Notes under the pieces: model-generated
What the model was told of the DNA's origin: nothing
The model's database searches: none
What the model saw: the letters and a program-made list of their open reading frames with translations, nothing else
Origin: Psilocybe cubensis
Taxonomy: Eukaryota
Direction of reading: 5' to 3'
DNA: 64,000 nucleotides
Assembly (NCBI GenBank): GCA_017499595.2
Contig: CM038998.1
Location: 992,001-1,056,000 of the forward strand
Translations under genes and position numbers: made by a program
Shown: positions 1 through 64,000 of the stretch, piece after piece
Layout: the number at the start of each line of letters is the position of its first letter
How positions within the stretch are numbered: position 1 is the stretch's first letter

Positions 1-1200
1 CAACTCTGAGATTAACGCATCAGATTATCAGTATATTGAACGATACTGAGGATGACGACGCCAATTCAAGGACTTGTAGATCGCACACAAATCAATCCGA
101 TTCAAATGACGATGATTCTGATTCATGCTCTGACTCTGACTCCGATGATAGCTATAATTCTCTGGTCTCAGATAATGCAGACTATATTGACCACGATCCT
201 TTCCCTGCAAGTGTGTTCCCTATCATTCCATTTTTTACACTGTGCCGTGACATTTACTTTTATCGCACAGCGCCAAGAAAATGCCCCCCTAGCCCGCCGC
301 CTGAACGGAACTCATCGGGTACCTTCCAGACCGTGTCTCAAACCCCGCGCAAAAAGAGGATAGTTGAGTCGTTACCCACTCCCACGCGTACACCATGCAC
401 AAATAAGAAGCATATTACGTCCACGCCGTGTTCTGGGGATCCGTCGCCCAAACTTCAATCTAGAGGATACACCAGGACCCGGTGAGTGTATTTTGCCGCA
501 TTTTATCACAGATATTTGATATTTAATCCTGTGCAGTGTCCTTATGTCTGACACTGAATCGGACTGCGCCTCGGATGAGGATGAAGAGCCAGCACAATCC
601 GTTAAAGCAAACGTAGAAAGCGCTCAGATGTTTCAGCCCAAAACATGTATGAACGCAGTTTACCTGCCTCAAAGTATGTCGGCCATTTCACGATCTCCCG
701 CAGTTTCTCGGTTTTACATGATGAATATATCAGCACCGACCAAACGGGCGACGCAGAAAACATCAGCAACTCTGGCGACGCCTCAAACAGGTGAATATAC
801 ATTGCATCCGTACCTATTCTTTTCACCTATTCCACCGATCCAGATGTGGTAAGCGACCCGGAAGACGACACGCCCTTACCAGAATTGTATGAGAGATACG
901 CGTCTGGAAACGGCAGCGACGTTTGGACACCAAAATCCATCAAGCATACTAAAGGCGCATCCCAGAAGGCACTCCAGCCCACTCTTCCTCCGACCCCTGC
1001 ACCTACACCGGCGAGAAAGAAACGTAAAGCTCAGGAGGCAATCGAGTCGGACTCGGAATACGTTGACAGTGGGTTGAAAATTTACACTGACCTGTATCCT
1101 GTCTGATAGTTATTTTTTTTTTCAGGTATCTCGCCTCGAAGGTATGCACAGCGAATGGAATCGCTTCGAACTCGAAACTCTCAGCGTAGAAAAGAGTGAT
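1..1200 (+). CDS. 5'-truncated multi-exon hypothetical protein, Asp/Ser- and Pro/Thr-rich; likely paralog of the 23907-25268 gene
   Basis: ORF pieces 36..485, 544..852 and 846..1106 are separated by GT..AG introns (e.g. gtgagt at 482, gtgaat at 790). It has an acidic DSD tract followed by LPTPTRTP and PPTPAPTPARKKRKAQEAIESDSEY, resembling KKRKAEDSDSEY and PPTPAASP in 23907..24311. The frame of the last exon is uncertain. Confidence 0.55.
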
Positions 1201-1887
1201 GTTTTTGTCTAAAATTTTAATCTTCAATTTCTTGGTTCGCAAACCTTTATGTGCACTTACCAAAGGACCTGAGAGGATCTCCCATACCCTCATAGACTAT
1301 CCCTGGTTAGAGATGGTACTTTTGTGACCTTGACTCGCAAGAGAACTCCGGTAAGGCCGTCTATCTAACCGCCTCGATGATGTTCCTGGAAAAGGGAGGA
1401 GACCAACCGAGCTAGGTCATCGCCTGGCATGATCATCAACGCAAGTTTTCTAAATTTATTTCCCATGGCGATTTTCAACTGTCTGTTGCTTAGCCTGCCT
1501 GCCAAACAAATTGATTTAATTTTGTTTTTCTTGTATTCTCATCTGGCTCTAGTCGACGATATAACCTGCCTGTATTGCCTGCTTTCATGCCTCTGAGTAG
1601 AATACCATCGAATGCATTTCTGTACAATTCTTATATGCTTTCCAGTGAGTAGCTGTCGATCATTCAATATGGCGCTGACGTGGTACAGCTTCATCACTGG
1701 TCTGCTGTTGTTGCTATTTTTGATTATCTTCAATTTCAGGATCAAAAAAGGCCATCAGATCAAGCTTCAAGTAGACATATATTGAACTGATAATGCAGGT
1801 CACTTGTTGTTTCATCCTCTTCCAACTCTCAGCTGCTGAGCAGCTGCATCTTCATATTTTTATTGGCCGATGCAGCAAGACGCTACT

Positions 1888-3753
1888 ATGTCGAACACAG
1901 TAGAAGAACTCTTCGAATCTTTAACAGGGGCTCAGAACTCCGGCTACTTGACGATAGGGATGTTTGCTCTCACGGGTAAGCTCTTGATACCTTTCCCTCT
2001 ATTTTGAACTGGTGTATCCTGATTTGCTGACCCGCAGTCTATGAGTATCTTCTCACCTTTGAAGATGAGGTACAAGACCGCTACTTTTCAAGTTGAGCTA
2101 GGCTAAGAGGATGTTTGGATATCTAATGGTAGAAAACGCACTTCTGGAAGGGCCCGTGTTCATTTTCACAGATACTGTTTTTCGTAGTGGGTACCCAATC
2201 TTTGACCTTTGAGATTTACCTGATGAAAATTTACTTCTCGTGCAGAATCGTTACTTTTCTTTCTGTATAGTAAGGTGGATGCAAAAAAACTTTTGTCCCT
2301 CTTCGAAGCATATATGCTGATTTCGTAACTGGTATTACATCTGCAGCTTCGTAGCCATATGTAAGTTATTATTTTGAGGCTTTCGATCGGTTCGGGACTG
2401 GTCTGACTGTGTTCATTTAGTGCACATTGCAGAGAATCCTACCGAATCCGTATGTACAACAATTGTTCAGTATGTTATACATTGACAAATTTTAACAGCT
2501 GTAATTGTCTTCGAATCTCCCGACGACGAAAAGTATCTTACCAGCATGTTTGCACAGTTGCGTAAATGGAGCCGGTGCCGCTTTTTACATGAGTGCCGTC
2601 ATCATGGGTGTAATCCAAGGTGTGTTGCAATGCTAATGCGCTGCATGCGCACAACCGAAACTGACACTCTTTCATTCTACTTCAGCCATCCTTGTCATCC
2701 GTATCTGGTTTCTGTTCCCGGGACAAAAACGAACGCATTTTTTCCTCTTGTTCTTTTTCATAATGACCAACGTGTTCACAATAATTTTTGTCGTCGCTGT
2801 GGCGAATGATATGAAGCCTCTGAATGTACCCTCCAGAGGCACAATCCCAGGCTGCCTAATCTCGCAACCTTCTTACGCCTGGTCTGCCTTTTTGCCATCG
2901 TTGGTATTTCATGTACGTTCTGATTTTTAAGCATTTTCATTGTTGTGGACGGAATTGATCTTGACGCTTATGTGCATTATAGACTGGACTGTACCTGTCA
3001 ACTGTTCACGAAGCAATGCATGCAGAGTGGCAATATTCCAAGAGAAAAAATTTGCGCCGGAGGCTGCTAACTGAGTTGGTCATAGTTTCTCCATAAAGTA
3101 CTTGTTTTCTGATGACTCCATATTGCCTTGATAGTGGGGGCGCACTCTATTTTATTGTCGTTTGTAAGTTATTTTATACTTTCTTCTGACCGCTACCCCG
3201 GCCAACCCTCGCCCCCTCAATAGGCTCCGTTGGGTTTACAGCAATTGGGTCGTTCCTCACGAATATTCCCCTGGTAATTATTGTGCCATTCCTATTACAT
3301 TGCTTCCTTCGAATGACGCTGATACAACCTCAACCCAACGCATGTCAGATAAGCGTTCCATCCATATTCTCGCCGTACGTCACCCGTGGATCTTCTAATA
3401 ACCCAAACAATATATATCTAACAGAACTATTTTACTTTATCAGGCTCATAGTCACAACATGCTCTATCGCCACATCGCGTATCATGCTCGGACTTCGATC
3501 ATCTTTCGAGGAGGAGGAGGCACAGCTTCAGTGGGATATAAATCCCATCGTCATCGTCACCCCGGAATCTATAGTCGAGAAACCCCACTCGAGTGGTACC
3601 CCATCGACTAAAGCGGCGCACGTAGATAAGGGTTCAAATATGTTTGAACAGCGGGATGTGTACTCTGGGAAAAGCTTTTTTCTTCCCTTTGAAGAGGAAG
3701 TCGAAGGGAAAGTCGAATCTCGTGTTCGTTCAGTCCAATTGTCGTATGTATAA
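1888..3753 (+). CDS. DUF6533-type multi-pass membrane protein (Agaricomycete GPCR-like family)
   Basis: Spliced reading gives GYLTIGMFALT|VYEYLLTFEDE|KTHFWKGPCSFSQILFF...ILVIRIWFLF...SIATSRIMLGLR, the usual 'YEYLLTFxDE..W' N-terminal signature and 'SRIMLxLR' last helix. An alternative ATG lies at 1870; the 1888 ATG aligns with the paralog's start. Confidence 0.85.
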
Positions 3754-4555
3754 CCAAGTACGCAATTTACCAACTAAGCCTACTATTTTTGAGGGAGCTG
3801 CTACTTGAGTCACGGTTTTTGCACTTTATCCCAGAATTTTAGAAGGACCGAGGACTAATCCATTGCATTCAAAATCACCATCCTCCACATAATCTAAATC
3901 CTTTATTATTAAATTGATACAAAACCCACAAGGGATTAAAGCTACTAGTGTCAAAAGGATACTGACAAAGAGCCAAAACCATTAATTAACGTATCGTATT
4001 GTCGTACTTTGGAATGTATGCTATATGGATGAATGTGCGAATGAGGAATATGCGATATGAAGGGTGACAGGTATTCGTGTATGCGTGTGTGTGTATGAGT
4101 CTTGCAAAAAGAATGAGGTATATCCGCCAAAAAAATGCGAAACGATCGTCCGATGAACCATGAAAAAGATTATCTGGGAAGAAGGGAAGGGGGAAGGGAA
4201 TCTCAAAGAAGTATGGTATGCGTATGATGAAATGATCCAAAAACTAGAAAGAATCCAAAAAAGGTCCAAAAATAAGTGTTCAGTTCGAAAGCGAAGAAAA
4301 TGCCAAAATTGAAGATAAAAATGATGAATGAAAAGGAGAATGACGACGCGTCTGCGTCGCGTCAAAGTCACGTGCAACATTTGTTCTTCGAAGACTTGCC
4401 AAAACGGGGCTGATACGGTGTCGGAGAGTGCAGGCCGTAGAAGTCAGCTCTGTCCTGCTCTACCACTATGCCCGAGCCACTTGCAAAACAAAACAGGATG
4501 CCAAAAACCACAAGTCACGAAACGCGAATGAAAATGCACAAGACGAACCCAAACT

Positions 4556-6768
4556 TCAAAGCCTGGCCATGACCCCAAGCAAACCAACGAGCGCGCCCAA
4601 GGCGCTGATGAAGAGCGCAGGCCATGCTCCGGCAGCTAGCAATGCTGACGGCGTCCCAGCGCTGAATGGTGTATAGGATGGCAACGAATCTGGCTGGTTG
4701 AACGCGTCGCCCGTTCCTCCGCCTGTCAAGTTGGCACCATTTGGCTGCAAAGAAGAAGAAAACATCAATGTCTTAGTCACAACACGATCTTGTGATCGAC
4801 CGTCGAATGCAAGACTCACTCCGATGGGACGCGACAGGTCTGTGAACGTGCAAGTACTGGCCGTGCACAGACACTTTCCAGCAATGGGATCCCAGAAAGG
4901 CGTTGAACAGTTGGCAGGGACTAGAAAGTAAGAGCGAGAGCGAATAGGTAAGTAATCATCAATGTATGCATTCCATCTGACTTACGTCTGTGGCGTTCAG
5001 GCTGTCCTTGGGAGGTGTCCTGGGGTGGGTTAGGCTGGTCAGGAGTGGGATGCTCGGTTGGGCAGCCATACTAGTTCGGAGGTGAGACAAATCCATCATT
5101 GGCCAACTACAACAGACAGACTCACGCAGGTGTAGAAAGGGAAATCCGAGAACGCACAATGCGAAAGAAGGCCATTTTCATTCTTAGGAATACCGTTGCA
5201 AATCTGGGCGCTCGAGTCCACTTGTGGTGTCGTGCACTTCAAAGGGGCGAAGTTGCTGAGCTGGGATACAGGAACTGGGTTTCGTACCCATTCCAAGAGT
5301 TGAAGGTTGGAAACGATCCAGACTTGTGTATGGTGAGTTTACCGTACATTAAATCTACATAAACGTGAGCTTACCGTTCTGCTGCTGTTGTGCCCAGTCC
5401 AAGAAGGCGTTAATCATGTTAATCGTCGACATTGGCGCATTGACGCCGGGATATGTCCTCTGAACCAAAATTAGGTGCGAAACATGGAACGCTGGGAATG
5501 GAACCCACTGATAAATGAATAGGATGGGTGTACAATCCAATTGGTTGACGCTTTCCGTTGTAATGGTCGGTGAACGTTTTCTTCATGTATTCCAGAGTCG
5601 CGGTGTCATTGACTGTGCTAGCTCCGTTTGCAGCATCCCTAAAATCTCTTTAGAATGTAGAAATTTCCAACCGAAATATCTGGACTTACAGCCAAGGATC
5701 CATCAAGTGGGGACCGACTACTCCTCGCTCATCAAAGAACGCATACATTGGTATTTCCCAGAAGCCTGGTAATTTCGGTTCACCACGACATGTTCCAGGG
5801 ACGGATAGGCAATTGTTCGCCATGCCGTTATCTAGCGTGTAGGGCCAATACGCGTCGGTGTTAGGATCCGTGACGGGAATAGACGCTGCTGCACTGGAAT
5901 CATAGGTAAATGCGGACTGGGCTAGGAGCTTCAGAGTGTCCACGGAGTAATTGAGGAATGGTGCGCGGAAGCCTTTGATGTCGGATAATGGAATACCAGC
6001 AAGAGCATTTAGAGCGATGAGGTTTCCGTTTATTTCCTGCGCCGATGGTGTGCCGACATGGGTCATGCTATTGGGCGGGGCCGAGTTGATGATGTGTGAG
6101 TGAATTTTAACAACGAACTGATAACTGTCAATTGACGACATACGTGTGATCAGCAATTTCGTTGCCCGCGACATACCAATCTGTACAAAAATAAAAATAA
6201 AAAGAGGCTCGGTCTCATTTCCCCTACAGCGCGAATGCTACGTGGATGGACTCACCAGTGACCAAAGTGTAGTTGGTGTAACTGAGCGAGGTGAAATAGG
6301 TCATTTTGATTGGGCAGCCGTTGGGATTTACGCGTTGGCCTATGAATTGGTTGACCGAGTCGAGGGTGTAGGACTGGACTGCATCATCGGCAGTGAAGAC
6401 GATGAACTGTGGGACGTCCGACTAGAAGGAGGCGGGAGAAGCAATAGTCAGCCACCAGCACCTATCGCTGTCATCCGCACATTCCATGTTACAAGCCTTC
6501 CGCGGAGCATAGATGCTTTGCGTGCAACATGAGGGAAAGATGAAGCGACATAATTCCGCCGCAAAACGCTTTAACTGCACTGCGTACTCACCGGTTTGAG
6601 TCCACCTGGCGGGTCGGTGCTCGCGCAGTTGCAGTCGGGCAGCTTGCACTTTGTCGGATCGCATGAATAGCCTGCTGCTGAGGGACTCGTCGTGGGGCCA
6701 GAGATTGCACCGTCTTGGGCGATAACGCACAAGGGCAGCAGGGAGAGCAATAACGCATATGGAAGCAT
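4556..6768 (-). CDS. Secreted, probably GPI-anchored polysaccharide (chitin) deacetylase-like protein, carbohydrate esterase family 4
   Basis: Signal peptide MLPYALLLSLLPLCVIA, CDPTKCKLPDCNCAST, VPQFIVFTADDA, GFRAPFLNY, YDSS, YWPYTLDNG, PGFWEIPM and a hydrophobic C-terminus (ALFISALGALVGLLGVMARL*). About 9 exons. Confidence 0.88.
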
Positions 6769-8753
6769 GGCGGGCTTTTTTTACTAGGAGTTGGTGGTAA
6801 TGTAGACGAGATATGTGAGAAGCAGATACGCTGCTCGCCGTGTAGGGTGGAGGCCGGGAACGACCTTTGGCGAGGGCGATGTTTTGGGGGAGGGGGAAAA
6901 GAAGGGCTGGAGTTAAAAAGAGCGGAAAGGCAATAAAAGAAGGAATACACAAAGCTCACAAGTTTGTGAAACTTGACAAGTGTTCTTTCTCACCCGAGTT
7001 TGGGAGCCATGCTGTCCTGCCCGCGCTTAGTCAACCACCGCGTTACTTTTCCCTCTTCTCTTGCTTTGCTCTTCTGCTAGCCACCCGACTCAATGGATCC
7101 TATTTAATCGATCACATGTATTCTACTGCACATGCACCCACTCTCCTCCCATATATTCTATCCAAACATACGGAAGATGTTCTCCGCTTTTTGTTTTGTG
7201 TTCTCTAAAAAGTGGCTCTCGACCTGCCCGTCTATTTATAAGACCCACAAAAAATCTATTTATGGTTCATCCGCATACGTAACGCTCCGCTACGGCAACT
7301 TGTATGCGTACCCACAATTCGCCGACTAATAGACGTCGATGCGCTAATGTTCCTCTCGTCAAGCTCATACCTTTCAGCACTCCTTTGCTGTACCATGCCA
7401 TAGAGGGTGGACGGTGGAGGTGGATACGTGGCAGAGTTATCTATATTACCAAACAACCGGGCGTGGAGACTGAGTTGATAACTCTAGACTGGCCTTCGTT
7501 TTAGGAGCGGCCGAGCGGACTGGAACGGTAACTATTACCGATTATATGCGCGTAATCAGTCATGCATACTCCTACTCTACCCAGATGTAGTTTCCAGTAT
7601 AGACTGCAGAACCTCACTTCAACGTCAAATATACCCTCTAAATACTTCGCATGCCAACTGGCTTCAAAATCGGGTGTAAAGCGCACCCAGACGCTCAGCA
7701 GGCTGCTGTAGAACGCGGTTTATGAGCTGTAGGTGCCGTCAGCTGTCGGTTCGTTGTCTTGCCATCGCTAAATACTCGATGCCGTCGCTCAAAATTTAGT
7801 GTGCCACGCATCCATGCTTCCTTTCACTCTCCTAACTTTTCTCCTAAGCAGGTCGCTAATGCCATGCACACTAGAAGCACCAAAAATATTACCAGAACAA
7901 TATAGAAAATTAGGCGCATATATGTCGATTTCAAGTGATATTGATTGTTATATCGGACGTTTTGGCCCCATATTGAATACAGAGGTGGTGTGAGGTCGCA
8001 GGTTTGAACGGCCTTCCATGATCCGTAATTCCCATAGCCTATGGTCGACGTAAAAGGAATATGTAAGGCTCCATGATGAGCTTTACATTCCTTTGAAACA
8101 GATAGAACGCACGTCTGTTTATGCTGGCAGCAGCAGCGGGATCCACCAAATGGAAGCAGCCACAAGTCTCCACAGTCCATTCCGTGACAGTCGCTTTCGA
8201 GAGTCCAGAAGGTGCAGCTGGCCACCGTTCACTAATACTACCTATCTACTTATCTATCCACCAAGGTTCAAGCTCACGATAACCCACAGCAAACGCCAAA
8301 AGTCATCTGCTTCCAAGCTCAATTGACTTGACTCTGCGCTATGGCCCAAGCTCACCGCGACGCGGCGAAGGCAAAAAAAGAAACGCTCGGCAGACTCGGA
8401 GCAGCTGACCCGCGGCGGAAGCCAAGCCGTCGTGTCCATCAAACCCTTGGTTCATACGCCCAATTTGGCTACTCATTAGCTGTTTTTGGGCCGTCGCTCC
8501 ACTTCACAGGGTTATCTCTCCACAATGCGAGAATGCGAAGGAAATGGACCTAATTTCTGGCCAGCGGAAGTTGGTTCGATACAAGAGGTAGAAAAAATAG
8601 CGGTTTGTTATCTTGCTCCTTGATGCTCGAGATATTAACTTTGAGCTTACAGACAGCTACGGAAGACACGGTGGCGGTTGATTATTAGAGAAGTGAGTTT
8701 CGAAATGCACTTCGATTTGGTATATCCCTTCAAAAGCATCAATGTAGCTGAAA

Positions 8754-9030
8754 GCCGAACAAAACCAATTTCACGTACATGTATGAAGCATAGTGCGTCA
8801 GTCTACCACATTCCGTGACATATTATTATTCTGCGCGCATTCTGAGGTTCGACTATCTGTCTATGGATGACTACTTTCTTTTTTTGACGGATGGCGCTGC
8901 TGACTGGATACACGTCCTTGAAATAATGGAAGACAACGAGACGTAAGTTGACGGTATTACTCTGCTGGTTGTGGTTACCTTTCTCGACTTATCGATGTTC
9001 AGGTCCTACCAAACTTCTATCCGGCTTCTA
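8754..9030 (+). pseudogene. Degenerate inverted partial copy of the neighbouring BTB gene
   Basis: AEQNQFHVHV*SIVRQSTTFRDILL..SVYG* then a frameshift in a poly-T run to LTDGAADWIHVLEIMEDNET|gtaagt..ag|SYQTS. Compare the intact AEDTQFRVHRGVMARHSVVFRDMLL..SVDGC..LADDAAHDWIHVLGIIYDNE|gtaagt..ag|FYQTS. Confidence 0.8.
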
Positions 9031-9286
9031 AATCCGAGGACTAGAAACCTTCAGAAAGTCCTTTGTTACAGGTATAAGCAATCTGACGTTCTGGTATTGG
9101 TTATCTTTTTGATATTTCTTATTCTTTTAAAATTCATGTCAAATATGACAACAAAAAATAAGCTGTAGATTGCTGGTATATACAAAGCCTGGTAAGATTT
9201 TATGGTTTTCCGAATGATGGCATGGTTTTTTCAGATAGGATCAAGATTGTGGGTATATGGGGTTCTTCGGGTGAGCGTGAGTGGGC

Positions 9287-10430
9287 CTACGAAGGCTGGT
9301 TGGAAGTATGACACGGCGTATCGCTCAGCTCCGTCCAAGAAGGTAAACCAAACAACTCGGGAAGGGAATCCCAAAATAGGCGACGCTTGGATTCCAAAAG
9401 GCTACACATACGGTCTTTGCATGGGACACAAAGCGCCGCTGTTATCTCTGACCTTTTGAGAAAAAGGTCCGAGGGACGAGGCAAGAAAATCGAGATGAGG
9501 TTGTTGCGAGAATGCCTAAGGAACAAACGTGCCTGCAGGTCAATACACGACGCACAAACATTTTGTAGTGGTAGCGCCCTAAAAGCGTTGATCATGTATC
9601 GTTCAACGGCATTTGCCATTTTCATTTTTCCTTTCAGTATTTGTTTTGCTGATGCGTGTGATAGGCGGGCAGTGGTGCCGTCATTACGCTGAATGCCATC
9701 CATGATTTCATCCTCGAGAAGTGATATCAGCGAAAACTGAGAAAGGGAAAAGAAGAGGTTTACTCACCAAGTTATATTCAATAGCGCAATAATAGTATAC
9801 AGTGGGCAAAAGCGTTTGAATACGAAAGTCCTCAAGCAGATTAAGGAGGTCAAAATCCTCGGTGTATTCCTCCCTCCAAGTATCCCCCATAGATGCATCC
9901 CAGCCTTCAAGAGTGGTTGGAATGTCTTTTTTGAGTCGCGCCAAAGCAGAGGTATATAATGTGTCGAATTGATATTTCCGCCCCAGTCGAAGCATAGCCC
10001 CAATTAGAGGTATGCTAAGGATCTCAGAGGTTTGGTAGAATCTAAACAACAACCAGTCAAAAAAAAAACCAACAAAAAAAAACAGAACAGCATTGTCTAC
10101 TTACATTTCGTTATCATAAATAATCCCGAGAACATGTATCCAATCGTGCGCAGCGTCGTCTGCCAAAGAAACCACCGGGCATCCGTCAACAGATCCTGTC
10201 TCAGGATGTGCGATCAGCAGCATGTCACGGAAGACAACAGAGTGCCGTGCCATAACACCCCGATGGACGCGAAATTGGGTGTCCTCGGCTTGAAGCGCGA
10301 TATTTCCATCCTCGAACCAAAAGCGCGTGTTTTTCGAGATTTCCGGTGTGGATGCATTGCTAGACGAGTCATGCTCTGTACGTCTTCGCTTCAGTGGGTT
10401 AACAGGAAAGGTTGAATCAACGTTCGACAT
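9287..10430 (-). CDS. BTB/POZ-domain protein (Agaricomycete expanded family)
   Basis: Three exons: FWFEDGNIALQAEDTQFRVHRGVMARHSVVFRDM..VDGCPVV, then AMLRLGRKYQF, then C-x2-C and FWDSLPELFGLPSW, the typical C-terminus of this family. Confidence 0.88.
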
Positions 10431-10599
10431 TAAACAATTCAGGGGGTTTTGCGAAAACGACTTCAAGTTCAAGTTGGTGGCTTTAAAGCAGGTCAAATAT
10501 AGCTTGTGACGCCACAAAGACAGCGAAGTCACGATGCTGTGACGGGGTGTGAAAAGTCACGAGCCCCATGGCCACTCTCGGCACCTCTCAGCCCACAGT

Positions 10600-11371
10600 G
10601 GACCGATGTAGCTTCAGTATAACTTCCAAGCCTAGTCCTCATAGATCTCCTCAACTTGAAGCTGGCTCTATCCCAAATCCCGGTCAAATCTCTACCACTT
10701 GGCACACTTCTCCATATTCCAGCCAAGTCATGTACATGTATTTATTTCTGCCAACAGTGATTTAGTATTAGTAGTATTGTTGCATTGTCGCAGTTACAAC
10801 TCGGACGCACAGGGCACATACATAGTATACCTAAAAAAGGAAGTCAAATGGACAAATAAGGAAATACTTATGAGGTGCTGGGGCCCTGGCAGCCTGGCTC
10901 CAGCATACCACAGCTTGTTGATTTCCCTCAACATTCGGGTTGAGCATTTCTTCACAAGGGTATGTGATGCAAACACGAGCCACTCCCTGCCCCTGTCAAT
11001 ATACAGACATGGACCGACGTAGCTTTACTGTATCAAACTTCCAAACCTAAGTACTTCTCATAGACCTCCTCAAGGCTTTATTCCCGAGTCCCGGTCAAAT
11101 CTCCAACACATGGAAATATTCCAACCTAGGAAGAACTAACAACATTCTTCTCCAATGTTCTGTCGTGTACATGATTTTATTTCTACCAGTGATTGACTAC
11201 ATTATCGTAGTATTTGTTATATTCACGGACACGCAGGCACATTGTATACCTAAAAAAGGAAGTCAAATAACCAAATAAGGGAATACATACAATGTGCTGG
11301 GTCCCTGCCTCCCTGGCCCCAATCGTCAACGTACCATCAGCGACTAATTTGCCGATTTCCTCCAACATTCG
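10600..11371. repeat. Diverged tandem duplication, units about 10600-10937 and 11011-11371
   Basis: Shared blocks ggaccgaYgtagctt, cccggtcaaatctc, gtatacctaaaaaaggaagtcaaat and caacattcg occur in the same order in both units. Confidence 0.85.
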
Positions 11372-11379
11372 TGCTTTGC

Positions 11380-14300
11380 TTTGCTTTGATTGGTTCCAAC
11401 TACATATTATGTACTAGTTACATTACTAAGTAATAAACGGATTGGATTGGATTGGGGTTGGATTGTGTTGAATGAATAAATGAATAGAATGTATGAAATT
11501 GAATGAATAGATGGATGAATGAATGAGTGTATGTGTGTATGCAATGCAAAAATGAAAAGATGAGATAAATGAATCAAGGTAGAACGATAGTGATAGGTTG
11601 TATCGCGCGATAGATGTGGATAGGATGAATGTGGATAGAATGTGGATAATAACAAACAAACAAACAAACAATACGGTCGTCAAAAACGGAGTAAAAAAGA
11701 AATAATTACAACCAGGACCAAGATCATCATCGATGCAATGCGTCATAAAAATGAGAAGCAAATCCGACGTGAGAGCGGTAGCATGAGCATGGAGGTGGAA
11801 ACGGGAATAAAATGATAAAAAAACCCGCGTTACACGATTAAAAAACGAGAGGAAAGGAAAGGGGGGATATCAATGGGGGAACCCGTTATAGGAAGAGGGG
11901 GGAGGGGTATGGGTATATGCAGGCAGGTATCAAATCTCGATGGGGACGAGCGGGCGGGCGGGTTGCTGATTGCTGATTGCTGATTTGCTTTCCAGGCTAG
12001 CTAGCGTCATAAAAGGTCGTTAAAAAGTCGGATCCCAGGCTCAGATGAAACTCCAGAAAGGTATTTCAAGGCTTCGAGGAGGGAAGGGGGGCGTCATCCT
12101 CTTCCACCACCACCTTCAGCAACCTCGCTGAAGGGCACACGTCCCCATCCCATACCCAAGCTCACAGCGAACGACGCCCTCTTCCTCCCCGAGTCCGCTG
12201 TAGACGGCCGCTTCGCCTTCTTCTGCCTAACAGGCGTCGCACTATTCGAATTCGAATTTGAAAGAGGAGATAGGAAGGCGGTCTGCGATGGCGACGCCGA
12301 AGCCGACGATGTCGATGCAGAACGCGATTTTGATTTTGTAGTGGGTGTGGCTGCGGTGGCGGACAGCAGTGCCGAGTTTGAATTTGAAGGTTCAGAAGAG
12401 CCGTTGGCTGACTCGACGGACGACAGGGATGTTACGCCAGACGACGATGAGCTGCTAGCGCCACCAGACACAGACGACTCGGACGAGGATATTCCCTTTT
12501 CTTTCTCCTTGTCCTTGTCCTTGTCCTTATCCTTGTCTTTATCCTTGTCCTTGTCTTTCTCCTTGTCTTTGTCCTTGCCAACCTTCCGCCTAGCACTGCT
12601 ACTCCGACTGCTAGTCCCACCATTCCTGCCACCAACAACGCCTCCCCCAGGCGGCACGAGCCCAATAAACGCCGCATTCTCCTGTGCCCGATCGCACTTT
12701 TCCGCAATCCGACACGCAGCCTCCACCGCTCGTTCCACCAACACGCGCGATCCCGAGTTCTGCGGCGTATGCGCCAGGAGATCTACACCAATTCAAGAGT
12801 CGGTTAGATTAAAGAATGAATTTCAATGAATTTTTGCCACCCGAGATGGATGCGATGGAGATGAATAGGAAAAAAAAAAAAGAAACTGACCTCGATAGAG
12901 CAGGACATAGCGCATCACCCTCTGCGTCGGCAAGATCGCGAGCTCTCTCACAGCAGGCGGCTTCTGCTTGCGCGGTACCGGTTTACCCGGGCTCGCCTCT
13001 CCTCCATTCCCCACACCACCACCACCATCGACCGTTCCCTCCAACACACGCAACGCAACCTCCGGTCCACCTCTTCCCCTCTCCCTCTCCCTTTCCCGCT
13101 CCAACTCCCTGTCCTTGCGCCCATAGATAGACATGACGCCCCCGTCGAGCCCCAACGACGCGATACTCGGCATACTCCTGCGCCACGTGCTCACCGTGCG
13201 CTTCAAAGGGCTGACAACGGGCGGCGGGTGGCTTGGCTGGAGGTGCTGTCCATAGCCATGCCCATGCCCGTGCCCATGACCAGAATGCGACGCAGCAGAC
13301 CCGTGCCCGTGGCTCGACCCCAATGCAGCAAGCGCGCTGCTCGACCCAAACGCGCCGTGTCCATGGCTGTGGTTGCTCGAGAGGTGCCCATCATCCGTAT
13401 CCACGCCGTCTCCCACTACACCAGTCGCTGCAGCAGCATGGTACTCACTCGCACCCGTACCCGCAACAACAGACTTACTCTTCCTCTTCCTCAAACCCAT
13501 CCCACCCTCCTGATTCCCACCCCCATTCTCATTCCCATCCACAAACCAACCCCCAACAACCGCACACCACCTCACATACGCCGCACCCACCTCCTCCTCC
13601 CTATCCACAAACGCCCGCGCCACACCACCCACACTCGGCCGCGCCTCCATCTCCCGCAACACCGCCGCGCTCACCGCCGCCAGCTCCTCCGCGTACCGCA
13701 GCATCAGCGGCGGCGGCGGCGTCGCCGTCGCACTCGATAACAGCGACTGCAGGTGCGCGAGGTAGTGCCGCTCGGTCAGGATGAGCTCGCGGCAGGTGAG
13801 CACGGCGCGCTGTACGGCGAGCCAGGATGGCGAGGGCGGTGGAGGATGGTGCGTGCTGGTTGTTGGACTTGACGGTGATGAAGTCGCGTTGCCCCGATCG
13901 GCACTTGAACTCGAGTTCGAGTTGGAATTCGAGGAACTCGATGACGACGAGGCAGAAGACGATGCAGGGGACGGCGAGATATCTGCGATATCCTCCCAAA
14001 TCTCCCTGCCGATTTCTCTCAACACTCCATCCGCCTCCTCGTCTTCGTCTTCATCTTCATCCCACACAGCCTCTTCCATAAAACTCCTCTCCTCTTCCAC
14101 AATCTCCTCATCCACATCCCCCCTCTCTCCTGCATGCTCCAATTCCCCTCTTCCCCCCTCCTCCTCCCTGCCCCTAACCAAACCCGCCCGACTCTCACTC
14201 CTATTCCTATTCCTCCTCTCCCTAACCCTCTCCCTCCCCCTCTCCCTCGCGCGCACCCTCTCCATCCTCCTCGTCCACCGCCCCAACTCGCGCATCCGCT

Positions 14301-17300
14301 CAAGCTCCCTAACCAGCCCCTCATCCGCAATCCCTTCATCCGTCATCGCACTCGCAAGCGTCCACCGCCTGCGCCCCAGCTCTTCCCCCTCGCTGATCTC
14401 CGCGTGCCGTCGGAGGAGCGGGGGGCGCGGAGGCGCGTGTGGGTGGGTGTGGGTGGGTGTGTGTGGGTGGGTGGGCGCGTGGGTGGGCGCGTGGGCGTTT
14501 TTGTGTGAATCCGAGTTCGAGTTTGAGTTGGCGTTGGCGCTCGAAACACCCGATGGAGCCAACTTGGACGTAGGCGACGCATTAAGCGAGATAAACGGTG
14601 TACCACTCTGAACCGCTGTCCCCACTGTCACCGTATCGCGCTTCTTCCTAAGCTTTCCACTTGCATTTGCATTCCCACTTCCACCCTCCTTCCCATTTAC
14701 ACTCTCCTTCCCCTCCTTCCCCGCCGACGTCGAAGGAAGATCAAAATCCGACTCGGATCCAAGCATAAACTTGCTGATCTTCCTCCTTTCCACCACCACC
14801 AGCGATGTTGACGACGCCGGGGGAGGGGGCGAAATAGACCGCGTATGATGCTCGATCAACGCTCGCACGCGCCCGATACCACCTCCACTGCTGCTACCAC
14901 CAACGTCCGATGAGGAGCGCGTGTGTCTGTGCGACTGTCCGTGCGCTTGTGATTGTGGATGGGGTTTGACGAGCGATGCGCGGCGTTTTCGGTTTGGGGG
15001 TTCATTTTCATCTTCATTTTCAATTTTATTTTTATTTTGGGGTGGATGTGGATGTGGATGTGGATGTGTGTGTGTGGGTGGAGGTGCGAGCGTCTACATC
15101 ATCAAGAAAAAAAGAGAAAAAGAAGAACAACGAAAAGAATCAGTTCAGCAATCGATGATGCAAAAAACATAAAACATCAAATATAAAACGGAAAACGAAA
15201 AAAGGGGTATCCCAACCCCCAATCCCACCGGAAAGAAAAACAAGCAAAACAAGCAAAAAAAAGAAAAAAAAAACTCACGACGCGCAATATCCCCTGTTTC
15301 TCAACCCCACCACCAACACCACCAATACCACCTTGCTCTCCCTCTCCCTCTTTCTCCTTTTCCTTCCCTTTTCCACCCAACCCAACCACCAATTCCCCAT
15401 TCCCATTTCCACTCCCATTCCCATTCCCATTCCCACTCGGACTAGAACCAGAAGAACCAATCCCCGTAGTCCACCTCTTCCACCTCGCAAACGACGACGT
15501 CGATGACGTCGAAGATACCGTTGAGGGCGGTGTCGTTATCAAAGTCGAGCCTGACGCCGATGTTGACGCCGATTCAGAGGTAGACGCCTCGGACCCCAAA
15601 TTGCGCTGTAAACTCGGGTGTGCATGTGCATGCATCTTCGTCGTAGTCGTCGTCGTATCCATTGAAGGATGCGAATGAGAATTATGATGAAGATGAGAAG
15701 GAGAAGGAGATGACGACGAAGAAGGAGGAGGAGGAGGAGGAGGAGGAGGAGAAAGGCCACTTTCGCGTACACGATACGTATCCGGGGATATCTGACCCAA
15801 TGACGAAGTTTGTGATGCTGATGTCAACGCTGACGATGAGGATAATAATAAAGATAAAGATGAGGATGGTTCCGCAGTCGCAGTCGTGGACGAGGACGGG
15901 GTGCTAGTGCTGTTAGTAGCAGTAGCAGTAGTAGCAGTAGCAGTAGTGCCAGTAGCAGAAGCAACAACAACAGCGCTCCCATTCGCACTCCCATTCGCAC
16001 TCGCACTAGGGTTCAAATGAGAACTAGAACTAGAACCCGAGTTGGACTCGGACGCACGCCTTCTCGACGGGCGGAGGCTAAACGTCCTCGCAAGCAACGA
16101 CGCGCGCTTCGAACTCTTCCGCGTCTGCGCCTGAAGCTGAAGCTGATCGACAACATGCGGCGGCGGCACATCAGACGCACTTATAAACACCGCGCTATTC
16201 GGTGTGCCTGGCATTCTAGTCGCTGACGACGACGCTGAGGAGGGGGAGAGGGAAGAGGGGGAAAGCGAAGACGGCGAAAATGAGCGCGCGGTTGCTGTTC
16301 CCGTACCCAACGACGACGACGCGGAGACAGCGCGCGGGGTGACGAGGACAAATGTGCTTCCCGAGCTCGGCGTGCCGCTGCTTGCACCGCTCGCGCCTAT
16401 CGTAACGGTATTAGGTGACGTGCTTCCCGCGCTCAGATGAACAAAGGACGTCGAGGACGAGGATGGGGACGCAGATGTAGAGGAGGAGGAGGAAGGGGGC
16501 TGGGTGTGTATAGGCGGCGGGAGGTGGTGGCGCTTTTTTGAGAGTTTGGCTGGAGACGCAGAGGTAGAGGCAGAGGGAGAGAAAGCGGTGATGGTATCCG
16601 CTGAATCGGTGTGTGCGTGCGAAGGGGTATATGCACGGTGGTGGTGGTGGTGGTGGTTATAAAAAGAGGAAGAGGAAGAAGAGGAGGGGTGATGGTGAGG
16701 GGTATCGGTATTGGTATTAGCAAAAAAAAATGAGGGCCCAGACCGTTTACTTGAATGGGCTTTGTGTTCGGCCGGTGGCTGAGGCTGGTGTCGCTGGGAC
16801 AACGCAGCGTCCTGACTAGCTTGGTCGTGGTGGTGGTGGTGGTGGTACAGACCCAAGCATTCTGACTGTGAAGCAGCGGGGGATTGTGGATGCGAGCAAG
16901 GCGTGAGGACGAGGTATGGCTCATGGGTGTCATCATCGTCGTCGTCATCGCCATGACGCGCACGCGCGGCAGGTGCAGCGTGGGTGCTGGTCTTGGGCGT
17001 GCTCGCGGTCTGCATGTGCGTGTACGTGACTCCGGGACCTATGCGCTCTTCATTATGTTGCCGTCGCGAGGCAGACGGAACGGGCCCTCCGTGGTTTATA
17101 TTAGAAGAAGCAGAATTATTACGGTGATGACGTCTGCTTCGGCTGCTCCTGCTGCTACCTGACCTGCGTTTCTTCAGCTTGTTGGAGGGGGACGATGGCG
17201 GGGACGGGGACGGGGAGGAGGAGGAGGAGGAGGAGGATGCACGGAAGGCCGCCGGGTCGAAAATTGGCTCGGCGGGAAACGCCAGGGGCAGCAGCATCGG

Positions 17301-20300
17301 TGGCGGACTGGGTGGGTTGCGGCGGCGTCGTCTGTCCTTCCTACTCGTCTTTCCCTTGACGCTGCTCACGATAGAGGACACGCCCGAGGAGAGGAGGCTG
17401 ATGCTGGAGAAGGACGAGGCGACAGAGGAGGCGGTGGTCGTCATCGATGCGGAGGACGGGGCGCGGGCGAGCGGGTTTTTGGAAAAGCGGTATGGGTTCG
17501 GGTGGGGGAGGAGGAGGGAGGGTGAGAAGGAGGACCATGTCGAGGAGGACGACCGCGACGACGACATGGGGGAAAAGAAGAACAAGGGTCAGCTCAGCTC
17601 AGAATTACGCCAAGGCTATGTATAGGAGTCCAACTTGCCTGTCATTTAATTTATTTTCTTATCCCTTTATGCACTCAATCCGTTATAAACCTCCAACTTC
17701 AAAATTGACGTCATTTCACACTTGTGTTTTTTTCACCTTTTACGCTATAAAATGCCGGCTCTGGTTAGATTGCGGGCCAGAGTGCTACAAGTCACTTTAC
17801 CTTATCTTCACATAACATCGATAACTCGATCTTCCCCCAAATGAACCGCAAATCCTTCCTTCTTTTTCGCCTCGGCTTCTCCTGCTCGGCACCCAACCAA
17901 CACCACCGCCCCCATCCAACCTACCACATCTCTCTCGAAATGAACAAGGTACATTCATACCCAAACACAACTTAATTAATTCTCCTTTTCCCAGGTCCCC
18001 TATGATTCGAATCGCACACCCACTCGCAATTCTCAGACTCCTGCTTCTCGATTCCTCCCTCTTCCCTTCTCCTTCTCTTCTCGTACTGGCCCTGCCTCGT
18101 TCTATCCTGTTGTATCTGTCAAACCCCAACTGAAAACCTGCTGAATATATCCGAATCTTCATCCAGCCGAGCCGAGTTTCTGGGAACTTGGAAAGACAGC
18201 CGTACTTTTGACTGATGCTGCTTAGTGCTACGTTGTTTATGTGCTATGCTCTATTTTCTGTCATGCCTCGAGGGTCACGTCCAAGTCTGAATTAGGCACT
18301 GCCTGGCTGGCAGCACCAGATGGACACAAACAAAAACTCCCTTGTCGACATCTCAACACTCAACTTGAACGTCCTCGACACTCAACACCCAACACCACTT
18401 CACGAACTAGCTCCAATTCCAATACCAAACGCCCAACCTCAACCTCCCAACCCACCCACCCACATCCTAACTTCCCACCCAACCCGCCAGATGTCATGTG
18501 GCGTATCGCATCGCATCGCAGCGTATCATATCGTATCGTATCGCATCGACAAGCCTCAAATTCTCAAATTCTATTTCTCACAAAGTCAAAACGGTGGCAA
18601 ACAGCCACCGCCGTTCGTCTTATCCCTATTCTTGGATTATCCCGGTCTTCAAGTTACTTTTATCTCATAATTCCCATCCCATCCCTTAAATATCTTCATC
18701 CTCACCTTCACCTTCACGTTCTTTAACCATGTTATTTAGTAACCCAGCACAGCTTCAAAGGTCGAACTATGCATACAAACCCAAACCTCGAACGCTCAAA
18801 GTTATGCAACAACCAGTGGGGCAGAGGACAACGTCATCGGCCGAGCTAGGGTCATCTTCCAGTACCTCGTGCTCGAGCTCGAGCTCAAGTCGAGGGTACA
18901 CGTACGCGGTCGCCGTCGCCGTCGCAGTCAAACATCCCAAACATCCCAAACAGAAACAGAAACGGACATAGAAACGGGCACAGAAACGGCCACAAAAACA
19001 AAAACAAAAACTCACCTGAACGCACTTGAACACACGATAAAGGAACCACACACACGTCCAAGAAACCACGATCCCCAATCCCCAATTACCGACCCAGGAC
19101 CCAGGTCTCTCTCCCCGTGGGTTGTTCAGCACAACGCATACGCGTATACAATGATACATCGAAACGTACTTGAACAAAAAAAAGGATTTACACACGTCCA
19201 AAAACCGAGGATCCCAATTCAACGACCCAACGACCCAAACACCCAAAGTCTCTCCTCAGCCCAATGGGGCTCCCCAGCACGCGTATACACGCATATATAT
19301 CGGGTTTAAATTTTCCTTTCACTTCTTACCGTTTTTTATTGTCAATTCACACTTTCCAGCTCCAAATCTCCAGCTCCAGAACACAACAACCTCATAGGAT
19401 ACGGTGACCCTGACCCCAAACAACACCGACGTTTGACAACACAATACAAATACAGCGTTACAGTAAAGTAACACAAAACCATCAAAATCCGTACTTACGG
19501 CGTAAGGCGCGTATAATAATTATGATACATATTTTACAATGTGTTAACATTCAATGTTCTCTGTCCAATATTTTCTCTTTTGTTTACACTTCCACTTCAT
19601 CCACTCCTAAACAACCCATGTCAAGGTATACCCCTCCCCTGCCCCCCTCTCCCGAACAAAGCATTGAACAAAGCGTTAAACAACCTCATCCCCGTACCTA
19701 AAACACCCCCTTAAATCCAAAAAATCGACCTGCGCTGAAAAACCAAACACAGCACCCTTGAGCTCATTTTGTGCGTTTTTATTTCATCGCCTCCCTTTCA
19801 TATGATCCCTTTCCTTTTCTTCTTCTCCCATCTCCCCTCCTCTCTTCCTCTTCCTCATCGTCGTCATCAAGAGGCAAAAAAAAGCTTCTACCAGAATATA
19901 TAGACTCGTTCGGCGCGTGCATACCAGTGTGCGTATGTGCGTGCGCTTGTGTGTGTGTATGCGTGGGCGTATGCGTATGCGTATGCGTATGTGTATGCGT
20001 CGACATGGGCGCAGGCGCAGACACAGGCGCAAGCGCAAGCTTGGGCCGCGTACGCGTATGCGTGCCCACATGCGCGCGCGTTCTAGATACAGACCTCCGA
20101 GCCTCCCTCGCCTCATCCTCAATCAGCGGCGCCGTCGACGCGCACGTTATTGGCAATGTCGATGTCAATGCCAATGGCGAAGGCGCAGGCGACGACGCCC
20201 AAGCCGAAAGCAAAGGCAAAGTCGAAGGCGAAGGTGAAGGTGATGGCGAGAGCGACGACGCCCAAGCCAAAGGCGGCGTCCAAAGCGAAGGCGAAGGCGA

Positions 20301-21300
20301 AGGTGAAATCGCCAACCTCGAGGGTTTCAATCCGGTGCCAGTCGATCCAACCTCGATCGGCGGCAAAGGCAGCGGCTTCTCACCTAGAACTCCCAGTCTA
20401 CCACCTGCACGGGCACGGGAACCTGCGCCCACCCGCTGGGTGTCCGCATCAGTGTCCCACATCACCTTCGCCTCCTCTTCCACGAACGACTCGCGCAGAC
20501 CGAGCATGATGCGGGACGTCGCGATAGAGCAAGGGGCAACCATCAGCCTATGTGTACGCGTGCGGCGCGGCGTGTGTGCGTGGTTTGCGTATGCGCGTGT
20601 TTGCGTGTTTGCGTATATTGCGCGTGCGTCATGGTACGGTACGATTACGATATAGCCAGTTCGTAGCGGACATGCAAAGAAAAAAACCCAATAAAAAGTC
20701 AGATTTCCCATCTTTAAATCGACCGGCCCAATGCACAGAGTACAAATCAGACACATACGGAGTGTATATAGCTGAAATATTAATCTATCAAAATATATAT
20801 CAGCCTTCAGTCACTTCGGAGGATTCAAATGAAACAAGAGGTAGTTAAATCTCAAAGCTTGAGCTTGAGACCCCGCACAAAAAGAAATTGTAGCATCATA
20901 CTGGAAATAGTACCATAACACTCACCTCTGGTACGTCAGTGAGAAATGACCCGATCGACGTCAACCCGACGGAGCCTAGGTATCATTGAACAAAAGAGCA
21001 GATTATGTCAGTATTTCATGTATCTCAAAATTTTCATTCCACGCGACTCGAGAACCGAGAACCGAGAAGCGAAAAATGAAAAAATGAAAAAACGAAGCAT
21101 CGAATCGAGAATCGAACATCGATATTCGAGAATGCCGCTGTACGACACCCTTAATAAAACATGAGGGGGGTGGGGGAGATGGGGAGCACGTCAAACAAAA
21201 CTTACACGCCACACTAAAGTAGAGTACGCCGCCGCTATATTGATATCGAATTTTAGTTAGTACAAAAAGATGTAGTGGTGGTGGTGGTGGTTCCAGACCC
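11380..21300. repeat. Microsatellite / low-complexity-rich domain
   Basis: Dense (gga)n, (gtg)n, (tagcag)n, (cccatt)n, (tccttg)n, (tgcgta)n, (atcgt)n and (aaac)n tracts occur in coding, intronic and intergenic sequence and are largely absent from the rest of the window. Confidence 0.85.
12094..17567 (-). CDS. Dbl-homology (RhoGEF) domain protein with very long low-complexity regions, about 1,700 aa
   Basis: Exons about 17567-15279, 15093-12891 and 12783-12094 join in frame (ILRV|TLAPPP; LLYR|DLLAHTP). DH-domain motifs RELILTERHYLAHLQSL and ELAILPTQRVMRYVLLYRDLLAHTP are present. An upstream exon cannot be excluded. Confidence 0.8.
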
Positions 21301-22601
21301 CCTTGCGATAGGCTGGGCAACATGTGTGGTAATAACCAAATTATGAAAAGACTCACTCAGTTAACAGTCTCCGCCGTAAGCTTTTTCTATTCGCCGAATG
21401 CCAGGATCCATAGATCGCTTCGTAGACAGTCGCCGCGTACAGGCCAGTCTGTATGAGAAAAAAAAACAAGTCCAAGCGGCAACTTCGTAAGCGGGATAGG
21501 AAGGCTCCAAAAACAAAAACAGCCGTTGAAGAAAACGAACTGTGGCGTACATGAAATATCAGCAAGGGCACGTAGATAGTCCACGAATAATACAACTGAG
21601 GCGACGCCAAACATCCCGGGAGCGACGAGCGAAAGGGCAACAGGTCAGAGGGGAACAGTATGATTTCCTTCACCACCGATGCAATGAAATAGATTGTGAA
21701 GACGTTCGTTATCAAAAACCAGACCAGAAGTGCAACTTTTGCCATTTTTTGCTCAGGGAATAGAACCCAGACGCGGGTGACCAGGATGACTGGAGCCGGA
21801 AAGCGAAAGAAAACAGTTGGTGTTCCTTAAGCAGCGTTTATGAATTATTACAGCAACCTACCTTCTATCACAGCTGCGCTGACGAAGGCCAGGTAGAATG
21901 AGGCTCTGATTCCAAAATAGCAACTTTGCAAACGTGAGATGCTTCTCTTGACCGGCGAACACATGGAATGGTTTACAACTATAATAAACACGTTAACGGA
22001 CAACCCAGCGGATAACGACCGTTGTACATACTGTAATGCTTGGATCGACCGTGATGTGCACTAATCATTATAATCAGCACTGATCTGTGAGCTATCCTCA
22101 AAATAGTGGCGTACATATGAGTGTTAGACTGTCAATTGCCATACCAAGGCTAAAGTCAGTATAGTTCCTTTGACAATCTCAAATGATATTGAATATTCAC
22201 CATACTACCCCAAAGGAAAAGTAACGGTTCTGTTACGAAGAAAAACCCGATCCGAGTCTTCAGCAGATCTCAGCAAAATCATAGATTTGAAAACTCACAA
22301 AGAAAAATAGCAACTGTGAAACCGAACACGGCCTCTTCCAGAAGAGTACTCTCTGCCATAAAAGATGTCCAATTATCCCGTCAGCTATAGACCAGCTTTG
22401 TCTAGTACAGCTCTTGCACCTCGGCTTCGAACGTCAGAAGGTACTCGTAGGCTGAAAACGAGAAACGAATGCGTCGGTATTCACCGCCTGAAACACAAAG
22501 GCACCACACTTACCCATGAGAGAAAACAACCCGGTAGCAAGGAAGGCGGAGGTCTGACCACCAAGAAAGAACTGCACTATGTGGTCTATTATGCCCCCCA
22601 T
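19779..22601 (-). CDS. DUF6533-type membrane protein, inverted paralog of 1888-3753 with an expanded C-tail
   Basis: MGGIIDHIVQFFLGGQTSAFLATGLFSLM|AYEYLLTFEAE|RVLFWKRPCSVSQLLFF...TNVFTI...PGCL...SIATSRIMLGLRESFVEEEA...YSGRSFFLP, with intron positions matching the + strand copy. Confidence 0.85.
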
Positions 22602-23906
22602 AGTCACCTCCTGCCTTGGCTTATGGGTCGTAAAAGTCTGAGCTGCCTGGCAGCTTGAGAATCGAAAGAGCGGAACGATGGTGATGGCTCCATTAATTCT
22701 CCAGAGCGCATATATGTGAAGCTAATCTGAGAGAATCCTTCTGATCGTGAAGGCAAAGATATCTGATAGTTCTTTTAGCATCAATAGATAGTCAGCAGGC
22801 CATTTTGTATCTTGGTGACCAGAGTGAATGGAAATGGTTGTGCAGATGATTCCGTGATCAGGCGACATTTGAGTGATTGACAGTCAACCAGCGAAGAATC
22901 AAAGAATCAGTGAATGACTCGACAACTCTGAAAATTTATGCCACGCTTGAAGGACAGAGAAAGAGGCGCATATATCCAATAGTAGTCGACAAAAACAACC
23001 CAAGGAAACCATAGAGAGTATTAATTCTGAGCAAAGCAAGCATCGTCCCGGAATCTCGGGATGGAGGGTGCTTGATGATGATCATGACTCTTCATATATA
23101 GATGCTGTGCTGCCTCAGTTGGTTCCTATCCACGAACATAATTGGTATTCCCCACAATCGTGGGCGCCGCGGCATTCGTATATGCGAGCATCAGACACCG
23201 TGAAGGCACGGAATGTCTGGTGAGTTCGTGATTCGAAGAATTCCTGTTACAACCTGTATTCATAAACACCATCCAAAACGGATTGATGAACACTTACGCA
23301 AAGGCAATGGGAACTCAACCAGCTCCAATATGTATGACCAAAAGGCCTCAGAGTACTCAGAAGAGTCGCAGCATGCTCCGTGTGAGAATATTGCTAGAAA
23401 GGACTACAAACACATCATAGCGTTCTATGATAGTGTTCGATATGTGTCGCTAAGTTGGAGGATGGCGCAAAAGATGATGTGCCGAACAGCAAGAATTGTG
23501 GGACTGGACATTATGAACTGATGAATGCGCAATAGAATGGTAAAATCAAAGATAAATCACAACATCAAGAAGAACGAAAAAAATCACCGTCGTTCTGAGT
23601 CACTGGCGGAGTTGAAAGATCGACATTAGCTAACAACGGTATTAAACTCTTCGATGAGAGTCTCAGAGATCTCTATAGCAAGAAAAAGCATATGGTAGAT
23701 TAAACTGGTACCAAATTGATATAAAGTTTTCTTCGCTACTAACTACTACTATATACAGTGATTTACTGTTTAAACAAATCATATAACTAGGACCAAGCTT
23801 TGCATATGTCGCCGATATCGGGAAGGTAAGACTGACAGACAAAAGGGGGTGAGGTGTCGCGTGGAAAGAGTGGAGTAGGTCAGTCACAAGAAGAGGCGAG
23901 GAAAAG

Positions 23907-25268
23907 CTACGAAAAAACCCCATCGTGAGTACAGGCAAGAATTTTACTAAAAGTTGGAAATATGTTCATCGGTGAAAACTCCAAGTGAGCAAAGAAATCA
24001 CTTACATCGTCGGATTCTACTTTGACAACGACTTTACGTTTCACCACAGGCGATGCAGCCGGGGTCGGGGGGCACTGCGGCATACACGTGAATCCCGAGT
24101 ATTCAGAGTCGCTGTCCTCTGCCTTTCTCTTCTTCAATCTGGGTGAAGTGGAGGCTGGATGAGCCTGAGTGCCTTGTAGGACAGTGTTTACCACTGTCAG
24201 AGATGGCCCAAAAAGGTCAGATGATTCTTTCTTTATGTCTTTTACCGAAACCTCAGCTGAGCGTGATGAGGTTTGCCGAGAGCGTACTGGGGTCTGTTCA
24301 GGGGTAAGCAACCCAAGTGATGGTCCTAATTAACGAGTAAGCATCAAATTCATAGAATAGTAAATCCAGATGCTCACTATGATCTGCCTCGTTTTTAAAT
24401 AATTTAACTTTTTCAAACGATTTCTTCGGTGCTAAAAGAGACACAGATAAGGAATACTTCCCAGGACAAAAATGAAGGAGCAGACTTTGAGGAGGTGATA
24501 CTTGACGAATTGGAAAGCCGTTACGATCGAACTTGTCGGACTCTAGGTTGTCGGGGATTGCCAACATCACTTTGTGTTCTCCGTCGATTGACTCAGACTC
24601 CTCCTCATCATCCGAGTCGGGATCTTCAATTCATCTCATAAATCAGTGTCTTATATTACGAAAAGTAGCAACTCACATTTATGCTCTCCCCAATTTCCCG
24701 TCCTGGAGGCTTCATCAACAAATGCTTCTAGGGCCATAAAGAAAACATCATACTGTAATTCGACAATGTTAGAGGTTTGAAGCGTAGACTCAGTTATAAA
24801 GGGAACGGATACTCGCATGTTTTTTGAATTCTTCGTCTCTGGAAAGTAGCCAGATACTCCAAGAAGGATCTCTACATTCCCCAAGACGTTGTCCAAAATG
24901 TTTCTTGCCGAAAGGAACCACGAAATCGCAGAAGTGTTTATCAACTTTGTTTATAAGCCCCTCACGGTATTTCTCCATCGCCTGATGGAACTCGTACTAG
25001 ATGCGAATATCAACCAAAGCCATAAATAGGAGTCAAAACTGAAACAAAGGGGATAAACGTACCCGCTTGCTGGCTTCCCGGCAAAAGTTGAGGTAGTTGT
25101 AGAACGGTACCTCGTTCAGGGGCTTTCTCGAATGTACACCAAAATCGAGAATCCAACCTCCAGCTTCTTCCCCAAAACCCAATAATACTTGTTTTTTGGA
25201 TCAACCTTCGCATTTTTGCGGACTCTCTGGTTGACATCGGATAGGACAATAGGAAGGGACGACATCAT
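23907..25268 (-). pseudogene. Multi-exon gene with two FG-x-H-type motifs; apparent frameshift (pseudogene or sequencing error)
   Basis: MMSSLPIV...YYWVLG shifts frame at the G/T homopolymer 25170-25177 to EEAGGWILDFGVHSRKPLNEVPFYNYLNFC|YEFHQAMEKYREGL..FVVPFGKKHFGQRLGECRDPSWSIWL. An acidic tract and a KKRKAEDSDSEY basic tail follow. Confidence 0.6.
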
Positions 25269-25855
25269 ATGCTTTTCCTAGCAATTTAATCTTTCTACAG
25301 AACTGCCAGAAAATTTGAAGGTCCTCGGAAGATTTACAGCGAAATCTTCGAGAAAAAGTCGGATAAAACGATGCTTTGACTTTAAGGCCTAACACCTTGT
25401 CGTAAAGCAGCGTCTAGGTATCGCGGGTTGTGGTTGCCAGAAAAGGATCGCGATTCGCGAACCAAGCCGTCTCGGACCTTTTGTGCAATTCAATCTCCGA
25501 CGAACTCAGTCAGGGGACTTCAATTTTGAACTTCAACACATCAAGGCAAGTTGGGCTCGGAAAGAACGCAGTGGTCTAATATATCTATGACCTTTCATTT
25601 TGAAGATAAATCATCCGTAAATCTTAATAATTACAAAAATCCATGTTTCACAAAATTTGACTTGAATTACGGTGCCCAGTAGCGTTATTGAAAATATTAG
25701 GGCATAAAAGTACATGATGTTTAGGCGTTAGACATGATTCGACAGATTCAAAGTGGTCAAGAAGTATGGGTAAAAAGAGACTTCACTTTCTTTTAATAGA
25801 TCTCAAGCTTGGATCCGAGTTGTGCACGCGACATCTTCAACTCAGAAAGATAAAT

Positions 25856-26486
25856 TCAAATAGCCCGACGCAGGCGCTTGAGAGGGAAGCCGTCTAGCAT
25901 AAAGGAATGAGACAATGAATGTTGATTTAAGCAGACAAGGGGAAAGAGGCGCGCACCAAGGCCAACTCTGGTATAAGTTCTCTTACGCATCTCTACATTG
26001 CTCTCCAAAACCTCTTGGGCCTGCCTTTTTTTGGATGGGGATGTGCGCTCCAATGATGAGTATGCGTGAGCTGCTTGGTGGCCAACCATTGGACCCAAGC
26101 CCTATCGTTGACATGTTTTAAAGGCACGCCCCTATGTTGATTGCCCAAGGGAACCAGAAATTCGTCGTAATTTTCATCAAGTTGGACCAAGAGTCCCTCT
26201 TTATATCTCTTAAAGGCATCTTGGAAACCATCCTACGAATAGTATATCAATGTAAATTGGGTAAGCGGAGACAAAGACAGGCGCACCGCAATTCCATTGG
26301 TTTATTGGGCTCATGGTGGTTGCAAGTTGAAAAAGGAGGAGTGAGAAACGATGAGACACATTGACATCGATTTCATTTGCATATGGAGGGCATGTTTGCT
26401 TCCGAGACTCGTCGAAGGCACTGTAGATGGCGGAAGCTGAATTCAGGAAAACACGCTGAGAGGACGACACGCTGAGGACCTTTCAT
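25856..26486 (-). pseudogene. Degenerate tandem paralog of the FG-x-H motif gene
   Basis: The exon FQDAFKRYKEGLLVQLDENYDEFLVPLGNQHRGVPLKHVNDRAWVQWL aligns with FHQAMEKYREGLINKVDKHFCDFVVPFGKKHFGQRLGECRDPSWSIWL. SPSKKRQAQEVLES lies in another frame. There is a 1-nt insertion near 26460 relative to the 29780 copy. Confidence 0.65.
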
Positions 26487-26615
26487 GTCCATTGTAAGAA
26501 GTTGAGCCCAGTCTTTTGAGTTCCTATTAAAATCAACCTAAAAATCAAAGATCGTGGTCACCGTCCAAGTCGAGAACATCGTCCTTTAAGTCAAGCGTGA
26601 TGCGATCAATAATCT
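26389..26615. repeat. Dispersed direct repeat copy 1 (copy 2 at about 29684-29900)
   Basis: gcatgtttgcttccgagactcgtcgaag, aagttgagcccagtcttttga and gtgatgcgatcaat occur in both copies. Confidence 0.9.
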
Positions 26616-27549
26616 GTTCAGTATCATTCACGGCATGCTGTTCGTCACCCTCCTGATTTGCTTCCCATACCCTTACCTGCCTTAACGAGTAGCTTTTCTA
26701 GCTGTTTGTCTCGCTAGTGTGCGTTCCAATTCTTATATCACAAGCCTCATATGGCCGACCGAAACTGACTATCACGACGGCGTATAGTCCAGCCTCTAGA
26801 CAACTTGAACTCATATGAAGCAACTGAAAGAACTTGTAAAGAACTTGATTCTGTACCAGTACTCTTTTAATGCATGATGTACCAACCACATATCGCCCTC
26901 AAAGTCCGCCTTCGCAGAGTCACCAATACTCAGTTACGCACTATACCCCGGAGATTGATCATGACTGCTGTACGCCTGGAATCTTCAAGTGACCTTTACA
27001 CACTTGCACTCGCTCTACACCAGAGACTAATTACCTTCCTGCACCCGCTTATACATTGAGTTGGTGTCCTTGCAGGCGTGGCTGTTTCCGTGGGCTACAC
27101 GATTCGTGTACCCTATCGCGCGGTGGAAGCAATGTCTGTCGCAGATCAGATTGTAGGTATCATTGCTGCTGAATACTCCGATATCAAACTTGGCCTTCGC
27201 TCGAGATGGGGAGGTGGCTCGTTCCGTTCGAGACCAAGAGCGGGAAACTTTTCCAGTGGAAGTCTAAAGAACTATCGAACAATTCTGTTGGTATGTGTAT
27301 ATTCATTTCTCTTGGTTCCGTTTCATGTTGACCTGGTTAGATATCAATGGAGGTGGGGAGTTGTTGAGTACCATCTTGAAATCCGGTAAGTTATGTGCAA
27401 GGGGTCTATCGCGTTCATCGCTGTTCATCGAACGATTCAATTGGAATTTCCATTTATAAACTACATAGAAACATAATGATGGGGGTAAAAACGATCTGCA
27501 AACGCCCCTACATAATACTAACTAGTAGCAACAAATGCGCAACAGCATC

Positions 27550-28839
27550 CTAAGCACCAGGAACGCATTGCTCGTCCTTGACAGGAGCACCCGGAATAAT
27601 CCACTCTCCCACCGTAACAAACGCAGAGCTCAATCCATAATACCCTCCATTCCCAAACAACACTTTCTTTCCCTGAGAATCAGGCATCAACGTCAAACTC
27701 CTTGTATAACTAATACCCTGGTCGGGTGCGACCTCCTGCTTGACCCACTTCGCTGGGTCGCCTCCCGCCGTGTTCGTGAACACCTGCGCGTAAGTTGAAT
27801 CTGAAACCACAATCGTTCCTTGTGGCCCACCAACTGGGGACCAGATGGTATAAGGACCAGCAGCGGGCACCGTCCCGTCTGAAGCTACAATCTGAAGGTC
27901 CGCCTTGTCCCCAAATGTAAAAGGTGAGTCGCTGAGCCTGTATCCCACGGCGTAGGGTACGGGTCCGGGCGCTAATCCCAACTCGTAACTCAGCATGAAC
28001 TTGGTGTTTTTACCGTTCCCGATCTGGGCAATGGTGGTCATCCCAGGGCGGAGAGTGTAGTTGGCCATTGCGACGTCATCTACAACCGTGCCCCAGGTTA
28101 TGAGGTCGGAGGACTGTTGGTGTGCGAGCTTTTGGCCGTGGAGAGGGTCACGTTGGTCGGAGTAGAAGACGCCAACTTGACCTTGGTGGTAGAGAATGAA
28201 AGGTTCCCAGATAGGGTGAGCTCCATTGGCGGTGTTGGGTGCTGCACCGGTGGCAACCAGTGAGACGAACTCCCATGTTTTTCTTAAAATGGTGCATCAG
28301 TCCTACGGATGGAAGTATCTTGAAGGAAAAGCTTATACTAACCCCTTATCGAGAGAAGCGTGCACTTCGATGTTCGTGCTCGCTCCGCCTTGAGGGATGC
28401 CGTTTCCACTTGCAAGTATCGTCCCAGCAGGGAACTTGCCCACAGCCTCTGGTAGCTCGTAGATGAATGGTTGTGCGATGCTGCCACCGTTGTAGTTGCC
28501 GGTATTAAAAAATATCTGGCTCAACATGGACCATGTCTTTCCGCCGTCCGTCGACTGGAAAACAGGGATGGAAGCAGGTCCAGGGAAAGACGCTGAGAAT
28601 ACTGCGAGGATGGTGTTCGAGCAGTCATGTCGAAGCACTGTCTTGCGCGCGTACGAGGTCCTCTTGGATCCCCAGGTAGACGGCGGGGTGAAGACAGTGA
28701 CGTTGGTGAAGTCTGGAGTGAAGCTAACTGGAGCAGGTGGCGATGGAGGAGGCGGAGGAGGTGGGGGTGCAGGAGGCGCGGCCGCCAATCCCAGTGGAAT
28801 GACGGAAAATAACAAAGATACTACCACAGAAAGACGCAT
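27550..28839 (-). CDS. Secreted BNR/Asp-box beta-propeller glycoside hydrolase, GH93 (exo-alpha-1,5-arabinanase-like)
   Basis: Signal peptide, poly-Pro linker, TSYAR, Asp-boxes STDGGKTW and SLDKG|KTWEF, QPFIYELP..G.FPAGTIL, PIWEPF, YSDQRDP.HGQKL and RPGM. One intron at about 28283-28339. Confidence 0.85.
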
Positions 28840-29256
28840 GCTGGTAGTTAATTCCTAGCGAGAAATTAATGCTTGCTGAATATCAGAATGTACATAGCTC
28901 TCTTTTTATAATGTAAAAATTCGTTGGGGGCCGAGTCGGACAGGACCACCCTCAAGACTTTGAAGGAACAGGCCCGCACGCAAGTTGGCTTGCCGCTCAA
29001 AGTTTTGAGCTTCCGGGAATTCGTCGGAAGGTCATATGGACCTTTTATCATCCATAACTAACAGTAAGCATCATGGAGAATAAAGTCAAAATAGACCTTG
29101 AACGAAGCCGGCTCCAAGCAAAAAGTAAATATAGCAAAGATATAGTGACCATTTGACTTTGTCTGTCTAATGTTAGCACTCAACGGGTTTCAGAAATTCA
29201 ATAAAGCCTATGTACCTGCTCCTGTTCCCTTCTTCTTCTTAAGTTCTATTCTCTGC

Positions 29257-29780
29257 CTATGTCCGCTGTGACGTTGTTCTCTGAACCTGTGCCTCCCTCG
29301 GCGACTCATATGACATTATTTTCCGGCAAGAATTCGAACACTTACCATTCAACACACTAGTGTAGAACTTCCATAAAAATATAAGGCTCGACTCGATCCG
29401 AACCCGAAGTTCCAATTTGCCGTGTGTAAACCACAATGGTATTGTATCATCCAGTTTTGGGAGATATGTCGAGAACCTCATGTTGCAGGTTAGGCCGCGA
29501 TCGAGGGTTGCTTCTGCGATGAACCAATTGTTGGGCAAGGAAGACTTTTCAAAGGCTTTCGGAGCTATAGTGTACGCCACACGTCTGTCAAATGCACGGA
29601 ATTGAAGCGCGACTTTGGTCCGTAACGGCGCGACACATCCACGCTGTGCGTAAAGCGCATGTAGACAGAATGTATCATATGGCCGCATGTTTGCTTCCGA
29701 GACTCGTCGAAGATACTTTGGAAGGCGGAAGGTGGGTTCAGCAAGACATGCTGAGGGACTACACGCTGTGTACCTTTCAT
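29257..29780 (-). pseudogene. Hypothetical or degenerate ORF sharing its 5' end with the 26486 copy
   Basis: MKGTQRVVPQHVLLNPPSAFQSIFDESRKQTC matches MKGPQRVV/QRVFLNSASAIYSAFDESRKQTC. No visible homology downstream. Confidence 0.4.
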
Positions 29781-29900
29781 ATCCGTTCCAGTAACAAGTT
29801 GAGCCCAGTCTTTTGAACTCCTAAAATCGACCTAAAATCGAATCGCATTGTGGTCTTGAAGGAACATCGGTCATTCAAGTCAAGTGATGCGATCAATCTA
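29684..29900. repeat. Dispersed direct repeat copy 2 (copy 1 at about 26389-26615)
   Basis: Same shared blocks as copy 1. Confidence 0.9.
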
Positions 29901-29992
29901 ATCTTAGTTCATCTTTGGGATCCAAGATTGATTACTGTAGACATTCACTATTTTCACCAACAACCGCATTCTGAGTACCCGAAATCTTTGAA

Positions 29993-30898
29993 ATGACGCC
30001 TACAATACCGCGCTGGAAAAGGATTATTGAAACTGCTCTTGCTGAATACAAAAACCAAACAGGTACGTTGTCCACTTTCGAATCGCCCTTGGGAGTGTTG
30101 CCTCAATCTAGCGACGGGGCTGGAACTCGCGCTCAGCGCTCACCATTCGAGGTATCGCGCTCGTCTGATTAAAACAATGTTAATTTTCCCTTTATATTAC
30201 CAGTAATCCAGATCGCTACTACGGACAACACTAGACCGACCCCCCGAGTACGATCCCACATATTCCGTTCTTTTCTCTCCCACCCATCCCACCCATCGCT
30301 ACCACTCCTATTGAGCTCAACGGACATCCGTACCCCAAAGGTCAGCCAAATAGCAAACCACAAAGCTGTCGAAATCGCATGGTGGATCGACGGCACACAG
30401 CAGCAATTCCGCATACTAGCGAATGTGTACATCGTCCCTGAGCCCAACCACCCGTTACTTGCACCCTTCAGGAAGCAGCTCGAGGAATCCAAATTAGAAG
30501 CAGGAGATGCTATCTCTCTTTACCCTTCTACTGAGGAATGGGAATCGCAGCGCAAATCCATGTTCGCGTCGATGAGCGCACATATGCGCGCGTCATGGTG
30601 CCGGCCCACGCCCGGCTCACCACTCTCCCTTCATGGCGGTCCCGAAGCCGTTAAGAACTGGCCAACACGCGTTGTGCAACCTGACAGGGAAAAAATGAGT
30701 CCCGAGGAATTTAAGGAAGCTCAAAAAAATTGGGAGCTAGCGTTGAGCAACTTCGCTCTGGTGGTCATTGATCCCTATGAGGTCGATTTTGTAGATTTGG
30801 GGGGCGCTAAAGGGAAGTTAGATCGCCGATGGCTCTTCGTAAAGGCAAGGGAGGGAGAATATGGCTGGAAATGGACAGAGGAGGAACTTGTCCCCTGA
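29993..30898 (+). CDS. Pyridoxamine 5'-phosphate oxidase-like FMN-binding split-barrel protein
   Basis: MTPTIPRWK..|VIQIATTD..PRVRSHIFR..STDIRTPKVSQI..VEIAWW..QQQFRI..MRASWCRPTPG..ALSNFALVVIDPYEVDFVDL..EEELVP*. One intron at 30063-30203. Confidence 0.85.
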
Positions 30899-31359
30899 GG
30901 ATTATTGACACAAGAAAACGCCCCTATTTCAGCCCCTTTACTGTGCGCACCGCGTCTTCAAACCAGCAAAACACCGTGACACTTTACCATATCACAATTG
31001 CTGATAGAGTATTGTAGATGAAATCTAGCGAAGAAAGAGAAAAAAGAACCGCTCCGTGGGAGCCCTGCATACTTGTGTCGACATATATACATGATACATA
31101 GTACATAGTATATACAGTTAGCAAGGGATGAACAACGGAATAACTTAATGGGAGTTGCAAGAATATAATGAGCGGAATAAATCAAGAGGGATTGGTACAC
31201 TTTACAAGCCTTGTTTTTGGTATTTCTTGGGGCACATACACGTTTCGAGCGTGTATCCGATCTAGTTATTTTATGTTACGCAGCCACGTTGGGTGAAAGC
31301 GTCAGTTTCCTGGAAGACGATTGTGTCGAATCGCATGGTGAAGGCGGCCAGTTAACCAC

Positions 31360-32039
31360 CTAGGCTTTCGCTTTCTTGGCTCCTTGAGAATCATCATCAT
31401 CGGCGACCTCCTCAAAATTGCGCTTCTTGGTGCTCGGTGCGGGTGCCTCGTCGTTCTCCTCGACATACTCATCATCATCGTCCTCTTCTTCATCGTCCTC
31501 CTCGTCTCCGACATCGTCCCCTTCAACGGGGGCATTGGGCTAAATAATTTTATTTAATGTGAGACGCTGTTTGAGAGATCAATTCATCATGCTACTCACA
31601 TTGCCGAGAAGGAGATGGGTCAGGTTGTTTTGTCCCTGTAGATATTCTCCCAATCAGTTCTGGTGACCAATGAACACGTAAGGATCCAACAATACCTGTG
31701 GTTCGTCTCCCCCTTCCTCATCCTCCTCTTCCTCGTCATCATCTTCATCTCCGACGATTTGCCGTTCTTCCTGGAAAGAACGACCAGAACACTCGCCATG
31801 AGCACCCGTTACGAGTGGTGCGGCCCCACCAAGCTGAAAAGGCATGAACGCACCTCATAGTCCGCCTCGTCATTCTCGTCATAGTCATCACTTTCCTCTT
31901 CCTCTTCGTCGTCGTGTTGCTCGTCGAGGGTTGTAATCTCTCCGGGTTGTTTTCCTAGAGTTCCATTGACAACACCATCGGGAGTGCTGTGGTCGGCGGT
32001 CGTGGTGACGCCAGCGGAAGAGACATCTGCGTCAGACAT
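31360..32039 (-). CDS. Small, highly acidic protein with a C-terminal bipartite NLS-like motif
   Basis: MSDADVSS..DDEEEEESDDYDE.. followed by introns and NLTHLLLGN|PNAPVEGDD..PSTKKRNFEEVADDDDSQGAKKAKA*. Function unknown; a histone-chaperone-like role is only inferred from composition. Confidence 0.65.
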
Positions 32040-34397
32040 TATGTGCAGATTGAAGGACTCAAAAAGCTCAGAGACGGTAGTAAGAGGGCTGCAACAGAGC
32101 AGAAGACGATTTCAAGAAGCAAAACTAGCGCCTAGACGGGAGCGCACGAGGACCGGGATGGGGTAGAGATGGGGGTGACAGACAAGGAACAAAAAAGATC
32201 AACGGAAACAGGTATGGGTTGAAGCCTGAAATGATGCCTGGTCAGCGCCATCCATTTCTCACCCCATATCCCAGGGAGCGCTCGAGCCCTTTCCCAAATT
32301 TCATCGGACGGCGGCGAACCCGAAACTCACATCCACCCAGCCACTTCGTCGCGTCACGTGACGGTGATACGACCCCTTTTTTGCCCCGCAGTTTGCTCCG
32401 TCACAGCCAACGTGGGCTTTCCTGGAATAGTCTTCCAGTCCACACATCAAGGAAACCATCCCGGGTGTGTGTCATGTTTCTATGTCGAGTGATGAGATGG
32501 AAGATGCCGTCTGCTAAATTTACGTTGTTAATTATCAGCAGGAGCAGCGTCCGTAGAGAGCGAAGTTGGCCGCGAACGAGGGGTCGCGGTTCAGTTGTTT
32601 TGCCAGAACAAATGCTTTCAATTCCTGCAATACAATGAATTAACGCATCTGTTAGCTGGAAAAGCGGAGTTCTTCTATTCGGGCTTTGCATTCATGTTGC
32701 CCGGGCACTTGATGCAAAGGCTTCTTTGTCAAACGTCATTGTCTTTGGGAATTAGTCGTCGAGCACGATCGTAGATAGAACGATGTCTGTCTGATTTCAT
32801 CATCAAGCACCTTCAATCTCGTCGCATTTTTCTGCGTAGGTAAGCCATTGAGTGGCTGAGAGGTCGAGAAGGATGGAACCGGTGTATTTTTGAGTTGACG
32901 TACCAAATAAAACCAGGCCGATGGCTACTGTAAAGAGGTAGGCGAGACTTTAAAAGCGTAAGATCCCAAGCAAGCAAGTCAAAAAGCGCTGGAACAAGGT
33001 ATAACCGGAGTAAATGGAATGAGATGTGGATGTCATTACCGCAAAATAAAACATCCTACAGCAACCACAGAAAGCAACCATAGGCAACCATACGAGTGAA
33101 GCCCAGTTATTCGATGATAGAATAGAAGAAGCATACAATTAAGATTTAATGCGAAGAGGTTACGAATCCTGGCCATTCAAATTTGGGGAATGCTATTGAG
33201 GTGTCTCCCGAAATTTCATGACTGGGATTGAATTGCGGCCGGCATGGGGAAGCAAATAGACACGGCTGTCAGCGTTGAGTAGAAATTGCAGCCAAAGTTC
33301 AGTTCGTACATTGGTGACAGAGAAGAGCCACTATTATGCCTACAGGTTGAAGTTACACGTCCTCAAGCAACGGACAGCTTGGGTAGATTTTGTTCGAATG
33401 AGATTCATTATAAGGGAGGAATAGGCCTGGACAGGTCCTGGGAAAGTATGAGAGTGACCGAAAGTGATTTGCGAGCAGCTATCCAGAGTGGGAAATAGAC
33501 GCATGGGTCAGTGACACTGCCGATGACCGGGGGGAGCGACAGGACAAGTTGCAAGCCAGAGTTGTGAACACTCTCAGAGTGCAAGATGTATTCGAGCGAC
33601 TGCACTGATCCTACAAAGGTGAAGGAGAGAATGCGGTGCCGAGGGCTACAAGTACTCCATAGTCTCCAATGAACAAGAGGAAGTAATCGAGGGTCATGGC
33701 TCATTTATAACACCGCGATCATGTAACGGGTGGTTTATGGGCATAGGCTTATCTGCGGTGCCTTGTCCGTCCACGACCGCCTGTTCACTCTCAATATCAG
33801 AAGCATGTGAAGCATTTAGATCGGACATATGAGAAAGTTGGTTATCATACGGCTTGTGTGGCGGTTTTCGAGTAAAGGTTCAACCTATTCATTGAGAGGA
33901 ATGGATCGTTACACTTGAAGATAAATCTGCTCGGAGACCACATGAACGCCCTTGAGAACCCTGACACTATATCTGAGGTAAGAGCTTAGATGAGTGGGGT
34001 GACCCATGCTACATAGCTGAGAATGTTGGTAAGGATCGTACGTTCTAATCACCACGATTGTCAGAAGGGAAGGAAGTAGACTGGAGTACGTCTTGGTTAT
34101 GGAGAAAAGGCATCTGACCTAAGGAAGCCGTTATCTGCTTGAAGGGAGGCGTGGGAACTGTATTCTATAGCCGGTCACCTGACCAATTTCATCCGCAAGC
34201 ATTTTTAAGATCGACGCTTTGCAAGGGACCACAACTTGTTGTATTGCATACGAAACCAGACCGCAAGTGTCTAGATAAACGGGATCCATATTTTGGATCT
34301 CTCTTATCTTAATCGGGATTCAGACACGAACGGTTTGCTCCTCGAGGCATTAAAATAACCGACGCGGGGTATATATAAACGGATCTCAACGGCGCCA

Positions 34398-37349
34398 ATG
34401 GCTGATATAGCTCCCCTTTCCCAGACCATCATCGCAACAGCAACAAGCACAATGAGCCCAGACGGAAATTCATCGACGTTCAGTGCTGTTCCAAGCACAG
34501 CTACTGGGGTAGAAACCTTGAAGCCTGGACAAACGTCCGCTTCGTTCAAACACCCCTTGGACCCACTGTCTGCCGAAGAGGTAAGCAAGCCGTATTGATG
34601 GACTGACCTACATTTATATTGCGTCATTTAGATTCCGGTAGTGTCTCTGGCAGTTCGACAACATATTGCTACCAAGACTGAAATCAAGGCAATCAAATTC
34701 ATTACATGCACACTTCTTCCACCTCCCAAGAAAGTTGTTTTGGCTTACCTCGGAATACCTCTGGGTCCTGGCGAAAAGCCTGAAGCTCCCACGAAGATTG
34801 TTAGGAGAGCCGAAGTCGACGTAAGTTACACTATCCACTTATTAGTAGTGCCACATCTCAAAAACTTCGTTGTTGATAGTTCCTGGACGTCCTCAATGGG
34901 TGAGTAGGATCGAATGCACACTTGTTTATTTTTGGTTACGCTAATAAACGCCCATTAGCCGCGCATACAACTCTGTGTTGAGCCTGAATGATGAAACGGC
35001 TTCATGGGAGGTCAACACTTTTACTCTCCTGGAGGAACATTTCCATCCCCAAATATCTGTGGAAGAGCTCATTGCATGTGAGGTTGTCGTAAAAAATAAC
35101 CCTATCATTCAGAAATTGGCAGCGGATGTCGGTGGGTCTAATTCAGACACGTTGTTTATAACATACTCAGGTCGTCCGCAGGCGTTCTTCCCGAACAGAT
35201 TTTCTGCGATGGATGGTCTATTGGTTATGATGACCGTTTCCCTCAGAAACGACGTGTGCAACAGGCACTTGTGTACGCTCGATTTTCCGAGCACGATAAC
35301 TTATACGCACATCCTATGGTTCGCGAAAAACTTTAATTTTACAACCATCACCCTCACCTCAGTCATTTAGGACTTCATTCCTGTTATTGACGCAAACTCG
35401 GAAGAACTTCTTGGTGTTGGTTAGTGCATATAATATATCATACAACGTTTTCCTTCCCCTAACAATATGTGTATTAGACTTCCCTCCTCACTGGATTCGC
35501 GCCGAGGATGGATCAGTTAAGTTGAGCACATATAGCACTGCTCCTCCTCCTCTCGCTGCGGACGCTCTCGCGGCATCTAAACGTGAACGAATTCCACCCC
35601 CTCGTAAGGCATGGGACTTCTTGCCTGATCTCATGGCCGAGACCGAAGAAGGAGGATACAAACCAAGGACCGACCTGAAACCCTTGCACGTTGTTCAGCC
35701 TGAAGGTGTGAGCTTCAAGATGGACGGTCATGTTCTGGAATGGCAGAATTGGAAAATGCATATTGGTAATTTGGTTTCATCTCGTTCCCTATGCCTTTTT
35801 CTCATAATTCGGTCCAGCTTTCACCCACCGAGAGGGAATTGCATTATCCACTATCACGTACAACGACCATGGAGAAATTAGGCCCATTATGTACCGCTTG
35901 TCATTGGCGGAGATGGTTGTCCCGTACGGTGCACCCGAATATCCTCATCCCAGGAAATTCGCTTTCGATTCGTGAGTTTATTCGTCATTCCCCGTAAGAC
36001 TAAGATCTTTAATCAACGACAAGGGGTGAATACGGCATGGGTACAATGGCAAATGAACTTTCCCTTGGCTGCGACTGCCTCGGCCAAATTCATTATCTGG
36101 TTTGTAAACCTCTTTCGATTCACCATTGATCTTACTTACCGGAGTATTCTATAGCCCGGTGCTTTCGTAGCGCACGATGGAAGCGCGATGGTCATCAAGA
36201 ACGTCATTTGCATCCATGAAGAGGACGCTGGTGTATTATGGAAGCACAGCGACTATCGCCCCAATGGAAGGTCACAGACCGTGAGACGCAGAAGGCTGGT
36301 CATCAGCATGGTCTGTACTCTCGCGAACTACGGTAGGAGTAATTTTATTTCATATCATTAGGCTCTAAATTAAATTGTTTTCCGCAGAGTACATCTGGAA
36401 CTACCACTTCTATCAGGACGGAAGCATAGAATTTGAGGTCCGCCTGACTGGCATCCTGTCAGTTTATCTTAGCAAGGACGGAGAGCCGAACCCATTCGGC
36501 ACCACTGTCGCCCCAAACATTAATGGGCATTACCATCAGCATATGTTCAGTGTCCGTGTTGACCCCATGATTGACGGTCTCAAGAACACTGTTATTGAGT
36601 CTGACATCGTCCCTCTTGATGCCCAAACTGGGTCAAAAGACAATTTTGCTGGCAACGCCTTCTACTCAAAAGACACGACGGTTGAGGTCGAGTCCGGCAG
36701 GAAGTACGACTTTGCGACTGAGCGTAGGTGGCGAATTGTCAACAAGAACAAGCAACATTATAGTTCCGGGAAGGACGTTGGATATACCATTGGTGTCAAG
36801 GGTGGAGCTACGCCTATGATGGCCAAAGCTGACGGCTGGGCGGCCAGGAGAGCTGCATTCTTGAAGAATACTCTTTGGGTTTGCCGAGATGAAGAGGGCG
36901 AAGATAGCGGAACAGTCAGAATGTGGCCGGCTGGGAAGTATGTCCCCCAAACCAAAGAGGAGCCCGAAGACTCTGTCGGTTCTTGGGTTGAAGGCAAGAA
37001 GAATGTCGTAAACGAGGATCTCTTAGTTTATGTCACTGTCGGTGAGTGTTGATGTAGCTCTCCGATTTATATGACGTGCTGATCACGACGACGTACGCAG
37101 GCACTACGCATATCCCTCGCCCAGAAGATTGGCCTGTGTGAGTAGAATGCTCCTTAGCCTTTTTGCTGCCTTCATATTGACTATCTATTAAACCTTAGTA
37201 TGCCCGTTGAACACCTTACTGTGTCGTTTAAACCGAATTCCTTCTTCAAGGCCAATCCTAGCATGGACGTACCTGGCAGCAAGGACCCCCTCAGCGTCCC
37301 TGCGTTCAATGATGCTGCGACCGGTACCAAGGACAGTTGCTGTCATTAA
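34398..37349 (+). CDS. Copper amine oxidase (TPQ-dependent)
   Basis: HPLDPLSAEE, LYAHP, PLHVVQPEGVSF..WQNWKMH, LAEMVVPYG, GCDCLG, IHEEDAGVLWKH, the TPQ motif TLANY|EY, Cu ligands HQH, and THIPRPEDWP. Confidence 0.95.
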
Positions 37350-37561
37350 GTCATTGTTCTATTAATTGGAATGTGGGTCGACGATTATCTCGTCATGGGT
37401 GTTGCATGGACTTCTTCATATGAAAACTGTATATTTGATCACAACTAACATCCACTATTCTGTATCTCTATCTGGTTATGATATACTACATTTGATGACA
37501 TCTACCCTTTCATGTAGCACTTTCTGGATCAATTCCCATATTCGTTAAATTATCTCCAGAA

Positions 37562-39907
37562 TCATCGTATATGCGCCAGATCTCTGCCACTATTGGGTTG
37601 TCGAGGTCGAGGGGTAAGAGGCACGAACTGGTTACTATTACGTATAGAAGGCGGGCGGTGTGCGGGAGGTCTTTCTGGAGACCCAGAAGCATCCAGTAAT
37701 TCAGCTAGTTTTTGAGGAGGTATGATGTGGCGAGCAGGGGCAGGTACTCCAACGAAAGGACTTGCTTGTGTTCGTTTACTCGGAGATGTCAAAGCGTCGA
37801 ATCGAGGTACAACGCCTGCTGGTTTGTGACCATCTCCTCCAGATACCGCTCGACGATGCGAAGGTGAAATTGGTTCAATGTTTTCAGATTCCTCGTGTGT
37901 TGTTCTAGATGTTCTCTCCGTATGCTTTTGAGTATGGACAGCATGGGACTGACCGCGCCTATGTAAATTCCAAGCATGCGCCTTTGATGAAAAGAAGGTC
38001 ATGTGGCCGTCTGTTTCTGCCGTTTGTGGATCGTCACTAGTCTTTTTTGGAGCTGTTGATAAACCAGGCGGCTGAAGCCTCTCAGCAACCAGTTTGGGCG
38101 CCACGCCTTTCTTGAATACGTGCATGATACTATTCCGTTTCCCTTGCCCAGGCAATAGGAGTGCAGGGGTACAAGAGAACGTTAAAGGTGTCATGATCTT
38201 CTCTCCTTCCATGACTCTTCCTGAAGTCTCCACTCGGCGGTCATCGATCAAATATTCGAATTGCCAGAACAACTTCGAAGATTCCAATTCCGGGCTAGTG
38301 TGGGATATCTCATGCCCATGCAACACATACACACCGTTATTCTTGAGAGTAAGGAGGGCCTGCCTGCTCAGATAGTCGTGTGTTTCGTCGAAGTTGACAG
38401 TCACTCTTCGAAGGATAGGAGGGGACTCGAAAGGGGCGTGATGGAAGTGGAATGCCTGTCTCGCGACAGGCCTAAATTGTGCCATGACTATCAGCGGTGC
38501 CTTCGAGTTCTGTGAAGGCCGTATCCGCGCCACTCCTCCGAACTTGAACGATGGATGGGCAGCGCGGAACCCCTCTTGGTCGATGAGAAACTGTACGGTG
38601 ACTTCCTTCAGCCAGTTATGTTCGTCCTGTCGAAGTGAATTCTTCTGCGCTGCAGACGGCGATGTCTGGCCTTGGGATAATGCTTCTGGTCGATGGTCAT
38701 AGATCTCGCGAGCAAACAGAGACGCGCGAGGCGTCTCGACGATGACATCCAGATCTCGGTGATGCTCCATTGGCAAGACATTAAGGCGAGGAGGTGTTCG
38801 TTTTCGTGGGCTTACAGTCGTATTCCCCACGTCCTGAACATGAGAAACAGGGCTTGGGCTGCGAGGGAGACCGCCTTCCAAGCCTTCGACTTTAGCGATA
38901 TATTCTTTGTACTGCTTGTAGTCCCAGTCACGGGTAGATATCCATGAAATATTCTTCGGAATTGGCTTTTTGGGAGTTGTAGAGTCAGATTCAGAGCCAT
39001 CACTGTCATCTTGAGCATCCACCGCAAATGAGGTATCAGTCTGTGACTCCGAGTCTGAAGCAAGCTTAAGTGCACTAATATCTTCTCGGGGAACGCTATG
39101 CTCTGCCGAGAAAGAGTCGGGTTCAGATGAGTCCATTCTAGCCACTAGAGATGCCCGTTTACTATGCCCGTCCGAGAACACAGTAGGGCTAGCAAACATG
39201 GCAGACAGATCTCGACTAGCCACTATTGAAGACCGCTTGCGACCTATGGTCGACTGGTCACTTCCAGTACCGATGCTTCCTCTTGATAATGACACAGAAT
39301 TCGGAAATTGCTGAGACAAGGAGGGCGAATCTGGCAGAGGCGGAGACCCTTCCACTACATCATGGTCAGGCTGAATACTTTGCTGGTGACGTTTGTGTTT
39401 CGGGCCAAAGGTACCCACTGAGCTTATAGTATTCGAGCTTTCCAAGGTGTTCAGACCTAGATAGAGAGATTCTGCCACAGTTGTTCGGCTAGAGGAGCTC
39501 GTACCATTGGCACTGTCTGCAGAAATGGTAGAACTTGTAGTAGCAGTGCTACTTCTACGTTCGGAGCCAGAGTGACCAATAGAAGAGCGCTGTTGGATGT
39601 CAGAACCATTGCGCGACAGAGAGGCCGATCGAAATCGACTAGCATGACCACTGGCATTAACAGAAGCAAGCGAGAAATCCGAGATAGAGAACCCTTGCAG
39701 CTCCAGAGGCTCCGCTTCCAAGTCCATATAATCGTCGTCATAAAGAACGAAAGGAATGTGCCCTGATGACCGGTGCAGGTTGAATGTCAATTGAGTAGGC
39801 GTCAAGTCTGGAGAGAGCGGGTTCAGCAGGACATCTAGAGTGCTTTCCGACGCTGCGGGGGATATGGGAGGGGTGTTGAGGTCCTCGTCAAGAGGGAAAT
39901 CGCTCAT
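37562..39907 (-). CDS. Single-exon 781-aa hypothetical protein: Ser-rich disordered N-terminus with a globular-looking central domain
   Basis: Long uninterrupted ORF; the segment FLIDQEGFR..FHFHHAPFESPPILRRVTVN..WQFEYLIDDRR..GEKIMTPLTFSC looks ordered. Confidence 0.8.
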   Translation of the reverse strand: MSDFPLDEDLNTPPISPAASESTLDVLLNPLSPDLTPTQLTFNLHRSSGHIPFVLYDDDYMDLEAEPLELQGFSISDFSLASVNASGHASRFRSASLSRNGSDIQQRSSIGHSGSERRSSTATTSSTISADSANGTSSSSRTTVAESLYLGLNTLESSNTISSVGTFGPKHKRHQQSIQPDHDVVEGSPPLPDSPSLSQQFPNSVSLSRGSIGTGSDQSTIGRKRSSIVASRDLSAMFASPTVFSDGHSKRASLVARMDSSEPDSFSAEHSVPREDISALKLASDSESQTDTSFAVDAQDDSDGSESDSTTPKKPIPKNISWISTRDWDYKQYKEYIAKVEGLEGGLPRSPSPVSHVQDVGNTTVSPRKRTPPRLNVLPMEHHRDLDVIVETPRASLFAREIYDHRPEALSQGQTSPSAAQKNSLRQDEHNWLKEVTVQFLIDQEGFRAAHPSFKFGGVARIRPSQNSKAPLIVMAQFRPVARQAFHFHHAPFESPPILRRVTVNFDETHDYLSRQALLTLKNNGVYVLHGHEISHTSPELESSKLFWQFEYLIDDRRVETSGRVMEGEKIMTPLTFSCTPALLLPGQGKRNSIMHVFKKGVAPKLVAERLQPPGLSTAPKKTSDDPQTAETDGHMTFFSSKAHAWNLHRRGQSHAVHTQKHTERTSRTTHEESENIEPISPSHRRAVSGGDGHKPAGVVPRFDALTSPSKRTQASPFVGVPAPARHIIPPQKLAELLDASGSPERPPAHRPPSIRNSNQFVPLTPRPRQPNSGRDLAHIR

Positions 39908-40189
39908 TATTAAAGGATAATTTACAGGTCAGATTATAGAAAAGAAAGTGGAGCTATGAAATGTGGTGAATGTCAACAAGAAAGAACGATACAGTGGACG
40001 TGTATGCGTGTGATTCCAGGGAGGCGGACCACGCGTCAACCGATGACAAATATTTACTTCGCCTTAATCAAGCCTCATCCTCGCCTCATTTCGCAATGTA
40101 ACGGAAAGGTGCCCCTTATGTATTAAATAACATTAACTACATACGTATAACTACTTTCTAGCTGATTATAGTTTGTGACCTTTTCAAGT

Positions 40190-42680
40190 TTACTTCTGGA
40201 CAGATCCGGATTTAACCCTGTTGGCAATCCTAACTTCCTTCTCATGTATTTTCTCGATGTTTTTTAGCAGGCAGAAATCTCCGTACTCATTGCTCGCCTG
40301 CCACGCCGAGTTAGGAAGCCAGAACATTCTTGTGAGGATGAAAGAATTTTCGGCGTCGAGGAATGGGTGGCACGAGACGCGCTCCCAAGTATCGCTCATC
40401 ACTGCATAGCGCGGTTCCAGAGCGGAGGTCCTGGGGTGTTGAGGGAAGTCAAGGTCGACGAGATAGTCACACTCGCTGACTGGGACCTGCGATGCAAAAT
40501 AACAATATGAGTAAAGGTAACGGGTTCTGTTCAAAGAATTTACACACATAATGCGATGCATCCTCCTTGTTCAGATCATTCAAATCTTTTGGCACGAATC
40601 TAGTCTCGGGTCTTAACCACCACCTATCTGCAAGCTCGGTAATCGCACTACTCTCCCTCTCGTCCGTCGGAAGCTTCTCTTCGAAATGTCTAGGCAACAT
40701 CCCATCAAACTCGCTCTTCACAAATTCGATCTTGATATGGTTAGGAACGAGGAAATGGCCTGGGAAGCGGTACCAGTCTTTTCCATAGCATAACGTCAAG
40801 TCAAACTCTTTGATCGGTGACAGGTCGATGCGCGGGCGTTCTTCTTCGTCCATACCTTCTGGGTAGTCGGGGAGGAGGCCGGTGACGTTGAGTAGGCGGG
40901 GAAGCTCGGCGGACTGCAGCTCGAATACGACGGTCATAGGAGAATGGTAGTAGAACCATTGTCCGAGAATGCGAGCGAGTGAGAGGAAGGAAGATAGGAA
41001 GACCACAGAGAGTGTAAATCTGCTGAAAATGAGCGTCTGAGACGCCTAGTAGGGATAAATGAACAACATTAATATGTAAAATTGGTATCATAAGTGAATT
41101 GGACACTTACTTGGTAAGGGGACTTTGTCCACGAGATGTAAGCGGTTTCCAACCAGCCTCTAGCGAGGTAGAGGCACACGGCGGCGTTAAAGCACAGGAG
41201 GGGATATGCGGGGAACATGAACCTCTCCTCCTTATGTGGCTGCAATGTCAAGATGCCCAGCCACACATATAGCGGCGCAAGTCTCAAGCCTAGAAGTGTG
41301 AAAGGCGAGCTTTGGTTGGGGCTTGGTTTGGTGAGTCCAAGCCTCTTTCGGTCAACAAAGTAGGTGATAACTAAGGCTGGAAGAGAGAAAAGCGCGAAGA
41401 ATATGAGGACGTTGAAGTTGAGGAAAAGGTTTTTGATATAAAAGTGCCAAGGCTCTGTTCCGTATAATGTTGGGCCGCGCTCAGTGCCTCCGAAGATGTT
41501 GTAACGGATAATGTTCCAGGGAACGATTGCAAGCTCTCCGTAGGCGAGACTGTCGATACCAATAACGGGGATCTTATTGCCGTGGTTTGAGTTAACGTGC
41601 AATATCCAGAAGAAACTTGATTTCTTACAAATATAAGAGAAGCAGTCAGCCCTGCCCCAGCCAATCTGATAACACGACCTGCAAACCAACTATTCCAATT
41701 CTCGGGGGTGACCGTGTCTGCCCCATACACGAAGAGTTCTTCGAAAATGAAAGGAATAGCTAGAGCTAGAGCAAATGGCCATCCCACGATACCACCAAGA
41801 GCAAATATCACCGTGGCAGCTAAAGTCCTTCGTTTGTTGCCTGTACTTGATGGGATGCAAGCATAGGAAAAAGCCAAAGCAGTGGTGTACATAGCGAAGG
41901 TAGATGGAAGAAACGCTGTATTGCAACAATATAAGCCTTTGCAATAATCTTACAGAATTGTGAACGCACCTGTAGCAGAGTTCCACATCCCAGCGTTGAA
42001 AAGCATAATGAAGAAGAAATAACGTCCAACGCGTTCGTTAATTCTTTCGGTAATTGCGCGATATAATTTCGCCTCGACGAGTACCGAGATTGCACCCAAG
42101 AAAATTCGAACACCGAAGAAAGCTGCACGCTAACAAACAGAGATTTCAAAATGCAGGAAAATGGCGCAGTTCCTAGCATACGCACCTTGTCTCCAGCGAC
42201 AATTATGTTACCGATGCGAGGAGGCAGGGCGTGCAGCAGAATATACGCCCAACTTCTAAGAGCATAAACTGGAGAAAGCTCCCAAGTCTGGAACCCATAA
42301 CCTTGGTCGAGAAAGTGCAAAGGCTCCCAAAAGTTGAAAACTGGGATAGCAGATGAAATGAATAAGTAATGAGTCGGCAATTAGTCCTGTCGAGATAAAC
42401 TCGCACCTTCATCGCAATCATTGATATTAGAATACATCGCGCCCGAAATACGGATCAAGAAGAGGATGCGAACGGCTAGAGAGAAAGATGGTGCCCATGG
42501 TCGACGTTGTGCTCTAGCATAGGCTCATTGAGCGACAAGCAAGCTATATAGGATCGCAAGTACGAACCTACGAAGCTGGTCCTGCAAGATACCGGTGTGG
42601 CGAGGCGCCGGAGGTGGTTTAGGCTTTTGTTGAGAGTTTGTGGGTCCTCTGAAGCGCAGCTCCTGCACGTTTGAGGACAT
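40190..42680 (-). CDS. ALG9: Dol-P-Man alpha-1,2-mannosyltransferase, GT22
   Basis: MYSNINDCDE|VFNFWEPLH..GFQTWELSPVYALRSWAY, AFLPSTF, GGIVGWPF, GTEPWHFY, QPHKEERFMFPAYP, CYGKDWYRFP and CDYLVD. Confidence 0.93.
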
Positions 42681-43539
42681 TTTGGTGGACCAGAGCAACG
42701 TCACTTGGAGGCGGATACCAGAAATCTCAGCGGAACGCGGGGCCGCGGGCCACGGCTCGTTACGGTCAAATCGGTCACGTGCTCTGTGAGATTAGTCACG
42801 CGAGCATCGTACGCGCTTTTTACCTTTTGATCAGAACCACTCACCGCTGCGTCTGTTCAGATCTAGCTTCTTGAAGTTGATTCCGATGATGGCCCGCTTC
42901 TCAGAGCCATCAGATATCCTGGCTGGCGTGAATGCTACTGTTGTTGACCACTGGCTGTGATTGTCTTTTAGGTGCTTTCTGGCGTCGCGCTTCTGGTTTC
43001 ATCTCAAGGCATCCTGTGGGGTCCATTAAGAATGCTGATTCTTGCTTGCTGGATAATTACTAGTCGGCCAGATCGGATGACCTCGAGGCGGCCGATTACG
43101 GTGTATCCGCGTTGCTCCAGCTGATTACCGTTGGTCCTAGATCATCAGACTTAAGCTCTGGGCAGCGCTGTATATAAATGTGTGCTGCGCGCTGTGTGAA
43201 CCTGCCAAAAACTGAATAACACAGGAGATTAGAACTGTGGGTGGCGATTGTAAAAGCTAGAAAGGACGGCGAGTTGAGTCATGTTTCCTAGAAATCAACG
43301 GAAGTCACCAGCGTAACGGCGGCATTCTCGCTTCTATCCCAAAAAGGTCGCCGAATTGCTTCTTCCAGAGTTTGTAGAATGTCTGTTGTGACGTTACATT
43401 TAAACCTCCCAGATCGATTCAACTCCTTTTTCTTTCCGCCTTTCTCTCTTGTTTTCTTTCCTCCATCATCCCCTCTTTCTCCCTTCAACCACCACCATCA
43501 CCATCTGTCTCTTCGTCGTCCTCGTCGCTCTCCACAGCC

Positions 43540-45567
43540 ATGCCAGACACCCAGGTCACGGCGGACCATTTCATCTACGTCACTCAGGTATACTTCTGTG
43601 GTACGTATACTTGACCTCACTTACTACTGTAAAACTTATCCGAGGATTTTATAGCCATGTGTAACTAGTCTCTTCACTTCTCCGTTTGCTTGCTTTTGAC
43701 GCACATCGATTTGGCCTCTACCACAGACGCCGTAGTTCTCTGGGACTGGATCATCAGTTTGACCAGAGAATATCGCTTTGTGTGTTTCATACATTTTGCG
43801 CATATATTCTTTCTGATCTCTTCCTTCAGGTGTGGAGAACCCATTGGACGCCCGTCAAAGTGGCATACCTCTTCTGCCGGTGAGTATATGCGGCATAAAC
43901 TAGACCATCCACGTTCTCATTCTGCCGTAGTTATTGGGTCATCATTGTCGTGCCGTATCTACTGTACTGCTTTGTTGTTGACCACTCAAGAGAAACATGC
44001 GAACGAATCTACAAGGTTCGTTCTGATCAATGCCGGCATAGATGGTAACAGCAACGCTTTCGTTAGATTCCTGTGGGCCTCGCCATGTGGAACCAAGTGG
44101 GATCAGAATGTAAGTTCTCGTTCTTTTGCTACTACACTCCTCTTTGAACCTTTTTCTTTAGCTGTTCTCCTTATCCGCACGTATGCCTTCTTTAGTAGGA
44201 ACGCTGTTGTTCTCTGGTTCTTGGTTTCGGCATTGGGTGGGGTGGTTGCATACCAACTCTACGTGGATACAACCCAGATGCTATGTAACTCTCAATCCTC
44301 GTTTTGGTGACCCTCTAGACTCATTTTATCGCGCATATAGTGTTACCTTTCTTCAAACCCCCGTTTGTAGGTTATTTTCCTTGCGTCTGGAAACAAACTC
44401 TGAGTGAATTACAGGATAGTGGACCCTGTTTTCCAATGTCGAAGCCACATTCGGCACACTTACTAGGTCTGTGCCCACAATTGCTATACATGCAATCCAT
44501 TCTCTGACAAGTCCTACTTTCCAGGCTTCTTTGTAAGCTTCTTAACGTCACTTTAAGAAGTACTTTTGGTCAACCTTTTTATTCTAGATTGCACCTCTCC
44601 TTTTTGATACAGTGGTCACCATGATGACTGTTTGGAAAGCGTTTACCATACGTAGACGTAATGGTGGTCCGAACAGTCGTTTGATCCAAACTTTCCTTCG
44701 AGAGGGTTCGTTCCTGTCTCTCCTCCTGTCTTTCACTATCCTCAGTGTTCATTATCCAGGTGTTTTTTATTATATCCTGATTTCCATTGCCAACCTGGTA
44801 ATTCATTTCTATTCTACTGTGAAGTATGTGCTAATAGATACAACCAGATAAATGGCGTGTTTTACCTTCAGTGCGTTTTTTCTATTTGACTCAACCTCAG
44901 CCTTCTCATTTCGGCTACTCTACCAGACCCCGACAAGTAATCTCCGCCATTAACATTCCTTTGAGTGTGATGCTGGGGCCAGTTCTTGCATGTCGTCTGG
45001 TAAGACCACAACTTCTGTCGAACTTGTAACATTCTACATGGTTTTACCTAGATTCTCGATCTTCGTGAGCGCGGTTCCGAGACTGTCTCGCACTCGGAGG
45101 GAACAGGAATTGCAGCTTTCACGACCAAGTCGATGACCCAGCAAGGTTCTCCGTACACTCCACCCGGCCACCGCACCAAAAGCGGCAGCCGCTATGGAAG
45201 GAGTCGGGGAATAGTCAGCACCATCAGCTCCAATGTGGTGCTCACAACCCTGGGCAGCATTCATCCTGACCATATGGACATCGATATCGAACAAGACGTA
45301 GTTGAGATGGACGATATTAGGTATGGAATGGGAATGCCCCTCGGCACATTGAGTGCGGCGGTCGGGGGTGATGATGGAGAACCTCTCCCGGACGGAGATG
45401 GTTATAGCCAAAGTCACCGTCGAGATAGTCCTGCGCCAGCATACCAAACCTTGGAAATGGGTAACAGGGGAAGGAGACGATCTCCTTCCCCTAGTCTGGA
45501 GAATCACTCAAACTATTCGGTCAGAGGAATCAGAGTTGACGTTGAACAGGCCTCTTCCTCTCGATAA
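43540..45567 (+). CDS. DUF6533-type multi-pass membrane protein, microexon-rich
   Basis: MPDTQVTADHFIYVTQVYFC..AVVLWDWIISLTREYRF|VWRTHWTPVKVAYLFCR|YW..LLIRTYAF..APLLFDTVV..FLREG|VFYYILIS..ACRL|ILDLRER, followed by a cytosolic tail. Confidence 0.85.
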
Positions 45568-46354
45568 AGTTACAGAAGCAACGTAATATTCGACGAAATG
45601 TTTTGGACCTCCAGTAATTTTCAAGCAAGGCAGCAACACGACCATCGCCATTGACGCCTTTCTTGAACTCGTAATCGTAGCTCAGATATTTTCTTGTTCC
45701 AGGTTCCTTGCTTTCCTCATTGTTTTTTTTTATTTTACCCGTTCTTCTCTTGGCTATTCGTTCTTTTAAGTTCTTTTTGGTGCTTGTATCATATTTGGCC
45801 CCATTCGCAGTTGTATTATTACCGAATCCCTTTCATTATTTTAGATTCTTTTTTGTTTTCATTCATCGCTATCATCGTCGAACGTATCCGCCAGGAATTA
45901 CGCCTTGTCATATCCGGCCCCCAAGTTCTTCCTACACTTTCCCTCTTTTGACCCTTGTTCGTTGTCTATCCGTGTTTCTTTTTAGCTCTTCTCTTTCCGA
46001 CTTGTTTACTCCGGATTTCGAGTAGTTCCATTCATTACATACATTACGATCCTTCCGCTCGCTATAGCATTGTATCCCACAATCAGTCATTACATAGAAA
46101 TCAATTAAAAGCTGTCGCACCATTGTAATATTTCACCTGCCTTCGCGGGAGAAGCTTTTGCTAAAACCTCATTGCCGGACGAAAATGCAATCTAAATTTA
46201 GAACAGCTAATTAATGACATCATGTGATCTTATGACCCAAAATAGACAGCCTCGACGAGCCTCCCCAGGCAAACCGCAGTTGGATTCACAACAACCGGTG
46301 CCTTTAGCGCCATTGCACATGCCCTAGATTCCCTCCTCAAACTACTACCACAAT

Positions 46355-47315
46355 ATGCTCTCAGATGTTGAACGTACCAGCATACAGAAAGGCTCACGCA
46401 GGCAATACAGCGATAATGTCACTGAACTTGAGACAGGAGCTGGCCGAGTCCATGAGTCAAATGGGCTACAATCAAATGGGCTACTGAGCTTTCCACCCGA
46501 GGTCTTGCTTCACATTCGTGAGTTTACACAGAAAGAAAGTAAAACAGGCAAACTGAAGCTTTTCTCCAACAACAGTTTCTTATCTAGACCTTCCTGACCT
46601 AGCTCTGATCGCGCGGGTCGCGCCGTCCTTGATACCCCTTACCGACGATCCAGTCCTGCATACCCACAGACTGAAGATTGTCTCACCCTCAAGGGTAAAC
46701 CACAATTTATTTGGGAAGAGCCCGCAAGGTCATCAGCTTAGACCGACTGTCTCTGATTTGGTGCGCCGTGGCGTCATCAAGGGCATTGCCATCGAGCGGC
46801 GCTGGAGGTCCGGGTGCTACTTGTATTCCCTCACGGTGAGTTTCTTGAGCAAGGCTGTCTCAAGCTGTTTCTTCAGCGATACGCTCATTCTTACTTACAT
46901 ATGACGCCTCCATAAGTCCGTGCTCCAATACGAGACTGGAAAGCGGATTTTGCGGCAACAAGCTTCGCACAAGCTCGCGGTGCAGCTGCGACGACGGACG
47001 ACCGCAGGCCCGCCCGCACGGTCCCTCGCGAGTCTGCACTCTTCACACGTGCTCCCGGACGTCGAGTGTTCCTCGACACGCGTCGCGCGGAGTTTGCTTC
47101 CGATAGTGCGCAAGCTCAAGTGGTCCATCCAGCGCGACAGGCTCGCGCGCGTATTTAAGCACAGTGCGATCCGTACGGGAATTGGCGCGTGGATGGAGAG
47201 TGGAGAGGGGTTTGGGAGGAAGGTTATCCCGGACAGCGAGAAGGTGCGCCTGGCGCTCTGTCCGGATATCAATAGGGCCAGGAGCTTCTTTGAGAGGCTG
47301 AGCGTTGCGAATTGA
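46355..47315 (+). CDS. F-box-like protein
   Basis: LLSFPPEVLLHI|..YLDLPDLALIARVAPSL resembles an F-box, followed by RPTVSDLVRRGVIKG and EKVRLALCPDI. Three exons. Confidence 0.7.
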
Positions 47316-48017
47316 AGTCGCAATATTGGCAGGAAATGCCAAATGAATGGCCTGAGACCTCGTTACTAGCGATGTCGTATCCTTTAATTGGTTGGTTTCA
47401 TTTTGGACGCATACGTTGGTGGATATCCGCTACGGCCTACAAACGACTTTGTTATATTTTTGGGGCACTCTTCTACTCACATTTGCTACTATACCTATCA
47501 ACACATCATGTATGTACAATTGTAACAATTACTGTTGTATCTTTCACTTTATTACATCTTGTCAATCTCAGATGCCTTTCGAAGAGATTTTGGACCTGAG
47601 TACTCTGAGTGAACAATACTACTCACCCCTATTTTCGCCAAAACGCGGTCACGTGTATCAAACAGAAATCACCGTTTTTTGATTTTTGCCCATTACCGCC
47701 ACATCGTACCAACGGCGCTTCCAGCCTGGATGCATAGCAAAAGCATAACAAAACAAGCTTGTATTTAACGAAAAATAAAAATAATAATAGAGTGTACAAC
47801 AAGAATAATCAAGTTGAACACAATAATAAAGGCAATAAGGGCGGTTTCGTGTCAGAGTAAAGACAAGAAATCTGTTGTATAGCTTGAGTATAACCTCTCA
47901 TTCCAAATAAAAATATCCGGGTTGCATAACAATCTTAGTTAAATGATGAGTTCTGGGTCGGATGGTATACCAGGCGAAGGATTGGATTGCGTTGTTTCAA
48001 AAAGCATGACGTAAATT

Positions 48018-50808
48018 TCAACAAGCATCGTCCAGTTCGGGCAAATGAACAGCAGCAAGCCAGGCAAGGACAATTTCGACGCGAGGTCCATGAAGTGGGA
48101 TATTAATGGGCATGACTTTCTTCCTACCCAGTGTGCTCCTTTCTAAAGCAGCCGCTCGTTCTGCGCGTTCGCGTTGGCGTTTGACTACAGGAGCCAGCAA
48201 GATGCGTGCACAGTCCAAAGCTTCTATCGCGTCCGAGCGGGTGTGGCTAGTAGTAGAAGCGGGAGAAGGTGCAGGCCCAGATGTCAACAGATGGTCGTGA
48301 TCGTACTTGTAGGTGTAGCTATTGCTCTCGTTAGTTTTTTCTTCTCCAGTCGGGCTGAGTGTATGCTGCGAAGATGATGAAGCGGAATATAAGCTGCCAT
48401 TGCTCATACTGTAATTCAAAGTAGAGGACGACGACGACGAGCCGTTGACACGATGGCTATTGTCCGAGCCCTGGTATGAACTTGACCTTACAATTTTGTA
48501 AGTGGGCGTCGGCGGCGGCGGAGTCGGCCGAACGAGGGGAGGCAAATCAATGGCGAGTCGACTTTTCCCTCGCTGTGCCGATAAAGAATGGGGCTGAACA
48601 CCATTTTTCCACCCGCTCGCAAGACGTTCAAGAACCTCGATAAACTCGGCCTGAGCCATGGACCTGGGAGGCAGAAAAATGGGGTACCCTTCGAGCCCAT
48701 CCACCACAGAAGCAACGTGGATGAACGTCGGAAGAATGTTGACAAAGTCGGCAAGCATCAGTTCACAAATAAGCACGCTAAAATGGGACTCCACAAGCAG
48801 CGGGTGGTACGTAGTGAACATCGCAGGGGCGTCTGGAATCGGAGGTGGCTGTGCAGAGTGGTTTCCAGGCCTCATGCACTCGGACAGAAGGAAGGCGTAT
48901 TCAGTCTGATAGGCCAGGTCACCGTCAGGGATGGCATTCGGAGATTCGAGCGAATCAAAATGGGCACGAAATTTCTCGTGGTCGCGTAAGCTTCTTTTCA
49001 ACAACTGGGTGACCTGGTCCCTGAAAGCCTTCTCTCCAAGAGTGCTAGAATAGGCGGCAAGTTTGGGTCCATCGCGTTTTCCAAGAGGTCCATCAGGGTT
49101 GCCAATTTCGATGCCGCCATATTTACCGTGTTCGATGTAGCAGAGTCTTAATTCAGCGCCGTCTATGGAAGGGGTTTTACTGACGCCCTCCAGATTTAAC
49201 ACGGCAGTTTCAATCAAATGCATCGCATGCTGCAAATAAGCTGCACCACGGAGAAATAAAAGTTGTGGTTCAATGGGGTCGGGAGCGTCTTCTAAAACAG
49301 ATGGATGTTTCAGAAACGGCTCCCCGTCTGACCCCTCGACCCCATTTTCCATGGCGCTGGTGCCGTCGGGTGGTGCTTGACCGTTCGTGTGAGCCGCAGA
49401 GGACCCTTTCCTGCGTTTCCCATGCTTGGTCGTACGCGAGTCATTCTGAGATCCGTTGTTGTGATGAGCCATCTTAGCTTTACGAACAGCTCGCGCTTCT
49501 TTGAGGGCATGAGTAAAGTCCTTCGTTGCCTGAGGGAATTCATCTCGGAAGCAATGAACGATGCCACGAGTACGGTAGTATTCGAGACGTTGAGGGTACA
49601 TCGCAATCAGGTCGTCCAGAACGTTTGTCGTAGTCGATTCGGCCAGCTGTCTACTGAAAGATTTATATAAAACACCATGAGAAACAACCACAAATCACCT
49701 GGAGGGAATTTTTTCATGGAAAAAATGGACATATCTCGCGTCTGGGTCATTTGGATCTACGATATTAGGTTTAGAATCTGCTCGAGCGAGAAAGCAGGTG
49801 AAAACTTGCCCACTCTGAGAACACGCTCTGCGAGGTCGTCAAAGACGCTGCCTCCTTGCATGACCATGACACTCGACGCAATTTCATCAGCTTTGTAAGC
49901 TTGGGCCAGTTTCTGAACAGCCAGCGCGCGTAATCTATGAACTCGCGTGGCAGACATAGCTACGTTTCTTCCTCCGCTATTATTATTGCCAAGGGGGTTA
50001 ATACCGAGAGATTGAGCAGCTGCCCACGGACTTCCACCAGGGCCAGAGCCTGACCTCATAGAACCTAATTCTGCAGCAGAGAGACCAGAAGAAGCACGGA
50101 CAGACAATTCAGCAGCCTCATCTATCAGCCGTCGTATGTTTCTGACAGAGCGAAAAACGCCAGGGTCTATTGGAGGGGGAGTAGCCTTTCCAGGCTTTGG
50201 AGGTGGAAATGGAGGTGGTAGGGGCATCGATGTAAATGGATTTCGTGGAGAATCTGGAGGCGAGAAGTCGCCGAAGCCATGGAAGCCACGGTCTCTTTGT
50301 TTGCTAGACGATACACTTGACGAAGGGGGAAGCAAGGGTGGAAGACGAGTATCAGGTCCTGACAGAGTACCAGGATCTAGATTGAGAGTTAACAGTGAAT
50401 CGAGAAGCTCTGCAGGGAGTTGCAGCCAAGGTCCCTAGCGAAGGTTGAGTTTGATCGTTAACCAATGCGGATTCGCAAATGCAAACATACATGGTAGGAG
50501 CTTATATAGCGCCAATGCTTATTTCTACTAATACACAGAACAGGCGGACGGTTCTCTGTATCTGCGTCATCAGGGGAATGGGCAACAGACGCGTCCTTGG
50601 CCTTGGATTTCTTGGATTTCTTCTTCTTCTTTTTCTTCTGCGTGGTGGTAGCAGATTCATCCGGAACTTCAATTTCGACAGAGTTAGGTGAAGTCCGTCC
50701 AGATTGTGTGAGAGGTGTCGATAGCTCTGAGGGAGTAGCATTGGTATGAAGAGTGTCGGTGTCTGGAGATGAGGGAACGTCCGGCGTCGGAGATGAAGCC
50801 AAAACCAT
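48018..50808 (-). CDS. Conserved fungal hypothetical protein with a TPR-like segment
   Basis: LCISRNKHWRYISSYH|GPWLQLP, RLIDEAAELSVRASSG, RLRALAVQKLAQAYKADEIASSVMVMQG, YYRTRGIVHCFRDEFPQATKDFTHAL (TPR-like) and EGYPIFLPPRSMAQAEFIE. Confidence 0.8.
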
Positions 50809-51912
50809 GATGCGATAAGTATGTCGGGTCACAGATTAACAGGTTGGTATATATATCGGACAAAAAACTAAGAAGAAAGAAGAAAGCTGAGTATGAAGAA
50901 CTCAGTATTCGAGCTCAACGTTCAGGTGTAACGGAACAATAATACCGGTTAAGAAATTTGTGGCCCTGTGGAGGAACCGCGTTTTCCCACGTTCAAATTA
51001 CCGTTGGCGTGAGCGTCATTGGCCAAAGCTTTACATTCTTGCTCTGTCCATATTTGCGTGTTGTTGGAACGAACACGGACCACTCATTGCATTCATTCTC
51101 TTTTCCTTTAATCAAAGTGATTTTGACTGCATATGCATTTTGGTCAGACAATTTTGCTTGCCCATACAAGACACTCAAGCGCCAAAATTGGATGGACTCT
51201 GGAGGCTCGAAGTTCGCGGGATGCTTAACACGAATACATCGATATCAATCGTGTGTCAGTGATGTTCATTGTTTCCATTCTATAGGATGTCTGTCACCGC
51301 GAAACGTTGGTTATCAAGCATTTGCAAAACCTTGAATTCCTACCCAACAGTCAACTAAAACCTCACACTCCGAAGCTACTCCAATTCGCGTTTCATCTAC
51401 TTGTTTTGGCTTTAGGAGAATACGTGTCGAACAGAGTGGCATACGACCATTCAATTTAATGGTATTTATTGCTGACGACGGAGAAACTCGCTCCTCCATA
51501 CTCCAGGGGCGATAGTTAATATTAATCACAGAATGTTGATCAGGCCGATAGCATGCTCATTAAAAGGAATAATCATTATTCGTACTACTATTGGAAACCA
51601 ACGTTTTTACGATACCAAAGACACAATACACAGTATGCGATAGGAAACGAAAGTAGCGCGTATGTACAGGTGTTAACCAAATGAAAGAAGGTATATACAT
51701 GACAAATTTGAATTGATCGTATAGCTACAATGGGGACGGAAGATCAAGGCCGTCGTAAATAAACTAACTGTAAACTAGAAAACCGAAGAATATAACAAAT
51801 GGTCGAGAGATTGAAGTGACATAGAATTGTGGGTATATCAAAACCATTCGTTGAAAGAATGGTGATTGCGAAAAAATAATCCGATTCTTCATCGTGGCGT
51901 GGTCTTAACTCC

Positions 51913-54900
51913 TTAAGAGTAAATACTGTCTTCGTCAACGGCTCTGAGAGCTCTTAAAAATGACGGAGATATGGTTTTCGCATCGTCAAAGATGCGCAGT
52001 GATGGTGCAAGGCCTCCCGGGGAGGCTGCCGCTTTGATATGACAAAGGTCGAGGAACGCCACGGTAAAAGCAAATTTCGGCGAGTCACAATATGCGTACG
52101 ACGCTTTGATCTGTTTGAGTTGTTTTTTGAGGAGGAAGATCCCTTCAATCGGTGCTGCATAAGCCTGGGTACATTCCAACATCAAATCTTCGTTTTTGGC
52201 CTTTTTGAACGGTTTGCCTTTAACAGGCGACTGTTTTTCTTTCGCCTTCGCACAGGCAATTATCCACTTGTCTTTCGCCTTGTTGACGTGTGCTCGGATG
52301 TTACTCAACTCCTCCAAGAATTTTGGCATTTTTTGAGATTCTTTTGCCTCAAGTGCAAATTTGAACATATCGTCATATGGACTTCTTAGGTCTTTGTCCT
52401 GGTTGTCGTATTTCGAAGGCCTTTTCGCTTCATACCGCTCGAAGAGCTCATCTGCTTTCTTCTTAGCGGCGTCGTTGAGGAGGAAAAGTATGTCGCGGTT
52501 AGGTGCCTTATCCTTGAGAGCTTGGATATCTGGAGATGTGTTGCTGTACTTCGCAAGGTCCTTCGCTTTGATACCCTGTTTTAGTCTATGACCCGTCTTG
52601 CTGGCATCCAACAACGTCGTGAATCTGATGAATTATTGTCAGTATATCCTTCAAATTCATAAAAAAAAGGGTACATGTATGCCAGGCGAATAGTTTTTGA
52701 GTCATGGTAGCCATACGCGATCGCGGCATTCTTGTGCATCATGTTATAGAGCCCAACCTCAGAGTCGTTGAGATTGGCCAGGAGATGAGCCATAAATGCC
52801 TCGTTTGTCGCGCGTGGCGAAATATATTTATTATGACAGAAGTCGCGCACGCTCTGGACTTTAGAGCCTGATTCGAAATTGTCCTTCATGAAATCCTTTG
52901 GTTGCTCAACCAAAGGCGTATTTTTGAACGGCGCGACAATGTCCTCGGCCCATATCACAATGGATTGATCTTCAGCACCGGTTCAGATATTTATCTGCCA
53001 CCAGACCAAATTGTAACCATACCTCCGTCCATATCTGACAGAATTCATGAGCGAGAAACTATTATAGACAGAAATTTCTGTACATACCTCCATCAGAGAG
53101 TTGATTGGCCAAACTTCTATATCCTTTGATCGGCAAAACGACAACATCCTGAAACAATTCCAACTCCCTATAGTAACAAGCAGTTACCTAGAAATCGAGG
53201 TTAACCATTGTCAAAGCATGGAAGATCAAACTACCTTCTTCATGTCGGAGCCCAACATGATCGGATACCGACCAATCTGTTGCGTAACTGTGTAACTATA
53301 GCAGTGCATACCCACAAATTTAACCCACAATTACTGGCCCTTCTAGGGTATGCTTAAGCATGCTTGATGCTGGGTCCTTACGAGGTTTGGAGAACTGATA
53401 AAAAATCTCGTCTTCTTCGAGAACTCCGAAATAATCTATAAAAGGGTACAATTAAAGCATCGCACAAGAGAACACCAACAAGTGACCGGACCTGGAGCAA
53501 TATATGCGCCAAGGGATTCAGGAATCGGTATACGATACTTTTGTATGGAAGTGCGCATGGCACTATCGACGATCCATCGAATCTTGTCGTACAAAAGTTC
53601 CATTTCAGCGGGGTGAAACCCAGCCTGAATAAGTTCAGCAGCGACTTCATGAAGGGCATATGGTGCTAACAAAAGTATTAGCAAAGGTAGAAAAAAGCAA
53701 GAAGTTCGTTCGCTTACCGCCACTGTACATATTCCTGCCTGTATTCAAGGTAGGTCCATCATCAGCACCTTCAACACCATCCTCATCGGCATCGATGTCA
53801 TCATTATCACGGCCCCAATCGCGTCCTTTCAAACCAAGTGCACGGTTAAGAGCAACTGAAATTCGCTGGGTTCTAGACCCAGAAACATTGCCGCATTTAT
53901 TAATGGCGTCCCATAAGAAAACCATTGCGTGTGGTCTATCCCAGTCCATGAGCGGTGCAACATCTTCTTCCAGTCCTTCTTCCATAAGCCGTATAAGTGT
54001 CTCGGCAGGAACTCCGTTGTTAAAAAGGTTTACAATGCTCTGTTCGGATAGACATATAGAAGAAGAGGGACGTGAAGGGCCGAGAAGGTCGAAAATCCTA
54101 TGGGAGCGATCAAACTCGCTATACTTGATCTTGTTCTGAGAATTTCGAATCCAAATCTTCGGTTCGTCAGAGGTATCGTCAGGATGTAGAATCCACAAGC
54201 CCTTTGCACCAGCAATACGTCCTTGTACGGCTGCAGGAAGTGCTTCGTAATCCATGTGCTTGACGATGGCATGTAAAGCTGAATGGTTTATATAACCACA
54301 TCCATCAGTCATTAATTTTTCGGCCGGAGGATTGGGTTTTCCTTCAGGCCAGTCATCGGTGGCTGAAATTACAGCAATCTGGTTAGCACAGCGCGCGGAT
54401 GATTAGAATGTGGACGTACTAATGTCATCTATGAAGATTATATTTTTTGCCTGGAATTCCAGGGCAGGTACCGAATTCGACAAACCAATAGCAAAACGCG
54501 TCGCATACTTGGTGATTGTCTGGAAAGAGAAGACGTTGTCACGATAGCATAGTTGCATATCAGATCACTAACCTGGTTGTAATTCTTGGGTTCTGCGAGA
54601 GGATTGTGCCAATTGATAAATTTACAAAATGGCATGCGATACTGATCACCAAAGAAGTCCATGGATAAGCGTCCATAGTTCTGGTCAGTTTCAACCATGT
54701 AAAGTGAACCTTCTTTAGAGTGGAAAGGGACAAAGATTCGACCACATAGCACAAAACTTCTCGTGAGAAACTTTACCACTTGATGACTTTCTTTCTGCAG
54801 AGTTTGTTCAGGAATACGAAGCTGAAGAAACCTCCTTGAACCATAGAAACGAGCAAAACGATGAGATCGGCGTTTCTCCATGGGCTCGAGAATAATCTTA

Positions 54901-56512
54901 TAATTTCCATTTTCACCGATCAAACGAGCGAGCTGTTGGATCTGGCCGCCGTACCAGTTCTGGTTGGATTGATTGAGACCAAGACCAGCGCCTTGGTTCT
55001 CGAAGATAGCATCTTGCTCACGGTCAAGCTCCTGCCTGTGGGAAATGATGGTTCTTTAGAAATTAGACAAATTGATGTAAAGGCAATACACAAACCAAAG
55101 ACTGAGATCAATAGATTCCTTTAGCATATTTTCCTGACCACGCAAAACACTCCTTACTCTGTAAGCAGAGTCGGCAGATTTGCCTTGCAATTTCGCAATA
55201 TTTTCTCGGACATTGGCCCAAGTCCAAGCTCCATTGGCAACACCGCGTGCAAGTTCATATTGTGTACCCCATGCGATCAGATTGTTGTCCAACATTTTTT
55301 GTGTCTCGTCACAATGTGCAATTATGCATTGTTCTAGGTCTGCGCAAAATAAACTGTTTGCGAACCTTACGACCGCTGCATCCGTGCCTGGCTGGTCAGA
55401 GATAATGGGCAGGGTTTGGTTTAGTTTCTTAGAAGGCTGAGGCTGCGATTTAGGCGTTTTTCGTGTAGTCACATTGTCTGACCGATGTGTGTTGAAAATA
55501 TCATCCACACGAGTAGGCGTCGAAAAAAGGTGCGTCGTTTGTTCAGAACCTTTGCTAGAAGAAGCAACGGACGAAAAGCTACTTGCAGAAGATATCGGAG
55601 GAGAGAAAAGAGAGCTTCTTGAAGATAAGGATGAGTTCGTGAATAATGTATCTTGTGAATACGATGGTCGAGTGGGCGATGGCACAGATTCGATATCTGT
55701 TGGGACTGAAGATGGATTATCAATGCATGGTTCAACGAAGTTGTTTGAAGTCGGACGTAAGTCGAACCTTCATCATTATCAGAATCATCGATAATAATCG
55801 GCTATATTCATGTAAATGTAAGTATTGATTACAATGATTGTGATGATAACATACTTTCTCTCGGATCCTAGTTTCTTTGGTCGCTAGTAAGATTGGTTAA
55901 ATTGTAATTGATCTAGAATATAAAGAAATATTCGAGCTCACGAGATCCTCTACCAAGATTTAGATTCTTGAAGGCAGAATCTATGCCTGAACTAATACTA
56001 GAGGATATGCTTGCTGTTTTACTGACATCCTTAACGGGGGTTCGGACGTCTAGGACGCCAGTCCGACTGGATGATGGTATATTGCTTGGTTTACCTAGTA
56101 ATAGAATAATGTTTCAGCGATTGCCAAGTATAGCACTGCACTGTAGACATTTTACCATGCGATTGAGGTGTTGCAATTGTAAATGGGGAAGAGGTTTTCA
56201 AAGGGTTTAATGCAGGCGTGTGTCGAGTATCTGATTTTTTCGGAGCTACTGGAGTCGTGTAATTCATTACTGCCTTTCCATTTTGTCGTCCTGGAGATGA
56301 AGTCCAAGCATCGTCTGTATGGTTAGTCAGTCAAAGCCAGACTCTTCACTGGTGTCAGGCCACAAATACGAACCATCCTGCTCCTCGTCGGATGACTCAA
56401 CGTAGACAGTTCCACGAGAATCACCGCTATTTCCCTTTCCCTTTGTTATTTACACGCATTTCCATTGTAATCTACAAAAAACACGAACCTTATTGGGCAC
56501 TTGTTTAGGCAT
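51913..56512 (-). CDS. RNA-dependent RNA polymerase of RNA silencing (QDE-1-like)
   Basis: RFARFYGSRRFL, KYATRFAIGLS, MTDGCGYIN, AVQGRIAGAKGLW, the spliced catalytic motif LSDG|DMDG|DQSIVIW, and LLDASKTG. The start MPKQVPNK at 56512 is inferred. Confidence 0.93.
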
Positions 56513-56821
56513 CAAGGACCCAGATAGAGTCTTGAAATAAAACTACAACGACTGAAACTGAGTTAGAGGTATCACAAAGCGGGTATAGAGATGATGAAGG
56601 TTGATATCCAAGAAAGAAGAGTTGAGATTAGACTGTTGATAACGGGCTCATGACATCCGCCCAACTTCACCAGGCACTAACGGAACGAGGAAAGAAGGAG
56701 AGTGACGAAGCCAAGAATAAATTTGTGACCTATCACGTGAGAGACGCGTTCTGTTCCGCGTGATTCTGTCACGTTCGAAGTTCTCAACACCGTTTATCCA
56801 CTGTTCCAACAAACTACCATC
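56513..56821. promoter_or_regulatory. Short bidirectional promoter between the RdRP and centrin, with E-box and MCB-like motifs
   Basis: About 310 bp between divergent ATGs, containing TCACGTGA at 56733-56740, ACGCGT at 56744-56749 and CCGCGT at 56756-56761. Confidence 0.5.
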
Positions 56822-57537
56822 ATGTATACATCCTCTGCTGCTCAAAAAGCCAAGAGACGCACACATACCCGCCCTGAACTTACGGACGAACAGAAACAAG
56901 AAATTAAAGAGGCTTTTGAACTCTTCGACACGGACAAGGATGGATGTGTTGACTATCACGAATTGAAAGTCGCGATGCGAGCCCTAGGGTTCGACCTGAA
57001 GAAGGCTGAAGTGCTGAAACTTCTCCGAGACCATGATAAAGAGAACTCTGGCCTAATGGACTTCCAGGATTTTGCCAAAATCAGTGAGTAAACAAGACAT
57101 TACAAATGTGTGGGGCTGGATGCTTTCTGTCACGGACGACGCGCCCAAGCCACGGGAGCATATAAAATACCTTAGATGGCTGGAACCCATCTTCTTTTTC
57201 CACGCTCCTGCTTAGAAGTTTGGCTCACAGCGTGTATTTCACAGTGAGCGAACGGATATTAGAACGTGATCCAATGGAAGAGATTCGTCGAGCTTTCAAA
57301 CTGTTCGACGACGATGGAACGGGCAAGATTAGTCTGAGAAATCTCAGGCGTGTAGCCAAGGAGATTGGGGATAGATTGGAGGATGACGAATTGTGAGTCT
57401 GCCACCTCATATGGTTCCTGACATGACCATTACTGACCTTTCTATACAGAAAAGCTATGATTGACGAATTCGATCTTGATCAGGATGGCGAAATCAGTGA
57501 ACAAGAGTTCTTCGCCATCATGACAGACGATGCGTAA
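56822..57537 (+). CDS. CDC31: Centrin (EF-hand spindle-pole-body protein)
   Basis: [87 protein letters not shown]. Three exons. Confidence 0.93.
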
Positions 57538-59789
57538 CCGCAGCTCCCTCGCCCTGTCCGTGGATTCGTGTCGTACCTGCTTGTTACGCTATCATCTATT
57601 TTACCGCATTCGTCTTGTCTCTTCATGTATTCCCCATGCTTTCGCATTACATCTCACTGTGTGATTATAATCCCTAGTTGTGAGTGTCATCTTCTATCTC
57701 TATGTTCCACGCAACTCTCAAAATACTCATTGCTACTCCGCAGACTTCTACCACCGTTGTATTAGCTACTTGTTCAGCATATATAACAATGCCGAACCTA
57801 TATTTGTCAAACGGCGATGTTAAGTATCAGTTTGGCAGCAAGATACTGTATCTCGATTGATGCTTCAGCCCATATTTTGCAACTTTTTCCTTCGACAAGC
57901 CAGAGCGGAATGGGAACTTTATTACAAACCGTTCTCCATCGGTTTGGGCTGGCAAGAAATCGCTCAAATTATCCCGGTCCCAATCGACGAGAAATTCCTT
58001 CATTTCGGATGCCTCAGAGAACGAGGAACAACGGAGAAAGAACCACATTTCCAACACGCTTAACTTTTTTCCTCTCCCTCAACCTTCACTCACTCTGTAA
58101 GCTTTTATTAGCCTCACAACTTTTGCCTGCCTACATTATTTCGCGTTGCTCACGTTCATGCCGTTAGACGTTGCTCTGTAGCCAATCGATTTATTCTCGG
58201 AGGTCTTTACAAGAGAAAATGTTAAGCGATTCTTCCAGGGATGCGGCAAAACTGGTTGATCTCGGACAAATAACTGGGACCCATGAGAAAAAAACGATGA
58301 TGTCAAGGTAAGAGCTTGACTGTACTTTCAAAGCTTTGAGCTATCGCCGAAAAACAGTTGGGCCATTCCCCAGGTATTCAATGATACCATATGAACCAGT
58401 GGGGGATGTTCAGCACGATCGCCGACAAGGTGAAAGGATCCGAAGAGTAAGGCGAAAGTGTGGGGCCATGCAGTCGTAAGTCATACTCTCAAAGACTCAT
58501 GTTGCCATGACCTTCGCAATTTGCTGAAACTCAAGTGGGCCTCCAGACATCCCATCTCAAGGCAATCGGTCCTGAAGGCCAAGGAACGAGGGAACGATAG
58601 ACACACTTTACGTCTCGCATTCGTTCCTTCCTCCACAGGCACACCCGATTTTCGGGAACAAGCAAGTAGGTGTCCATTCTTCGTATCTCATTGAATAGTC
58701 CCTTGGGGATTTTACATTGAGAGGCTTGTGGTAAAAACTCTAATTCATATAACAAAGTAGCCGCAGGTTACTGACAAGAAACTGGCAAGGTGAATAAACA
58801 AATTGCCTCTTCATTGAATAGAAATCTTTTAGCACTGATCTTGCTTGCATTTGTTTGCTCCAGGTGTAAACTACCTGCCCCGTTTAGACGCATGGCCCCG
58901 GAGCTTGCTGGACTCGGCCTAACTTGGAAAATCTATCTCAGATCCTCCGTCATATAACAGACCGATTTTCGGCAATTGGGGATTCTGTTATCTGCAACAA
59001 AGCAAAAAGCGGGGAAAACGGAGGCAAGTTCTCTCATTTGTCCTCAGCGCTTTTCGATGTATTGCAATCCGTTTTGAAGAGATAGGACACCCAGGAAACG
59101 GCCGAACATGCTATGGGAAATAAGCGGCCGATAAGCCCGTAATGTAACTGAAGATATCTTTAATGAGGACGGATGCTGGATCGTCCTTGACAGGCCTTGT
59201 GAGGATGAGAGATAAACTTCTAACGGTGTTTCGTTGTGTCTCATATCGGTAGTTGTTTTATTGCCGTTATATTTTCCTTGTCTATTGCAACAGATTGCAA
59301 CTCTTTTGCAGAATCTTGGTATTGAATGTCCGTTTATGGGCAATTGTAGGCAATTGTGGACGCCATGTTGGGACAGGCAAAGGCCGAAACGCTCAATCCG
59401 GATATCTGTTCCCGATGGCGAGAATCAAAAAACAAGCGTGCAAGGTCCCTAATCCGTCGTTAAACCGGCAATTTCAAGGTAATACACTAGGCACGGTCGA
59501 GATTTGTAACCGTTTATTATTTCTTTGCGACCTTGCTTCACATATGCACCATCTTGGTGCTCATAAAGTGTGTTTGGTGGTCAGCTGTGCTCAGATGTTC
59601 TGGATATCCTAAGCCATAGACCAGGGGGAGTGCCCCCAACGAAAAACCAATTCGTTTACCGGAGAGATCAGCAAAGATAGCTTTATTTTCAATGCCATGC
59701 TTCATATGCCATGCCGTCGAAAAACTTTATTGCAGGTGACCATGGACGATCCCGGCCAGATGGCATACTGGATCCCGGCAATGTTCCTC

Positions 59790-60991
59790 AGGACCCCTGA
59801 CAATAGGCCCAGAGGACGTTCCGTCGGACGGACAAAAATTTTGAAAATCGACCCCTTCGGACGTTCCGAAACCGGACAGAAATCCCAGATTTTGAGCAAA
59901 ATGTCGTTCCAAAAATCCGGACAGAAAAGTTGCAGGACCGCCGAGGTCGATCCAAAAACCGGACATATATCGTGATCAACGACCCTCAAAATATAAGTCA
60001 TCGGTTAGTATAGAGGCTGAGCGTGTAGTCGCTCCCGCCCTTCGTATTGTGATACTACGTCGTTGTTTCTAATCTCAATATCGCCTTTTTAGTATTTTGC
60101 CCTTAGTAAACCCATAGTTCAAGAGAATAAAAAAGGCAATGAAAATGTTTGCAAAGCGAAATTTAGATATTATTACATAGATTTTCTGCATCACACATTC
60201 AATTGTAGTTCCTTTTTCTTGATGATAGGATTCAGATTGGCAAAGGTAAAGTGGACTATCAGTTGGAGCTGTTTCGATGTAGTGACTAATGATCACGCCG
60301 TACTTTAGTCATTGCTTTGAGTGAGAAACCAAACGGAAAGCACTCACGAAACCAGCCGGTTGCGACTACTACCAATGTCTGTGCCCTTTCAAAAGCATCT
60401 TTTCAAGTCTTCGAGCACAGTCATGGCCTCTACTTCACTGCAAGACCCACCAAAACTGCCTTGCTCAATGTATCTGAATTTGCACACCTGCCTTCCTGCA
60501 AGTTACTCACCCTCCTCTATCATAAACCCTTGTCTGTCACTGCAGCAGGTTTTGAAGTTCATGCGCAAGATATTTCGCTTTACAAGACATTGGTTGAGGG
60601 AGTAGGGAGCATCAAAAAAGCGATGAAAATGTTTGCAAAGCGAAACCTAGATAGTAGTACATAGCTTTTTTTGCATCGCATACTCGTTTTATGGTTTTGT
60701 ATTGTACTAGGCAGGTTTTTTTTTATTACAGTGATTCTTAACATTGTTCTGAAGCGTCCCATTTGCGACTGAACTCAGCTGAACGCGCGCAGCGGCGAAA
60801 AAATCGATTTTTAGGCCTGTCCGGACACAAATTGGGCCTCCCGAGGGTTGTTCCCGATTTCCGGACAAATTTTTGAAAAAATTGGTAGGTCGTTCTATAT
60901 CCGGACAGAAATTTTGAAAATCGCGACGGACAAAAAACCCAAAAATCGACCTTTTTCGGGAACGTCCTCTGGGCCTATTGTCAGGGGTCCT
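59790..60991. mobile_element. Non-autonomous cut-and-paste DNA transposon, 1,202 bp, with 33-bp perfect TIRs and an 8-bp TSD
   Basis: The TIR AGGACCCCTGACAATAGGCCCAGAGGACGTTCC at 59790-59822 has its exact reverse complement at 60959-60991. TGTTCCTC is duplicated at 59782-59789 and 60992-60999. Confidence 0.92.
60317..60664 (+). pseudogene. Residual coding fragment inside the transposon, possibly a transposase C-terminus
   Basis: A 115-codon open frame without an ATG start: NGKHS..ALSKASFQVFEHSHGLYF..EFAHLPSCKLLTLL..IKKAMKMFAKR*. Confidence 0.5.
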
Positions 60992-63900
60992 TGTTCCTCC
61001 CTGCCATTTGAGGGCCATCACCAACTTTGATGACCCTGAATCTAAAAAGGCGCTTCCAGTTGGCACGAAAGCGCCACATTTTATCCCACTTTGGGCGAAA
61101 AGATTTGATGTTACGAAATTCAATAATTTCATCCATATTGATCTTCATCTCCACACATGGTTAAGTTGGGTTGAGCCACGACAGCCACTTGCAACACTGT
61201 TCGCAACTGTCTTGGGTCATATGTCTGCCTCTCAGATAGTCTCTTGTGTCGGATTTATAAATACTGACTGCGTGAACAATTCAACTTAGCGTGATCAGTT
61301 GCTCAGGTGTTCAGTGGCCAACCGGCAGGCTGAGAGTCAATAAAGCCGGTCAATAGGTCCGCGTCTCTGCATTCTGTGAGAAGCGCTGATTTACAAATAG
61401 TTGTCACAGCCAAGTGCTGCTTAATGAATTTTAGCAGAGTAGATGATGGCAAATGATGGCTCGGTGTTAAAATTGGAATTCCTGTTTATGCACTGGTTCT
61501 TGCCTTGTTTACTCCACCCAACGATTGGCCAACGGATGCGCAAATATACTTATCGCTAAAGCACGCAATGCGGGTCTGGAGGCCCAAGTTACCCAAGGTC
61601 GAAATGAACTCCATTTGAGGGACACTCCGTCTCCCATAAGAAATATTTTCCTAGTGTATTCCGGATCGTCCAGACGCTCACGCGACGGGTGTTACATATG
61701 TGTTGAATTTGTGGCCAAGGTTTGAAGAGAAAAAAAAAATATTATCCAGGCTATCGCCCCGCCTTGACACACTCCTTCTGGCCGCCTTGCGCGCCGTGTA
61801 CATGGTTCTGGGATATGATGGTTGAATCAATTCATAAAACTCAGTCTGTCAACCGCATCTAGTCCTTCTTTGCTTTGATGAAGTCCACCTGGGCCTTGGG
61901 AAACGCCTCGTATTGTTAACATCCATTCCATATTTGAAGTCGGTGCTTCTTGAAGGCACCATAGGTCATTCACGGAGATACCTGGTTCTAACTGCCGTGT
62001 TAACATCTCATGAAAATAGAACAAGCGGCCTGTATCGAGCGATACCCGATAAATCGGCACATATTGTGTCTATTAGTACTGCAGAGTCGTAGAGAACAAG
62101 GCTCTTTGGAGAAACAATCTAGAGGACGAGCTCGGGTAAGATATGGACCTGGTCCCATACGGCGGTAGTAAGGCGAGCGAGGAGATAATATCTGATCACG
62201 GAGCGAAGACGCCATAAAATCGTCGAGAAGGACCAGAAGCACGCGCGTCGATGCAGATACAGAGCTGTATCTCCAGTGATTGACGCTACGAATTCTGCGC
62301 TAAGGTAGAAGATAGAGTAATTAGCTCGAGCATAAATTGCTTGTCGCTCGCTGGTGTTGGTGTCAATAAACTTCAATGTCTTTTGGAGAAACGAATTCGA
62401 CTTCCCTAGCGATTGATTGCGACGTCCTTCCTCCCCCACAGTCTCATTTGGCTTCAATATCGTCCGAGTCTGGTTTAGTACACGCACCGTCATGTGGGCT
62501 CATACCGTGGCGTAGTGTGCCCATTCAAGTGGCGATCCTGCGGAACTAGAAGGAAGACCGGGATGAAAATCGTCATCATATCATGGAAATCGAGAGCGAA
62601 AACGAAGGAACATCAAGAGAGCACGGGCCCCAACAAGCTACAGACAACATCAGTCAAGTAAACTTCGCCTGCGAAGCTCAAGGAGAAGGAGATATGTCAA
62701 TACGCTGCACGCGGCGGTGGCAACTAATACAATGCCAATTAAATCCATTTGACTGCGTAGTAAACAATGAAACTCGAAATAGACTGATGTCTCCAAAGGT
62801 CAGAACTTCCAGGACGGAGCCACTGACCGAGACGTAGTGTCCAAGGTCCTGCGACGTATACATATCAAGCCCACGGGTATTCTTGAGTGTCCGAAATGGA
62901 GAGAAGACTCGATCGTTGTACCATTATATTACTGACAAGGATATCGTCAAGCTCCGAGGACGAGACTCTCGCGATAAGCTGGCTAACAGAACAGGTGGTC
63001 TACTAGCATTGTCAGAGGAAGGCGAGTACCGAACGTCTGCCCACCACCTTTCTCATAGCTCCTCCGAGTATTTGGTGCTTTCATTCTATAGATATGCTAC
63101 GCCCGGGAGCATCAAAGCTGTCTGCACATGCTGGAGAACCCAGGTATACTACAGCAGAACGCTGCGGCAGGGCCTCATTAGTTGGATTACAGTCGTAATG
63201 AACAGTTTGTATGCACTTGATGTGCACACTCCAAAACAATGTCGTGCATGCCAATGATGATATTATCGTCTATCGTTCTTCTAACTGCTGCTTCTTTGTC
63301 TCCCATGATCGTTAAACGGAAATAAGGTCCCGTTCGGAATGCCGTCCTCTATTGCGAGCGAGGTATGCGAGCAAGATTTAGCATTGAATCAAAGTTCAAC
63401 ACGAATAATCATTCCAGGATTTCTAGCCACTCGGAGTCGTGCTAGAGTACCCGGACAAGAGCACCACGACAGATGATCAGTTTGTAAACCCAGCACCTCC
63501 AGTGAGAAACCGTAGTCCGAGCGTACAAAAGAGAAATAAGAAACACCCGATCGCAGGACAAAGTAGGCAGAACCAGTCACCCATCCATGGATAACAGAAA
63601 TAGTTTCCAATCTCATCACCCAGAACTTTTTTTTTCCACCCTCCAAAAAAGGGCCCAGCACGGTCGGAAGCGGTGTCTATTCTTGATAGCGCTGTCGCAA
63701 TCATCATACAGAAGGGAAAGCACCAAGAAAGAACAAGTACCCAGGCTCGGTCCCAGCCAAACATTTGCTCACGGGGCCGGGGCGGGGGTGTGTGCGAAAA
63801 ATAGCAGGGACGCCTTCCAGGTTTAAGCTGAGGGCGTGGATATCTTGGGGGTCCACAGCGACAAAATAGGCCCGGAGTCATGGGCGACAAGAAGAAGGCG

Positions 63901-64000
63901 TGGCTATAAATATCCCAGGACCATGACTGGCGCGAAAAAAAGCATGCGTGGGTGCGCTAGGTGGGTGGGTCGAGTTGGTACTGACATGGACACCTTCGCC

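Follow-up and report, generated by a model that had tools for sequence, protein, structure and literature searches.

In the 64,000-nucleotide stretch of Psilocybe cubensis DNA analysed here (contig CM038998.1, positions 992,001 to 1,056,000; hereafter the window), we found a transcribed and spliced minus-strand gene together with a truncated paralogue 0.7 kb upstream of it (Table 1). The gene, as defined by spliced RNA contigs of the same species, has seven exons and a CDS of 325 codons running from 25268 to 23944. X10 and X12, the sources of these contigs, were at first assumed to be RNA, and the spliced contigs at this gene bear the assumption out: six introns are skipped in them at joints with GT..AG ends (GC..AG in one case) on the minus strand, while the X6 and X8 DNA contigs run continuously across all six. 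This settled in the affirmative the proposal of the first-pass annotation that the gene contains introns; by-eye intron models drawn before the RNA was used had been wrong at intron 2, where the real donor is GC. The spliced frame is open for 325 codons when an X is placed at a missing base. The gene model at the locus is corrected by six introns, one GC donor and one frameshift. Exon 1 carries the core of a first module (W-I-L-D-F-G...N-F-C, 25081-25155) and exon 2 that of a second (F-V-V-P-F-G-K-K-H...I-W-L, 24847-24924), and exons 4 to 6 supply an acidic tract, disordered sequence rich in Ser, Thr and Pro, and the basic patches KKRK and KRK. The X10 and X12 contigs have no coverage of 25446-26600, where the truncated paralogue (the relic) sits.

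Table 1. Features of the locus and of its proposed relatives in the window (positions are those of the window).
Feature	Position	Strand	Basis
Transcribed region, 7 exons	23772..25440	-	Coverage by spliced RNA contigs of X10 (1308 letters) and X12 (822 letters)
Exon 1, coding part; ATG ATG start at 25268/25265, then module 1	25063..25268	-	RNA contigs; HMM match
Frameshift site, one base missing	25173..25178	-	G-TTTT-G in the window, G-C-TTTT-G in X10, X8 and X6
Exon 2, 60 codons, both ends in phase 0; codes for module 2 and for the second helix of module 1	24817..24996	-	RNA contigs
Intron 2, 64 bases, donor GC..AG instead of GT	24753..24816	-	CT..GC ends on the + strand, both RNA contigs
Exon 3, with the helix that closes the folded domain (Y-D-V-F-F-M-A-L-E-A-F...)	24677..24752	-	RNA contigs, family alignment
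Exons 4-6 (24486-24623, 24377-24431, 24006-24324) with introns 4 and 5	24006..24623	-	RNA contigs
Stop codon TAA, first codon of exon 7	23944..23946	-	Translation and RNA contigs
Truncated paralogue (relic)	25993..26232	-	ORF, tblastx, family HMM E 9.3e-18
DNA repeat upstream of the relic, not module-coding	26380..26620	.	Second copy at 29676-29911, 78% over 252 bases
Acidic, TP-rich ORFs ending in a P-P-T-P-A...K-K-R-K...E-S-D-S-E-Y motif	1..1106	+	Tail likeness z 5.3

The three motif strings from which a local gene family had been proposed are all present as quoted on the minus strand, namely ..ILDFGVHSRKPLNEVPFYNYLNFC.. in ORF 25033-25200, ..FVVPFGKKHFGQRLGECRDPSWSIWL.. in ORF 24790-24996 and ..FLVPLGNQHRGVPLKHVNDRAWVQWL.. 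in ORF 25993-26232, and the accompanying acidic tract and the TP/SP-rich stretch with KKRK were found in ORFs 24298-24630 and 23907-24329, respectively. The exon-2 block and the relic block share 33% identity over 60 residues (tblastx), and, when 2,506 ORFs of the window were searched with a family HMM made from 44 homologues, the exon-1 ORF (about 25033-25200, with the first motif) matched at E 7.8e-7; all 44 had been retrieved with exon 2 and the relic alone, with exon 1 left unused. Because of this identity and this independent match, the motifs are taken to lie beyond chance. Exon 2, which was itself used to find the family, matches the same HMM at E 4e-20, and the best further ORF of the 2,506 outside both loci reached E 1.5. 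The modules in the window keep the DUF3820 core motif P-F-G-K-[YH]-x-G-x-x-[LI]...Y-L-x-W in outline, with departures at several positions: module 1 reads D-F-G-V-H-S-R-K-P-L-N-E-V-P-F-Y-N-Y-L-N-F (K to V, G to R and W to F), and module 2 reads P-F-G-K-K-H-F-G-Q-R-L...W-S-I-W-L, with one residue extra.

The relic and exon 2 start at one and the same intron position. Of the two modules, the relic keeps no more than the core of module 2 (F-L-V-P-L-G-N-Q-H-R-G, 26083-26160) and the second helix of module 1, and it ends in a stop; it has no module 1 core upstream, and the following helix is absent. Thus, of the four related copies or fragments listed by the first-pass annotation, the gene and the relic were verified, whereas the other two share less with them. 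The region at 29.3-29.9 kb gave no family match by tblastn or HMM and has in common with the locus only a DNA repeat of about 240 bases, and positions 1-1200 gave no core-domain match by tblastn or the family HMM and resemble the gene tail only in a short C-terminal motif (z 5.3 in local alignment, a value that none of 200 shuffles reached). In phmmer comparisons with the family, tails scored no better than shuffled tails, the gene's own tail included. As the tail motif hints, the ORFs at 1..1106 could possibly be the 3′ half of a further paralogue, the rest of which would lie beyond the window start.

The missing base lies just before module 1, and therefore no ATG-started frame of the window reaches the domain: the frame from the ATG stops after 50 codons. 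At this site the difference from the window consists of 25177 A>G and one base inserted behind 25173. The exon 1 versions of X10/X8 and X6 have an ATG-started frame that runs into module 1. The N-terminus differs among strains, with X6 beginning at another ATG. We give slightly less than even odds to the reading that the gene is a pseudogene in this genome, that is, a real strain allele of a dispensable gene at a decaying locus with a frameshifted copy and a truncated relic. The early end of the window frame, the truncation of the neighbouring relic and the strain-variable N-terminus would all suit such decay, and since a C was lost before the T run, whose length is unchanged, the difference looks less like a typical homopolymer assembly error. 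Against it, the frame is kept in the three other versions (X10, X8 and X6), the rest of the window CDS is open for 290 codons, few within-species changes fall in the domain, and the missing base may still be an assembly error rather than a real allele. The proposed birth and death of copies fits the truncation of the relic as well as the frameshifted state of the window's own gene.

Within-species variation is concentrated in the disordered tail, which is acidic and Ser/Pro-rich with KKRK-type basic patches. The X10 contig differs from the window at 4 of 463 coding bases in the domain vs 17 of 512 in the tail, and exons 4-6 hold 16 of the 19 coding differences listed for the species. Of the listed variants, those in the tail comprise 12 non-synonymous and 4 synonymous changes, and those in the domain two synonymous changes and one indel-linked change. 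The earlier description of the gene as fast-evolving therefore fits the tail.

Searching 1.84 billion proteins with a profile of exon 2 and the relic retrieved 71 at E <= 0.001, 62 of which were judged fungal-type. Among the 15 that were looked up, 14 were named, all as 'hypothetical protein' from Agaricomycetes (lineage checked for three species), and the family spans at least four orders of this class. The gene scored 128.6 bits (E 9e-42) against a family HMM built without it, over HMM positions 19-146, which cover both modules and the following helix. The motif is conserved among the fungal homologues in an alignment of 44 members and this gene. Psilocybe cyanescens PPQ79437.1, Coprinopsis cinerea CC1G_03975 and Coprinopsis marcescibilis TFK19598.1 belong to the same family, and the Agaricomycete members share with the gene an N-terminal W-Y-Y-G-x-x-A-G-G lead-in, modules 1 and 2, the following helix and an acidic tail, although the tails themselves are not alignable. 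The nearest relative, P0003, shows 38% identity over 132 residues; like this gene, it lacks an N-P-R...R-D-I-G-E-L-L segment that follows the domain in most members. No other confident domain, and no catalytic one, was found in 20 members scanned singly against Pfam, and 6 of 65 members matched a function-less PHROGs entry, phrog_3628. A word-index search with exon 2 for longer proteins gave 27 candidates, none of which scored. Our literature search found nothing on CC1G_03975 (supplementary tables were outside its scope), and the DUF3820 studies that it found included none on fungi.

In the family as a whole, Pfam matches at E <= 0.01 were obtained to PF12843 for 11 and to PF20600 for 9 of the 71 members. 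The 22-bit cut-off of PF12843 was passed on module 1 by 2 of the 20 fungal relatives scanned (P0011, 25.5 bits; P0034, 23.6 bits), and P0028 reached 21.9 bits on module 2; against PF20600 the fungal relatives reached at most 16.8 bits, with a cut-off of 26.5 bits. The window's own exon ORFs, searched as seven single pieces, matched neither PF12843 nor PF20600 at E <= 10, where HMMER filters drop most matches above about E 0.1, and the sole Pfam match of the single pieces was a weak LCD1 on the tail. Because its own exons stay below the Pfam thresholds, the window gene is regarded as a remote homologue and not as a scored member.

By hhalign profile-profile comparison, the whole family matched an Escherichia coli YpeB alignment at 94.0% probability (E 1.4e-7, 30 columns), this alignment being shallow, with 83-100% identity and only close relatives among the matches listed. 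Module 1 matched YpeB at 97.1%, with a score of 47.5 vs a shuffled maximum of 21.5, and module 2 at 72%, with 25.6 vs 20.0; modules 1 and 2 matched each other at 96.7%, and module 2 matched ExoX-like_C repeats of Symbiodinium at 93.4%. All five comparisons exceeded 40 of 40 shuffled-column controls, and the single window sequence reached 0.2% against YpeB. Further, the exon 2 and relic profile retrieved proteins with PF20600 repeats at E 4e-16 to 5e-10, and the repeats of these proteins score up to E 2.6e-34 on PF20600. The proposed likeness to DUF3820 and ExoX thus stands at the level of family profiles and fold neighbours, while the window sequence itself falls below every Pfam threshold. 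With the motifs conserved among the fungal homologues as well, the central reading came through the refuting conditions that the first-pass annotation had set for it.

In an AlphaFold2 model of the homologue P0020 (mean pLDDT 84.1, pTM 0.73, residues 30-155 above 90), the first 150 or so residues are predicted to form one compact domain of two tandem modules of about 50 residues, each consisting of a strand, an F-G-K-[HY]-x-G loop, a strand, a Y-L-x-W helix and a long helix. The order of secondary structures is the same in the models of P0020 and of YpeB, the latter having a pLDDT of only 70. The fungal model and that of E. coli YpeB have 21 of their 50 best viral fold neighbours (BFVD) in common. 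The ESM Atlas neighbours were, among the matches listed, all in PF20600/PF12843 clusters, with scores of 0.78-0.82 and TM values of 0.36-0.50, under the tool's own bar. Foldseek and the Atlas also use sequence, and this evidence is therefore not fully independent of the profiles. The two-module domain had no counterpart among solved structures, and no solved structure of the DUF3820/ExoX-tail module was found; a PDB sequence search with YpeB gave one marginal match (E 0.035). The same search with the family profile returned only acidic-tail matches and a weak match of the W-Y-Y-G lead-in to a ZAP chain (E 0.023), the latter taken as chance.

From these data, we consider it probable, at roughly 80%, that the gene belongs to an uncharacterised Agaricomycete family whose two-module domain is remotely homologous to the DUF3820/ExoX C-terminal module (PF12843/PF20600), and we rate the finding overall as solid but moderate. 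YpeB (PF12843, QSregVF_b, formerly DUF3820) resembles the fungal modules in its core h-h-P-F-G-K-[YH]-x-G-x-x-[LI]-x-x-[VL]-P-x-x-Y-L-x-W and in its modelled order of strand, loop, strand, helix and helix. It is, however, a single stand-alone bacterial module of 72 residues, whereas the fungal gene is eukaryotic and intron-bearing and encodes two modules fused into one domain, followed by a long disordered tail. The module at the C-terminal end of exonuclease X (PF20600), with F-G-K-Y-R-G...D-P-x-Y-L-R-W, resembles fungal module 2, F-G-K-K-H-x-G...C-R-D-[KP]-x-W-x-x-W, but sits after a DnaQ-type exonuclease, whereas the fungal proteins have no catalytic domain. The ExoX-like_C arrays of Symbiodinium (P0001, P0002 and look-alikes) are, like the fungal family, eukaryotic tandem modules with no enzyme domain; in these dinoflagellate proteins a unit of about 57 residues recurs several times (up to 9 matched stretches) in place of two diverged modules packed in one domain, and the acidic tail is lacking. 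Outside this family, the module is accompanied by RNase_T, RNase_H, Rad52_Rad22, a type I R-M protein and DnaQ.

The KKRK patches and the bacterial and viral company of the module hint at a possible nuclear function linked to nucleic acids, as the first-pass annotation had supposed. In one tentative model the protein would act as a non-catalytic adaptor in the nucleus: its basic patches would bring it there, its two-module domain would attach to nucleic acid or to a DNA-processing enzyme, much as the module presumably does when fused to DnaQ-type exonucleases, RNase H, Rad52-like or restriction proteins, and the acidic tail would serve as a fast-evolving, probably phospho-regulated effector or spacer. 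With a similarly modest chance, the domain could instead be a pure protein-protein docking unit that makes no direct contact with nucleic acid and recruits, for example, a repair or replication factor. PMC3753628 reports that ExoX truncated to residues 1-167 stays active, the C-terminal module being dispensable for catalysis, and that the crystal form lacks this module; activity of the nuclease without the module therefore suits an accessory docking role, but the conserved K/H/R residues of the F-G-K-[HY]-x-G loops would equally suit phosphate contacts.

As to origin, it is conceivable, though rather improbable, that Agaricomycetes took up an accessory module of DNA enzymes of the bacterial, phage or giant-virus type, doubled it and spread it as a fast-evolving nuclear family engaged in genome conflict or DNA transactions, where it might, for example, steer or block nucleases, recombinases or mobile elements. 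Were this so, the copy turnover seen here, with intact alleles, a frameshifted allele and a truncated relic, would be a trace of that conflict. Less probable again is that the family is carried by a mobile element or virus or was recently captured from one, an origin that would account for its local copies, its relics and its rapid change: phages and giant viruses commonly carry the module, the 240-base repeat flanks the relic, and copies and fragments lie inside 3 kb, but no transposase, integrase or viral gene is adjacent (Pfam on 17 window ORFs gave Pyridox_oxase_2, TPR_9, RdRP and the weak LCD1 only), the gene carries six spliceosomal introns, and the spread of the family over at least four Agaricomycete orders points to old vertical descent. 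That the likeness to DUF3820/ExoX-like_C is a convergent short motif on an unrelated orphan fold is very improbable, since the short matched stretch (24-30 columns), the failure of the window sequence in Pfam and the lack of any fold match significant alone are outweighed by two members above the curated Pfam cut-off, the shuffling controls, the retrieval of PF20600-repeat proteins by the window-derived profile, the shared viral fold neighbours and the identical strand and helix order of the fungal and YpeB models.

With remote homology as the preferred reading, a set of Agaricomycete 'hypothetical proteins' becomes a defined family with a confident domain model, of which CC1G_03975 is a member in a genetically tractable mushroom. 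Bacteria, phages and giant viruses widely carry the DUF3820/ExoX-tail module, in every case next to enzymes acting on DNA or RNA, and an expressed, enzyme-free family with a doubled module across a fungal class makes a clean system for finding out what this module binds. Automatic annotations already place the module in eukaryotes, in clusters from Oomycota and Streptophyta.

ORFs 25033-25200, 24790-24996 and 25993-26232, all on the minus strand, contain the three motif strings quoted in the first-pass annotation; ORF 24298-24630 holds the acidic tract, and ORF 23907-24329 the TP/SP-rich stretch with KKRK. The gene had also been described as intron-containing, and six introns are indeed missing from spliced contigs of two public sequencing runs of the same species label, X10 and X12, which were guessed to be RNA. 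These minus-strand contigs, 1308 letters in X10 and 822 letters in X12, lack six segments, each 52-66 bases long and bounded by GT..AG (in one case GC..AG), whereas the DNA contigs of runs X6 and X8 are continuous across the same segments. In this species, then, the gene is both transcribed and spliced. The GC..AG donor belongs to intron 2 (24753-24816, minus strand), and its joint is identical in both RNA contigs. Joining the exons by coordinates, with one missing base counted as X, leaves 325 codons open from ATG 25268 to TAA 23946-23944.

Exons of the two-module gene
Feature	Coordinates	Strand	Basis
Exon 1	25440-25063	-	spliced contigs
Exon 2	24996-24817	-	spliced contigs
Exon 3	24752-24677	-	spliced contigs
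Exon 4	24623-24486	-	spliced contigs
Exon 5	24431-24377	-	spliced contigs
Exon 6	24324-24006	-	spliced contigs
Exon 7	23946 to about 23772	-	spliced contigs

In the window's assembled sequence, the ATG-started frame stops after 50 codons, and the window is one base short at 25173-25178, reading G-TTTT-G against G-C-TTTT-G in X10, X8 and X6. This shortened state may be a real allele or an assembly error. Once the X10/X8 differences were applied, the frame read M-M-S-S...K-Y-Y-W-A-F-G-E-E-A-G-G-W-I-L-D-F-G. X6 has an extra one-base insertion at 25228, near the start codon, by which the start shifts to ATG 25237, ten codons downstream of the X10/X8 start, and the same frame is reached. Module 1 is thus in frame in all three other versions that cover it, the X12 contig lying outside exon 1. 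X6 also carries a 19-base duplication at 24425, spanning the intron 4 acceptor and the start of exon 5. The X10 contig differs from the window at 4 positions in 463 bases of the domain-coding part and at 17 in 512 bases of the tail. Among the 19 coding differences listed over four runs, beyond which there are 49 further differences, the domain has two synonymous changes and an indel-linked change, and the tail 12 non-synonymous and 4 synonymous ones, a pattern that suggests constraint on the domain and freedom to vary in the tail.

Four local copies had been proposed, and two of them, the gene and the truncated relic upstream, were retained. In translation, the blocks of exon 2 (24811-24990) and of the relic (26047-26226) show 33% identity across 60 residues, and the relic (25993-26232) starts where exon 2 has its intron position. 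It retains the helix and module 2 core, followed by a stop; no module 1 core was found upstream of it, and the helix after module 2 is absent. The proposed copy at 29.3-29.9 kb has no family match and has only a DNA repeat in common with the region upstream of the relic: the single DNA-level match of 23700-26600 within the window is 26380-26543 versus 29676-29837 (82%), which grows under looser settings to 26380-26620 versus 29676-29911 (78% over 252 bases). No coding content was recognised in this dispersed repeat of 240 bases (78-82%), and one of its copies sits immediately upstream of the relic. For the fourth, at 1-1200, the likeness is confined to a tail motif: 1-1106 (plus strand) holds acidic, TP-rich ORFs whose terminal motif resembles the C-terminus of the gene, at a z of 5.3 that none of 200 shuffles reached, with no match to the family core. 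Judged by its sequence, this stretch could represent the 3′ half of a paralogue starting before the window. Searches of the tails against the family, the gene's own tail included, did no better than shuffled tails.

A word-index search with exon 2 returned no relatives, but a profile of exon 2 and the relic matched 71 proteins at E <= 0.001 among 1.84 billion representatives (7 at E <= 1e-10, 0 at E <= 1e-30). By inspection of sequences, 62 were taken as fungal-type and nine set aside, namely P0013 (Verrucomicrobiota, 2783 residues), P0057, the repeat protein P0040 and six dinoflagellate-type repeat proteins: P0001 and P0002, the two that carry names, as Symbiodinium, and P0010, P0049, P0058 and P0070. 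The dinoflagellate-type proteins are built of ExoX-like_C repeats in tandem, each about 57 residues long, with up to 9 matched stretches and a diverged last repeat; on their sequences, they are a further eukaryotic use of the module without an enzyme. The 62 fungal-type members have one architecture in common: a proline-rich start; W-Y-Y-G-x-x-A-G-G; module 1, F-G-K-[YH]-x-G...Y-L-x-W-C; a helix, F-x-x-A-x-x-x-Y-x-x-G-L; module 2, F-x-V-P-F-G-x-K-H-x-G-K...C-R-D-K-x-W-x-x-W; a helix, P-x-F-F-x-A-V-x-x-W-L; in most members N-P-R...R-D-I-G-E-L-L; and an acidic tail of very variable length. Names were found for 14 of the 15 members looked up, all Agaricomycete proteins labelled 'hypothetical' or 'uncharacterized' (from Psilocybe, Ramaria, Hypsizygus, three Coprinopsis, Crepidotus, Coprinellus, Athelia, Phlegmacium, Mycena, two Schizophyllum and Rickenella); this lineage was checked in the database for three. 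The gene's nearest relative, with 38% identity across 132 residues, is a protein of Psilocybe cyanescens. The family alignment, from which the architecture is taken, comprised this gene and the 44 members whose HMM stretch was single and clean, leaving outside P0050 and 17 fungal members with split stretches. An HMM of the 44 members, this gene excluded, scored the spliced protein at 128.6 bits, and among 2,506 window ORFs matched only exon 2 (E 4e-20), the relic (9.3e-18) and exon 1 (7.8e-7). The exon-1 match is independent of how the family was found.

The proposed likeness to DUF3820 (PF12843) and ExoX-like_C (PF20600) held at the family level but not for the window's own ORFs, whose pieces matched neither Pfam entry even at E <= 10. 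At E <= 0.01, PF12843 was matched by 11 and PF20600 by 9 of the 71 proteins. When 20 fungal members were scanned singly (two sets, cut-offs E 1 and 0.01), P0011 (25.5 bits) and P0034 (23.6 bits) exceeded the 22-bit PF12843 cut-off on module 1, P0028 reached 21.9 bits on module 2, and nine more had sub-threshold module 1 matches to one or both entries, those to PF12843 falling on identical profile positions. Also retrieved were E. coli ExoX, the E. coli PF12843 protein YpeB and 120 YpeB relatives, which are 86-100% identical to YpeB among the matches listed. In hhalign, the whole family alignment, with no region chosen, matched the YpeB alignment at 94.0% (E 1.4e-7, score 49.9) over 30 columns on module 1. 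For the single modules, with the highest score of 40 shuffled-column controls given last, the values were 97.1% for module 1 versus YpeB (score 47.5; 21.5), 96.7% for module 1 versus module 2 (35.5; 10.1), 93.4% for module 2 versus the Symbiodinium repeats (28.3; 14.1), 90.2% for module 1 versus these repeats (24.5; 11.9) and 72.0% for module 2 versus YpeB (25.6; 20.0). The single window sequence showed no likeness to YpeB (0.2%) and aligned on module 2 with the Symbiodinium repeats (70.9%). A weak match (E 0.023) of the lead-in plus module 1 (profile positions 6-76) to a part of human ZAP (7kzh) with the sequence W-Y-W-K-N-E-S-G-T-W was taken as chance.

An AlphaFold2 model of P0020 (Coprinopsis marcescibilis, 192 residues; sharing 38% of 120 aligned positions with this gene), built with the 65-row family alignment, had a mean pLDDT of 84.1 and a pTM of 0.73, with residues 30-155 above 90. 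In it, the two modules pack together as a single domain, which a long helix closes off, and each module has the same strand/helix order as the YpeB control model (pLDDT 70.2). Sequence search of solved structures gave no clear relative of the module; the ExoX crystal covers residues 1-167 only, a form that kept activity (PMC3753628). Among predicted viral structures, P0020 matched a pithovirus protein best (E 7.2e-3), with several matches of about 50 columns at rmsd 1.7-3.4. The best-50 lists of P0020 and YpeB in this library had 21 targets in common, including proteins named ExoX-like C-terminal domain, Rad52/59/22 and type I restriction-modification, and 9 of YpeB's top 10 were within the best 50 of the fungal model. 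The ESM Atlas neighbours listed were all PF20600/PF12843 clusters, which exist also in Oomycota and Streptophyta; all values (features 0.78-0.82, structure TM 0.36-0.50) were below the tool's bar and so count as a lead.

Elsewhere, the module is partnered with enzymes of nucleic acids (DnaQ/RNase_T, RNase_H, Rad52_Rad22 and a type I R-M protein). The 20 fungal members scanned singly have no other confident Pfam domain, and fungal tails carry KKRK-type patches beside S-D-S-E sites. Together these would favour a non-catalytic nuclear adaptor docking on nucleic acid or a DNA-processing enzyme, a tentative reading to which we give a probability of roughly 0.3; that the two-module domain is a pure protein-docking unit is about as likely. 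Literature listings under DUF3820, the Pfam names and accessions and the Coprinopsis cinerea member CC1G_03975 contained no paper describing this fungal family. The module itself is already known; what is new here is its duplicated, enzyme-free form, class-wide in mushrooms and mostly below the Pfam threshold.

Elsewhere in the window, long open frames of 756 and 803 residues at 12823-15093 and 15177-17588 (both minus strand) have no Pfam match, and the surrounding stretch has 54-59% G+C, far above the window's 43-50%. Strong GC skew (-0.34) occurs at 18-20 kb, and at 19762-20810 both strands have long open frames over microsatellite-rich DNA (C-V-C-V and H-T-H-T runs), which are probably not genes. 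Ordinary neighbours include a pyridoxamine 5′-phosphate oxidase-like gene at 30173-30898 (plus strand; PF12766, E 3.3e-18) and an RNA-dependent RNA polymerase fragment at 53647-54402 (minus strand; PF05183, E 3.7e-28).

What the first reader, a model, noticed from the sequence alone, without database searches (positions are those of the whole stretch)
59782..60999. Recent non-autonomous DNA transposon with 33-bp TIRs and an 8-bp TSD, possibly from a little-described P-element-like fungal family
Seen in sequence: perfect TIRs and a perfect TGTTCCTC TSD, indicating a young insertion, plus a 115-codon internal remnant. Established knowledge: 8-bp TSDs occur in the hAT, P, Merlin and Zisupton superfamilies; hAT ends are usually CAG/TAG, whereas these begin AGGACC. 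Inference from memory, not a search: the remnant (GKH..QVFEH.HG..F.HLPS) resembles the C-terminus of large unannotated Agaricomycete proteins that I recall carrying a D-x-x-H-x-x-K-x-x-RN motif typical of P/THAP9 transposases. If that holds, this element supplies the ends and TSD of a poorly described fungal transposon family.
Basis: partly seen in the sequence, partly recalled or inferred. Interest (0 to 1): 0.75.

Follow-up and report, generated by a model that had tools for sequence, protein, structure and literature searches.

The report
Deleted copy of P-like fungal transposon
A 1.2-kb mobile-DNA insertion with perfect ends carries the tail of a large mushroom-fungus protein whose predicted structure most resembles the fruit-fly P element transposase, so it probably shows the ends and insertion footprint of a barely described fungal transposon family.

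Summary
Perfect 33-nt inverted repeats lie at 59790-59822 and 60959-60991, flanked by a perfect 8-bp duplication TGTTCCTC. It is the only perfect long inverted repeat in the window.

The 1202-bp element cannot encode a transposase. It keeps only the last 130 codons of a gene: an exon piece, an intact 63-nt GT..AG intron, the last exon and the stop.

This tail matches 144 database representatives (best E 2e-31). In 128 of 144 the match lies at the protein's C-terminus, and 14 are longer than 900 aa. The named relatives are multi-copy Agaricomycete proteins annotated as hypothetical or as ubiquitin-like-protease-domain proteins.

- An AlphaFold model of one relative (pLDDT 80) matches Drosophila P element transposase first: E 1.6e-10, target-normalised TM 0.61-0.64. 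RAG1 and Hermes score E >= 1e-3 and TM <= 0.33.
- The relatives have conserved D, D, E residues and a D-x-x-H-x-x-K-x-x-R-N motif.
- Two of 46 pass Pfam's cut-off for the P-element HTH domain. Most full-length members carry an N-terminal Ulp1 protease.

Best reading: an internally deleted, trans-mobilised member of a P-like, Ulp1-fused family.

Not checked: full-length copies with these ends, Repbase/Dfam, and empty sites.

The parts
59782..59789 (.). Left copy of the 8-bp target-site duplication TGTTCCTC
   Evidence: Read directly; identical to 60992-60999.
59790..59822 (+). Left 33-nt terminal inverted repeat
   Evidence: pair I1, 100% complementary; only two matches in the window, 0 of 100 shuffles gave any.
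59823..59985 (+). Left subterminal region with four CCGGACA(R)AAA repeats (CGGACA at 59829, 59873, 59918, 59960; spacing 44, 45, 42). Inferred transposase-binding sites.
   Evidence: There are 8 CGGACA in the element against 0.49 expected from the window's density.
59986..60120 (.). AT-rich spacer of unknown origin (G+C 0.36 over 59991-60208)
   Evidence: for composition. No protein homology here: in tblastn of 257 family proteins, all 162 hits fall in the 60000 and 60500 bins, and the listed hits lie within 60209-60661.
60121..60200 (+). Copy A: a roughly 80-bp duplicate of the gene's 3' end (last 19 codons, stop, start of the 3' UTR), 86% identical to 60605-60685
   Evidence: D2: 63 nt, 86%; alignment; frame 1 reads the same C-terminal peptide and then a stop.
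60209..60245 (+). Exon fragment of the transposase gene remnant (12 codons plus 1 base). An in-frame TAG at 60206-60208 marks the internal deletion breakpoint.
   Evidence: tblastn alignments to P0001, P0002 and P0003 start at 60209.
60246..60308 (+). Retained 63-nt intron (GTAAAG ... CTAAT ... TTTAG)
   Evidence: A 21-residue gap in P0001 falls exactly here and the window sequence has two in-frame stops there. Splicing restores the frame.
60309..60664 (+). Last exon of the remnant (2 bases plus 117 codons) and the TAG stop at 60662-60664. It encodes the family-specific C-terminal domain: small beta-rich part plus a long helix.
   Evidence: (144 hits, best 2.1e-31), (pLDDT 93.4; no PDB look-alike, best E 2.2).
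60665..60815 (+). 3' untranslated region or spacer. Its first ~20 nt are shared with copy A.
60816..60958 (+). Right subterminal region with four CCGGACA(R)AAA repeats (CGGACA at 60822, 60862, 60902, 60927), in the same orientation as those at the left end
60959..60991 (-). Right 33-nt terminal inverted repeat
60992..60999 (.). Right copy of the 8-bp target-site duplication TGTTCCTC
   Evidence: Read directly.

Best explanation
The feature is an internally deleted, non-autonomous copy of a cut-and-paste DNA transposon.

Its parent family encodes a roughly 1,000-1,850-aa transposase, found here only in Agaricomycetes. That protein has a P-element-like core: an HTH domain and an RNase H-type DDE domain split by an alpha-helical insertion domain. 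Most full-length members also have an N-terminal Ulp1-type SUMO protease, and all end in a family-specific C-terminal domain.

The copy in the window keeps both ends and only the last 130 codons, one intron and the 3' UTR of that gene. It therefore cannot move by itself.

Inferred mechanism: a full-length relative elsewhere in the genome supplies transposase in trans. The transposase recognises the 33-bp terminal inverted repeats and the CCGGACA(R)AAA subterminal repeats, excises the element, and joins it to a target cut with an 8-bp stagger. Repair of that stagger gives the TGTTCCTC duplication, as in P elements.

The deletion, together with the ~80-bp duplicated 3'-end segment just upstream of the breakpoint, is inferred to be a scar of interrupted gap repair with template slippage.

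Shown: the ends, the duplication, the subterminal repeats, the remnant homology, the intron, and the P-like fold and motifs of the relatives.

Inferred: trans-mobilisation, the binding sites, the origin of the deletion, recent activity, and any GTP dependence.
For: Ends and footprint:
- Perfect 33-nt inverted repeats and a perfect 8-bp duplication.
- Eight CGGACA repeats lie within about 175 bp of the two ends, against 0.49 expected.

The remnant:
- tblastn of 257 family proteins hits the window only within the element. All 162 hits fall in the 60000 and 60500 bins on the + strand, and the listed hits lie within 60209-60661.
- The alignment shows an exon, a 63-nt GT..AG intron, the last exon and a stop.
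- The stop codon is 327 bp from the right end, as expected for the 3' end of an element's own gene.
- The remnant matches 144 representatives at E <= 1e-3. In 128 of 144 the match ends within 25 aa of the C-terminus. 120 of 144 are at most 400 aa, which fits many truncated copies keeping the 3' end.

The family behaves like a transposon:
- 331 proteins score E <= 1e-10 to P0015. All named ones among the 120 listed are Agaricomycete proteins annotated as unnamed, hypothetical, uncharacterized or ubiquitin-like-protease-domain proteins (one UniRef name reads 'DRBM domain-containing').
- There are several paralogues per genome, for example 9 listed from one Mycena strain.

P-like core:
- The AlphaFold model of P0015, built from a 48-sequence alignment, has pLDDT 80.0 and pTM 0.71.
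- Foldseek against the PDB ranks 6pe2_A (E 1.6e-10, TMt 0.61) and 6p5a_A (E 8.9e-10, TMt 0.64) first. The next hit is RAG1 6cim_A at 9.8e-4 (TMt 0.24). Hermes reaches TMt <= 0.27 and Transib <= 0.32.
- Conserved residues are D201 47/47 on a beta strand, D308 47/47 just after a strand, D359-x-x-H362 right after strand 352-358, then an almost all-helical stretch, then E533 42/42 and E536 40/43 in helix 533-545.
- This matches the published P signature: D230 on beta1, D303 on beta4, the D(2)H motif after beta5, an insertion domain, and E531 on alpha4 (passages read in PMC8230255).
- PF12017 (P-element HTH) is above Pfam's cut-off in P0246 (25.5 bits) and P0251 (26.8 bits, cut-off 23). It is sub-threshold at the equivalent position in 4 more of the 46 scanned.

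Comparison with P elements: 31-bp perfect repeats, 8-bp duplications, subterminal binding sites, and 0.5-2.8-kb internally deleted non-autonomous copies (passages read in PMC7776569).
Against: - No full-length copy with these ends could be examined, so the link between these ends and the P-like protein rests on the remnant's position and orientation alone.
- HMM profiles of the family (A2 with 16 sequences, A3 with 48) do not reach the P transposase sequence in the PDB at E <= 1 or E <= 10. Only Ulp1/SENP-type proteases match significantly.
- 40 of 46 scanned relatives show no P-element Pfam match at all, and none shows the other P-transposase Pfam families.
- No THAP domain was found in any of them.
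- All eight subterminal repeats point the same way, not inverted with the ends.
- The closest database relative of the remnant is only 53% identical. Both word-index searches for closer relatives found none. No candidate autonomous partner is therefore identified.
- Several transposase superfamilies have no solved structure, so 'closest to P in the PDB' does not exclude an unsolved sister superfamily.
Confidence: 0.72

Rival explanations
1. The element belongs to an unrelated superfamily that also makes 8-bp duplications (hAT, Zisupton/KDZ, Merlin, Novosib). It merely captured, or inserted next to, a 3' fragment of a P-like gene. On this reading the ends say nothing about the P-like family.
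For: An 8-bp duplication is not unique to P; Zisupton and most hAT elements also make 8 bp (passages read in PMC12730594). No full-length copy with these ends was seen. The spacer at 59986-60120 and the duplicated 80-bp segment show the interior has been rearranged.
Against: - The only coding homology in the element is to the P-like family. It lies in the orientation and at the distance from the right end (327 bp after the stop) expected for the element's own gene.
- The ends begin AGGAC, not the hAT-type CAG/TAG (the hAT consensus is recalled, not tested here).
- C-terminus-only fragments of this family are abundant, 120 of 144 representatives being at most 400 aa. This fits recurrent deletion derivatives better than a single capture.
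Confidence: 0.12
2. The family is not a member of the P superfamily. It is a separate, so far unnamed superfamily of DDE transposases that shares only the generic RNase H plus helical-insertion architecture. P is simply the nearest structure that happens to be solved.
For: - The profile HMM does not reach the P transposase sequence.
- Sequence identity in the Foldseek alignments is 12-13%, and rmsd is 7.8-9.5 over about 520-530 columns.
- There is no THAP domain.
- The architecture is different: a Ulp1 fusion, a long linker and a new C-terminal domain.
Against: - The target-normalised TM of 0.61-0.64 covers nearly the whole solved P chain. The gap to RAG1, Hermes and Transib is seven orders of magnitude in E-value.
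- PF12017 is above its cut-off in 2 members and weakly present at the same position in 4 more.
- The D(2)H motif extends to K-x-x-R-N.
- The 8-bp duplication and ~31-33-bp repeats agree with P.
Confidence: 0.13
3. The large Ulp1/P-like proteins are domesticated host genes rather than active transposases, and the element carries a transduplicated piece of such a gene.
For: All are annotated as ordinary proteins. THAP9-type domestication is known in animals (PMC7776569).
Against: - There are many paralogues per genome and many truncated forms.
- The catalytic D, D, E residues are conserved in 42-47 of the 42-47 sequences with a residue at each column.
- The remnant lies inside a structure with perfect repeats and a target-site duplication.
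Confidence: 0.03

Closest known systems
Drosophila P element and its internally deleted non-autonomous copies (P superfamily; transposase structures 6P5A and 6PE2)
   Same: - 8-bp target-site duplication.
- Short perfect terminal inverted repeats: 31 bp in P, 33 bp here.
- Subterminal repeats near both ends.
- Non-autonomous copies made by internal deletion (PMC7776569).
- The relatives' predicted core is structurally closest to P transposase.
- The same order of D, D, D(2)H, helical insertion domain and E.
   Different: - No THAP domain.
- An N-terminal Ulp1 protease in most full-length members.
- A long linker and a new C-terminal domain absent from the PDB.
- No profile-level sequence match to P transposase.
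- The subterminal repeats are all in one orientation.
- The ends begin AGGACC.
- GTP dependence is unknown.
Zebrafish Pdre2 / vertebrate THAP9 P-like elements
   Same: P-like transposase; 8-bp duplications; internally deleted copies with intact repeats, taken as a sign of recent mobility (PMC7776569).
   Different: [quoted passage not shown] The family here is fungal, Ulp1-fused and much larger.
Transposons whose transposase genes carry Ulp1 protease domains (plant, hydra and lancelet Mutator elements; Ginger1)
   Same: A Ulp1 C48 protease domain joined to, or encoded beside, a DDE transposase (PMC2836005). The family profile matches yeast Ulp1 (1euv) at E 4e-15.
   Different: Those cores are Mutator- or integrase-type. 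Here the core is P-like, and no MULE or integrase Pfam family was found in 46 relatives. In Ginger1 the protease is C-terminal; here it is N-terminal.
hAT elements such as Ac/Ds
   Same: 8-bp duplication; deletion derivatives with subterminal repeats.
   Different: - The Hermes structures match far worse: E >= 1.3e-3, TMt <= 0.27.
- No hAT dimerisation or BED domain was found beyond one insignificant zf-BED hit, E 0.069.
- The ends do not begin with CAG or TAG (that consensus is recalled).

Membership tests
P superfamily (P, THAP9/Pdre, Galileo, 1360) | 7-8-bp target-site duplication | tested here: met
   A perfect 8-bp TGTTCCTC on both sides. P elements make 8 bp (PMC7776569).
P superfamily (P, THAP9/Pdre, Galileo, 1360) | Terminal inverted repeats with internal (subterminal) transposase-binding or inverted repeats | tested here: inconclusive
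   33-nt perfect repeats and eight subterminal CGGACA repeats. All eight are in direct orientation, and binding is not shown.
P superfamily (P, THAP9/Pdre, Galileo, 1360) | Transposase with an RNase H-like DDE domain split by an alpha-helical insertion domain, with a fold like DmTNP | tested here: met
   Tested on the relative P0015, not on the element itself. Model pLDDT is 80. The Foldseek top hits are 6pe2_A and 6p5a_A (E 1.6e-10 and 8.9e-10, TMt 0.61 and 0.64). The next superfamily scores E 9.8e-4.
P superfamily (P, THAP9/Pdre, Galileo, 1360) | Signature string: D on beta1, D at beta4, [C/D](2)H right after beta5, E on alpha4 | tested here: met
   D201 47/47, D308 47/47, D359 45/46, H362 46/46, E533 42/42 or E536 40/43, each on the expected secondary-structure element. 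The published definition was read in PMC8230255.
P superfamily (P, THAP9/Pdre, Galileo, 1360) | P-type HTH domain (Pfam PF12017) | tested here: inconclusive
   Above the Pfam cut-off in 2 of 46 scanned relatives (P0246 and P0251). Sub-threshold at the equivalent position in 4 more. Absent in 40.
P superfamily (P, THAP9/Pdre, Galileo, 1360) | Detectable sequence similarity of the catalytic core to P/THAP9 transposases | tested here: not met
   Profiles A2 and A3 searched against all PDB sequences give no P transposase hit at E <= 1 or E <= 10. No other P-transposase Pfam family was hit. Profile-profile comparison (HHpred) could not be run.
P superfamily (P, THAP9/Pdre, Galileo, 1360) | [quoted passage not shown] | tested here: not met
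   No THAP Pfam hit in 46 relatives. The review states that THAP domains are restricted to animals (PMC7776569), so this may not be defining outside animals.
P superfamily (P, THAP9/Pdre, Galileo, 1360) | GTP as cofactor (GTP-binding insertion domain) | not testable with these tools
   This needs biochemistry or a residue-level structural alignment, and neither was available.
P superfamily (P, THAP9/Pdre, Galileo, 1360) | An autonomous partner carrying the same ends as this element | not testable with these tools
   No eukaryotic DNA collection was open. The window holds no other copy. Scans of prokaryotic contigs found nothing.
hAT | hAT transposase (BED finger, hAT dimerisation domain, Hermes-like fold) and CAG/TAG-type ends | tested here: not met
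   No hAT Pfam family in 46 relatives; only one insignificant zf-BED hit, E 0.069. Hermes chains score E >= 1.3e-3 and TMt <= 0.27. The ends begin AGGAC. The 8-bp duplication alone fits.
KDZ / Zisupton | KDZ-type transposase with its cysteine clusters; 8-bp duplication | tested here: not met
   The 8-bp duplication fits (PMC12730594). However, in 46 relatives no Pfam family other than Peptidase_C48 and Tnp_P_element reached its curated cut-off.
Ulp1-carrying Mutator-like elements | MULE/MuDR transposase domain; duplications usually of 9-11 bp | tested here: not met
   The Ulp1 domain is present: 8 of 16, and most full-length members. No MULE Pfam family was hit, and the duplication is 8 bp. 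The typical MULE duplication length is recalled, not tested.

The most novel reading that the evidence does not exclude
This small element gives the first look at the termini of an Agaricomycete-wide lineage of P-superfamily transposons that has not been classified. The termini are 33-bp repeats, an 8-bp duplication, and one-directional CCGGACA subterminal repeats. The lineage's giant transposase lacks THAP, is fused to a Ulp1 SUMO protease, and ends in a domain with no solved structural relative. The perfect ends suggest the lineage is still active. That would overturn the view that P elements are nearly absent from fungi. A 2017 survey listed RepBase references from 'only Pucciniales & Allomyces' and found 11 copies with a transposase (PMC5751038).
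Probability: 0.4. Interest if true: 0.7.

Novelty: new variant of a known kind. Interest (0 to 1): 0.6.

Why it matters
P elements are a model system for transposition, hybrid dysgenesis and horizontal transfer, yet they are regarded as rare in fungi. A 2017 survey of cut-and-paste transposons lists P references in RepBase only from Pucciniales and Allomyces, and it found 11 fungal copies with a transposase (PMC5751038, passages read).

Here a P-like core turns up in several hundred Agaricomycete proteins that sources annotate only as hypothetical or as 'ubiquitin-like protease' proteins. They probably inflate gene counts and are missed or misclassified in repeat annotation.

A copy with intact ends and a clean duplication supplies what is needed to classify non-autonomous relatives. 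Repbase classifies such elements by their ends and duplication length (PMC4455052). The same information would let one mine full-length elements and test activity.

The Ulp1 fusion also adds a P-like case to the recurrent association of SUMO or ubiquitin proteases with DNA transposases (PMC2836005).

For the window itself, the feature is one ordinary insertion in sequence with no recognised gene.

Tried and rejected
**Searches that found nothing**
- Pfam on the remnant and on the right flank ORF: no family.
- Word-index protein searches for closer or longer relatives of the remnant: none. The tool itself warns that this is weak evidence.
- Cluster look-up of the best hits to learn their sources: the service was switched off.
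- Profile HMMs of the family against PDB sequences: only Ulp1/SENP-type proteases matched, not P transposase.
- Fold of the remnant's domain: confident model (pLDDT 93.4), but no PDB match better than E 2.2. The weak SH3-like rows are not significant.
- Rfam and tRNA scans of 59300-61500: nothing, so the element is not derived from a SINE or an RNA gene.

**Searches for other copies**
- The repeat sequence was searched in the only open DNA collection (prokaryotic contigs): 0 matches.
- The family alignment was searched there too: 34 pattern matches, none confirmed.
- These scans cannot speak to fungal genomes.

**The insertion site**
- Joining the flanks in silico gives a 132-codon open frame across the junction.
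- Its right half has no Pfam match and no usable Atlas look-alike.
- I do not claim that a gene was disrupted.

**Extending the internal duplication**
- Extension beyond about 80 bp was rejected; upstream similarity is at chance level.

**Literature searches for a described Agaricomycete P-like or Ulp1-fused transposon**
- Six searches were run.
- None turned one up. The search 'Ulp1 + transposase + Agaricomycetes' returned 0 papers.
- The 2025 survey of fungal TET-carrying transposons does not mention P or Ulp1 (PMC12730594, term search).
- Its supplements, Repbase Reports and non-open-access papers were not seen.

Full report

Yes. The window has a 33-nt inverted repeat at 59790-59822 and 60959-60991, 100% complementary.
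- With up to three mismatches the 33-mer occurs only at these two places. None of 100 dinucleotide-preserving shuffles gave any match.
- Across the whole 64-kb window it is the only perfect pair among the 11 inverted pairs of at least 28 nt. The other ten are 70-75% complementary and low-complexity.
- The repeats are flanked directly by TGTTCCTC at 59782-59789 and 60992-60999. The chance of this at fixed positions is 1.5e-5.
- The repeat cannot be extended into the flank, so the figures are 33-nt ends and an 8-bp duplication around a 1202-bp element.

The window is eukaryotic. It contains a eukaryote-type RNA-dependent RNA polymerase, a copper amine oxidase and a pyridoxamine-phosphate oxidase, each as an exon-sized frame.

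**2. Anatomy of the element**

Subterminal repeats:
- Inside each end lies a field of repeats with consensus CCGGACA(R)AAA, often followed by TTTTGAAAATCGACC.
- Four lie 39-175 bp from the left end and four lie 64-175 bp from the right end.
- That is 8 CGGACA in the element against 0.49 expected from the window's density.
- All eight point the same way on the + strand. Only one reverse copy exists, and it is part of a TGTCCGGACA palindrome at 60818. The two ends are therefore not mirror images beyond the 33-nt repeats.

The coding remnant:
- The only coding homology is on the + strand.
- tblastn with the three best relatives shows an exon piece at 60209-60245, a 63-nt intron at 60246-60308 (GTAAAG ... 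CTAAT ... TTTAG), and a last exon at 60309-60661 ending in TAG at 60662-60664.
- A script that splices these pieces restores a 130-codon frame.
- Homology stops abruptly at an in-frame TAG at 60206-60208. I take this as the internal deletion breakpoint.

The duplicated segment:
- Just upstream, 60121-60200 is a duplicate of the gene's own 3' end, 86% identical to 60605-60685. It covers the last 19 codons, the stop and about 20 nt of 3' UTR.
- Similarity does not extend further upstream.
- The remaining ~135 bp at 59986-60120 are AT-rich and of unknown origin.
- No RNA family or tRNA is present.

**3. What the remnant comes from**

The remnant has no Pfam family. An exhaustive HMMER scan of 1.84 billion cluster representatives found 144 proteins at E <= 1e-3, of which 23 are at <= 1e-10. 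The best is P0001 at 2.1e-31 and 53% identity.

Local re-analysis of all 144 gave the following:
- In 128 the match ends within 25 residues of the protein's C-terminus.
- 94 are at most 200 aa, 26 are 201-400 aa, 10 are 401-900 aa, and 14 are over 900 aa.
- One weak hit (P0139, a CUB-repeat protein, E 8e-4, no aligned stretch) is probably spurious.

A search with one large member (P0015, 1053 aa) returned 331 proteins at E <= 1e-10 among the 8000 candidates scored.
- All named entries among the 120 listed are Agaricomycetes, including Mycena, Schizophyllum, Pleurotus, Lentinula, Trametes, Agaricus and Amanita.
- Sources annotate them as unnamed, hypothetical or uncharacterized proteins, or as 'ubiquitin-like protease family profile domain-containing' (one UniRef name reads 'DRBM domain-containing').
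- Several paralogues occur per genome. Nine of the 120 come from one Mycena strain.

This is the copy-number pattern of a transposon rather than of a host gene.

**4. What the large proteins are**

Pfam results on 46 large members (16):
- An N-terminal Ulp1 protease domain (PF02902) appears in most full-length members: 8 of 16, and 23 of 30 at E <= 0.1.
- The family profile matches yeast Ulp1 (1euv) at E 4e-15.
- The only other recurrent family is the P-element HTH domain (PF12017). It is above the curated cut-off in P0246 (25.5 bits) and P0251 (26.8 bits, cut-off 23).
- PF12017 is sub-threshold at the equivalent position in P0129, one further member of A2, P0157 and P0167. It is absent in the remaining 40.
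- No hAT, MULE, KDZ or other transposase family reached its cut-off.

Structure:
- An AlphaFold2 model of P0015 from a 48-sequence alignment has mean pLDDT 80.0 and pTM 0.71.
- Foldseek against 350,542 PDB chains ranks the two Drosophila P element transposase strand-transfer-complex chains first. 6pe2_A scores E 1.6e-10 with target-normalised TM 0.61, and 6p5a_A scores E 8.9e-10 with TM 0.64. About 520-530 columns align to targets of 442-456 residues.
- The next hits are RAG1 (best E 9.8e-4, TMt up to 0.33), Hermes (E >= 1.3e-3, TMt <= 0.27) and Transib (TMt <= 0.32).

Conserved residues match the published P signature:

| Feature in P0015 | Conservation | Position in model |
|---|---|---|
| D201 | 47/47 | on strand 195-204 |
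| D308 | 47/47 | just after strand 301-307 |
| Q-D359-S-K-H362-A-L-K365-T-F-R368-N369-N370 | 44-47 of 45-47 | right after strand 352-358 |
| Residues 360-530 | n/a | almost entirely helical |
| E533 | 42/42 | helix 533-545 |
| E536 | 40/43 | helix 533-545 |

The published P signature places D230 on beta1, D303 on beta4, a [C/D](2)H motif right after beta5, an insertion domain, and E531 on alpha4 (PMC8230255, passages read).

Evidence against simple membership:
- HMM profiles of the family do not reach the P transposase sequence in the PDB at E <= 1 (A2) or E <= 10 (A3).
- No THAP domain was found.
- The review I read states that THAP domains are restricted to animals (PMC7776569, passages), so their absence in a fungal lineage is not decisive.

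The C-terminal domain, which is the part kept in the window, folds confidently: pLDDT 93.4, a small beta-rich part plus a ~30-residue helix. It has no PDB look-alike, the best E being 2.2. Its function is unknown.

**5. How it most likely works**

The element has no transposase of its own, so it must be moved in trans. The P element offers a close parallel: 31-bp perfect repeats, internal transposase-binding sites and subterminal repeats, 8-bp duplications produced by strand transfer 8 bp apart, and 0.5-2.8-kb internally deleted non-autonomous copies (PMC7776569).

I infer the following sequence:
- A full-length family member supplies the P-like transposase.
- The transposase binds the CCGGACA repeats and the 33-bp ends and excises the element.
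- It inserts the element with an 8-bp stagger.

The abrupt breakpoint with an adjacent 80-bp duplicate of the 3' end is what interrupted gap repair with template slippage would leave. This is inference only.

The perfect ends, the perfect duplication, the open 130-codon frame and the intact intron signals fit a recent insertion. With one copy in hand, its age cannot be measured.

**6. What could not be tested**

- The window has no second copy.
- Scans of prokaryotic contigs were empty, as expected.
- Repbase and Dfam are not available here.
- The cluster look-up of the best hits was switched off.
- Word-index searches for closer relatives found none, so no autonomous partner is identified.
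- Restoring the empty site in silico gives a 132-codon frame across the junction. Its right half has no Pfam or Atlas relative, so I make no claim that a gene was hit.

**7. Comparison with what is known, and novelty**

In mechanism and footprint the element behaves like a P-type non-autonomous element. The parent family meets the structural and motif criteria of the P superfamily. It fails the sequence-profile and THAP criteria. It also adds a Ulp1 fusion, otherwise reported for Mutator and Ginger1 transposons (PMC2836005, passages), and a new C-terminal domain.

What the literature searches showed:
- The 2017 survey of fungal cut-and-paste transposons lists P in RepBase from 'Only Pucciniales & Allomyces', with 11 fungal copies carrying a transposase (PMC5751038, passages).
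- Six literature searches found no description of an Agaricomycete P-like or Ulp1-fused transposon.
- The 2025 survey of fungal TET-carrying transposons does not contain the terms 'P element', Ulp1 or protease (PMC12730594, term search).
- This is absence in an open-access library, not proof. Repbase Reports and supplements were not seen.

I rate the feature a new variant of a known kind.

**8. Verdict**

- The best explanation has confidence 0.72. The main open link is that these ends belong to the P-like family.
- Interest is 0.6. The feature is one ordinary insertion in the window, but it is a useful handle on a widespread, apparently unclassified fungal branch of a classic transposon superfamily.

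Noticed in passing
window 59829-59960 and 60822-60927: All eight CCGGACA(R)AAA subterminal repeats have the same orientation at both ends, instead of being inverted with the terminal repeats. This gives the element a built-in polarity.
   Followed up: partly
window 60121-60200 versus 60605-60685: An ~80-bp internal duplicate of the remnant gene's last 19 codons, stop and start of the 3' UTR, 86% identical. It sits just upstream of the deletion breakpoint and may be a gap-repair scar.
   Followed up: yes
window 60311-60661 (and P0015 residues ~905-1040): The family's C-terminal domain folds with high confidence (pLDDT 93.4) into a small beta-rich module plus a long helix. It has no significant PDB look-alike, the best E being 2.2.
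   Followed up: partly
window 59681-59789 joined to 61000-61289: Removing the element and one duplication copy in silico gives a 132-codon open frame across the junction on the + strand. Its right half has no Pfam or Atlas relative, so it is unclear whether a gene was interrupted.
   Followed up: partly
window 12000-20800: A G+C-rich stretch (up to 0.64) full of short-period low-complexity repeats. It has long open frames on both strands (756 and 803 codons) without convincing Pfam matches.
   Followed up: no
window 10671-10902 versus 11082-11321: Two direct-repeat pairs, 32 nt at 84% and 83 nt at 83%, offset by 411-419 bp. They suggest a ~415-bp tandem duplication.
   Followed up: no
window 26390-26526 versus 29685-29823: Direct repeats of 71 nt (85%) and 33 nt (91%) about 3.3 kb apart, which look like paralogous gene segments.
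   Followed up: no
window 53647-54399 (-), 36369-37049 (+), 30173-30895 (+): Host-gene exons: a eukaryote-type RNA-dependent RNA polymerase (PF05183, 4e-28), a copper amine oxidase (PF01179, 3.5e-61) and a pyridoxamine 5'-phosphate oxidase-like domain (PF12766, 3e-18).
   Followed up: no
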